A stretch of DNA of 64,000 nt from Phoronis australis (lineage: Eukaryota > Animalia > Phoronida), in the NCBI GenBank assembly GCA_002633005.1, contig NMRA01000064.1, forward strand, positions 377,977 through 441,976, written 5' to 3'. A program made the translations under genes and the position numbers. Positions 1 through 64,000 of this stretch are shown in pieces (the stretch's first letter is position 1; each line of letters starts with the position of its first letter). Below the pieces are notes generated by a model. The model made no database searches. It was not told the origin of the DNA and saw nothing but the letters and a program-made list of their open reading frames with translations.

Positions 1-623
1 AGTGATGAGCACAAAGTTGTAAGTACACGCCTCACCCGTGGATGTAAAAAATTTAGTCTCTCCCCCTGTTTATAATAAAAAAAAAATTTTCTCATGTGCT
101 ACTGCATTTGAACATATAAAATATGCTTACAGTAGTCATTTTTGAATTTATGCACTTTGTTTTCTGTCCATTCTACTCCATATTGTACTTGAAGGTCATA
201 GATCAGCGTGCAAGGGTTTGTTAATCAAATTTGCTCAATGCGTATTATGAAGAATGAGTCGATAATAAGGTCAGCCTAGGCACGCTGGACTTTATCTACT
301 CCTCTTCAGATGTGTTTTCCTGTCGACACCAAAAATATTTACACTGGCTGTGCATGATTCACTCTTGTGGCATATATACTGGATTGACTCTCCAGACTTG
401 ACTGACTTGCCTCAAAAATCCATCGGATGTCTTAGTCAGATGACCCTGTTGAGTGAAGCAAGTGCAGTCTCTAAGTCATCTTGTTTAACTCATCGTCTTT
501 AAGAAGAACCGAATCATGGCAAACCATGAACCAAATAATGGTTTTCATAGATGGGGCTTTAATACTTTTGTTGGTGTTGATAGAGTGGGATACTGGCATA
601 TCTACTGTGTTCTTGTGTTTTAG

Positions 624-2607
624 ATTTTTGTGCTTGAAGAATGAAAAAACAGCATGTGTAGCATTCGGATCATACGGCAAAAATCACCCTCAAGTGAAAT
701 CGACGGCTCCTTACGTCCTGCCGCTTCTCAACTTTTTACAGTTTCTATTGATAGCAGTGAAAAGGTAAGTCTTGGCTAAGCCTTTGATGCCTCAATTTTG
801 GGTCAGAATATGGGCCCCGTTCCCCATGAAAAATATTTTGAAATCATGCAAAATTTCCTCATCAGACCCCAAAATTCTCTTTCAGTGATTAAAAATCCTT
901 TCAATGTGAGAATTTTTTCTGCAAAACGTTTTTGGCTTCTTGAGGCATTGGTTTCCCCTCAGGTGAGTGAGAACTATGCCTGGTGAGGTTAGCAAGTGGT
1001 ACAGTGCAATAGTAACTTATGTTGAGTAGGTCTTCAAGGAATCCTGAAGTGTAAAAACAATTTCAATGGTTAGATCATACACAGAGCAAATGAAATACCT
1101 CACTGAGATGATGTCCTGTGAAAGTCCCAGGTAACAGCCAATTAAAATGAATGACCTTGACCTTACTAGTTAGAGGAGGCATTGTGCACTAGTGGGATAA
1201 TTGTCGCTTCTTTTGCTCAAGGTCATGCATGGGTTTGATTTCCACTGGGGCACATTGTTAGACCCTTGAGTCAGGTCTCTAGCTCCTCGGTTCTCTTTTA
1301 ACTGTATATTAATAAAGCATAAAAATGGTTCCAGGTGATCAGTGCAGTTGGCCCACCTGAGTGGCCTGCGCACGTCTCGTGCAATGTGTACCAGACCGCC
1401 TGCAATTATATACCTCACTAGTTCTTAATTTATACTAATTTCCTATTGGTTGGCACATTCTGTGTTTGTTTGGGTTAGTGCCCATGGTCACTTAAATGTC
1501 CTTCCTGGATTTTCAGTATTTTCACTATGTCACGTCCATGTTTACGCTGTTCTCGGCTTTACACCCAATTCCTGATGTTTTCATTTAACAGTTTTAATGC
1601 TGTGGGTGTTAACTCGACCAAATTCATTAAATTGTGTTAGTACAAATCATGCGTGTTCATGTTCTGCTAATGTAAATTGATGCCTTGTTTTTCAGTGGTA
1701 CCATAACACATTATGCAATACTGTGTGAGAAATACAAACCAGCCATTGATCGTGACCCCACAAACTGCAAGGTAGATATGCACAATGCACATTTTTCAAC
1801 CTGGACTTGTAAAATATTGGAGATAATCTTTTGAACTAATTACAATGTTCGATGCTTTTCATGTTATCTGTTACGCTAGCTAAACTGCAGCTTATGATCT
1901 GCACAAAATAAGGGAGCCTGGCTTGTTACCACAAAAGTTGTGGTGTCATCTGGGCTAATTAAAGTTTTGGTTACCGTAGTCGTACACGTTAATGCATATT
2001 TACAAATTAAAGCTCATTAAGTTGGTATGCGTACATATACATTTACACTTTTGTTCACAAAATCTCTATTTCTTTCAATTATCTGCTTATTTCCAGTATT
2101 TAGACCGCATAGGACAGTTGTATTTTGGTATGCCTGCACCCAAACCAAAGACAGGAGGAGGTCTGTTAGGTAACCATTTACGTTTTTCCCCACTTACGAT
2201 TCTCTATGTGGATCTTACAAGGATTTTGTAAGTACCATATAGTCCAGTTGAACAGATTTAATTTCTTCGATTGTGAACTTTACTGGATGGGTAAAGATTT
2301 ACATTTCAAGAATTCTCTTTGGTGTTTTGTATTAATATCGGGGCAAATTGACCTTTGAATTATTTTTGGCATTTTTCGTTCTACTTTTGCATGAATCAAG
2401 ATGTGCTCATTTCGATCTGTGCTTGAGTACATTATGAATTTATATTTCACGTTAGCGCTCAATGAGTGTAGATTCATGCCACAAACTTGAGTTAAAAGGG
2501 AAGTTTTCTAGTTAAAAATCAAAATTTTGAGTTTAGTTTTTGAACTTTTATCCTTAATACTGGTGGTCTTCCAAGTGTAAACCAAGACTACACAGTTATT
2601 CATGTAC

Positions 2608-2642
<35 letters not shown>

Positions 2643-3159
2643 CATAATAATAATCATAATCATAATAAAAATCATAATAATGCACAGACTAATAGACACT
2701 TATTTTGAGTTTGCACAAAAGTAGAACAGAATTTGTCAAAATTGATTTCTAGTTTTGAGTAAAAAGATTAGACCCTGGACCCAGGTTTTCACCACGTCAA
2801 TTAATTAGTGTTAAGGCAACATGCCTTACTGTGAAACTTGAGGTTGGATGCCTTTCTTGCTTCCATTTTCACAGTGTTGGAAAAGTTAGATAACTGTATG
2901 TTAGTGAGGTTGTGCTTATGTCGCTGTCAAGACAAACCTTTTGTATAGCAATAATACAATATAGCAATATTCTTGAGATTGACGCCTTTTTGCATGTCCA
3001 GTTTCTTCATTAACACGACTGATTGAATGCCTCTTGATTGCAGGTAACTTACTAAGCATGTTTGATGAGGATGACTCAGACGCTAGTGATGACGAAGCCA
3101 CTTATAGGCCAGCTGCCCAGTCGACAGCTTCAGAAATAAGACAGATGGACTTGGATTAA
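624..3159 (+). CDS. GET4: Golgi to ER traffic protein 4 (GET4/TRC35), 3' part; exons 624-764, 1696-1771, 2097-2169, 3044-3159
   Basis: Four AG/GT-bounded exons with consistent phases translate to FLCLKNEKTACVAFGSYGKNHPQVKSTAPYVLPLLNFLQFLLIAVK-SGTITHYAILCEKYKPAIDRDPTNCK-YLDRIGQLYFGMPAPKPKTGGGLL-GNLLSMFDEDDSDASDDEATYRPAAQSTASEIRQMDLD*. This matches the recalled GET4 C-terminus (FLCLKN...PLLNF...LCEQY...RDP...YLDRIGQLFFG...GGLLGNLL...IELD). Upstream exons lie outside the window. Confidence 0.93.
2608..2680. repeat. (ATA/ATC)n trinucleotide microsatellite in the last GET4 intron
   Basis: ataataataa...atcataata run is directly visible; it explains the poly-Ile ORF 2508..2699. Confidence 0.9.
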
Positions 3160-3452
3160 TGTCTCCAGTCTTGCATAGTCACTCTACTGTATTACAGTAC
3201 ATGCCAAAAGCATTCAGACAAGATGACTCGAATTCCCTGTCATGACAGCTGGATGGAACCTGAATTTATTGTCAGAGTAATCTTAACTTGTCTCTGAAAA
3301 TGAAGGAGGATTAACTGGGTCATCAGTAAGATAGCCATTCTGTAGTAAGGGTGTTGCCTTCATTATAGTTATTACCACTCATCTGTAGTTTATATAATTA
3401 TATGTAAATATTGAACTGGTGTGGAAATATACATCACAAACATTTTAAGTCT

Positions 3453-3646
3453 GGTCCGCACGCCACCTGTTGGCTACATCATGTGACCCATTGAACATAA
3501 GTTTGAAAAATTTTCTGCCACTGATGGTTAGAGCGACTGCACGGTTAGCAGAATGTCCTGGGTTCAAGTCCCGGTCTGGGGCAAAAATCTTTTCAGACCT
3601 ACGTTCAATAGGTCACGTGATGTGGCCAACAGGTGGCGTGCAAACC
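3453..3646. mobile_element. MITE-like fold-back element with ~65-bp imperfect inverted arms enclosing a tRNA-like core
   Basis: Left arm ggtccgcacgccacctgttggctacatcatgtgacccattgaacataagtttgaaaaatttt is the reverse complement of right arm aaaaatcttttcagacctacgttcaataggtcacgtgatgtggccaacaggtggcgtgcaaacc. The core has tggttagagc (D-arm/A-box-like) and ggttcaagtcc (B-box/T-loop). Confidence 0.7.
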
Positions 3647-6343
3647 AACGGATAGCTGGCATGATGGGGAAAAGTTTTTGGTTTGATTTCTTTTGTCTGG
3701 TACTGTACTTTTAAGCTGTCCTCCAAGGATGCCTGCAATTTTATCTATTATTCAACTTTATGGGCAGTTGCAGTACACATTTATATCATTATTATGTTTA
3801 TTCAAATTTATTTATTAGGTTCCCCTCCTCGATGAGTAAACACTGATATTTTTAGGAGTGCTGAGAAATATAATACAACTAGGAAAGAACTATGTACATT
3901 GCAACAAATAAAAAGTCCCTGTTACGTCCCACAACCAATGCGAAATACTGCTTGTTCACTGAGTGCAGTTCTGCCAGGTGGTCCCAGAATGTGAGTGAGA
4001 TGCCTGTTGCTGACAGCCTGACTACGCATTCCTATAATAACTCTGCCAGCCATATTGCATAGAATTCGGAGTCCTTAGTTTTAAACATTTTTATTGGTTC
4101 CTTAGTCATCATACTAGCTTGGCTTTCATCAACTTTATGTAATTTGTTTGAAAGGGAAATTGCCATAGGCGCCCAAATATCTGTCAACAGAATTGTTCTT
4201 TGTTAGCTGATGTACTTCTGTTGTGGACTTGCATTTTAATATCTTGTCTGTGTTTTTTATTAAAATGAAAATGACTGAAATAGTTAGTTTGTTAAATTTT
4301 TCAGTGTACCGCTTGAATATCTTACGGTTTCATTGTCAACATCTTGTGTGGACGTATCACTTTTTAAATTTAAGAATTTAAAAATTTGTAAAAGATCAGG
4401 TATGTCTTAATAGTCAAGAGCGGTTGACCAAAAATAGGATTCGTGTAAGAGAGGCGTTGTTTGAATTAGGAACTGACTTAACGAAATTAGATTTCTTGAT
4501 ACATTTTTATCAATCATTAAATTCTAATGAATGTGTACTGTAACTTTTTCTCAACTATTAGTGCTTATTTCCATTATTACCTGTAATATATACCTTCCAT
4601 TATTAATAAAGGTTACTATTAAAATGTTGATCAGTGTCTGTGTTTCGACTTCTTGAAGCAGCTGTAAATCTGTTTTGTGTCAAAAAACTTTAACTTCATC
4701 CACTTACCAGTATAAAATTTGTCTTCTCTTTGAGAAATGTATTTTTTAGTCTTACAGAGAACTGTCAATTGTTTTCAAGCCTGGAAATTATACAGATTTT
4801 GACTTAAGTACGGTAACAATTTTAGTCCAATTTTATAACGATGAGTTTTCACGATGGAAGGTCCGTTTATTCCTCTTCATATGTTAAATGCTGGCATATT
4901 GTGACATGTATACTTCATATTCATTTTCATGCGATTACAGTAAGATATAGGTGCTTATGTTCTGCGTTCTAAACTGCAAACAAGCAGTACACTGACCGCA
5001 GTTTATTCTAGCACAAAAATTTTGTATATTTTCATGGTGTTGGTGTCACTGTTCACGTCATCTGTTTGATGCAAGTCAAGAGAAAGAATTTGCCAGTGAA
5101 GCCAACCAGACATGTATTGAAATTGGATTTTTAGTCAAACCAGGAAGACACTAACGTCAGTCTGGGTTCAGTTTTGTGAAAAGTGAGTCAAGACTATAAT
5201 TTAGTCTTTCTCTCCCACTTGGCAGTTGAGGTATGAAAGTATAAGTAATTATGAACGCATCACAATCTAGAAATTATCTCAGTAACTAGCAGTTACATGT
5301 GTATTCTCATTTTGGTCCTGTGAGATTTAATCATTTTTCAAAAATAGTTGTATGGTGTGCGACACTAAATTTCTATCTTGAGCGTCAAGTGACTTTTCAT
5401 GAAACGGAGCCCAGGTCAAACTCATAATGACCGTCATGCGTGTAGTTTTTATATTGCTAGTTGACAAATCAATCAACAGTTGGACTTGATGCGTCTAATG
5501 CAACATCACTTTCAATCACATCTTGTTATTACTGTGGACTGTTGTTATAAATAAACATCATTTTAATGCTTCTACGTGTATTTTAATGTACCTAGGATAT
5601 TGCAAAATCATCAAAAACTACTCGTAGGAATGCTACTTATCAGTCAGATATAAAATCTGAAATTTGTTACACAAATACATTCTTGAGTAGATAAATACTT
5701 ACTTATAAAATAACTCCGACCAGCAGATGTTCAGGCTAGAACTACGACGTAAAAATAGTAATAATCGTAAAAATATCTTCAAGGGCATCAGACAATCCTG
5801 CTCACAAACTTTGAATCAGAGATTAGAAGCATGGAATCATCTGCTCAAGCCATCGAGTCACGCTGTGAGTCATGACGTAAACACGAACAAAATGGATAAG
5901 AAGAACAAAATCAATTAGTTGATCGTAAATCAGATGTACCATCAGACTACCTGTACAAAACACACATGTACTATCGGATCACTTGTACAATCACATGAAG
6001 GAATGTATTGATCTTGCGATTGATATGCAAGTACGAATGCTGTGGTTCACGTGTGATTCAATGGTTGGAGAGCATGATTTGCAGTTCATACGTATGAACT
6101 AGTACAGTGAATGTTAATCAGTAATTCAAAAATGACTCAGTCCATTCTGTGATAAACTGTTCAATAAATGGAATGTCTTACTGGCAAAAATAAAAAATAT
6201 CCAAAGCACAATACATAAATTAATAGTTATACAAAAGCCATCCGATTAAAGCAAAATGTCACTAAAATAGCTTGTACACTGAGGCTTGAAAAGCAACTGT
6301 AAATAGTCCTTGTTCTACTTAGTGTAAACATTCCTTGTTCTTT

Positions 6344-9300
6344 TTAGTTTGTTTTCTTGGTATTAGATTCACTGCTGGACACACTCTGTCCACTGGCTGA
6401 AGATCGTCGTCCAACAGAGGGTGCTGAAGATCGGTCAAGGGGTGTCACAAAAGACATGTCTCTTGTTGTTGCCGTGGCTGCAGCTGTAAGTCCACTGGCT
6501 GTTACTACTGTACGTCTGCCTCTCACCTAAATGAACAACAGGAGGATCAGGTTTGGACCAAATTTTACACACTAAATTTTTATTCCCAATACCTCAGTTT
6601 ACAGGCTGGCATAAAGTAATTAAATCGTTGAACTAATCACCTACAGGTACAAATTGTGCATTTTTTGGTAATTAGACTCCTTGAAAAATATAACTTGTTA
6701 TTTATGCTAGTCATATTTCAATAATTAGGACAAGAAATCGACTTGGGATTTGCCTAATCCAGCTGCACAAACATCCAGTGAGCTTTATTTGGTTAATAGT
6801 GTTTTATTGTAGTAAGAACCCTAAGTTGACATGATAAAGACGATAAAATGTAGTCGAGCCACAGTATCAATTTCTATTTCTAAAGATGGCCCTAAATGTT
6901 TTGTTTTTGTTTTTGTTGTGTGAGTGAATCATGCCAGCATGATCGTGCACCGAGAGAAGTGTACTCACTTTGTTAAGACTGTACTGTGAGCCAAGATTCT
7001 CCACCTTCTGAGTGCCTGCCATCAAAGCTGACTTCATGTCCTTATCCAGTTCTGCTCCTCCCATTTCACCAAACACCTACAAAGAACAATCAGACTTATC
7101 GATACCATCTGACTCGTATTCACAATAAAGGACAAGTACAGACCCTAACTACTGGTTCTTTGGTCAACAGAGTGCGCCACAACTATTTAAACTAACAAAA
7201 AGTGATGACAGTAAATCTTCAATTCCTCAGCCACAGTCAGCAATTGGTGTGCTAAGTAAGATAGTTTCTTAGACCATAAACATCCTAGCTACTCATTCCA
7301 TGATAATAGTCACGCACAAGACAGTTGCAGTCACAAATATAATGGCTTGATGAGCAATTTTCTCCCCTACTTCAACATTTCAGCTAGTAAGGTCGCAAAA
7401 AAACTCATGAAACACCAGCCTTTCACAAGCGTGGCCTTGCCACACTAGCAAGGGTCTAGTCTCACCCATTCACACCCTGCATTTGTCTTGTATCAGTGAA
7501 AGCCATGCAGTTCTGATACCAATTTCAGGATAGCAAAATATTTTAATGTAACTTGTTATTGGGAATCAATATACAAAAACTGATTTAATAAGAAAGTCGC
7601 TAATTTGAAAACATTTAAAAAAACACTGCTACATTCAAAGAAAAAACAACAATCATTCACAAAAGTGGGGGCGTTTCTCATTTCAAATGCTGTACCTCGA
7701 TAATAGCTCCATTAGGTAGTCTCAAGAAGTGTCGATACAACTCGCGCAATCCATCCAGATGAAGTGTGTGTATGGACAAGTGGGTCGTCACCTCTTTCTT
7801 GGCTCCCATGGCAGACTCTGCCTGGTCGTCAAGCCAATCAGTGGACTCCATCTGAAACGAATGGAAGAAACTCACAGTTGCAAACAGACTTACTTGGCGA
7901 CTCAAATAAACATTCAACGGTATAGTTCATTACTTGCTCAAATTCCGTGTGAAACAGATACAAAGAGAGGACCCAGGTTGGACAATGAAGGTTGTGGATG
8001 AAATGCAAGATGGTAGTTTCTACAATGTAAAATATATGTTATTACTATTTTTACGCACCCACCATGAACCAAAACAAGGGAGTGCCAACACCTCATGTAA
8101 GATACTGTTGTATTACTTGCAGCTCAAACAATGGCAGCAAACAGCAACAGCCTGCCACTCACTGACAGCAGCCAATCAGGTGGCTTGAAAGTACACATCT
8201 CCAACTTGTGAGGTCTCTGTGTAAGGAAATTCCAATTTACTCAACCTCAGCAAGCAGAGTATTATCAAACGTCGTTCCGATCATAATTATTTTCACTCAC
8301 AGCCTCTTCCTCCCAAATGTAGTCATAGACGGCCACTTTACGTCTTTCTCCCTCCTCCCCACGCCACTGCTCAGCCTTCTTGCAGATGTAAGACAGCTCC
8401 TGATTGGATATCTCAAGGTCAAAGGGTATAAAGATGTTCTCCTCACTGCCATGTAGACGCCAGTAGATGTCCAACATACGGCCATTGTTGTGCAGCCTGA
8501 CAACAACGAAAACAAATTGTACCACAGAAAGAAAATCTCACTAAAAATTACAATAATACAAGAGAATGAGAGAAAAGCATTTATGTTACATTTTCATTAG
8601 TAGGTTTTAGTTATCTTCTTCAGTATCTTTTATCATAACATTTTTGACAACTTTCTTAATATGTTTTTGAAAAATTACTCTACAGTATGAAGTAAAATGC
8701 CGATTAATTAAATATAAATAGAATTTACCTCATTAAAATTACTATTGTTTAGGGATAAACCACTCTTCATCTGTTTGGCACAAATCAAATGCAGCAAAAA
8801 ACTAATAATCATTTTGCCGTTTACCCAATTGTTTACTAATTGGAAAAGCACTCTCCTAGCACACACTATCCCCTACAGTACATCATTGTATGTAAGACTA
8901 TATCCAATATAAGTGTCTATGACTGTGTGCTGGAGTACATCATTCTACTTTAGACCAACTCCAATATAAGTGTCTATGACTGTGTGCTGGAGTACATCAT
9001 TCTACTTTAGACTAACTCCAATATAAGTGTCTATGACTGTGTGCTGGAGTACATCATTCTACTTTAGACTAACTCCAATATAAGTGTCTATGACTGTGTG
9101 CTGGAGTACATCATTCTACTTTAGACTAACTCCAATATAAGTGTCTATGACTGTGTGCTGGAGTACATCATTCTACTTTAGACTAACTCCAATATAAGTG
9201 TCTATGACTGTGTGCTGGAGTACATCATTCTACNAAAACAAATTGTACCACAAAAAGAAAATTTCACTAAAAATTACAATAATACAAGAGAATCAGAGAA

Positions 9301-12300
9301 AAGCATTTATGTTATTCTTTCATCAGTAGGTTTCAGTTATCTTCTTCAGCTTCTTCAGTATCTTTCATCATAACATTTTTGACAACTTTCTTAATATGTT
9401 TTTCTTAAAATTACTCTAAAATATGAAGTAAAATGCCGATTAATTTAATATAAATAGAATCTACCTCATCAAAATTAGTATTGTTTAGGGATAAATCACT
9501 CTTCATCTGTTTGGCACAAATCAAATGCAGCAAAAAACTAATAATCATTTTGCCGTTTACCCAATGTTTACTAATTGGAAAGGCACTCTCCCACCACACA
9601 CTATCCCCTAAAGTACATCATTATATGTAAGACTATATCCAATATAAGTGTCTATGACTGTGTGCTATAGTACATCATTCTACTTTAGACTAACTCCAAT
9701 ATAAGTGTTTATGACTGTGTGCTATAGTATATCATTCTACTTTAGAGACCTACTCCAATGTAAGTGTCTAAGACTATGTGCAGGAGTATATCATTCTACT
9801 TTACACTAACACCAATATAAGTTCTAAGATTGTGTGCTGGAGTACATCATTCTACTTTAGACTAACTCCAATATAAGTGTCTGTGACTGTGTGCTGGCGA
9901 ACATCATTCTACTTTAAACTAACTGCAATATATGTCTAAGACTGTGTGCTGGAGTACATCATTCTACTTTAGACTAACTGCAATATAAGTGTCTAATAAT
10001 GTGTGCTATAGTACATCATTCTACTTTAGACCAACTCCAATATAAGTGTCTATGACTGTGTGCTGGCGGACATCATTCTACTTTAGACTAAATGCAATAT
10101 AAGTGTCTATGACTGTGTGCTGGCGGACATCATTCTACTTTAGAGTAACTTTTCAACTGCTCTTTCATCGACCGTACATTTAACATATACATGAAACTAA
10201 TCAGAAGTAGAGTACCTGAGGAAGTACATATAGAGAATGGATCCAGAGACGAACCAGATGAAGACATAGAGAAAGACTGTGATGAATATACCAGCCAGAC
10301 CACTGCCCTCAGCACGCATGAAGTGCCAGTAGAGTTTGGCAAAGTCAGCAATCGGCTCAGTGCCACCTCGGTTCTCATGGCGCTGTAATATGGAATAAAG
10401 TAAAAGAGAAATGACCCCAATTTACTGTCAAAGAGAAAAATAATATTTTTTAAGACCAAATGAATGTTAAGTGGTGCCCTCCATCATCAATTTAAGCTAG
10501 AAAACCACAAATCATCACTTTTCAAGTTTATCCAGCAGTAGCTTCTGTTTAGCTTTACATCTTTCTCTGCCTGTAACTTCAAGACGTCTCTTTCTTTAGT
10601 TTTTAGTTTTTTAGTTTGAAAAGTAACTTATTTGATGATAACAAAAATTTCACATAGAAATTGATACTTACATGGTTTACATTGAAATTTTTCTAGTCGT
10701 GAAACAACTGTCTATTTCTGTACAAAATACGATTTATTAAGAATGGAAACTACGGCTAGTTCTTTAATTATTTTGATACAAACAGAATTTATTATGGAAT
10801 TTAATTTGTTACTTTTCTATACTTTTAAGAAGAAGAAATGACAGCTTGCCCCCAAACTATACACTGCTAGAGCAAAGAAAATCTAAAACAAAATCAGCAC
10901 GGTGTGGAATCCAATCTGTAACTCTTGTGTCACAACCATACACTGTGCTGGCTGAGCTAAATCTCACTCAGTGTATGGCAGAATATTTTAAGGGTATTTA
11001 ACTTGTGAAGACACCAACCTTGATTTCAGTGATATGTCAGAAAATGACAAGAATTATTGATTTCTAATAATATCACAAGAACACATTTATTGTCCTATAT
11101 TTTTAATCAAAAGCTAATAATTTCAAAAAGTAAATTCCATTCAATAAAATACCAAAATTACATTGCTGGTCATAAAAACAATAATGTTCAGTTAAAGAGT
11201 ATTAAAGCCATTGACATGTATGTAGACACATGCTGATAATTATGGTCAGTTTGTGATTAAGCGGGCATCATAAGCCCTGTAAACACTGACCAGTAGGCAT
11301 GCGTCCACTATGGTGATCAGCAGGGGGTCCAGGAAGGTTTGCAGGCCATAGCCAATGACAAACTTGGAACCAATGTCGGGGAATGTGTTGAAAACCTTCT
11401 GTGCTAGCCAGCTGAACAAGACAAGGATTACGAAGATGACTATGTTGATGCCTGGACCAATCACCACAATGCCAATCTCCTCCCGTGTATGGAGTAGGGA
11501 ATTCTGGTAGTTAAGGTTCACAGTGTAGGGCAGGAAGTCAAACCTGAAATGTCATAATGACAGACATACAGGAAGTGAGGAGAGTTGTAAGGACCCCAAC
11601 TAAAAGCATGCGGAATTTTGGCATGACGTGTCGTCACCCTCAACACCACTGATGCACAGTTTAGGGGTACCTTCAATATTAATACCTTCACTCTGTCCAC
11701 TACTGCCATACAACTCATGTTTATATTAAGATAAAAACTTAATTAAGTGCATATTTAATGAGCACAATTACTAACGCCCATATGGAAAACAACTTGCATG
11801 AAATATTTTCAAGATCCAAACTTCGATATTTATCAACACATGATTGAAGTAACACTTCTTGTGAACTGTTATGAAGAGACAAATTGCCTTTTATTGACGG
11901 GCATTGACACAGCTAAAACAATACAACCAATGAGGAAATGGTCGTCGAGTTCAACACCTACTTGTTGATAGGGATGGTCAGTGCATTCAGGTAAATCCAC
12001 TGCCCTATGTAATGAATGTAGATTCTGACGAAAAAGATGATAATGAAGATCATTAACATTCCCCAGAATTCCCTGCTTCTCCACTGCGACAGGCCAAGCT
12101 CAGACAGAAGCTGACGGCTCACGTAGGACGCACGCTTCGAAGTGTTACGGTCCGCATGACCTTTCTCAGAAAATGGTGACCTGAAAAATCAACACAGTGA
12201 TCTCTTATTAAGCACCTTTAACATCATTAGGAACAGAACACTGGATTTTCTTGCTACATGTTGCCTTGATTTCATTCCTCTCAAATGACCGGTATCATCA

Positions 12301-15300
12301 ACCAGTATATTTTTCAAGTTGTCAATTTAAAGAAATATAAAATTATTAATCTTTGTGTTATCAAATAATCTATACATGGCAGGTGAAGTGACTATTAAAT
12401 ACACTTTCCCTTGCAAATATCAGCTTTGATTTAGACCCCTTACCATTATGAAAGTGGTTTCAAATCGTGCCTCAGTCAAACTTGGGGTAATTTCAAAGCT
12501 TCAAAAGCACTGAAAGTTCGTTATGATTGCTTAAGACCAGGCTCTACCAACTGTCATCTTATACACTGGGCATAAGTGTCACCTTATACACTGAGCATAA
12601 GGCTCAAGAAATAATGAACTGTCAGTTCTATGCAAACCCAGAAAGCACTTCTCATCTGACTAAGACACAAGTTGAAACGAACGTTAGAGTGGTAAGCGGT
12701 CTATATCATAAGTTAACTTCCGAGAATGCAATGCCAGTTTATAGTTGCTTTAAACAGCATTCACCAAAAACATTGCATTACATTACATTTAACAAAAACA
12801 GCACATGGCTCCTATGTGAAATGTAAAGCTGTAAGTTGATAAAGCATAAGTTAAAAAGTATGTTTGCAAATGTGTATTCACTAAGCATCGTGATGAGGAG
12901 TAACATCACATGATGCAAGTTATATGCTTGCTCATTTCAGGCTTGGCTATTCAGTTATCCTTAGGGGTAATCAAAGAATTATCTTCTCACCCAGGACCAT
13001 ATTCCTTTTGTTAAGCTTTGTTCAGTTACACAGTCCCACTGGGACAGTTGCATTACTAAATGCACAGTTTACAAAAAGCTACAGTAACTTTCACTGACCT
13101 TGCAAGTCAATCTCAAAAGGCCTATTGTGTGTGAATGACACCTATAATTTACAGTCGTCCTGTTCGCAAAATTCTGAGCCACTATGTGGAAAGGTCGCAT
13201 GTTCAGACATTTGTATGTTCAAGTTTACAGAATATCTAGGAATACAACATACTGCAGATTCATACACTGTGCAATATCTAAACAGCAGATAGGAGCGTAC
13301 ATATATTAATTTTAAGAAATAGACCACAAAACAAAAGAGCCAGAAGCTGTATTCATTTTTAGCACACACACATAACGTACTGTACTGATGTAGTATGCTG
13401 CTCCAGTTGTTCAAGGTGAGTCAGCTTGCGTCGTGGCTTCCTTTTGTTCAACAGGGGCGTCTTGGGTAGCATGGTGAACATCTTCTTGGCATACACGTCA
13501 GCTGGGTTGTTGAGGTGGCGCTGAAATAACATGTGAATACTACTTTGTGAGTACATGCTTAGGCAGACTATGCGCGATATTTTGAGGAATTAAGGAAACC
13601 AACGTACAGGACAATGGCACAATACCAAACACTACCTCTTACCAACATTGAAACGAACACACAAATGTAAAAGTGCACTCTTTGGCTGAAAATTTCAAAG
13701 TAAAATCAAGAGGTTTATGAGTGCATAGCACTTTGAGTGGCCCTTCAAATCAGATGTTGTTGAGGAATATGAAACTATTATGATTCCCAAATAACTTATA
13801 GCTCGATTCTCTTAAAATCTCAAATGAATGGCTCCAAATAGGAAGATCCAGCTCTTTCAATATTTCGAAAGCTGAAAGTGACTTTTGTTGAAAGTGACTT
13901 TTGTTGAAAGTGACTTTTGTTGAAAGTGATCAATTTTTAAGTCTGGTGAGCAAAACGGGCTGATTTGACAAAGACGATAGGCAATTTCAGTTTCATTCAC
14001 AAACATTTTGCAATGATGAACTTTTTGACCCAAATTCATCAAGATAATTTGATAACACAATGACCGTAAAGAACACCTCTCCATCCAGGTGTTAGGAATG
14101 ATCAGGTAGTAATGAACATTATCCACTAACAGTTCTATAGTCATCTAGTTATGAACCTATGTCATGGTGTCACAGCACCATAAGTATATAGTTATTGTTT
14201 CCACGCAAAGATGAAAGTGGCTGAGCACGTGTGTTTGGACCATCTAGATCTCCCTGGAATGGTTTCTGAACGACTTTAACATATTTCTTAAAGCACCATA
14301 AACTCACCTTGTAGAAGAGACCTGCTTCACCTTTGACAGGTATGAACTCATCATCGCCCTTCTTCAGCATAAAGATGTCATCGTCCTCATAATCTGTTGA
14401 GTCACTGTCATCAGGCAAATGAACTTTAGCTTCCTTGTGGATACCACGGGATCCATGAGTGGTCATTGGTCGCTTTAGGTCACGTGACTGGAGAGACAGG
14501 GAGGAACCCTGTGAAATGACAGGGTGTCATTGTGAAATTAGAAACTAACTTAACACAATGACAAAAATAAAGCAACATCAGGCAATCTTTCACAATGGAA
14601 AAGAAAAGCCAGTCAGGGTACTTATCCAACTTGTGAAGGTTTATACTGTTAACACAATTACAACAAAAATATCCAATGCAAATCATCGCTTTAATGTATT
14701 TTACGTATAAAACAATAATCAAGTGTAAACAGCATACTACAACATGGTAAAACAGCAACAAATGAAAATGTCAATGGAATGGCCCGTATGTTACGCATTT
14801 CTCAGATTCCATCTGGCAGTTCGGGGGTGCGAATATCCGACGGGCAAAATCCTGGCTAATACTCTGCCCTGGTCCCCCCTCACTCAAAATCCTGGATGCG
14901 CCACTGTTTCTATTACTGGCTGTGGACTTAAAGAAAAGTCCACTACAAGTGGATGTTCAGTAGCAACATAACTTATGATCAGATTCACAATACTGGTATA
15001 ACAATGTATCTTATAACAATTGAGCATCATGATATACAACTATACATATCTAGTAATCAACACTTCATTGTCAATGAAGACAATCTCATAACCTCCCTTC
15101 TTTCCTACATTCAAGCTAGTAATTACCATTTTATTGTCAGTGATGACAATCTCATGACCTCCCTTCTTTCCTACACTGTCATCGTCATCCACATCCTGAA
15201 CACTGCTCAGATGTACACTGGCCTGCAGCTCCCTAAAACATACACAGAATACAGAACACTTGTCACAGCTGTGCTGGCCTGGAGGCCACTGTAATATAGT

Positions 15301-18300
15301 CAAAGAAATAATAACCTAGGTCCCAATACAGAGCATGAATAAATACCAGCATCATGTCTGCGAAAAGAATTTTGTATGAATTTGTAACATAGTAGCTCCA
15401 GCTGTGCATTCCATATCAGGACTGCAAGAACAGACTTTTTACTTATCTCTTTTGATACAGAAAATGTGCAAATAGGTTGTGTATGAAGCAGTTATTGCAG
15501 GTCTTGAGATATTTAGAAGTTGGGAAAGTTAAGTTTCACAAGAGATCTATCAGTAATTACAATTTTCGGAAAGACTTTCAGCAGCTCATAAATACTGCAA
15601 TATCTGTTTACATCGGAGTCTGTGTATGTTTTCTCAGCATCAAAATGGTCAAGTGAAAATCCCCAATAACTGAAAAGTTGATAACATGGGCTTGCAGTGA
15701 TACCATAGTGGACAAGTCCGGACAAGAAACGGCTGAAGTGATACTTAACAATTTGCACTCACTATATTGTATATGTTACCAGGAGACCATGCTGATACTT
15801 AACATTTTGCAAGAATTAGACTATAATAACTAAGAAGTGACCAATAAAAGCCACAATATTAAAGACTAGAGAAGGTCAAAGGTCTTAAGAGATAACTGAT
15901 AAAGGTTTGGCTATTACACAAAATATGTCTCCATCAATAACTATTAGAAGGATTGAGAGAAAACAAATTTATTTTTCACATCGTGTTGACCATGTGACAC
16001 ATTACTTGACTGAGTGGGCACCAAAAGTACAGATGGTAAAACCGTGGCAATCACTTACTCTTGTGCCCAAGTCTAGCCTCAGTTTAGATACACTAACAGC
16101 TACCTACCCGCTGGCCGGAGAGATGGTGGATCCATCGACTTGAACAAGTGATCCCGGCACAGGCTGCTCACCGTCCTTGTTTACTTCCTGTCCATGAATT
16201 CTGTCAGGAAAACTCAGCATACCTGACGAGAACTGCAACTCCACCTCAAACTCCTTCTGTCCGGCCATGTACCTGGAATGACAGATTGCATAGATGGCAC
16301 ATATACTAGTAACATCTTCACTAAACTCTCACATATTTATGAATGACAACAGACATTTATAAAACAAAATTCAATCAAGTTCATCAACCCCACTTCATAT
16401 CTTATGACTACTTCTTATCTCATAGGTATAATTTAAAGATAATTTGACCAGTATTCTATAATAACACCCACTTACCAGAGCAGTTTGATGATTTAAATGT
16501 AGACATTACACAGCCAGTGATCCAAGTATTCTATGATAACACCCGCTTACCTGGGTAACTTGATGATTTCAATGTAAACATTACACAACCAATGATCCAA
16601 GTCAGAGGCCATCAACTCTTCTATCTTCTCATACTTATCAATACGACTGTCCATCTCACCTCGCAACAGAGGCAGTTTGTACCTTTAAGAAAAATATGCA
16701 AATATGTTCAATCACCCAAGTCAGTAAGAAAATTGACACACTGATACACAGCAATAAGGTTTCCCAAATTAAAGGTTACCATACACCCAGGGACAAGATT
16801 TATGGCTGCACCTGTTGTAAACAGACCAGGTTGATACGTGTAATTGAAAACTGTTCTCCTATGGAATATTCACTGAGCGGATGGTATTTATGAATAAATG
16901 CAATGTTCAGTCAACATAATGTGACTCTTGATAATGAAAGCTGTCTGTCAAAGACTGGACCATGACACCGGAAATAATTAGAAATAAACTTGATTAATTT
17001 CCCCCAGCGATATTCAGTTTGTATACAAGTCACCATGTAACCAGTGATTGTGTTCTGGTGAAGATAGCCTCTAACCTAAATGACCAACTCGTGGTGATGA
17101 TAGCCTCTAACCTAAATGACCAACTCGTCTTGATACTTACTTTCCCTCCACAATGTCAAACTGTCCATCACAGATGGGGAACGCTCCCCAACCCACCACT
17201 CTGTCCGTGGGTACCACAGCTCCCCGCAGCAGGAACAATTCATACACCAGACACATGCTTGGACGCACATTGGCCTTGGATGGCAGGACAGTAAACACAC
17301 TCTGGTCAATCTTGAATAAATCAAAATAAAGTACTTGAGTACCAGGCTTTCCCAAATGGTGTCAACCAAGAAAGATCCTCTAGTGGGCTCTTTCAAAAAC
17401 AAAGTTCAATAAAGCCCCCATAGGAGGAGCTCTTTTGGGATCGTTATCCATGTCTGGTACATGTAGAAAATAAGATGTCAACTGCTTCACCTCTAAAAGT
17501 ATGGCTAAAACATTTGAACTTAATCACTTGCCAATAGAAGCATCGTCAGACTTTTCTTAAAATGGCCAAACTGTCATGACACACTGATGTACAAACACAC
17601 AAAATGTTTCAAACAGTCCAAATATATGAAATGGTTCTATTTTACAGTACTGCTAAATCTAATGTAGACGACGGACATTATCATTCATCCAGGTAAACTG
17701 ACGTTGTTGCAGGAGACTAGCTTTGTCTTTCTTCATCAGAGGTTTGACAAAACAAAGCGCACCATCAGCACGATAACCATCATCTTACTCACCTTCACTT
17801 CAGCATTATAGAAGTGTCCCTCATGACTGACTGGCAGAGTCGCCCCTGCCCACTGCTGACCCTTCAAGTTGGACCAGCGCAGGACGTGACCGCCCAATCT
17901 GTTATACAGAGACACCATGAGGATATAGCGACCACTAGGGATCTTGTTCTTCACACCTCGCAGACAGTTCAGCTTGAGTTGGACAGGCTGGGGGGTGCGA
18001 TCCCAATCCACCTTCCAGCGCCGACCCTTACTGCCACCGTATTCGCCGTCGGCCATAGTCAGGTCTCCGTACATAGTCTGGAAAATGTATGAATGAGTAA
18101 TTACCATCACAAGTAATTACGAATGCGTATATACATCATACACGTATATCTTGATTATGCAACTGAGTGAAGGAATGGACAGTAAATTTTATTATGTAAC
18201 TGAGTGCAGGAATGGACAGTAAATTTTATTCTTTCACTGTACAAACATGTCTGCCTCAAACCCAAACCTGGCTACCACAAACCAAAAACATACACGTGTG

Positions 18301-21300
18301 CCTTGTTATAATCCAGTTTCAGAGAACTGGTCATCTAAATCCCCATGTTCCACATTGTGGTCAAAGACAAATACAAAACAAATGACATGAAGACAACTGG
18401 TCATCCATCAACTAACGCATTAAAACACATTACCTTCACTTCTGCCTTTCTCCTGTAAAGTGTGTCAGTCAGTTGGTTCTCTGCCCTTCTGAATGCCTTG
18501 TGCAGACGATCCATTAGAAGACGCTCCCTCTGTTGGGCTATTTCCTAAATGAAAGGTTTCAAAGAACTCAATTACTTTCAATGGTAAAACAAACATCTAG
18601 GAAACAGTGAGAGTAACCTAAAGTTCACATTTACAGAAACAATTGCATTTTGCATACCTAAATCTTCTTTCTATTCAACTATAAAGCGATTCTGAAATAA
18701 AATGAATTGAAACTTTACTGGTCTTTTATCTGAGTGCTACAATCTTTATGTCACAGCAGTGCTATAATTTACTGAGAAAATACAAGACAGGCAAATTTGC
18801 TGATAACACCACTTGAAATAGGAAAACATATCTAAACTGTCATACATCATTATGAAGTATATCCACTTCTTTCTTCATTCCCTATTAATGTAACTATTAG
18901 ATGCAGTTTCTTTAATTTACATGACACAAGACATCTGTGGCGTGTTTAGGCTTATTTTGTTCAATTTATACCAAAGACGACATCAGTGACTTATTTAAAC
19001 ACAGCTTGTTCAATTTATACTGTACAAGACATCAGTCTTTACTGACAATTGCCAGCAGTGCTTCATCAATAAGCCCCACCCACCTCCTTCTTGGCCAAGA
19101 GTCTCCGCCTCTCCTTCAAACTGCGTGCCACTCTTCTCTTAGCCTCCTCCTCTTGCAGCAGTATCCTCTCTTGTCGCTCACGAGCTTGCTCCGCCTCCTG
19201 TCGCTGGTACATGATGTGTTCGTCTCGCAAACGCTTTTCTTCTTCCTGTATTTACAAACAAATAAAAAACTTTTTACACTGTGCTTTGGTCCCGATTCAT
19301 ACTTGCTGGAACATTCAAAACCATTTACATTCTTTTCTTGCAAGATAAACTCTGTTCAACTTTAACTCACAAAAATAGTACACCCCTTAATTAATCTCCT
19401 GGGCTATTCAGTAATCCTTCAAATGATGTACATGGTTTTGTAGTTGGAACATACTTTCATTTATTAATGTAGCACTGAGGCCACGCCTACCTGGACCTCC
19501 TCCAGGGAGATACTGCCAATCATCAACACGTCATCCTCTACAGTCTTGTCAAAATGGTCAATGTAGTCATCTAGCTCCTCCTCTTGCAGCTGCAGCTTTA
19601 GCTCAGAGATTTTCTTGTAAGTGGGCACATGTTCTGGTCGGGCAAACAGTGACGGGGGCTCTATGGTGGTCTCCAGGTCTGACTCACCCCCCTCCAAGGT
19701 GTCCATAAGGCGGTAGATGTCGGGCAAAGCCCCGTCTTTATCTGGTGGCGCTAGAAAGGAATCACTGGGTCAGTAAGACATTTTCTATGAGTCAATTATT
19801 CAAATGTGCACACCGTCAATTACGCTGACCGATCAGCAGCAAGTAACATTTCATGGTCTGCACACAATATCTATATTTGCCCGTAGAGTTTACAATCTCC
19901 AGCCAATGAAAGTTGTATTTGACCCATACTGTTTAGGATCCAGCAACCCTCATTTACTTTTCAATCTTTGAAGTTTACAGGATCTGGTCACTGAACACGT
20001 ACGTCTATACCCCTTATGACTCAAATCCCTGAACTGTTTCTCCACCCTGGTCCCTCACATTAGCAGTTCCCTCAGCATGCTGGGAAAATGGTTTTACAAA
20101 AGCACTGTTGTAAGAATGAGGCTTAAAGTTAGAAATGAACTATTGTATTGATAGTTTTTGTAACATAGCCTCATGTTTTCCTGCGTAGGGGGACTTGAGA
20201 AAAGAAAAACGAATTTGTAACAGTGCTGACTAAAAATGAGCCCCAATGTACAAAAATGCACGACAAAATTTTTACATATCTATGTTTCTAAATACCATTA
20301 AAACCTAAAATGCTTAATGAAGAGATCAATCTATTGTAATATGCAATAACTAAAATATTCTTTTAATGAACAAGACGTAATTGATGACCTAACCAATAGT
20401 TCACTCTGAACTCAAATACATTTAATAATTAGTTAAAATGGTTGTGCTCACTGTAACTGAACTCTTCATCACTCACGACGATGTCATAATCTTTAGGATC
20501 CAATGAGCTGAATTCACCAGCCGCAGGCTTAAAAGAGAAACAACTTGTTTCAAGAAACTGACCAAAGCATTAGAATAATCAAGAACAGCACACATATCAA
20601 TCAAGTTCCATAGGGTGTCATGTTGACTTGGTTTTATATTGTGTTCTCACCACACTAAAATGCATTGTGGCTCCACTATTCAGAATTCATAGGGGTAGTA
20701 AAATAATTATCTTCTCAGCCAGGGCCATAAACACTTTGTTAACCTGTGTTTAGTTGCACAGTTCATCTGAGATCGTTACAACTAAGAGCAGGGTTGACAA
20801 AGAACTGTTTTCACTGGTCTTGCATGTTAATTTCAAAAAGCTTGTGTGTGAATGACACCCATGATTTACAACAGTCAACAATATTCTATGCGGACTAGTT
20901 ACACCCTCCAAGCCCAAATGGTACATGTAAGTTATTTATATAAACATGTAATTCTTAAAGCAGCTTGCTGACCAGACTTAAAAACGTATGCGGAAGTTAT
21001 TTAATGAACAGTGACCCCATGGCTTCTGATTAAGCAGATTCTTCCATGAGAAAAAAAACAGGTAAAACAGTTCAATATGTTTATCGCAGGGGGAAAATCA
21101 AGAGAAGGAAATGTAACTTCAAACAGCAAGACATGAATACCGATGCTTTAGGTTTTCTTGAAGACTTAGGTCTCCCCGATTTAGGTCTTCCTGACTTTGG
21201 TCTCCCCGACTTTGGACGAGATCTGCTCTCAGCATTCTGGTCTGAACCAGACTGAACACCTGAAAAGATATGTATTATTCATGAACACAAAAGCTTCACT

Positions 21301-22194
21301 CAAACTTCTCTTTACAGAGTCCCTACTGGTAAATAAACAAAATGCACAATTCTCTTAAAACAATACAATCATCTACCATATTGAGAATATTCCAGACAAA
21401 AGCAGATAACAATCTTGTCTGCTGTTAAAGCTGTATTTTGACCTGTTTGTCTGGTTGAAAAATTATACTTTTCACTTGTATCAAATTGGACATGTAATAT
21501 TCCTTACCTTGGCAAGATTTGATTTCCGTTATCAACAAGACCGTGACAGTGACCCAAGAAAACATTTCAGAGTTTATTGTGGTAGGCCCACAGATACACA
21601 CTATTGACAAGAAACATGGTACAACAGAACAGGCCAACTGTAACTTTGAGCTTGATTTGTGATGTTCATATTGAACTGGTGTTCCTTGTTTATATTACTG
21701 CTAGATCAATTCTTGTAGTGCTGTCATGTTACACAGTGCTGTCATATTACATAGTGCTGTCCTATTACATAGTGCTGTCATATTACAGAGCTGTCAAATT
21801 ACACAGTGCTGTCATGTTACACAGTGCTGTCATATTACACAGTGCTGTCCTATTACATAGTGCTGTCCTATTACACAGTGCTGTCATATTACAGAGCTGT
21901 CAAATTACACAGTGCTGTCATATTACAGTGCTATCATATTACACAATGCTGTCATATTACACAGTGCTGTCATATTACAGTGCTGTCATATTACAGTGTT
22001 ATCATATTACACAGTGATGTCATATTACCATCAAACTCTGGACTTCCATTGTTATTCTCTTCACTTCCTTGTCTTTCAGGTTCCAAGCCTTCCATATCCA
22101 CAGCAGTGGACTCTGTTGCTATCTGACCTTCAACCTCTTGACTGGCACCATGACTGGTGTTGGTTTCTTGTAGAGGTTGATTTGCAGAATCCAT
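6344..22194 (-). CDS. OFCC1: OFCC1/ojoplano-like multipass membrane protein, ~1108 aa. Exons: 22029-22194, 21141-21259, 20452-20527, 19491-19750, 19084-19245, 18434-18544, 17793-18077, 17141-17310, 16551-16682, 16108-16272, 15175-15232, 14308-14508, 13381-13520, 11962-12180, 11291-11543, 10216-10382, 8301-8496, 7696-7851, 6969-7076, 6344-6526
   Basis: Twenty AG/GT exons join in frame (3327 nt including stop). The protein has a charged coiled-coil stretch (EEEKRLRDEH...RKAEVK), then WKVDWDRTPQPVQLKLNCLRGVKNKIPSGRY...RVVGWGAFPICD...GKYKLPLLRGEMD...DLDHWLCNVY, several hydrophobic TM segments (exons 10216-12180) and LHNNGRMLDIYWRLH...PFDLEISNQEL. These recall the OFCC1/Opo family. The start codon and the most N-terminal exons are less certain. 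Confidence 0.8.
8876..10145. repeat. 57-bp minisatellite arrays (agtacatcattctactttagactaactccaatataagtgtctatgactgtgtgctgg), in two blocks ~8876-9233 and ~9610-10145
   Basis: Unit start recurs at 8934, 8991, 9048 and onward. The two blocks are separated by a single N (9234) and a re-entered copy of the sequence starting at ~8509. Confidence 0.9.
12895..13143 (-). mobile_element. Dispersed repeat family A (end ggtgtcattcacacacaataggcc...), copy 1
   Basis: The reverse complement of ~13030-13142 aligns by eye with 61380-61490 and with the reverse complement of 20750-20860. The far boundary is approximate. Confidence 0.6.
13874..13930. repeat. 16-bp tandem repeat (ttgaaagtgacttttg) x~3.5
   Basis: Directly visible. 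Confidence 0.85.
14798..14906 (-). mobile_element. MITE family B fragment (cagtggcg(c/g)atccaggatttt terminus)
   Basis: The reverse complement cagtggcgcatccaggattttgagtgagggggg...gccaggattttgcccgtc...cgaactgccagatggaatctg matches 58581-58665. Confidence 0.7.
20612..20860 (-). mobile_element. Dispersed repeat family A, copy 2; short TIR gggtgtcat...atgacaccc
   Basis: The terminal 9-bp inverted repeat is visible, and the internal sequence resembles 12895-13143 (aattatcttctca(c/g)ccagg(a/g)ccata). Confidence 0.6.
21716..22028. repeat. 18-bp minisatellite (agtgctgtcatattacac, with some 16-bp variants) abutting an OFCC1 splice donor
   Basis: About 17 units; explains the VLSYYT/HSAVIL repeat ORFs at 21604-22199. 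Confidence 0.9.
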
Positions 22195-23416
22195 GTTGAA
22201 TGTCTGAAATGTGATATCAGTAGCAAAGGACCATAAGATTTGAGTAACTCAACCACTTGCAGAATTACTGTGTTGTATTTTGATTCAGATAGTTTTCAGT
22301 CACTTTTAGTGCCTCATAGTCACAAATGCATACTTGTCATGGTGCCTCATAGTCACAAATGCATACATGCTATTTAACCATTTTTTTCTTGAATCATATC
22401 AATTTGTTGACCATAGCACTGATAAAAATGAGTCAAAACACATATTATCCAAATGGTCAAATGCATTAGGTACTTACAGCATAATCGCATAAATACCAAT
22501 AGTCTGAGTGAGCCAGTGAGTGACGAATGGCGAAATGAATGTTCAATTAAATGAAGCAAATCTGAGATTATTTTGACAAAATGGATTGCCAATCAATGAG
22601 GGTTTGAGAATTCATTGTGAACTTCAGCAAAAAAGTGTAACAAGTACCACTAAAGAAACAGCAAAAAATAATACAGCAAATACATAAAAGCACATTGCTA
22701 GACATGTATACAAATGAGCCATGTATGTTGCAATTGATGGCTGAAAAATTATGGAAATAACAAACATTCGTTGACATTAACCAATGTAAGAACATTTTTG
22801 TAAAGAAGATAAAAATTTCCAGTCCAAATTAATTCAATTTGAATGTTCAATTGCTAAAATGAACTTGGTAATTCATTGTAACCACTACTTGTCGAGTTGG
22901 TTCGTTCAAGGTCCATAATTAGACCTACTCCTGATTCAGTTATTATGCCACTATATCCCCTGCGTAAAAATAGCCAGCGATTTAGGAACTGAATGAGGGA
23001 CTGCTTGAAGAAAAAGTTTGATAATGGGAGTTCTAGTAGGAAGGAATCAAGACATTGTCGAACTCCTAACTTGACCTAAGCTAAGCCAAGGTGTCCCCAA
23101 TACATGGGCCTACGTCATGCTATGAACATTCCCACTAAATAAAATTGGTTCTAACCCCGGTGCTTAAGGTGAACGGCGGGGTATGGAAAATTGAACTAGA
23201 CCGTATTTATCCACCTTGGCTGAGACGCGCTCGGCTCATGCTCAAAGGGATGCCGCCAAGCTGCTCTATTCATCGAGTCACGAGCGAGGATAATTGACTT
23301 CGCTCATGCGGATATGATCAGCTGATTACAGTCTAGCCTAACAACTGTACTTTTTATGGAGAGAATTTTACGTAGTTTTTACTGTAATATTTGAAAAGAG
23401 GAGCGAAAACAAATAN

Positions 23417-23897
23417 TTCTTTGCATTATTATTCCAATCCCATCTACATCATTATTAGATTTTGCACTTCCTATTATTTCCATCTACCGTTACTACATTT
23501 TACGCAAATTTGTAATCAATGTTATTATTCCAGTCTATATTATTTTTAATTTTCCACAAATTTCCCGTCTATACCATTATTCCTAAGAATTTGCTGTTTT
23601 GCATTATTATTCTCTTCTATAACATTATTAGATTTTACCTAAATTTGTAACCAATATTATTATTCCAGTCTATACTATGTTTAAATTTCCACAAATTTGC
23701 CGTCTATACCATTATTCCATTCTATACTATTATTAATTTTTTTTTGACAATTTCCGGTCTATACTATTATTCTACTTTTCTGGTGGCAAAAATGTTGAGT
23801 CTATACTATTATTAGAGTCTCTACTATTATTAAAAATTGTGAAATTTTCCAGTCTATACTATTATTGCTGTCTCTACTACTATTCGGAACTCCAGAG
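23417..23897. mobile_element. One end of a MITE-like element with internal tctatactattatt subrepeats, ending at a TA
   Basis: There are many degenerate copies of tctata(c)tattatt. The element ends ...tattcggaactccagag followed by TAagctaagccaagg. The same flank occurs without the element at 23077 (ttgaccTAagctaagccaagg). Confidence 0.55.
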
Positions 23898-24266
23898 TAA
23901 GCTAAGCCAAGGTGTCCCTCTAATACATGGGCCTATGTGCAAATGGTATTTAAATCAACAGAACTTTGATTATGTTTTAGTCAGCGAGGCATAATTCGCT
24001 GAAAAGCTTCCGGCGTATGAAGCTCTTATAGGAACTACACCGGCTCTACTGAGCCAATTAGTGACGGTGGTTCCTGTCTTAACCTACACGGGATGTAATT
24101 GTAATTCCCTGCGGGCCTGCGTCAATTGACAAGAAGTTTTAATTGAATGCAAAATAATGAAAGAGGAACGAGTGATTTCATTTTATTCTAAGCTCATGAA
24201 CTGTACATTTGTACTTAGAAAGTAATAAACGTCACCTTAACAATTCAAATTGAGTCTTTAACTTAC

Positions 24267-24362
24267 CAGACCACACTTTATTTTACAAGACCATTCTCAA
24301 ATGGCCTGCACATCCGCCATTTTACAACAACCTTGTTGTGACGTGACGTCAATGTGACGTCA
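24267..24362 (-). promoter_or_regulatory. Probable OFCC1 non-coding first exon and core promoter (YY1-like AAAATGGCGG, two CRE palindromes)
   Basis: There is a minus-strand donor CTG|gtaagt with the exon ending at 24267, ccgccatttt at 24314-24323, and TGACGTCA at 24344-24351 and 24355-24362. Confidence 0.5.
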
Positions 24363-25057
24363 TTCCTAAAGAGCGGCACCTTACTGTGAAGACATTCACT
24401 ATGATATAAGACATATGTCTCTCCCCAAACACCACGTCATCCGTCATCCCGTGACTGAAGCAGCAGGTTGTAAAAGTTCGGGAACTTCGATATTTCCATA
24501 CTTAGGACAATGCGCACTTTGAAAATTTTAAATTTAAGTAACCCATATTTCTGAAACCGTGAAATCAGTTGCGTCTTTTTGAGGTTTCTTTTCCTCTCTA
24601 ACCGTACAGGCAACTGTCATAAAGAAAATACTTTAGGCCTAATGAAAATACTAGCTTGACCGAGGTTAGCAGCTGAAAAAATCTCGTGCCTCCGGCACCT
24701 CTGGTCAAAGGAGGTGAAAATGATGTCATGTCCCCGGCCAAGTCAAAATGTCTGGCTTTTTAACATTGAATCGCCTTTTGACATCTAATATCATGATTTC
24801 ATAAATCGATACACGTACACCGCAGAACTGAGCTATTCAACCTATTTCCACTCGCATGGCACTGAAAATCACGAATGGCTATTCAAAATTCAGGACGCTT
24901 GACGTTAGTAGAGTGTCCGAACAATTTCAAATTTGCAAGTGCCAGCCAGTCCTATCTGTGCCTGTCGTGACACTCTGATGTTTTACTTGTGGCTTGTGGA
25001 AATTTACAAGACATATCAAAAGTCAAAAAAGCTGAATCACACCCGATATCAGAAGTA

Positions 25058-25755
25058 CAGGGTTTCCCAAAATTGCGAGACATATTTAAAGCAAATAAGT
25101 TCGAAAAAGAGAATGTATTAAAAACTTCTTCCTGGCAGGACAGCCAGGGCATAGGAGTTTTCATTGACGGCTACTTTATCCACCCGTGACACGGAGGCCC
25201 CTAGTTTATGAACAGTTTTTTTGCTTTGTGTCATGATAGCAAGGCAATCTGTCTGGAGGATGAATGCTGTACTTGGTAAATTAATGTGTTATTTGTGGAT
25301 TTTTTTCTGCACAGACCACCAACATAAAGTAATTGGCTGGAACCAAATGTAAGAACGCGGGGATTGGGGAACATCTCGACAACGTGGTGAAGTTAGGCGA
25401 TTCGTGAAGACGAGCTGGGTGAGAGGTTGTGATATCTGGCGATGCATCTACATGTGCCTGAGATAATATATGTACTGTTCAGCAGTGTGAAATTAACAAG
25501 CATGTCATACCATGGAAACTTTAAAACGCCGCCTTCGGAACCGCTCCACGACTGATTTCATGTTTTGATGACGGTTGCCGTGGTAAATAAAACAAATGAC
25601 TGTTTACGCTCGGGGGCATCCATTGTCACTTTTCAAAGAATTGTTAGTAAAAACTCCCAATTTGTCTATGATGCCAATAACAAGAGTAAAAGAAAATAAT
25701 TTCATTTTCGAGTTATATTTCTTTAATATGTGTCTGATAGTTTTGGGACACCCTG
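25058..25755. mobile_element. Non-autonomous Tc1/mariner-type element with TA target duplication
   Basis: The left end is TA|cagggtttcccaaaattgcgagacatatttaaag. The reverse complement of the right end is TA|cagggtgtcccaaaactatcagacacatattaaag. No transposase ORF lies between them. Confidence 0.75.
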
Positions 25756-27363
25756 TATAACCAAATGGCAGCATTCTGGTACTGTGGTTTTACGCGTAAC
25801 ACACGAACTATTTATGGATTGTTTTAGAAAAACATACCCGTGGGTCAAATAACTCACAGAGATATAACTCCATGGGTCTGTATGGTTGCTGTGATAGTAT
25901 CGGAATGCAACCTGCATTATTTCCAATGAAGACGCGACTAACGACACAGTTGTCCGAAATTAAATAATCACAGTTGGTAAATGGTCTAATGACGAGACGC
26001 CTAAAATCATACACATAATATATGCAAATGAAGAAATCGTTAACAAAGGATGTTTGAGCACAATCTGATGTCTGCCCAATGTCTATAAACATACTGCTAA
26101 GCTAATAAAATTTGGACAAAAAATAACACCCAGTTAACGTTAAATATACCTACAAAAGATGATCACAAAATTACTAAAACGTATTATACGTCCTTACGCA
26201 ACTGGACTGAATGTTGAAAGAAGTAACAATGTCATCAAATTTTGACGCATAAGGCACGTTCTCGAAGATACGGTAACTCAGAAAACAAATACAGAACTAA
26301 TTAATTCAATAAAAGTTAACACTGACAGCAGTCCAGAAACTTATGGTGCAGATGTTTGTAAATACTTCACAAAACTTTGATGCCCTACTTGGTATGTAGA
26401 AGATTCAATATTTAAGGTCAATACCAGCTAGACCTCCCAGTGAGTCACCCATACAGCTCACAAAACGGTAAAAATTGTGGCCAAGCTCAGTCAAACCCTG
26501 TCCCTATCCCATGGACAAAGCCTTCTTAAGTTTTGTCCAGGACAAATGGAAGATGTATCTTTCACAGATCCCTGCTTCCTGTGACCTAGCGGCAATGGTA
26601 CAAACAACAGGTTGGCAATACAATAGGGAGTTCTTACCCAGGGGAATCCTGTTTACCGTATGTGCATTTGCAAACTTTATCAATAAAAACACATCACTTG
26701 GTATTAAACATAGTATTTATTAAGAGGTAAATTTCATGTTATCTGTTCCATACAAAATATCAGAGGGAAGTTGGTAGTACACAGCAGAAGACATTGCTTA
26801 CTAGTAAAGACCTTAACAGCCCCACCTATTGGAAACAATGGGACCTATTACTAATGGGAGACAGAGAAAGCACAACATTAAAACTCCAACACAACACAAT
26901 GAATCCGACCAGTCAATTTAACACCAGAACAGATCAATCTAACGCATTTACATATTTACTTGTATGCCATGTTTAATACCAAAAGGTGGGAAACCAAATT
27001 AATCGTGTGGGACTGTGGTCAAGTCAATAAATATGCCCTATAAGTGAACACATCAATTACGGCCTAAAAGCAAGGCAGACACCAAAAACCGATCCTGGAG
27101 TATTCTTAGCAACTCATTTAGAATACACACATTTCAAGTCTTGTAGAAATGGACAGCAAAGCATGACTGTGTGTTAAAAAATTCAAGCTCAACACTGAAA
27201 GCAACACATCAATGGTATGTTCATCTCTACACAACTCTGCAAGAGTCGTCACGAATGAAGCCCACATCCAGACAATGGTGAACCAGCAATTAACTACAGT
27301 GGATATGAACACATAACAAGTATTCAGCTGCTCAGCACTGAAAATATGCTGTCGTTATTGTTG

Positions 27364-27364
<1 letters not shown>

Positions 27365-27413
<49 letters not shown>

Positions 27414-27420
27414 GCTGTTG
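27365..27420. repeat. (GCT)n microsatellite in the probable syndecan 3' UTR
   Basis: About 17 tgc/gct units; an (AAT)n run also occurs at ~27670-27702. Confidence 0.9.
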
Positions 27421-28282
27421 CCATGGATGAGAAAAGCTGAACATGCCATGAGAATGTTACAACATCAAACCACATTCATTAATTTACAAGGATTTGGATT
27501 TAGGACGTCTTTTTACTAACAAAATATTAAAAAAACAAACCGCAGATGGAACTTAACAGGAATTTAATAAAAAATCAAAATCATACTCTGAAAGCAATGC
27601 CTCCAGTTTTGTTCAAACAGAAACAATTGACGAGTTATTAAAAATACTTAATATACACTACACATACTCTAATAATAATAGTAATAATAATAATAATAAT
27701 AACATATACAGTTGTTGAATTAATATGATACTACTAAATATGCTGTGAATGAAGGCAGATTAAATTCTTTGTTCGAATTAAAACCACCAGTACAAAAGGA
27801 CTGAGCGGTGTCAAGACCAGGTTTTATGTTTTTTCCATAAAAGATTAGCTCACACACTTATTTTTTGTTCCTTTTTCTCAACAGTGCTTATTTTTAAGAT
27901 TGTTCAAAGTTACATGCACAATACCTGTTAAACTTTTTAATTTGAAGCTTCAAAAAGAAATGCGACTAAAAGTTGTTCTGTAACAGGAATGTTGGCCTAT
28001 TGTTGTAGTAATCATTTTAAAACTGGTACCAAAAGTTTAAAAGAAGGAAAACCATTGGGTGGAAAACGAAAACAGTTATTTCTGTAAAGAGTGCTGACCC
28101 GTACCTATTCGAGATAGCAATCATGTCCCGCTTCTTGCCACCAGTAATAGCAGCAAACCTTCTTCACAATTCACACTTGTATATATTTACACTGTCCCCT
28201 TTTCACTGCGACGCACACAAATGCAATTCACAAACCAACTGTTCCACTGATCTGAACACTTGCTACCTAACAGTCGGCGTGT

Positions 28283-31200
28283 CTATGCATAAAACTCTTT
28301 CGTGGGTGCTTTTGTGTATGATGTGTTAAGCCGTGGTGTTTTTGGTTCATCTAGTGCATAACTGCCTTCATCTTTCTTTCGCATGCGGTACACAATAAAC
28401 ATTACGAGCAGAACAGCAAACAGCAGACCGACTACGGCACCACCTATGACACCTGGAAAGAAGCAATATATCATATTTAGAACCAGGAATTTCATTTAAA
28501 AACATGAATTAACACATGATCGAAATGAAATCGGCAAGAAAACATACTTAAAGTGTACTAAAGATCTCACCGAGTAACCATGGAAACAATTTCACAGGCA
28601 AATTCCATTTTTACACATTGGCAACAAACAAATTCAATTTGCAGAGTGAAAAAGTTCAAAATGTTATTTCGGTTGTTTTTCTTTCGGCTTGCTATCCTCA
28701 TCAAACTAGCTCCTCATACACATAACATAATTTTCTCAAGCCTGCACAAATCTTTAGTGTTAAGGCCCCAAAATACAACCCGAGATACAGTTGACCCTAG
28801 GGGTCAGCGAGCTACAAAGACCTTTCCAGGGCCTTTCCTAACAAATTATGCATTTGTTATTTGTATTGAATAGAACCTAAAATAAAATACAAAGACGAGA
28901 CTCAGACAAGTGGTATTAGTCTAATTCGTCAATAACATCCAAAGGGTGAAGACAAGTTTAAGCGGTCATACGTGGAATTTGATTCAATTTAAACTGTAAG
29001 AGAGCGCACAATAGACATAATAACTATGGCAAGTAAAACAAAACAGCTCTAGTGTCCTCGGACATTGACCTGGGAAATGAGAGTTATTATGACTTTATAT
29101 CCAAGGCGATACACAGAAATTGTGGGAAAAGGTGCCAATTAGAGAGACATCCCTTAAGAATTTCACTAGCTAGATTCACGGCACAAAATAAATGCAATGG
29201 ACTTCGAATAGGTGGAAAGGTTAACTATCATAACAGGCTTGTACAATGTGCAATGCCAACCAAACCTAAGTAGTTCTGTCCTTGTAACAACACATCTCAA
29301 GTCATGTCCACCGCAAGCCACAGTAGAGATGGGATATCAGAAAACTGTAGGACACAACAGCAAGCAAGCAAACAGTCCACGCATCGCAACTCAGGGACTG
29401 TGCAATGCAGTCACAGGTGAAAGATCACTGAACTTAGAGACTATGGAATGCAATTACATGCAACTGTTGGCGAGACCAAGGAATACAAATGCAGAATTCA
29501 AGAAGTGATCACCAAGTGAGGCTTGATGTCTCTCCAGCCCGATATTCCCCCCAAGCCCTGTGCACCTTCAAACCATCCCACAGTTCAACCACCATGCGTC
29601 CAGTCTTACCTGCCAGTAGTCCAGGATGGGCCACAAGACCCGTGCTGGCAGCTATCTGTCCACCCGTCTGCTCAAACTCAACCTCGTTTGTGTCTTCTTC
29701 TCTGTCCTCTTTACTGTCGTCCTCCCTGACCTCATAAGAGCCTTCCTCGTTATCTGCCCCGGGCACCACGTTAGATTGTGTTGGGGCGGTATCAGTGGAC
29801 ATCTCCTGGTCATTATCATCCTCAGCATTGGGCTGTAATCACATTACCATAATCATGACTACCAATACTACTACCACAATCATTATTGCTATTTTCACCA
29901 TTACTATCAGTATTACTACTACCGCAATCATTGGTATTGTCATCATTATTATAAACTCGTTTATGGCACACTAAGGTAGTATTAACATCAAGGCCATATT
30001 TCTCCAGTAAATACTCCCTGCATTTCAGAATACATGTCGCAACATTCCAGTGCAAACTTCATAACTGGAATGCTATTGAGTTAAAGCTTTTGTAAGTCAT
30101 ATCAACACACTTAAAAGGTAAGGAGCAATCACCATATTTGCCAACCGACATGAAATGGTTTCCATGCCATCACCATCGAGATCATAGAGGTTTACTTACA
30201 CGCACACTCTTGATGACAAATTGGGGCGTAGTTCTCTTGGACGTCATTTTGGTGGTCTCGGGAGCTGGGGTGGGAGGGGTCGTGGCTGCAAAAGTACATA
30301 CAGCTTAGTTTAAGACACAGTCATCTCAACAAAGTCAGAAATACACTGCGTGGTTTAGATTTGCTGCGCAGACCATACGTAAAGCATTCAGGATTACAAC
30401 TGAGCTTTTTACAATGTCTAAAAATGTAGCCATGCACAGGCAACAATGCACTACTCTCAAGCCATGCACAATAAGCTTGCGTTCTGAAAGTCAACCAGAT
30501 GACAACAGAAACAGGTCAGACAGGTTTTGGTTTGTGACTGAGTATACCGTATCAATGAACCATCTACTTACAAGTATACTAAACAATGATTTGGCGATTC
30601 CACCAAAATTTGGTCGAGTTACCTGCTGATACACCACTAGTACCTCTCTCAGTGATTAAGGGATATACAGGGCTTGGAATGACCAATGGCGAAAAACGCG
30701 GAAATTTTTACGGCCCGAAACATGCGCGCAGCCAACCTTGAAAAAGTCGGTGTGGACCTTTTGCCGACAAAAATCGAAAGGACTAAAAAAAAGAAAAAAA
30801 AGCGTGCGTCTGCGTCTGTCGTAGCTCGTCCGCCACTCTCACCTCCAAACATTTTTGGCTGCAGAGTCGTAGTATTTGTCACCGCGGTTTACAATCACAT
30901 GAGCCGCCATTGAGGAAATCCACCACGCTATCCCAGATGCCCCGGCAATGTTGACAATTTACGCTCCTCCGAATCATAAAGAGCAACTTCCGCTTTTCGA
31001 GGTGAAAGTCGTCGGCAACGCAGCGGTAAGAAAGAAATTTGCCGCGGAAATTTTACATCAAATCCAATTTTTTACACGGAAATATAATAAAATACGCGGA
31101 CAGAACATTTGAAAAAAGCGGAAATCCGTGTTTCTGCGGAAAATTCCAAGCCCTGGATATAGGACCCTCGAAAAATAGCCAACTTTGGCAAACTTTGGAA

Positions 31201-34200
31201 TGTCAAATCTCACAAATAGCAGATCAGACAGCATAATTTACCATTGTTCTCCAAAACACCAATTAGGAATTGTTTATAAAATTTACCTCTTTTGTGTGAA
31301 GGCTATCAAAGACAGTACTTTCATGATTTTTACAAAATAACTCAACAAAGTGGCATAAAACGAAAACAAAATGATAATTTAGACAACTGTAACAGCGTTT
31401 TTGAGATTTCATCTTGTACAATTATATCAAACAGAACCTTATCATGTCAATCATACCATTGTCTTGCTATGCACGTACTTTCTATTCCTATTGTGCTAAA
31501 TTTTACTACAAACGCATGGTCACCTGGTCCAGGTTATAGGAAACAGGTGTTCGGACCAAAATCAAATTCTACAGACTTTCTACTTCCAGAAAATACATAC
31601 TTTTAACGAGTCAAAATCTGTACGTTTTGTAGACATTTGGCTAAATACACAGACAAGTCGATAATGTCACGCGTGACAATTACGCGTTATTCCAATAAGA
31701 CACTTTCCCCAGTGCCGTAAAGGGTCTAGTCCATTCGTCCATTCTGAGGTGAAAGGTCTCTCCCAACCGGCTTCCCGTAACTTGCTTAAACTGGTAGTCA
31801 CAAGCACTTTGTAAGCAATTTTCAAAATTACTCCAAACTAGTGAGAATCGACAATAGTGACAAGAGTTTTATTTGAATGTAAAGATTCAAATGAGCAAGT
31901 CAAAGTTAGTAATCTGCTAATAGGACAAAACTGGATTTTAGTAACTATCCTATTGATTTTATGATCAGTTACATCTTTCCAGAAACTTTTTTTTGCATAT
32001 ACCTAGTCAAACATTTTTTGAGAAATTGAAATTTCTGCTACTTTCAAACCACTGGCCCAGTGACCACACACTAGACTATGACTCATAATACTGAATAGTA
32101 AAAATAAGACGAGCGGCGGAACTAAAATTTATAACTATTATAATATATACTAGTATCGACACTTGTTGTTTTATTTTTAGTATTTTATAGTCTTATCCGT
32201 CGGAAACTGCACGGCATTCCAGCATCTATTTTTTTCATTTACTCGTAATACTTACTATGTCTAGGCTCAGATGCCATGTCCAGCAGAGGACCAACACTGG
32301 ACTCGGTGACTGCCTCCTTCAGGTCAGAAGTGGTGGGCTCTTTAGCCTGGACCCCAGACACCTTCAGGTCCATGTCGACTACAACACTGCCANATCTTTC
32401 CAGAAACTTTTTTTTGCATATACCTAGTCAAACATTTTTTCAAACCACTGGCCCAGTGACCACACACTAGACTATGACTCACAATACTTAATAGTATAAA
32501 TAAAATGACGAGCGGCGGCACTAAAATTTATAACTATTATAATATATTCTAGTATCAACACTCGTCATTTTATTTTTAGTATTTTATAGTCTAATCCATC
32601 GGAAACTGCACGGCATTCCAGCATCTATTTTTTTCATTTACTCGTAATACTTACTATGTCTAGGCTCAGATGCCATGTCCAGCAGAGGACCAACACTGGA
32701 CTCGGTGACTGCCTCCTTCAGGTCAGAAGTGGTGGGCTCTTTAGCCTGGACCCCAGACACCTTCAGGTCCATGTCGACTACAACACTGCCAGGTGACACA
32801 CTGTTGATGATGAGGGCTACTGTGTTGCCACGGAATTTCTTTTCAAACGACATCATCAGCTGAAACGTAGGAAACCTGACTTGCTACTACTTGTCCATTT
32901 TACTTTTACACATTTACACAAGATACATTTATTTCAAAATAAGTCAGCAATAACGACCAGGTCATTCCAGTTAGAGAACAAAAACTGCATCAACGCTCGC
33001 TTCAAAACTAGGCGTATTTCATTATATTTCATGTCTTATAAGGAAACCAGTACAAAGTGCAATAACCGGCTCATCTTTATATTGATTTTTGCAACAATTA
33101 ATTATTGTCGGTAGGAATGATATCACAGACATGGCCTCACCTAGACACCAAACATAACGCCGACTTGAACATACTTAGGCATCTAATCATTCACAGACCT
33201 GTGTTGATAGCGTTTGCCAAGGCAACACAGGGGAAGACAAACATGGTTATCCAAAGAAGGACACAATCTAGTCTGAGCACGTAGCTCACAGCTAGCTACA
33301 GACTCTCAGCTGATAATGTACGCTAGTACAAACTGCAGTTATCATGTTCACAGCAGGTCATTTGACACCAATGTAGAGCCTGTTCGAATACAAAGTCGAA
33401 TCTACTTGGCACTGCCTTTTGATAACAAGAAACGGAACCATGTCTTGTTAAAATTGCGAAGTTCGTCTTAATAGCCATCACAAGTTCATAAGAACAACTG
33501 CACACTTGTGCACAATGTCCATGCTGATGGCATCAAGAGGCCACGTGCTCATGAGTAAAACCTCACCTTCTTTTTGATCTTCATTTTGTAGAGGTCCACA
33601 TTTTTGGCAACTGTATTGTAGTCTATGTCAAACCGTGCAACGATGTTGTAAGAGTACACCATGTCTGAAGACAAGAACATGAATATTTAACAACACTTAA
33701 TCAATAAATACTACATGGATGTAATTAGACATCACATTCACAACACTGTTCAAGGCATCCGCCGATATTCACTGTTTTAATCTGCAGCAGTCACAACGGA
33801 GCTTTGCAACAAGTAAGATCAAGCATTGCACTTTCCCCAAAATATGTTGGAACTNNNNNNNNNNNNNNNNNNNNNNNNNNNNNNNNNNNNNNNNNNNNNN
33901 NNNNNNNNNNNNNNNNNNNNNNNNNNNNNNNNNNNNNNNNNNNNNNNNNNNNNNNNNNNNNNNNNNNNNNNNNNNNNNNNNNNNNNNNNNNNNNNNNNNN
34001 NNNNNNNNNNNNNNNNNNNNNNNNNNNNNNNNNNNNNNNNNNNNNNNNNNNNNNNNNNNNNNNNNNNNNNNNNNNNNNNNNNNNNNNNNNNNNNNNNNNN
34101 NNNNNNNNNNNNNNNNNNNGAGTCACGCGATTCTTGTACCTTATCTATGCATGTCTTTTCACGGGCTACAGGTTCTGTAAAGAACAGTACATGCAATGTG

Positions 34201-37200
34201 TCAACTTGTTTCACAAATAAGACTTTACCGATCAACATCAAAGTTCAACACAGAAAAGTCACACACTCTGGCTCTTTCGGGCAATGTAGTTACGTCAAGT
34301 AATAACCGAATACTTACAACTACTAACGGCAGTGATACAAATTAAACAACACTAAATAGCACTTTTGACAAAAGGCTGGATGATTATTATCATAATATAT
34401 TACCATAGTATATTATCATAATATGTCACCACTATTCAATATTCAAAGGCTTCTAACCATACTATGGAAGGCCACTATTTCCCAGAACAATGTCTGATGG
34501 GAGCTAAGCAGGGTTGTCCACAGCTATGAATCCAAACATGCAGAAAGAATGAACACGTCAATAAGTGGGAAATGCATGGCACGTTCTCTCAAGTCCAAAT
34601 CTACTTCCACGGTAGTCGCACTATATTCACTAGTTTGTCAAATTGTGTCTTAAGTGTAAACATGTTGGGGATCTCTAGTGGAAGCAATGAATACTTCCAA
34701 AGCTGGCTGCCTGTGTAAACTATCACGAAACAGTTGCTAGACTCCGCAGGTGCTTCAAGTACCCATCTAGTTAGCCATACACACACTGTGAGATATTTTA
34801 GACGAGCAGACTAAAAACACACCCAGAAAAAGACATAAGCCATGAAATAATATACCATGAAATAATACAAACAACAAGGTAAAGCACTGCCATGTAAAGT
34901 ACATCTTTTCCTATTTAGTTAAAACAAGATTTAAAGTGAGACATCAAACTAGACTCACCACTGATAATTCTTATCAACTAGGTTATAAAAGATAGCAACG
35001 CTTAAAAACAAACATGTCAGCCCCTCAATTGAAACAAAAAAGGCACTTGACAAAACTATGAAGCTACTAACCTGAGGCAGATCCCTCGGCATCCTCTTGG
35101 TCCTCATCAGACCCAGAACCATCCCTGTCATCTTCATCATCACCCATACCACTGCCATCGGTTATGGCCTACAGTAACAACACTACATGTCAAGCTGATG
35201 GTCAACCAAACCAAAAGGGGAGTTGAGCAGTGGAAAATAGCAGGTTTTGGGTCTAAAACTAGGTAATACTCACTGTCTTATTAGAAGATAGTACAGAAGA
35301 AATAAACATACACAAACACTGGGAATGTTACAATGTACATGAACTAAGGGCTTGCCAAACAGCTGCCATAAGTGACAGATAGCTCAACTGATGCTAGTTG
35401 CATGTAGAGAGCAAGGCAAAATGATCACTGACCTGTAAACTACATCTGAAGAAATCAGAGTAATTGAAGTACAATGAGCGAGCAAGGGAGATTTGGTCAG
35501 GTGAGGCAGCAATTAGTTTTCAATGGCAATCGAAGGTAATTGGCTAGGCACTTGGCTCACTTCACTCGCGCATTCCGAGCATTTACGCTCGCAAGGTAAC
35601 ATAAATCTAGCTAGTGAGAGTGACATTCACATTTACCGCCTAGCCTGGCAATATCATCACAGTTAAATTTGGTGTACAAGTGAACTATGAGCTGAACGTC
35701 ATGTGACTCGAAATTGCCGAAATCGAGCATGGTGTTCATGTGCGACCTTCACCTCATTACCACACTGAACTATAACTTTCTGTTTCACTCTATACATTAT
35801 TTGCTAGCAGAAACAAGTGAACATCCCATTCTCTCATCAAAAGCTTTTGCTCACACTGCTACAAGAGATCTGTCAAACAGCACTGCCATGTTGCTTTCAC
35901 AGCTCTCAGACAACCCAGTAAATCTGCAAACACCTAGTCATTAATAATGCAACAACTGATATGTTTCTACTTTGCTATTGCAACTGAAAAAGAGTGGCAG
36001 TATTGAGAACACCATGGGAATACAAGGCATGGCACAAGTGGTTTATTTGACTTGTAAGAGAAAGAAAAATACCAAGAAGACGTGTGACATTTGTGAACTC
36101 TGAAACAAGGGGCATGCTGTTGTTGCTGTAGATAACTTAGGGAGACAGTCTGGGGCTGAAATCTGATTTAAGTTAAAAAAACAAACAAGACCCCCTTGCA
36201 GCTAATATTGACTCATTTGCATATCCTAGCAAGCAGTTTGTACCCATCATAGAAGAATTAGGGTGCGAGAGGTTCTAAAAATGAAAGTCCTTAAAAGTGT
36301 CACACTACTCCTAGAATGAATATTTCTGACTCATCAGCTCAAACTCCCGTGAAAATGATAAGAATACGTTGACCCTTCACCTGTGTTGCTGAAGTTTTGA
36401 TACAGATGACCAGATTTTGAGAAGCCATGTTTTTTCCACATAAGTGCTAAGTATAGACAGAAATTAGCAAATTTATGGTGGTCAGCAAATAAGAAATTTG
36501 TCATAATTAGGAAGGACTACTCTGCACTACTACTAACTCGAGTTAAAACACTGAAGCCATTTCAAATGAGTGTTGACCAAATCATTCTACAAAAATTTGT
36601 TGTATTATCAGTTTGAAGAACAAGTCTGTCACAACAGCTAACGAATAGCATGACAGTCATTAACAAAGAAACTCCTAATTACTACTACCATGTATACCTG
36701 GGCACCCTACCTAAAGTGGCACAGTTGACCTAATTCCATGCTTGATTGAAAAATTAGCAATCTATAGAACACTTATAAACAATGGCCTTGAAAACCACAC
36801 ACAAAGTTCTTTCTTACACAGTTTAAGTGATTGCCTACCAAGTTAATTTTTTATAACTGTAATGTGCCCCAGGCCTTGTTGTGCTTGGTACAACGCACTA
36901 ACCACTTCAGCACGCACAAGACCTCCTCCTCTGGCCACCCCACGTGGTCGATAGTTCACTGTGTGCTCATAATATAAAACACTTACCTGTTTATTTTCGT
37001 TGTAATAGAAATCATTTGATTCTGCTACTCTGCCAGCGGAATTCTGAAAATATGAACAAACCACTTTATAGACACTGAAACTCCTGATAGGGTGTAATCA
37101 GATAAGTTGAAGTGAAGGTACATAATGAATACAGACTCAAACTAGTCTGAGCCATGTTAGTTCACCTACCTCCTATTTGAAATAGTGTGAATTATTCAAG

Positions 37201-40200
37201 CACGAACACCGTAACACCAACAATTGCTAAAAAAATAAGACACAACAGCTCATCCTGGAATACAACACACTGTCAAGAATATCTAAAAAAAATTTTTGGT
37301 TACAAGTTCATCTTTTAGCTTTTATTACACACACACACACCTGATCTAACTGACGTAACTAAATGAGAACCTCAAACACCCCTGCTCTGACTGACGCAAC
37401 TAAATGAGAACCTAGATAAGTTGACCAAAAAGCAACCCCAACATAAATTCCAGAAGTATTATGATCTTGTGGTTTTCCAAACATTTTCATAACTCACCAG
37501 ACCCCCTCCCTCTTCCCATCAGACATAATGCTGCCATCAGCTCTCACACTCACTACACTTGACAGTAATTTATGGTCAAGGAAAGCAACACACTACAGTA
37601 AGTAGGTACTTGACAAATTAGAACAATGGCATAGGCCAGGCCTTATTATGAAATATATGATACCTGTGGATGTACATACTCCAGGTATCAGAAAAAGGTT
37701 AAACTGCCACTTTGTTTTGACAAAGACCCACACTGCGATCAGCTTTAAAGTAACAGACAATTTATCGATTTACAATACGAGTACATTAGCGCAGAGGAAG
37801 TACGCGAGGCATAAAAATGCTTCAGCGTCAGAGAACTCCGCTGTGATTGACTGCACAATATGCGCGACGCGCACTATGTACTCAGACGTAATTACCATAA
37901 TGGGGACACACATTACTAGTGTCAAAGGCAAACATCTGACTGCTTACTTGGGCAATGTTCGATGGGGAAAACGGTGGCCGGTCCATAAAATGCAAACCAT
38001 AGTTTAACATATTCTCAGTTTGAAAGGAACGTGTGTGCAGTGACTATGGTATTGTTCGAGACCAGCTTGCATATATATAGTGACTTTCAATCAACACAGA
38101 AGTTTCCCCAACATAAGGTAAAACTTCAGGAAATTGGGTAAAATTAGATTACATGACTCCCTAGTATTACACCATTCTTACTTAGATGGTATGGACAACT
38201 ACAGAAACTGGACTTTTTAACATGACAACTAAATTAACAAAATATAAACAAAATCGCAATTGAGGACACATTTGTAAATGCCTGTGATGGTATCATTTAC
38301 AATCATGGCATCTGGCCAAACAAAGCAGAGTTATCTATGACACCATCAACACACACTGACATTTCTATCTAAATAACTTAAATGGTACCAGGACCTCAGA
38401 ATTATTTTCTGCAATAATTTCAGTCTGTTCCAAAAACAAGGTACCTAAACTACACAGTTAACAGACTCATAAAAACGGTCACGGATGCATGAACGTGACT
38501 CACGTACCTGCAAACACCATTCACTGACTCACAAACACGGGATCAGACTCACAACACACGATCCATTCACCTAAATACACGGGACACGGACTTACATTTA
38601 CGAAGAAACACGGTTAACGGGCCATCAAACACGGTTCACTCCTATAAAGCATGCCATAAACACGCGTCCCAGACTCATCGGCTTCCTGGGTCAGCCTCGT
38701 CCCCAAGCCTCGAGACGGTTTTGATCGGTTTGGCGATCAGCGCTCTCTTGAGGCTTGCGGACGAGGCTGCCTCCCAGGTAAGTAGCACGAAATAGTGACC
38801 ATAACTACGTAGAAAGGGAATTGATCAACCTTCATGTATTTGGCAATGGCAATACCTTTGCCTAAAGACGTCGCTTTCAGTACAAAAGTAAGATTTGAAC
38901 AAACTTTCACATGAGACAAATATTTCAAGTCAGGCTATAATAACTCCATTTTGATATTTTTTAATCCGCATCAACTTAACAGTAAACAGGCATAAACATC
39001 AGCACGGCGAGAATCAACAACTAAGAGATGTTACCAGAGACCTTTACACAAGAATTCTATTCCATTTTCTTGGGGCAGATCCGAATGGTGCAATAGGTGA
39101 AAGAGAGGGTCTTTTCGAGGATTTATAACGGTCCGTGTCATTTTAAAAAGAAAGCAGAAGATAACGGAAGTCTCACTGTCAAAATTAATTAATTGATGTT
39201 AGAAACAGGTTTAGGAAGCCAATAAATTGTAGAACAAAGAAGCAGTTTAAATAATGTTTGTTGTTTCTAAATCACAAAAATTACATCACAGTGCAGACAA
39301 AAATAATATAAAAATATATTTAATCTCGCACCCATTAAACAGCTGTCGAAGCCGACATCTACATTTTGTCCGTAAACTGTATTTGACGGTCCGTTAAACG
39401 TGTTTCTTCGTGAATATGAGTCCGTGACCCGGGTATTTGGGTGAATGGATCGTGTTTTACGAGTCCGATCCAGTGTTTGTGAGTCAGTGAATGGTGTTTG
39501 CAGGTATATGAGTCGTGTTCATGCGTCCGTGACCGTGTTTATGAGTCCATTAACCCTGTAGTTTAGGTACCTTGAAACATTAAGAAGACAATTTGTCTAA
39601 GAAGATAATCTGTCACCAACAAAATATGCTTAACGAAACCAAATAAACTCAACTGACTCATTATGTTTCCATGAATTTTAAANCTCCCTCTTCCCATCAG
39701 ACATAATGCTGCCATCAGCTCTCACACTCACTACACTTGACAGTAATTTATGGTCAAGGAAAGCAACACACTACAGTAAGTAGGTACTTGACAAATTAGA
39801 ACAATGGCATAGGCCAGGCCTTATTATGAAATATATGATACCTGTGGATGTACATACTCCAGGTATCAGAAAAAGGTTAAACTGCCACTTTGTTTTGACA
39901 AAGACCCACACTGCGATCAGCTTTAAAGTAACAGACAATTTATCGATTTACAATACGAGTACATTAGCGCAGAGGAAGTACGCGAGGCATAAAAATGCTT
40001 CAGCGTCAGAGAACTCCGCTGTGATTGACTGCACAATATGCGCGACGCGCACTATGTACTCAGACGTAATTACCATAATGGGGACACACATTACTAGTGT
40101 CAAAGGCAAACATCTGACTGCTTACTTGGGCAATGTTCGATGGGGAAAACGGTGGCCGGTCCATAAAATGCAAACCATAGTTTAACATATTCTCAGTTTG

Positions 40201-42248
40201 AAAGGAACGTGTGTGCAGTGACTATGGTATTGTTCGAGACCAGCTTGCATATATATAGTGACTTTCAATCAACACAGAAGTTTCCCCAACATAAGGTAAA
40301 ACTTCAGGAAATTAGGTAAAATTAGATTACATGACTCCCTAGTATTACACTATTCTTACTTAGATGGTATGGACAACTACAGAAACTGGACTTTTTAACA
40401 TGACAACTAAATTAACAAAATATAAACAAAATCGCAATTGAGGACACATTTGTAAATGCCTGTGATGGTATCATTTACTATCATGGCATCTAGCCAAACA
40501 AAGCAGAGTTATCTATGACACCATCAACACACACTGACATTTCTATCTAAATAACTTAAATGGTACCAGGACCTCAGAATTATCTTCTGCAATAATTTCA
40601 GTCTGTTCCAAAAACAAGGTACCTAAACTACACAGTTAACGGACTCATAAAAACGGTCACGGATGCATGAACGTGACTCACGTACCTGCAAACACCATTC
40701 ACTGACTCACAAACACGGGATCAGACTCACAATACACGATCCATTCACCTAAATACACGGGACACGGACTTACATTTACGAAGAAACACGGTTAACGGGC
40801 CGTCAAACACGGTTCACTCCTATAAAGCATGCCATAAACACGCGTCACGGACTCGTCGGCTTCCTGGGTCAGCCTCGTCCCCAAGCCTCGAGACAGTTTT
40901 GATCGGTTTGGCGATCAGCGCTCTCTTGAGGCTTGCGGACGAGGCTGCCTCCCAGGTAAGTAGCACGAAATAGTGACCATAACTACGTAGAAAGGGGATT
41001 AATCAACCTTCATGTATTTGGCAATGGCAATACCTTTGCCTAAAGAAGTCGCTTTCAGTACAAAAGTACGATTTGAACAAACTTTCACATAAGACAAATA
41101 TTTCAAGTCAGGCTATAATAACTCCATTTTGATATTTTTTAATGTGCATCAACTTAATAGTAAACCGGCATAAACTTCAGCATGGCGAGAATCAACAACA
41201 AAGAGACGTTACCAGAGACCCTTACACAAGAATTCTATTCCATTTTCTTGGGGCAGATCCGAATGGTGAAATAGGTGAAAGAGGGGGTCTTTTCGAGGAT
41301 TTATAACGGTCCGTGTCATTTTAAGAAGAAAGCAGAAGATAACGGAAGTCTCACTGTCAAAAGTAAGAATTGATGTTAGAAACAGGTTTAGGAAGCCAAT
41401 AAAATGTAGAACAAAGAAGCAGTTTAAATAACGTTTATTGTTTCTAAATCCCAACAATTACATCACAGTGCAGACAAAAATAATATAAAAAATATATTTA
41501 ACCTCGCACCCATTATACAGCTGTCAAAGCAGACATCTACATTTGTTCCGTAAACCGTATTTGGCGGTCCGTTAAACGTGTTTCTTCGTGAATATGAGTC
41601 CGTGACCCGGGTATTTGGGTGAATGGATCGTGTTTTACGAGTCCAATCCAGTGTTTGTGAGTCAGTGAATGGTGTTTGCAGGTATATGAGTCGTGTTCAT
41701 GCGTCCGTGACCGTGTTTATGAGTCCATTAACCCTGTAGTTTAGGTACCTTGAAACATTAAGAAGACAATCTGCCTAAGAAGATAATCTGTCACCAACAA
41801 AATATGCTTAACGAAACCAAATAAACTCAACTGACTCATTATGTTTCCATGAATTTTAAATCAGCTCACAGTTTCCTCAAGAGAAAATGTGAGCACAGAA
41901 AACAGTAATATCCTGGTTAATTTGACCACCATTCACACTTTGCCAATAGCTAGTTGCTGAGCAGTGAAAACTCAACCCCTAGCAGGCCTAATGGCCATTC
42001 ACTGAAAGCCTGGTCAGGTTCCAGCAAAGACCACAGGGACAATAAGTCTATTCAGAGTGTCATGTAACCCTGGCATTCCAATGAATGGATCTCACTGAAA
42101 CATGGCACCAGGCCAACAATGAACAACTTTACTGGCAGCTCAAAAGAGAGTAGATCTTGTTTTCTTACACATGGTGATAAATTAAGGAGTGGAGGCCAAA
42201 GACACTAAACACAGAGGCAAAGATGTGCAGGTGCCACACACATGCACG

Positions 42249-42279
<31 letters not shown>

Positions 42280-45200
42280 CTTTAGGCGAGTGTACATGGC
42301 TGAACAGTCATACCACACACACACACACACACACACACACACCAACAAACACACACCAACACACACACACAAGGTGAGTGTACATTATATGGTATTATAT
42401 GGTGCCATGGCAGAACACTGACAGACTTGCACCTGGACCATTGTGTTAGGTGCACCTTGAGTTTTGTTTGTGCATTAAATGATTAATGTCAACAAGCTTC
42501 ACTAAGGCACTTAAAGCCATGTCATAAAAACAACACTATCTACATTAAATGTGACCACAGACATGGTCGTCATCCATTAAAAGTTGCCCTAGTACTAACC
42601 TTAGCGCACCTGGGGTGTTTAACAACAGTACTTCAATTTCACAAAATCAAAAAAATGAGACCATCCATCAACACACACGGTTTTATCATTCCTTTACCAA
42701 AGTCCTTAGTCCACAACTTTTGATAAAAAAAATGTTTACCCAGCCCCTATGTTCATGGCGACATATTAGCTCAATCCTCAGACCACAAATAAATATGTTC
42801 CTAATTTCGCCAGTCTCTTATTAACTTCATTTCTCAACTGCCAATGCAAGAGCAGCCACCCTAAAATAGATCAGCACCGCAGACGATTCTAGCTGCACAA
42901 ATTAGCAAGGGTACAAAATCAATTAGAAAGACAAATCCTTTTTGAACCCTGATTCAAGGACATTGAGTCCTATAATCACAACAGGGCAGTGTATCAAATC
43001 CAATCGATGACGAACACGTAGCATTGATCACATGATTTGTGTCAGCCGATGGAATAAGTCTTTGGTTCTCATTACTATAAGGCACTAGACACCGATAATC
43101 GCCAGACATTCAGCACTCCACATCGCACGGTTATATCCATGAATGCCATGATTAAGGAGCGACCACACTGGCTGCCACTCAGGAAATATTACTTGCACTT
43201 TAACAACTCCATGGTTTTTGTCTGTGATCAGATTAAACAAATTCTTAACCCCATGAAAACACTCCAGTTTTTAATCTGATTACACTGATATCAAATAAGC
43301 AGATATGTTTGTTCCCAATAATGCCTAATGCGTGGATGTGAGTTTCAGTGTACACTGAAGCAAATTCTTAACAATTTTGGACAAAAATTAATGCCAGACT
43401 TGCCCTTTCTTCATTTTTCAAAGTCAATCTAACATTGTTGTGAAAGCACCACAACTTTTTCAAACCATTGTTCGATGGTAGAGCATTACCATGGGGCTTC
43501 TTATGGTATATAAAATTGCACCTCTTTGAAACATCGTGTCCCGTAACAGTGAAATGCCAGCTCCAGTGCATAAAACTGGACACTAGACAGACAACGTACT
43601 CATGTGGGTACATTCCCAGTCTTCAGTTTTAACTTCAGTCTTGATTTTGAGTCTTGCACATTTACCAAAATGAGAGTGCAGCATGAATCATGTGTCTGGA
43701 TGGCTGAACAGCAATCTACCTATCTCAGCGTTTGCAGTTATAAGCCCCTTACCTATCAGTGACTGTGGTGGGCTAAGCCAACATTTCCCACAGAGGTCTG
43801 TATATATGGAGAAACAACCTCATCATCTCTCACTTCTACACACAGACCAAAAATCACCCAACAAATATAAAATCTCACCAATTTCAAAAACAATTGCCAA
43901 AAGTGGGATACCAACATGGTTGTGAATGTCCAGAATTTATCAAAATGCCACGTATTCAATATTTATTTGGTGCTGCCCCTTATCTTCTACTAAAAAAAAA
44001 CAAATTTATAAAATTTGACTTATCTCCATACTGTGTCCTATATTGTTGATATGTTACAATAAGCCATATTACTATCAATACAACAAGATGGCAATAGATA
44101 CTTCAAGCTCAAGACTGACAAGTTATCATATGTCCTAGTTACTCCTAGTAACAAGTGTGCAGTTTGCCCAAACCAGTTTAAGAACACCTGCAACAGTTAG
44201 GAAGTGAAAATGACAAAACCCAGGATCTCTTGGTGGAGTAGTCAGTCCTGACCAACAAGATGTTTATTGACCTCAACCCACTGGAACATATGATTCAGAA
44301 CTATGGTAAGGCACTAGAAAACACAGCGATTCTCAGAATTCAGCAGGTCCACCCTAATAACAGATGTATTTTCACAAAACTGAAATAAACTACTGGGATC
44401 AGTTAACAGTAGCTTAGGTCACTTCTCCAGTGCTGTTTCTACAGAACATACGCATTTCATTAACTGGACTATAGTGCTGTCCACACACAAACTTACCCTA
44501 GAACAAGTTACACCTGGAAGGAGTTGTCACTAGGTTTTTTAGTGCTGTCTGGATGCTATTTAAACAAGTAATAACTAGCGCAACTAACCCCATTTGTGGC
44601 AACTCACATTATCGAGGTGGGGTAACTTGTTCTAGATATCTTGTGCCACTTGTAATCGGTGTGTGGGCGCAAAAGTGGGGTAGGGTGAAAGTAATTATCA
44701 GCTGTAGTTCCACAAAGACGATTTTTTTTTGGGCAAGGTACCTACATTAGGTGTTCATTGTCGCGCGCAGAGCAACAACTTTGCCTTACCCTAGTTATCA
44801 CATATGTATGTGCATGCTTCACTTACAAGTGGGGTAAGTTGCACTGGTGCAAGTTTTTCTGGGGTAGGTTGTGTTTGGACGAGACTTAGGCTAATTCTCA
44901 GTTGAGAACTCTACCTAACTACTGCCCATCATCTAATATTCAGGATGTAATGAAACATATAGAAAGAGCCAATAAACTAAAGAAAAACTGGCTGCAGAGA
45001 CAAGGTATCCAATCAAAACTCCACATTTTCCACAGAGAAGTGGAGACTAAACCTTACTGAAAGGACAAATAGCGACCACTTGTCAACAGCTAAGGGGCCA
45101 AGAGGCAAACAACATTCCAAGAATTCATAGCCAAATAAGCTAAGCATAAGGAAGGACCTGAGTGGACAAGTGCCCACAGCCATAACCCTGTGTGGCTGAC

Positions 45201-48200
45201 TGATGGAAACAATCACAAGTCAGTTGAACTACTTGTTAGGAGACCACCTATAGAACAACTGGTGAGCATACAAAGACCGCCTTTTCAAAAGCCAAAGCAT
45301 AGAATTGATTCAAAAGCATACTTGGTACACAGTGCATTGTACTTTCAATATTACATTCTTTCACTGGTAGCAAATGGATCTGAGATCAAGTCCTGGTCAA
45401 CAGACACACATTGACTGGGTCCTGCTAATCAAGATCATATGGTGGACACTGCCAAAAGCAGGCTGGAGTTACATCAGAAACTAATAAAAGTAGACAGGGT
45501 TAAAACTTAGGCTGGTTAAAATACACCTGTTGTTGCCAAAGCCAAGTCGACACAGCTAACTTGATTCAAATCTTACTTAAACCATAAATGTCATCAAAAC
45601 ACAGAACTAGATTGGGCAGAATGATGGCTGAAAACTGCACTAGAATTAACAGCTTTCAGTGATAGAATCCCTGACATTACAGCCAGATTAATAACCACAA
45701 ATCTCTGACATTACTACAAAACCATTGTTGTTGTATGACACAGCTGCCCTGAAAACATGATAAGCTTTGTTTGATAGGCTAATCAGCTTGAATAATGTAC
45801 TTCATTTGAATATCACATGAATATTGCCTCATTCAATGAAAACCATAAAACAATTTAAAACTATGTAAAGCAATCTCAACTCTAAATCAAACAATAAAAT
45901 AGCCAAAGGTCACAACTCAACAAGAAATTTCTTTCACAGTCAAAACTGTGATCAACCACAAATCAAGTGAAGCCCAGGCTCCAATAAAAAGACAGCCACA
46001 AAAATGTGGAAAAAATACAACAACAGATTTCCACAGATTAATCAAAATAAACACGGATATGTAAATCTGCAGTGGAGAAAAATAACAAAATATTTCTACA
46101 TATCCTATGAGCATGATAACAGAATGTCAAAAAAACAATCAACACTGGGCAATTTCTCAACAGCTCCAGTTATGGCTGCTAGATTTATCAGTTTTGGAAG
46201 AACCCAGATAACAGAGCTATCAATCATTTATGTATCTAGTCATTATGTCCTAACGGCATGACAGGCTAAGTCATCAAAGACATCAACTGATGAAGATGTA
46301 GTGACTCTGGTCACTGTACGAGGGGAGGGGGAGTACCTGTAGATGGCAGCCATAGCAACATGTGTTGAAGTTTACAAATCTTGCAGAATTTCTTCAGCAA
46401 AAGAACAAAATAAGCACCGATACACTGTTACTAGCAAAATTAATTCAATCATATCTTTTGGAATGCGTAAATGAGAATCCTCAAGCATTACAGGCAAAGC
46501 TCGTGGCATTAAACATGGTTCAAGATAGCTAAAGTCTTTTCAAACATAGCTCAAGATTTCTAAACACAGCTCAGCCCAATGTTTGAACACATGCAAATAT
46601 GTGTCCACACTTGGACCTGTACAAGGAATCTCTCAGGCACAACCAATGCTATTGGTAACAAAAGGTCACAACCAGGAGGATGTATGCTATAAAAACCCCA
46701 ATTTAACATCAAAGCACACCATTAAATAAGCTGACCAAACTCCAGCGGATTCCCCTATAACAGATGCTAAATGACTGGAGTTCAGTATACAAAACTAAGT
46801 TCTGGTTTTCTTGTGGTAAAGGTCATTCATGATCTACATGATCTTTTTCAACTAATATCTGGGTAAACTTTGGAAAAACACGATAAACTCTGGCAACATT
46901 AAAACTGAAACCAGTTATTGACATTCCTAAACTTAAATTTACAAAGATGACTGATGGGATTAGAAACATCAGTCTCACTACCTGAACTTAATGTTAATAT
47001 GGCCAATATTTTCCTGTTTATTGCATTCAAAAATCTTTGTACGAATATCTTCTAATTTTGAAAATCTGCAGAATTTTTTAGAGAATTCTAGATTGGCTAA
47101 ACATGTACTCATAAAAAGGCCCTGACAAACAGCTTCAATGGGTTCTGTATGAACTTAGCTACTGTACCAATAATTCCAAAAGACAAACAGATAAGAAAAA
47201 ATGCAGCTGACACTAACGACAGGTAATTGGTATCAAAACAAAAAACAGGTTATTAGCATCAATTTACAAATTGCGCATGAACTAAAGGCTGAGCCCCACA
47301 TCATTACAAACGAAAAAAGCTATGAATGCACCTGGTTTAAAAAAAACAAATGAGTCATTCATGATACCGCCACATGAAACTGTGCCCATTATATGACTAA
47401 AGCATATAGGGAAAAAGGATAGGCCAATATAAACCTTTTTGTTTTGTTAAGAGACAATGAATGGTTTCCTTCTGAAACCAATACTCTCCAAACCTGTTAA
47501 CTACATATTGTTGTGCTGAGCAATACAAAAATACTTTAGAAATTTCCCACAAGTCATTCTCTGTTCTTCAAAGGCTGACTACTTAACTACAAACAACAAA
47601 CCTTTACATCGTGTATTGAACATTGCATGACCCATTTGCCACGACAGCAAGTTTTACTTTTACTTTGCTGAGAAATTGGGAAAAGGAGAATCACTAGTCC
47701 ACTATACTGAGAACTATCACTAGTCCACTATACTGAGAACTAACTATCACTAGTCCACTATACTGAGAACTAACTATCACTAGTCCGCTATACTGAGAAC
47801 TAACTATCACTAGTCCACTATACTGAGAACTAATTATCACTAGTCCACTATACTGAGAACTATCACTAGTCGACTATACTGAGAATTAACTTTCACTAAT
47901 CGACTATACTGAGAACTAACTATCACTAGTCCACTACACTGAGAACTAACTAGGAGCAGGTCATAGCTGCCTCCAGGTTGTCAGTGACTCCCAAGGTGCT
48001 CAACTGCCTTGTTTAAAAAAATTTCATACATCTTACATCCATCAAGCACAACTCTGGCAGAATGATATATCGCCATGGTTTCACCTCAGGCAATTCTATT
48101 GTAGTAAGAGAGCTGTTGCCATACCCTCATCATCTGCTTGCACAAAAACAATGCATTTTATACGGTAAAAATTCTCCAGTTTGGACAGTGAAAAATTAAT

Positions 48201-51200
48201 TATTTAAGCTCAAATTTTAGAAATGAGCATTCTTGGCTGTCCCAAATTCAAGAATTATGATGAATGACTAACTTCACCTCCATGTTGTATACTATGGAGA
48301 CATGAAAACAAGGCATCAGTGGCTGTTTTCGATGACTTTATCTACTACCAAGTATATTTTCAGACTCTGTTAATACTAAGCACGATATTTCAGAAATAAG
48401 AAAAAAGCTAAAATCGCTAATGTTCAATCTTCAGAAGCAAGAAAATTCGATTCTGGCTTGAATTTCGGTGTCCCAAATTTCAGAAAGTGTCTCAAACTCG
48501 AGAATTTTTACCACAGTTACTAATAACAGCAAGCGCAAAGACAATAAAATATTAAACCAAACTTAAGTTTTATGTTTTGGAAAAGAAAATTCCAAAATAA
48601 ACTATAACTGGGAGAAAAATCAGCTAAGAATCTATGGGTGCACTTAGGCACTTTTCAATTGCTGTAACGAAAAAATATAAAATGCCTCCCTTTTGTCATG
48701 ATTGCGAATGAAAATCCTACTTTAAATTGTTTAACTTACAACCTTTAAAAAGGTGTATCTTTGTCTGCACAGGCAATTTTGGTTTATCATAATTGATCAT
48801 GTAAAAGATGTTTGAACAAATTCATGAAAATGGGGGTGTATAACTATTTCAAAATGGTTATTCACGAAGATAAAAAGTTCCCACTCAAACCAAAATCTGG
48901 GCCAAAATTACGCAAACAAAATGAAATTAAACAGCTCACAGGCCAGAAGGGCTGAACTGGCTTCAAAATTACAAAGATATGCCTGTACTGTTGATGGACA
49001 CCATGCATGTGCTCCTGTTCAAAATCATGTGTTGAAACATCAGGACAAAAATCTACGCCAACACAATGGAGAGTCCTTATTCTGCTTTGTTGTAAAGAGT
49101 GGAGTGTTTCTTAAACTTCTAATGCTTCTGAAGTGACACTAAATCCTCAACTTCGATACCAAGTCCATTCATCCATACATCATTCCACCAGGCACTTGTC
49201 ATGCCTTTCTCATACTTTCACGCTAAACACTGTTTTAATTTCTACATCAATTTGTTGTCTAATGCTAACAACGCCTTTACTGCAAGACAGTGAGCTTCAA
49301 TGTTGATACACAAAAACTGAACAAGCACAACAAATATCCATCGAGGTGACACAAAGAAACGAAACCATTCTGGACTTATTACAATAAAAATGTGTAAATG
49401 ATGTAAAATCGAGAAATTTGCAGCGGGTACATCTATTAAAAAATCACCAATGTTACACGCGTATGCTCACTATACCTCGGTGTGGAACAAGGCAAAATTT
49501 CAATGTTTTTCTGTGCTCATATGACTCAACTAGAGTAGGCCTTCCAAAACAAACAAATGATATCTTTTCCAACCTCCATGCATTTTGTGGGTTGCAACTT
49601 GGAAGTGCAGTAAACAGGTGGTACACCTTTGGTGGTACACTTTTGGTGGTGCACCTTTGGTGGTGCACCTTTGGTGGTTCACCTTTGGTGGTACACCTTT
49701 GGTGATACACCGTTGGTGGTACACCTTTGGTGGTTCTTTGTGGCCAGGACTTAAAACTTGACTAGCGTAAAGAGCACTACAACAAATACCAGAAAGATTG
49801 GTTGTTAAGTTGAATTTATGGGTTTCAGGTATCCTAAGAAAAAGATAAAAGCCTGGTTCTTTGACTTCAAAAAAAATCAAATAAATTTAGGAGTATGACG
49901 ACTGTTTACAGTTACCCCTTGGCAACATGGGTTATTCTGCATTTTAGGAGTCTAAATTATACTATTGTGTTATGGTTAGGGTTGGATTCCTCATGTTTGA
50001 GAACCAAATTTTTAGTTATACTCTTCTATTTCTGAAGTACAAAAGTATGAGAGCAATATAGAGAAATGGCGCGAGGTGGTTCTGGTTATTATATCTATTC
50101 AGGAATCCCTAAAAGTAAATTTGAACTGCTTTTGAATAGGAAGACTTCAATAAAGAAAATACATAAATTACCAATTTGGGTGTTAACAATTTATGTGAAG
50201 TCCAAACAGCTTCAACCATTAAAATGCAGGAACACCATAGGAAGAATATACACCAACAACGACATCGTCACCTGACAGTGCCATGGGAGCTCATTTCGAT
50301 CTTTTAGAACACACCAGTTATATACTTTTTTGTAAAGAAGGTGGTTAACCGGCTTCATTTTCTTCGGTTTACTCCCTCTAACAGAACTCTCATTGTGGTT
50401 CTAAACCTCGCCACTACGTGATGCACTTGTCAGTCACTAACTGCAGTCAAGTGACCTAATTATCGGACGTTTTGGCAAATTTTACATTAAATTTAATTGA
50501 AAATAAGAAAGCAAGATTTTATGTAATGTCCGATATTTATAAACTATGTGTAATCTACAATTGGCTACTGCCTGACCTGAGTGTGCCATCATTCATTAAC
50601 TGTTATATGGGATATCAAAGAATGATCCCGAATGAAAATCAGGCACGCAGGCATTCATTGGGTTGCTACTGATCACCAAATGTGTCATGTAGTGGCGAGA
50701 TTGAGAACCACGATAATACTTCCATTAGAGGCACCTACCATAACACGAGAGTATATTACAGATATGTTCCACAAGATTGAATAAGCTTCCGTAGTTTAAG
50801 CTGCATCAACTTAGCTTCCCATACCCTTCCCAATGTCCCATAACCCTATGGGCAAAAATGGAAGTTAACGGGTCCCTCTTGAAATTGGCTGCAGAGAACC
50901 AGGCGTGCGTTCAGTAGACGCTAGGACCTACACTAGGACCTAGCTAAAACCTATTCAACGTCACGTGTTCTCATTTAAAATACACGGCAATATCTCACGT
51001 AATCTCGCGAAGTCTTGCTTTTTAGCAAGGTCCTAGCGTTACTGAACGGGAGGCAGCTTTCACTGAATAATGACAACGATGTCCGTTATTCAGCAGACAT
51101 TTTCAAGAGGGACCCCTTTACTCCACTTGTATCAACCTCTGTACATTTTCATTTGACCTCGAGCACATTGAAAGGAATGATTTGTTTCCTCTACAATTAA

Positions 51201-51633
51201 CAACACAACTTTAATGGTTTACCAAGGGTGAAGACTAATTTTTCAGCAAAGTTTTCGTTGTTCAGAGGGATATGACCGCCTAGTTGTGAGACTTGGTAAG
51301 CGGCCAGTGTCAATGACTGAGTCAATGGCAATGGGGATTCCGTTTATTTGAAGTTTGAAATGGTAAATGAGGCTAATTCGAGTCAATTGACGATTCAAAA
51401 CTGATTTCTTCGCCATCTTCACGTTATGCCAACACGACAGAAAACATGACAACCAAATAAGAGTTCAAATTCCAGTATCGTGTTGATTATCTCCTCGTTG
51501 TTAGCATCGTCCGAACTCCAGCGGCATTATCATTAACCTGACATACAGGCAGTGGAACACTACTCACCCGCGCCTCGATATTTTGGCACAGAAGAGCCAG
51601 ACACAGCACCAGGAGGTATAAAAGGTGCCGCAT
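28283..51633 (-). CDS. SDC: Syndecan (type I heparan-sulfate proteoglycan) with SEA-like module, ~333 aa. Exons: 51568-51633, 36987-37043, 35072-35168, 33567-33664, 32655-32859, 30200-30285, 29610-29832, 28283-28452
   Basis: The last exon [56 protein letters not shown] gives the syndecan TM (GxxxG), C1 [10 protein letters not shown] and C2 EFYA. Exon 1 is a signal peptide, [22 protein letters not shown]. Exon 3 is an acidic Ser-Gly cluster, [32 protein letters not shown]. Exon 6 is a Thr/Pro stalk. All phases are compatible (1002 nt). The N gap at 33855-34119 could hide an extra exon. Confidence 0.9.
30668..31155. mobile_element. MITE with TIR cagggcttggaat (hAT-like CAGGG end)
   Basis: cagggcttggaat ... 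attccaagccctg is a perfect 13-bp inverted pair with gatata on both flanks. The interior is CpG-rich with repeated cgcggaa motifs. Confidence 0.8.
32655..33664 (-). other. Two exons encoding a ~100-aa SEA-like domain within syndecan
   Basis: They translate to [33 protein letters not shown]|[68 protein letters not shown]. The pattern is strand-helix-strand, GSVVV, strand-helix, and both outer introns are phase 1. Confidence 0.7.
33855..34119. other. Assembly gap (N run)
   Basis: Run of N; ORFs that span it are meaningless. Confidence 0.99.
38437..39574. mobile_element. Non-autonomous DNA transposon with ~190-bp imperfect TIRs (caaggtacctaaactaca...tgtagtttaggtaccttg)
   Basis: The long inverted arms align by eye, the termini are CA...TG and aaa flanks both sides. 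A nested hairpin lies at 38692-38769. Confidence 0.85.
40615..41752. mobile_element. Second (probably allelic) copy of the long-TIR element
   Basis: Same TIRs and same flanks as 38437-39574, inside the duplicated block. Confidence 0.8.
42236..42371. repeat. Compound (CA)n microsatellite
   Basis: Several acacacac runs; explains the His/Thr ORF 42189..42377. Confidence 0.85.
44475..44885. mobile_element. Degenerate MITE with long imperfect TIRs
   Basis: Left gtccacacacaaacttaccctagaacaagttacacc resembles the reverse complement of the right end, gtccaaacacaacctaccccagaaaaacttgcacc. Confidence 0.55.
47689..47952. repeat. 25/29-bp minisatellite (atcactagtccactatactgagaact[aact])
   Basis: About 9 tandem units are visible. 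Confidence 0.9.
48161..48515. mobile_element. Degenerate MITE starting tacggtaaaaattctc
   Basis: Left ggtaaaaattctccagtttggaca resembles the reverse complement of the right end, ggtaaaaattctcgagtttgagaca. Confidence 0.6.
49617..49735. repeat. ~14-bp tandem repeat (ggtggtacaccttt)
   Basis: About 8 units; explains the [12 protein letters not shown] repeat ORFs. Confidence 0.85.
50375..50730. mobile_element. MITE with ~50-bp imperfect TIRs
   Basis: Left cctctaacagaactctcattgtggttctaaacctcgccactacgtga resembles the reverse complement of the right end, cctctaatggaagtattatcgtggttctcaatctcgccactacatga. Confidence 0.7.
50908..51048. mobile_element. Small palindromic MITE family C, copy 1
   Basis: cgttcagtagacgctaggacct ... 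aggtcctagcgttactgaacg; a related copy lies at 58331-58425. Confidence 0.7.
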
Positions 51634-54600
51634 TATATGCCCAGCGATGTCTCGTTTCTTTCTGTTCTCTGGTTAAGTCTTTAATAGCGTTAAAATCCAC
51701 ACGGGAAGTCGCGATATTTCCACTTCTTTCTCCTCGCTTACTCACCCCTTACTGCTTAGAACTATTTTCACATATATTCGTGTGCGCGATAAGTAAACAA
51801 AACTTTTTCGAAAACAAACATTCAAGTGAAACCTTCTTCATATTTAGAAACTATTTTTGCATTAAAATTATAATATTTTACATTTTTGAAATAAAGACTG
51901 CTGTTTTTTATTCGTTATTTCGTGCGAGGAAACATTTATCTAAGTACTTTTTGTTTCGCGGAAGGGAAATTACCTAATGAGGAGCCATAAGTGCGATCAT
52001 CCGGATGTAACTGTGACGTCAGCGATGAGTGGCTGAGGACAAAGTTTCAAAATATTTGACCTATCAAGTGAATAAGACCACGAAATGAGAAACAATATTG
52101 CCGGATATCCACTTTTGTGTCGAGGACCTTTTCTGCATTCGTGTCAGAGGCGACATTTTGATCAGAGTAATAACCAAAACGTGACGTGAAACGGGAAAAT
52201 ATGACAATAGTTAACTGCCTTGTTTCCTTTTCTAAGTTTCACTATCATCAATGGTTTTTAACTACACGCGCGTCTCGCGGACATGTAAAGTTATGAAGAT
52301 CGTTCCGTTACCCCAACCACAAAAAATGGACTTTTGTCCCCGGTTATAGCGTTAGTATTATGTCTATAGCAGTTATATTTGAGTTCGTGTATTTCTTCGT
52401 CTTCTGCTAAGCTGATGCCAGGCAAGTGATTTGTTAGATCAAATTTAAACTTTGATATGATTAAATACACTAAAATGTAAACCCTGACCATTGGCAAGCC
52501 AAATTCATTGTTCATAGAGAATGTGTCCAAAACATTTTGCGGACTCGTAGAAACTTTTAATCATTTGTTTTTGAAATGTGAGCGTGTACTTTCTTTTTGG
52601 AATAAATAACAAACTTGGATTTCAAACGCCGTTGGAGATAATCTGTTACTGGCTGAAAACCGTGTCCTGCTATTTGCATACTTTGGAGATCATGGCTACG
52701 AAATTAATCACATATTAACGTTAGCTCAGTACTTTATATATACTTGTTCGAAGTCTTCATGTATTCCTGTACTTCAGAGATTTCACTCAATTTTATTTGA
52801 CACTGTCAAGACATGGAAAAGTATGAAATCTAGAGAATTACCCCCTGACCTGCTGGGATTTTTTGAAACCCTTATACATTCAGTATAAATTCAAGCAGAT
52901 CTGGAATGCGTGAATGTGAGAGGGAATGTGTTTGTGTTTGTTTTCTTTTCTATTGTATTCCATTGTTAATTTCAGTTTATAAACTTGTTAAAAAGAAGAG
53001 AATGTGTAAATTAATAGAGAAAAGGCAAAGGAAAATAAAATAAATCCTCGCCCAACCGATCATATAATTTATTTATGTGTGACTCCTCAACTTTATTAGA
53101 TATTTAAAAGAATTATTTTGTCAGTCGTGAATACGTCACTGCATTGAAAATGACTTAGAGGGCCTTGACAATACAACATTTCACCTGCCGATCTACACAT
53201 CTTAGAGCAATGAGGGAAGGACGAGGGTAAATATATTGTATTTTTAGGCGACCTAATGGCGGGAAAGTCGTGGTCTCCAGCGAATGGCATGCATTAAGGA
53301 GTAAAGATTTTGTCCAACACAGAGACATTCGAGATTCGACCACGAATTCCACGAATGATACCTTCCCTCCTACCTGTCGGTAGTCTGTGATGCTTTTGAG
53401 CACCAAGTTTGTATTTATGGACATTCAAAAACGCTGACAGATAATGTAGTCTCTGTTAAGTGTATCACACGAGCACCTGTGATCAGTTTACTGAAACACT
53501 CCTGATAGGGACTCAACTATGTTCTATAAAACTTCAAGTCATTTGTTGACTTTTTTATGCTTTCCATGAGCTCCTCTTTTACTCGTAATTTTTTTTTTTT
53601 TTTAAATATTTCATGTATGTGCATAAGTGTTATAAGTAATGCCAAATTCCATTCCAATTCCTTAAGATATTAGACAGAGACTTTGCATCCAATGAAGTTT
53701 TTATTAAAAAGTGGTGACTTAGATGAATACCGGATATTTTGGAGAAACTGGTTGAACATGACCTTTCCCCCGATTACACCGGACGCAATATATGCGGGAG
53801 AATGTGTCGTGAGTGTGTCCAGGTTTATTCTTGAATTTATGCGACTTGTATTAATAAAATGCTTATAAACATATATACATATATTTCAATTATAGGCAGT
53901 TTACTTAGTTTATTAGTTTATTTCTTTGTAGTTCAAAATGTCTAAATATACACTACACTACAAAGACTTACGTATTTACGTTGTCTCTTCTGATAATAGC
54001 TGCTAATGAATACTTATCTAAATTTAAATTAGCACACTCCAACAGGACATTTTCATCATCTTGAAAGCTCTTCTAAATCGTAGAATGAAAATTAATAGGG
54101 TCTAAGTCCTTAAATTAGGTGCATTACATGAAAAGGTTCCCACATCGGAAATTGATACGTACAATTAAGTCTCGCTGTGTATTAAATCTACAATTTGTCT
54201 TAGTATTGATCATCATAACAATCAGTGCTTGTTTTCCAGGTGAATTGAACATTGAGGAAACGTAGTCAACTCCATCTCTGGAACTGCTTAATGCAAACGG
54301 CCACATTATAGTTTCCTGTCTGTCTGTACCTTCGTAAGACACTTCATGAAACGTTCAGCTGACCTGTGCTTCCTGTCAAAGATTTTTCTATTCAAGCGAC
54401 TTATCGTTATGCAATCAATGTCAAGGAACTGTGACTTCTGGGCCCGAGATCTAATGTTTGTTCTCGAAATCGAACTCGCAGTTATTGTTTTTTGACATTT
54501 TCCGTTCTAATCTAATTCGAACGCCAAGAGCAGTGTCTAATTCTGTCACGGCTTGAGCATGTTATGGTTTACGTGTATGATAGTCTACTGAATTCTAGTT

Positions 54601-54911
54601 TGCACTTGATGACCCACAAATAAAGCTACAAGTTCGATTCTGAGCTCGAAAGAATTTTCACTCTCGAGTTTATAGCACAAATATAGGGGTCATCAATCGC
54701 GAACTTGCCAATGGACTAAAACTCAACTGAGTAAATCACCATGTACCCGAGCACACATATATGGTAATAGAAAATGTCAAAAACAAAGATTAGACCTCAG
54801 ACCATCACTTTTATACGAAATGTCACTGTCAGAACACAAAACACTGGGAAATGCATTATACGCAGATTCACTTCCAAAGGGTGTATCACCCAAAACAGGG
54901 CTCATAGGGAT

Positions 54912-55153
54912 CATGCGCGCAATCAGGTGGGGGGCTCGGGGTGGGGCTCGAACGAGTCTTCCCATTTGGCGAAGTGGGCAAAAAGGTCCGCCTCAGAGAA
55001 ACATAAACTACAAAAAAGTAGAAAACGAGACAGAAGTCCACTAAAAAGGCAGGAGTGCTTAATTCATAGATCTGAACGTACCCCGTAAAACTTCAGTAAA
55101 AGGTCCACATTTCAAAAATTCGAACCCCCATTTTTAGGCTGGGTGCGAGCATG
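54912..55153. mobile_element. Small MITE-like element (catgcgcgcaatcag...ctgggtgcgagcatg)
   Basis: Imperfect 15-bp terminal inversion with G-rich and C-rich subterminal tracts and repeated aaaaggtcc motifs. Confidence 0.5.
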
Positions 55154-56234
55154 GGGGCCCTGAAAGTTTGCAAAACATGTGGCAGTTCTATTGTCAATAA
55201 ACACTTTAGCACTCGCTGCGAAAAGAGGCGCAATGTTGTATCGTCGTTTATCTACAGTGTGTCAAGCCCCGCACCTTGGAGGAACTCTAAGTCGCAATCA
55301 GGAAAAAGTGGAAGGCATAAATGCAAACAATCCGGAAAGTGTTTCAATTTGGAAAGGTGCACAGAGTTGTGCTCAGTGGTCATGAGGGACGTTTCCAGCA
55401 TCTACAGTGCTTGAATTCCTAATTGTAAGACTTAGTCTCTATCTTGTCAGCTCAACTAGGCAATCTGTATAGGCATTACGTCACGCCTAATCGTGCTTCC
55501 TTCAATTAAATGCAACGAGCGGCGGGAAAGCCGCTCACGAACGCCGCGGAAAACTCTAGCATTAAAACGTCCAATATGAGCATGAACTCATGAAAAACGA
55601 AAAACGACAGTTTGCAAAATTCTTGAAGAGAAATAAGCATAAGTAAGGCCTGTTTCGATAGAATCATCCCACGCTCTCCATTTACTGTGTAAGCAAATGC
55701 GAGAGCGTCACGTGACAGTGTAAACCACTACCTGTCACTTCCAGAACCATGATTGTGTGTTTTTTTTAAACTAAATTGTGTATGATTATGGCAATGGAAT
55801 ATCCACCTCGTAACCCTCATACAAATTGCATAAGAACGGGGGCGGCCACCTATTATTCGCGTATGAATTTTTGTGGTCAACATTATATCGTCAGGTGGCA
55901 CTCGTTTGCGATACCTGCTGAATGCCGTTGTAGGTCAAGCAAAGAAATGCAAAGGTCAGGCTCCATGGAGACACGTAAACAAGTGAGTGACGCCATGCTT
56001 CAATGTTATGATTTGTGTTTGTGCACAACGCATTGATTTACCCAGTGGATTACACTGATTAACAAGTTTGGAGACACTTCCCACTGCTGTCTTGTATTTA
56101 CTTACACCACTAAATAAGAAAGAACTTGGTTATTGCGAACGAGGACGTGGTGAATTTGTGGAAACAACAGTTTAATACTGTTTTACTCTGAAGCGTCATT
56201 ACGAGTTCATTCATTCATTCACGTCGCCTCAAGA

Positions 56235-57107
56235 ATGACGGACTTTGCAACGAAAATTCATCACAAATATCCCGGACAGTTGACACCGGTGGCACAGATA
56301 GGACGAACAGGCGTGCGAGGTGAGGATTTACAGTGGCCATGGTTTATTGACGTTAGTAACACGGGAGATATTGCCGTAGCAGATACAGACAATTGCCGGG
56401 TGCAGGTGTTCGGAGCCCATACCAACCAATGCTTGTTTCCTCCGTTTGGAGGACAGGGGACTGGCAAAGGACAGTTCCAGCGTCCTCGAAGTATTAAGTA
56501 CTGTCCCATTCTCGGAACGCATTTTGCTGTGGCGGATACAGGAAACAGGCGCATTGTTCTGTTGAGAATTAATTTCAAAGTTGGATGTCTGGAGTACGTT
56601 AGCGATTTTGGACAGACAATGTTCCGCGAACCAACTGACATTGCATTCAACTGGCGCGCTGGGCATATCTTCGTTGTTGACACGAGTTTGAACAGAGTAA
56701 CCATTCACGAACAAGACGGAGCCTTTGTGGATCAACTGCGTCCTGACACACCATTCAACCAACCAACGGGAATTGCTGTCGACGCCAAAGGTACCGTTTA
56801 CGTCACCGATACCGGAAATAATTGCATCAAAATGTTTCAGCAAAACGGTGATTTCATTGGACAGATTGGGAGTTTCGGAAGCGACGTCGGACAATTCAAC
56901 AGACCTAAGGGAATATGTGTTGATAGGCGCGGATACATCTTCGTAGCGGATGAGTGCAACAACCGTGTTATCATGTTCTCGCCAGACCTTCGCCAAAGTT
57001 CTGAAGTGGTCAGCAATGTTTCCTTGCCAAAGGGTGTCGCATCCCACTTGAAACTCGTTGTATCTTGTGGAGATCCGTATTCGCACATCAAAATATTCAA
57101 TCACTGA
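56235..57107 (+). CDS. Intronless NHL-repeat protein (six-bladed beta-propeller), 290 aa
   Basis: This is the longest ORF in the window. It has six NHL-type repeats: LQWPWFIDV..VADTDNCRVQVF, FQRPRSI..VADTGNRRIVLL, FREPTDIAF..VVDTSLNRVTIH, FNQPTGIAVD..VTDTGNNCIKMF, FNRPKGICVD..VADECNNRVIMF and VSLPKGVA..HIKIF. There is an in-frame upstream TGA at 56151 and AATAAA at 57266-57271. Confidence 0.92.
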   Translation: MTDFATKIHHKYPGQLTPVAQIGRTGVRGEDLQWPWFIDVSNTGDIAVADTDNCRVQVFGAHTNQCLFPPFGGQGTGKGQFQRPRSIKYCPILGTHFAVADTGNRRIVLLRINFKVGCLEYVSDFGQTMFREPTDIAFNWRAGHIFVVDTSLNRVTIHEQDGAFVDQLRPDTPFNQPTGIAVDAKGTVYVTDTGNNCIKMFQQNGDFIGQIGSFGSDVGQFNRPKGICVDRRGYIFVADECNNRVIMFSPDLRQSSEVVSNVSLPKGVASHLKLVVSCGDPYSHIKIFNH

Positions 57108-58330
57108 AAGCTCACTTGTTATGAGCTGACGTTTAGTGAAGGTCTAATTGAACGTTGCCAAACGAAGTGTCAACTTCTGTCAGTAATCTATATTGAAACT
57201 GAAATAATAATTGTATGTGAATTTAAACGTTTGCACCGTGTTCGTATAGCTGTAAGACAGTTTTAAATAAAAGCAATTCAAATTAAAAGAGCTGTCGTTG
57301 TTTACTTCACAGATTCCCGCCATTTCTGTCAGGGAAGCCACCTTATCCACAACAAAGCCCTAAACGCTGCATTAATAAATGTACCAACTATATTATACAT
57401 CTCTCGGGTTAAACAGATTCAGGGTTTAAAAAATATCAGAATTGTGGCACAATTAGATATGCGCAATTTTCATTTAAGATTTGTAGAATGTAGACGGAAG
57501 GGTATTGTACGTGGGTTGAGACACAGTCCCTTGTGTAATTTAAACTCTGTGGAAACAGAAAGTCTTTGTTCACTATTCTGTATGCAGTATATTGCGGAAA
57601 TAAGACATTCAAAATTGATTTACATTCGATGAAGAGAGCTGTGTAAGGATTACGATGACTAAAATTTTAGATATTTTTTGAAATGTGTGCAATTACTTTA
57701 CAAAAGCATGAGAACGGCGAAATGCTCCAAAGAGAGACTAGTGTACGCACCAATGAAACGTTTGCGAGTGTGATTTCCCGTTGATCTCCACCCCCAAGAG
57801 CGTGAGATCGCATCCGTGAAAACCCCTCAGTTGCTGCAACCATCTCAGGAAAGACAAAGTTGACAATAACTTGTATGTAAGAAGCAGACACAGCGACGCC
57901 AAGGCTACGCATAAAACCTGACAAAATACCTATTTACTGAGTTTTGACATTCACTGTAAATTGTTGGTAAACCTGCAGGCCTACTGCAATAGACAGGCAA
58001 TTTATATTTTCCTTTGGCGCCTTGTCAGTCGCACTTAGTGCCAATCGTGGAATCGAAAATTACGCGACTTGCACCGGCGAAAAATATCTTCTCATTGCAA
58101 CAACATTCTGTATCAACCAGCGTCATATGACAATGTAAACGCATTCTCATTCAGATTACAGGCCTGTGTCAGTAACACGTTAGAACACGAGCATAGACAG
58201 TTAATTCCCAACTAACTCAATTTTCATGAATGTCCATCAAGGATAGGCAGGCACAGGCGGAAGAAGGAAGTCACTCCAACGCACCGGGGAGTGACGCTCC
58301 AGGGTAGAGTTCAGAAATGGCAGGGTCAAC

Positions 58331-58425
58331 CGTAGGACCTCGCTAAAATCTAGCCAAAATCAGGAAATATCTCACTAAATCTCGCCAAGTCATGTTTTTT
58401 AGCGAGGTCCTAGCGTTGCTAAACG
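58331..58425. mobile_element. Small palindromic MITE family C, copy 2
   Basis: taggacctcgctaaaa ... ttttagcgaggtccta, with the internal aatatctcac..aatctcgc.aagtc shared with 50908-51048. Confidence 0.7.
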
Positions 58426-58578
58426 TTAGCTTGGGCTAGGGTGAAACCACCACGTACAGTCCACGACCAGGGTGACACAATCACGCCATCATTCCCACAG
58501 AAAACCTAATGGAACGAAGTCTTTCTGGTTTCCATTTGAGGACACAAAGGTGAGATAGTCATGATCATAGGTATAACA

Positions 58579-58718
58579 TAGAGGCGGATCCAGGATTTTA
58601 AGTTAGGGGGGCCAGGATTTTGCCTGTCAAACATTTACACCCACGAACTGCCAAATGGAATCTGGGAGAATTTTAAGAGGAGGGGGAATGGCGCTTTTCC
58701 CCCCTAAATCCGCCACTG
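58579..58718 (+). mobile_element. MITE family B copy (ggcggatccaggatttt...aaatccgccactg)
   Basis: Inverted termini ggcggat/atccgcc; the interior matches the reverse complement of 14798-14906. A related end (aactcaaaattctcagggatccgcccctg) occurs at ~60590-60619. Confidence 0.7.
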
Positions 58719-61379
58719 TAAAAAACAACCATCGCCACAACCGTAATAATAGTACTGAACCACACCCAATTGTGATATACCGAGACTATTAAAACAGTAA
58801 TTGCTATTGTTCGGGAGATTGATTTTTCACAATGATCAGTGTTTTTTTTTCAGAAAAATTAAAATTGAACCCCACGCACGTACGAAGTCGTACAGGACGA
58901 CATGTGAAAACTAAACTATGTTCAGTTCTAATTTCGGATCTCGCTGCACCGAATTTGTTAACGACGAGACCTCATTCAAGAATAACAGCGCAACGCGTGT
59001 CTGCTTGCTATCAAAATAGCGTTATAATTTCACGACTTGGGGGCGAGTTCATATTTAATTATGCTAAAATTGGAAAATTGATAATAATACCGGTCTCAAA
59101 GAAATCATAAATTGGAACACCATGAACAAATTAACTTGTGGCTTGTTGCTATGGAAACGACCTTATGCAATTGGTTATCTGAAGATTTCACAGGCGGAGA
59201 CGAATTAGTTAGTAACCTCTGGTCGCTAAATGCATAGCTCGCGTATGAAATGACTATCCAATTAAAGTTTTCAAGACATTTCGAATACCGATGTTTTTGA
59301 AAGAATCACATTTTAGCGAAAGCACACGATATTCACCAACTATAAGCCCACAACGCATCACGCCGAGTGTGCGACGAATGATAATAAGGGGTTGGCGGAA
59401 ATCCAAATTAGGGATCGTGTCAGCTGGGTGTGTATGTGCGGTGGGCTTAACGAAATACACGGATTTACACAATTTTACAAACAACTTTTAAAAAACAAAA
59501 ACGCGATAAGGATGACGCCATTACCGGTAATTGTAAGGGCTCGTTAATACTTTTGTCATCACCATCTGCAAAAATCTTTTTAATAAGTAAACTAGGTCAA
59601 ACGGAGTTGACACAAACTTCCAACCGGTGAATCTTCTATTCCAGTTCAGTGAAGCAAAACTAATTCCATTTGGTCCGTGGTTCCATCATCTGTAAAAGGA
59701 CGGTCCCCGATTAAACAGCGGCACTATGGCGAATCTCGCGGTATTTTACCCGCGGCACCTATACTGTAATCAATGAGTTATGTTTATCTCATTGACTGTA
59801 ATATTCCTGAAACAGTTTCGTTTCACGCAATGGGAGTTTGTTATTTTGTGGCATCTTGCTGTTTTCACCGACATTTTGCTCGACTGCATTAACTGTATTC
59901 GACCTTCCAATTACACTAGTTTTACTGGTGTGCCGTGGGCTGCGCGTCTCATCCGCTGAACCTCAGAGTCACTCGACTTGACTGGAGCCGAGTATGGCGT
60001 GGATGAAATATTTTCTTAGCCTGGTCCGGTTGCAGACTTCCCCACCACCATGACAAAAGCGATTTATATCCAGAGTACTGACCTATTAGGACTGTCAACT
60101 TACACTGAAAAGGACAAAACTTTAATCAAAACGAGCACTTCATTGGGCCCATCACTGAAAACTACTGCAGACAGATTATTGTCAGGAAAGTGACAACAAC
60201 GACTTTGTGCGAGTGAAACTTTTTGGAAAGTTTACAACTTTTCCGATAGCTTGTGCACCATATCAGAACTATGCAAGAAAATAAAAATGTGGATCATGTT
60301 GCTGAACTACATATGTTTGACTGTTGGCACATCAGAATAGAATATAAAAAGAATGCATGTCAGTGACGAATTGGGGGGGATACCATTTGGGAGTTCGGGT
60401 GTGCGCAAGCAGGGTCTCGTCGTGGGTTGCACAGGCCCTGAACACTGAAACTGAACAAACCCCGTTTACCGTCACGAGGTCCGCAACCCCGGCAAACATT
60501 CGAGGCCTATGCGTCCCCACATTTTAGGCTTTTAGGCTGGGCGCGCGCATCTGCCGAAATTTTAGTTATTCCCCCGTGCCCTGGCCCCCTAACTCAAAAT
60601 TCTCAGGGATCCGCCCCTGCATGTTGAATGAAATTGAATATACTTTGAAGTATTTGACCTCCACTGCATAGTAATTGTGAGCCCTTGAAGTGGAATAATG
60701 ACAAGTCCGTGAAAAGTCCATGTTGAGAATCAAAATAGTCTAACATGTTGAATGAAATGGACAATTTTCAGCAGGAAAATGCACTTAATGACCCCACTTT
60801 TTGCACCCATTGACCACTTCCGGTGCATAATGAGTCAAAAATAGGATAATAAATAAAATTTATGGATGCCTCAAACATACTTGGAAAGTTTCGAAATTGA
60901 ATGTTGAGTGGTATGAGAGTTATTAAGCTCCAGAAAAGGTCGAAAAGGAAAAACGAGAAGAAAAACGTAAGAACCGGAGAACAATAAGACTGCGCTGGTA
61001 AGCGCTGTTTAACTACAAGTTCCGAAAAGGCCTCAACTTAACTGACAATATTTACATATAAAGGTGACCTACAGTTACAAGTTCCGACATCATTGGCTTA
61101 AATATGAGTGCAAGAATAGATATGTTTGCTTCTCACAAATTGCTAAATGGCAATAGTTCGGATTAGTAAACAAAAATTTCAATTTTTGCATCATCAAGTA
61201 ATTTGTTCTCCATTGAAAGAAAACCACAGTTATGAAATACCAGACCAGAATTTTTTATGAGGTTCTCTACAGTTCCGTGTGATTCTCTCTTGGTTTGCTC
61301 TAGCAGACACATTTTGGGCTTGAAAGCGATAACTAATCAACTAACAGGCGTGGAAATTTTCGGATGTTTATAAACCATC

Positions 61380-61660
61380 GGTGTCATTCACACACAATAG
61401 GCCCTTTGAAATTAAAATATAAGGTCAATGAAAGTAGTTCTTTGTGAACACTGCTTTCAGTCACACAACTGTCCCAGTTTACCTGTGCAAATAAACACTC
61501 AAAGGGTGGAGAGTTACATTTCAAGATAAACACTCATGGTCCTGTCTGAAAAGACATTTGTTTCATTGCCCCAAATGCGTTTTGAATAGCAAAGCCCAGA
61601 ATGAATTTTTCGGTGCCGAAATCATAAAATTATACGCTACATCATGTTCAACAGACAACA
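61380..61660 (+). mobile_element. Dispersed repeat family A, copy 3
   Basis: ggtgtcattcacacacaataggccctttgaaatt...aaggtcaatgaaagt...caactgtcccagt matches the reverse complement of 13030-13142. The right boundary is approximate. Confidence 0.6.
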
Positions 61661-63195
61661 TGTCAGAAGTCAGTGCATTTTTCAAGGTACTATCTGAATA
61701 AACTGGAATTAAAAATATCTCAAAGTTGACATTCCTGTGAAAAGGTTTTCAAATTTAATTATGTAGTTCCTGCAATTACATGATTTCTAACCCAAACAAG
61801 ACAATCAAAAACGTGGTCATGTTATGTGACCTAATAACTGCTAGTAGGGGCAAAAACCTTTTTATACGTATGTATTTATTAGGTCAAATTACGGGACATT
61901 TTGAGTGTGACAGTGTATTGAATATATTTATCCACAGCTAAGCAGCTTTGTCTTATCAACAGGGACCAGATAAGTCAGAAAATGCAACTTCTCATAACAA
62001 CCAGATGACTATTTGATAATCACAAAAACAGGATGACTATTTGATAATCACAAAAACATCTAAAAGGACAAACTATTTGAGGATGCACTGTGTAGAATTG
62101 TTTTGATATGTTTACCTGGTTATCCAAACACCAGCCAAAGTCCCAGAATGAGAGGTCATGACCTAAAAATGACTCATTACATTTTTTCAAATGCAACAAA
62201 TTCAGCTTCAAAAAGAAACTTGTCTAGTTCAGTTTTCATGTCTGGATTTATTTCAAAACCATGTACATATAAACAATATTTTATAAAAACTGACATAGTT
62301 CATTGCACTAATGAAATGCCAAAGCACAAAACATAATAAATAATGACTTGAACATTACGTCCAGCAAACTAATTAGTTTCATCAGAAATAATCACCATCA
62401 AGCACATGTTCCAACACCTGATCAAGCAGTCGGAGTTGAACACGTTTTACTTTACAAAGTCAATACTGTAGGATACTTAAAGCACAAATGTGTAAATTTT
62501 ACAGAATTGGCCAGGCATGAGAGCTCAGGCTTAATGATTTGGGAACATTTCTATCTGTTAATGCAAATTAGCTCAATTTTTTTTTTAACCATTCATTGTA
62601 ATAAATTCAATTGGCAATAAGAGAATGTCATTTATACTGAAACCAATATGATCTTGAAAAAAAAATTACGATTTGAACGCATTTTGAAAACTTTGAAATC
62701 CTTTCATTGAAGTAATATGGAGAACGTTTCCGGAGGCTCAAAAAATCTGCAACTTCAAAGTGAAATACAAAGTGTGGGAACAAAAATATTGTCTATGAGA
62801 ATAATCCTGGACACAGTTCAAAAGAAAAACTAAACATGTTAACTTGCCTGATTTCAGAACTTTTGTCTCACACGTCATAAAATAACACTTGTCACTGAAG
62901 CACATACAAGTCCCAACATAATGACAATACCTATGCATTGCATTTCACTGTTTCCCACGCACACAAATGGTAACTTTTCATTGTCAAAAGGACACATGTC
63001 ATAAATTTCCCAATTACAAGCTAGATCAAGATGTGCTCAGATTTGTTTCTGTAATAAACCACATATGCTGCTCTTGTTGTATCGTTTGATCCTCCATTAA
63101 CACCAATCACCCCCCCCCCTTGAAGTTTTAGAATTGTTTGGAATGTTATGAAATAAGTTAAAGTATCAGTTCTGCTTAAGCCAGTCAACCAAACA

Positions 63196-63966
63196 TCAGT
63201 CCGCTGCTCCTTCAACATCAGGGATTCCTGCTTCTTTATCTCGCCCCTTTCTTTCTGCTTCAATTAGTTTATTCAGTTCATCTGTCCTTTTCTTGTCAAT
63301 AACTTCCATTTCGCGAATTTTCTAAAAACAAAAATAGAGACAAATGAGGCTACAGCAAATGTAGCGTGGAAACGGAAAGACTCTCCCACACAAATCTGAT
63401 GCGATTTTCAGCAGGGAAATATCTGTGACAGACCAGTAACTTTACCTTAACTCAGTCAAGCACTGCATGTTAGAAGAGACCTTTTGCCACAAGAGACTAG
63501 AAGCTTTAAAATAGTCGCCACTCCGTTCACCTGATGGATTTTTGTAACTTAAAAATAACAATAAACTTTACACTGGTAGATCTAGAATGTCATGATGAGG
63601 ACACACAGTTTTCAAAGGACAAACATAATGGATAACACTAAAAATAACATACCCATTAAAAACATCTCCAATTAAGTGAATGATCCCCAGCACAGCAGTT
63701 TTCATCACTAGCTATAACAACATCAGGCTTTGTGTTTTTTATCTGATAATTCATGTTAGTACTTAATGTCAGAAGTAACTTTGTATTTCTTCAACAGATC
63801 ACAACAATCAAACTTGATCGATTCCTCATTTTTGTCAACTCTGTGCAACGTGCAAGGTGTCCTACCTGTGAGATCTCAGTATCTATGATAGGCCTGTACT
63901 GCTTGCCTTTACCCAGTTGTTCCATCTCGTTCAGAAACTGTTGTCGTTCTTCCACTTCCTGTTGTA
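63196..63966 (-). CDS. C22orf23: UPF0193 protein EVG1 (C22orf23) homolog, last two exons 63866-63966 and 63196-63321
   Basis: The spliced translation QQEVEERQQFLNEMEQLGKGKQYRPIIDTEISQ|KIREMEVIDKKRTDELNKLIEAERKGRDKEAGIPDVEGAAD* resembles the recalled EVG1 C-terminus ([40 protein letters not shown]). Splice sites are canonical, and the gene continues beyond the window. Confidence 0.85.
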
Positions 63967-64000
63967 CTGTAAACCAGAACACGATTATGCAAACACGTAC

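Follow-up and report, generated by a model that had tools for sequence, protein, structure and literature searches.

The window analyzed here, a stretch of DNA of 64 kb, contains a syndecan gene of nine exons that is located on the minus strand between positions 51633 and 28283 (Table 1). Evidence on its structure was obtained from three stranded RNA runs of one study (X2, X3, and X4, approximately one-fifth of each) and from the older contig X1, a single contig of 2228 nt that carries all exons. The encoded protein of 402 amino acids is characterized by the following order of components: (i) a Ser-Gly cluster, (ii) a putative thyroglobulin type-1 (TY) domain, (iii) a SEA-like module, (iv) a stalk, (v) a membrane helix, and (vi) the syndecan tail. 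Exons 1 and 2 are connected by joint 37043->51568 (164/150/341 reads in X2/X3/X4), with read ends clustered at 51746-51748. The syndecan domain in the last exon was detected by profile search (PF01034, E 3.4e-27) and ends with EFYA, a PDZ motif, which confirms the syndecan identity suggested in an earlier note on this DNA. RNA reads join this exon to the components of a syndecan ectodomain, namely the hydrophobic stretch of exon 1, recognized by eye, and two acid-flanked DGSG sites; the Ser-Gly sites of exon 3 are predicted to carry heparan or chondroitin sulfate chains.

The best of 1814 protein matches is P0001, a JGI protein of 412 amino acids, whose tail is 95% identical to that of the window protein. 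It has the same layout of Ser-Gly cluster, TY, SEA-like module, stalk, and syndecan tail, and contains three DGSG sites compared with two in the window gene. The two proteins are 59% identical in the SEA-like module (60/101 columns) and 46% identical in the stalk (51/111).

Table 1. Components of the syndecan gene and other features of the 64-kb window.
Feature	Position	Strand	Description
Exon 1, coding part	51568..51633	-	22 codons; hydrophobic signal-peptide-like stretch, by eye; matches N-terminus of P0001
Exon 2	36987..37043	-	57 nt; RNA joints
Exon 3	35072..35168	-	97 nt; acidic Ser-Gly cluster with two DGSG sites; glycosaminoglycan attachment predicted
Exon 4	33855..34174	-	Inferred 207 nt; TY; 55 nt visible (34174-34120), remainder in N gap 33855-34119
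Exon 5	33567..33664	-	98 nt; SEA-like module, first part, with strand 1 and the beginning of helix 1 as predicted; RNA joints
Exon 6	32655..32859	-	205 nt; remainder of SEA-like module; RNA joints, structure models
GSVVV motif	32776..32790	-	Predicted cleavage between Gly199 and Ser200 of 402-aa precursor
Second copy of 3' part of exon 6 and following intron	32042..32392	-	Directly after a single N
Exon 7	30200..30285	-	Thr/Pro-rich stalk; RNA joints
Exon 8	29610..29832	-	Acidic stalk and juxtamembrane region; joints 29832->30200 and 28450->29608
Exon 9, coding part	28283..28452	-	Membrane helix and syndecan C1-V-C2 tail ending with EFYA; PF01034
Direct duplication	37506-39682 vs 39684-41860		97.8%; flanks a single N
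Direct duplication	8506-9233 vs 9232-9967		91.4%; flanks a single N
Inverted repeats, intron 1	38437-38639, 39372-39574, 40615-40817, 41550-41752		~200 bases; 86-88%
Open frame with NHL repeats	56154-57107	+	Intronless, 317 codons; PF01436 E 1e-32; upstream of syndecan, opposite strand
Multi-exon gene	~10100-22200	-	Downstream of syndecan, same strand
Short intronic elements	30668-31155, 50900-51060		Heavy RNA coverage on both strands, many loose ends
Tandem repeat arrays	8873-10150, 21716-22028, 47690-47952		Units of ~57, 18, and 30 bases, from self-match offsets

The other features of the window include an open frame with NHL repeats and a multi-exon gene, two checked exons of which had no Pfam match at E 0.01. 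The two short intronic elements probably represent repeats of high abundance, for example small transposons, and the inverted repeats of intron 1 are possibly the ends of a non-autonomous DNA transposon doubled by an assembly overlap. Three duplications are located at single Ns and likely represent uncollapsed haplotype overlaps in the assembly. One of them involves exon 6: regions 32042-32392 and 32438-32791 are 96.0% identical over 354 bases, their exon part being identical over 137 nt. A tandem duplication of the SEA exon was considered and rejected in view of the single N at the border, the two similar duplications at other single Ns, and the single copy on contig X1; the additional copy is likely a haplotype overlap and not a second exon.

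The exon structure proposed in the earlier note was based on a direct junction between the Ser-Gly exon and the first SEA exon (35072->33664), resulting in a protein of 333 amino acids. This junction is absent among the joints listed, and the reads join 35072->34174 instead (182/162/445 reads), passing through an additional exon of 69 codons; thus, the 333-aa model was rejected in favor of the 402-aa protein. Most of the additional exon falls into an assembly gap, and its reads have loose ends at 34120 (203/170/420 reads) and 33665 (292/283/590 reads). Contig X1 has 206 letters between its two placed pieces, 55 of them visible in the window and 151 unseen, which gives an exon 4 of 207 nt (69 codons) and the protein length stated above; 207 nt is the length for a single exon, and an intron within the gap is possible. 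Exon 4 has phase 1 at both ends. Its visible 55 nt encode the first Cys, and translation of the loose read ends by eye gives GLLGAYVPQ and TRGVPVCE. P0001 contains at the corresponding place a full TY domain (PF00086, E 2.2e-16) with the six-Cys pattern of type 1A and with CWCA for CWCV. The TY domain of the window gene is thus inferred from its two ends, which are seen, and from the ortholog for the rest. This domain, which separates the Ser-Gly cluster from the SEA module, was overlooked in the earlier note, and any annotation of the syndecan gene from the genome only is wrong because the TY exon falls in the gap.

The other part of that exon structure agrees with the RNA data. Exons 5 and 6 have AG/GT ends and are spliced in frame to 303 nt, so that the expected segment of ~100 residues corresponds to a module of 101 codons in all three runs. 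Junction 33567->32859 is covered by 266/207/445 reads in X2/X3/X4, and junction 32655->30285 by 134/114/234 reads, with a further 141/134/275 placed on the identical duplicate exon end. As a whole, the SEA exon junctions have 207-445 reads, which is of the same order as the other exons (150-621). The earlier note had named the absence of these exons from syndecan transcripts as a reason to abandon its proposal; they are present in the RNA junctions. Two variants of exon 6 are listed for contig X1, both synonymous.

The GSVVV motif noticed previously is encoded in exon 6 in the context SVSPGSVVV (PGSVVV at 32793-32776, Gly codon at 32790-32788, and Ser codon at 32787-32785), and P0001 keeps PGSVIV. 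Both GSVVV and GSVIV conform to the GS[VI][VI]V pattern of MUC1-type SEA domains; the motif appears to be conserved, as judged from these two sequences. By chance, GSVVV is expected with a probability of ~1e-4 per in-frame module of 101 codons; Markov resampling of the window (40 replicates) gave 0.15 occurrences per 64 kb, all six frames counted. At a cut-off as permissive as E 10, a search with the Pfam SEA profile (PF01390), recommended by the earlier note, matched neither of the two exons (5 and 6) nor P0001; thus, the module is classified as SEA-like, outside PF01390. A sequence search of PDB with exon 6 found no SEA chain. The phmmer search of exon 6 against 1.84 billion representative proteins produced five matches: P0001, two repeat proteins with Pfam SEA domains (E 3e-7 and 3e-5), and two repeat proteins without SEA; GS is in register with the Pfam-SEA repeat proteins in the exon 6 alignment. 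SEA clusters of the Atlas were found with scores of 0.83 and 0.75, at the level of leads only. Word-seeded homolog searches gave nothing among 33 candidates for exon 6, and only P0001 itself among 62 candidates for residues 143-250 of P0001. 

All structure predictions were made for the ortholog P0001, not for the spliced window protein. The AF2 model based on alignment A1 (pLDDT 75) has the beta-alpha-beta-beta-alpha-beta order of a complete ferredoxin-like topology, with the GS at a hairpin, and pLDDT is 72-91 across most of the module. Alignment A1 consists of eight rows, and the model is partly steered because two of the rows are known SEA sequences. In a VIA comparison of this model with 48,161 chains, the top five matches are all SEA domains (MUC16, Z 10.5; TMPRSS6, 9.9; MUC16, 8.9; Gpr126, 8.6; and MUC16, 8.6), and the first non-SEA match has Z 7.9. 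The match with Z 10.5 has an rmsd of 5.1 over 110 aligned residues, and the one with Z 9.9 has an rmsd of 2.7 over 102. MUC1 and EpCAM are absent among the 50 matches listed in either VIA run of the A1 model. In a Foldseek search with the same model, beta-alanine synthase is at rank 1 and EpCAM at rank 4 (E 5e-4, 195 columns, rmsd 16.5 A), and TROP2 is also aligned. The unsteered model from the single sequence is poor (pLDDT 48.6); it has a strand-helix-strand-turn-strand-helix order with the GS at the turn, and SEA chains are found at ranks 3, 6, 9, 11, 14, and 18 with Z 6.0-6.9, beneath two non-SEA matches and tied with others. Foldseek found nothing for this model at E<=0.001. In both ortholog models, the GS motif is predicted at the beta2-beta3 hairpin. 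The SEA fold proposed in the earlier note is thus consistent with the predicted ferredoxin-like topology of the ortholog and with the position of its GS. From the sequence and structure comparisons, and despite the negative Pfam search, the module is very probably a divergent SEA-like domain.

To describe the distribution of these domains, we used the best 120 of 1814 protein matches and the best 80 of 154 metagenome loci, a sample of 200 overlapping sequences, 174 of them with at least 200 residues, that include 75 distinct tails; the sequences were picked by tail similarity, and hence the sample is echinoderm-poor. A TY domain was observed in 11 of the 200 sampled syndecans, including Owenia and Paralvinella, and the SEA module only in P0001, which is the single sampled sequence with TY directly followed by SEA. 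Between CWC and the tail, the ten other TY syndecans have 104-126 fewer residues. This distribution points to a lophotrochozoan as the source of the gene, although a tree of the 11 TY syndecans (TY and tail, 135 columns) has one supported inner branch of eight and neither places the species nor dates the gain of SEA. TY-bearing syndecans (L004, L005, L010, L014, L017, L021, L047, L051, P0026, and P0058) are seemingly widespread in lophotrochozoan-like transcripts, and no paper on them was found in the literature search. L055 (open frame 108-968) shares its membrane helix and tail with Paralvinella P0058 and is devoid of TY, pointing to a TY loss or exon skipping in a close relative.

The features described above suggest the following mechanism, which we favor with slightly better than even confidence: the expressed syndecan, from a likely lophotrochozoan animal, has a Ser-Gly cluster, a putative TY domain, and a predicted SEA-like domain that likely cleaves itself, and its head would be released without a sheddase upon pulling or unfolding. 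Cleavage between Gly199 and Ser200 is in itself reasonably probable. By analogy with MUC1 and IMPG1/2, the strained hairpin may drive an N-to-O acyl shift at this site soon after folding, and the two halves would stay joined non-covalently through the shared beta-sheet. The head would consist of ~177 residues, with both acidic Ser-Gly sites, TY, and half of SEA, whereas the membrane half would comprise 203 residues with the stalk and the EFYA tail. Thus, built-in GS cleavage would allow shedding of the sugar-bearing half without a shedding protease. In IMPG1/2, the rule GSxxV (x = V/I) separated cleaving from non-cleaving SEA domains, and the transmembrane proteoglycan IMPG2 was shown to be cleaved (PMC9478142); the window motif fits this rule. 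The cleavage site is located at beta2-beta3 (PMC6954182), cleavage depends on strain and not on the motif alone, and mutation of the Ser may leave slow cleavage (PMC10556640), and the predicted site DSVLV of MUC16 is not cut (PMC4456727). The SEA module is ~110 residues away from the membrane, which leaves room for ordinary juxtamembrane shedding. That head release by shear or by a pulling ligand would serve as a signal is doubtful, force sensing is speculative and drawn from the analogy with MUC1-type SEA domains, and a role of TY in cathepsin inhibition or growth-factor binding is likewise speculative.

The main rival to self-cleavage is a SEA-like domain that folds without cutting itself and serves as a rigid spacer or binding module, with the GS as a preferred hairpin turn and with ordinary proteases shedding the syndecan. 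The divergence of the module from Pfam SEA, the many non-proteolytic SEA domains (PMC9478142, PMC7349879), and the presence, among the listed structural neighbors, of zebrafish Gpr126 SEA, in which the furin site known from human Gpr126 is missing, are in line with such a role. We nevertheless consider it rather unlikely, since exact GSVVV and GSVIV occur in the two species at the scissile hairpin, whereas the non-cleaving SEA domains described in these two papers are devoid of the GS motif. The lack of a Pfam SEA match and the ferredoxin-like folds that crowd the structure lists at Z 7-8 would also agree with a ferredoxin-like domain that is unrelated to SEA and has acquired the motif by coincidence. 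There is only a slight chance of this, given that Pfam-SEA proteins, their GS in register, were retrieved by sequence without steering, that the domain is extracellular and adjoins a Thr/Pro stalk, and that the motif has a chance expectation of ~1e-4. Finally, the SEA exons might lie outside the syndecan mRNA or belong to a minor isoform, as the assembly gap and the duplicated exon half at the locus could suggest; isoforms in which the stalk directly follows the TY exon, whose end is unseen, are undetectable in the RNA joints. This reading is largely refuted, and its probability is close to nil, because the read counts of the SEA exon junctions are of the same order as those of the other exons, one contig carries all exons, and the independent ortholog P0001 has the same layout.

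The origin of the TY-SEA pair can be explained in two ways. The SEA module is a 303-nt unit between phase-1 introns that has the layout of an inserted cassette behind TY, and we infer that a lophotrochozoan syndecan already carrying TY acquired it by exon shuffling. Alternatively, the pair may be ancestral in bilaterian syndecans and share descent with the TY-CD part of EpCAM/TROP2; in that case, lophotrochozoans mostly kept TY, echinoderms kept SEA, and the lineage of the window kept both. EpCAM shows the same order and direct adjacency, its C-terminal domain adopting a SEA fold (PMC7349879); besides the Foldseek alignments with EpCAM and TROP2, the A1 profile match to EpCAM extends past TY (profile 18-103, chain 67-152), and SEA was reported in crinoid, sea star, holothurian, and brittle star syndecans. 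However, both modules are symmetric phase-1 units that are easily shuffled, SEA is absent from ten of the 11 sampled TY syndecans, and TY is absent, by eye, from the echinoderm, hemichordate, amphioxus, and Ciona syndecans in a published supplementary alignment. Moreover, the EpCAM superposition is loose and EpCAM is absent among the listed VIA matches, the TY domain scores higher with p41 and saxiphilin than with EpCAM, and many parallel losses would be needed. An ancestral pair is therefore improbable, as is the combined scheme of a self-cleaving, force-released syndecan with an ancestral bilaterian TY-SEA, in which both modules were lost in vertebrates, flies, and worms and the pair gave rise to EpCAM/TROP2.

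If self-cleavage is correct, release of the glycosaminoglycan-bearing head would no longer depend on sheddases, owing to a break point within the syndecan itself, and the protein would be a small model, amenable to testing, of proteoglycan release triggered by force. The same reasoning applies to the SEA-syndecans described in echinoderms, which include a major protein of the skeletal matrix. As to the TY-SEA pair, it would either have reproduced the core of EpCAM/TROP2 by convergence or hint at how that core arose. The weight of these considerations is limited by the published SEA-syndecans, by the TY-syndecans already in sequence databases, and by the predicted nature of the function.

Comparison of the window protein with known systems revealed both shared and distinct features. 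Vertebrate syndecans 1-4 have the same Ser-Gly sites, membrane helix, and C1-V-C2 tail with EFYA, whereas human syndecans lack TY and SEA; vertebrate syndecans are shed near the membrane by MMP/ADAM proteases (PMC8061687). MUC1-type self-cleaving SEA proteins, including IMPG2, share with the window protein the GS[VI][VI]V motif at the beta2-beta3 hairpin, a single membrane helix, and a glycan-bearing half N-terminal of the site. They differ by unrelated tails and by cleavage that is shown there and predicted here, and the window domain is too divergent for PF01390.

EpCAM has the composition ND-TY-CD, where CD is a SEA fold without the GS motif (PMC7349879). EpCAM/TROP2 (GA733) proteins resemble the window protein as single-pass type I proteins in which TY is directly followed by a SEA-fold domain; in contrast, EpCAM has a Cys-rich N-terminal domain and is devoid of the GS motif, the long stalk, and the syndecan tail, and the relative domain orientation of EpCAM/TROP2 is not superposable with that of the model (rmsd as above). 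No Cys was found between the signal peptide and TY in either the window protein or P0001; thus, the window syndecan lacks the Cys-rich domain before TY and is not a GA733 member.

The TY-syndecans of Owenia fusiformis (CAH1775402.1) and Paralvinella palmiformis (KAK2166227.1) have, like the window protein, a Ser-Gly region directly followed by TY and a similar juxtamembrane region and tail. Their class, the lophotrochozoan TY-syndecans, differs by the absence of the SEA module; their TY domains are 31-48% identical to that of P0001 over 64 residues. Two TY-like repeats were recognized by eye in the Crassostrea gigas syndecan in a published alignment. Thyroglobulin is not mentioned in the available text of PMC1464127, on syndecan evolution.

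The combination of syndecan and SEA, for which the earlier note did not know whether it had been described, is predicted in the window gene and has been published for echinoderms. The syndecan/SEA protein of Ophiocoma wendtii (contig 358) is abundant in the brittle star skeleton, the combination being called novel there (PMC4336488), and SEA was found in syndecans of the holothurians Eupentacta and Apostichopus and, below threshold, of sea stars (PMC10381214). These proteins share with the window protein the syndecan tail, the membrane helix, and a central SEA behind a Ser-Gly/acidic region; they differ by the lack of TY and by another V region of the tail, and their SEA modules were compared with the window module by eye only. 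Three of them have GS-hydrophobic motifs in the alignment of PMC10381214 (GSIIA, GSLVV, and GSVKV). No proposal of self-cleavage for these proteins was found in the available texts of PMC4336488 and PMC10381214, and the string 'autoproteoly' occurs 0 times in the latter. In the brittle star peptide table (81/81 rows, supplement 1 of PMC4336488), peptides reach VEITGFR, next to which the GS site is expected, and none spans it; the table results from a tryptic search only, slice order is absent, and the last three rows hold only peptides judged by the SEA pattern to be C-terminal, so that we gave it no weight. The string LKEAVT, from the predicted second helix in exon 6, also occurs in a brittle star syndecan/SEA peptide (row 580 of the same supplement), a match that may be due to chance because P0001 differs there.

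In the full-text literature, the coverage of which mostly excludes subscription journals, we found neither a report of a TY-SEA syndecan nor one of a syndecan that cleaves itself. Thus, the pairs of syndecan with SEA (published for echinoderms) and of syndecan with TY (annelids and oyster, in sequence databases) are already known, whereas the TY-SEA pair on a syndecan and its reading as a self-cleaving protein appear to be new.
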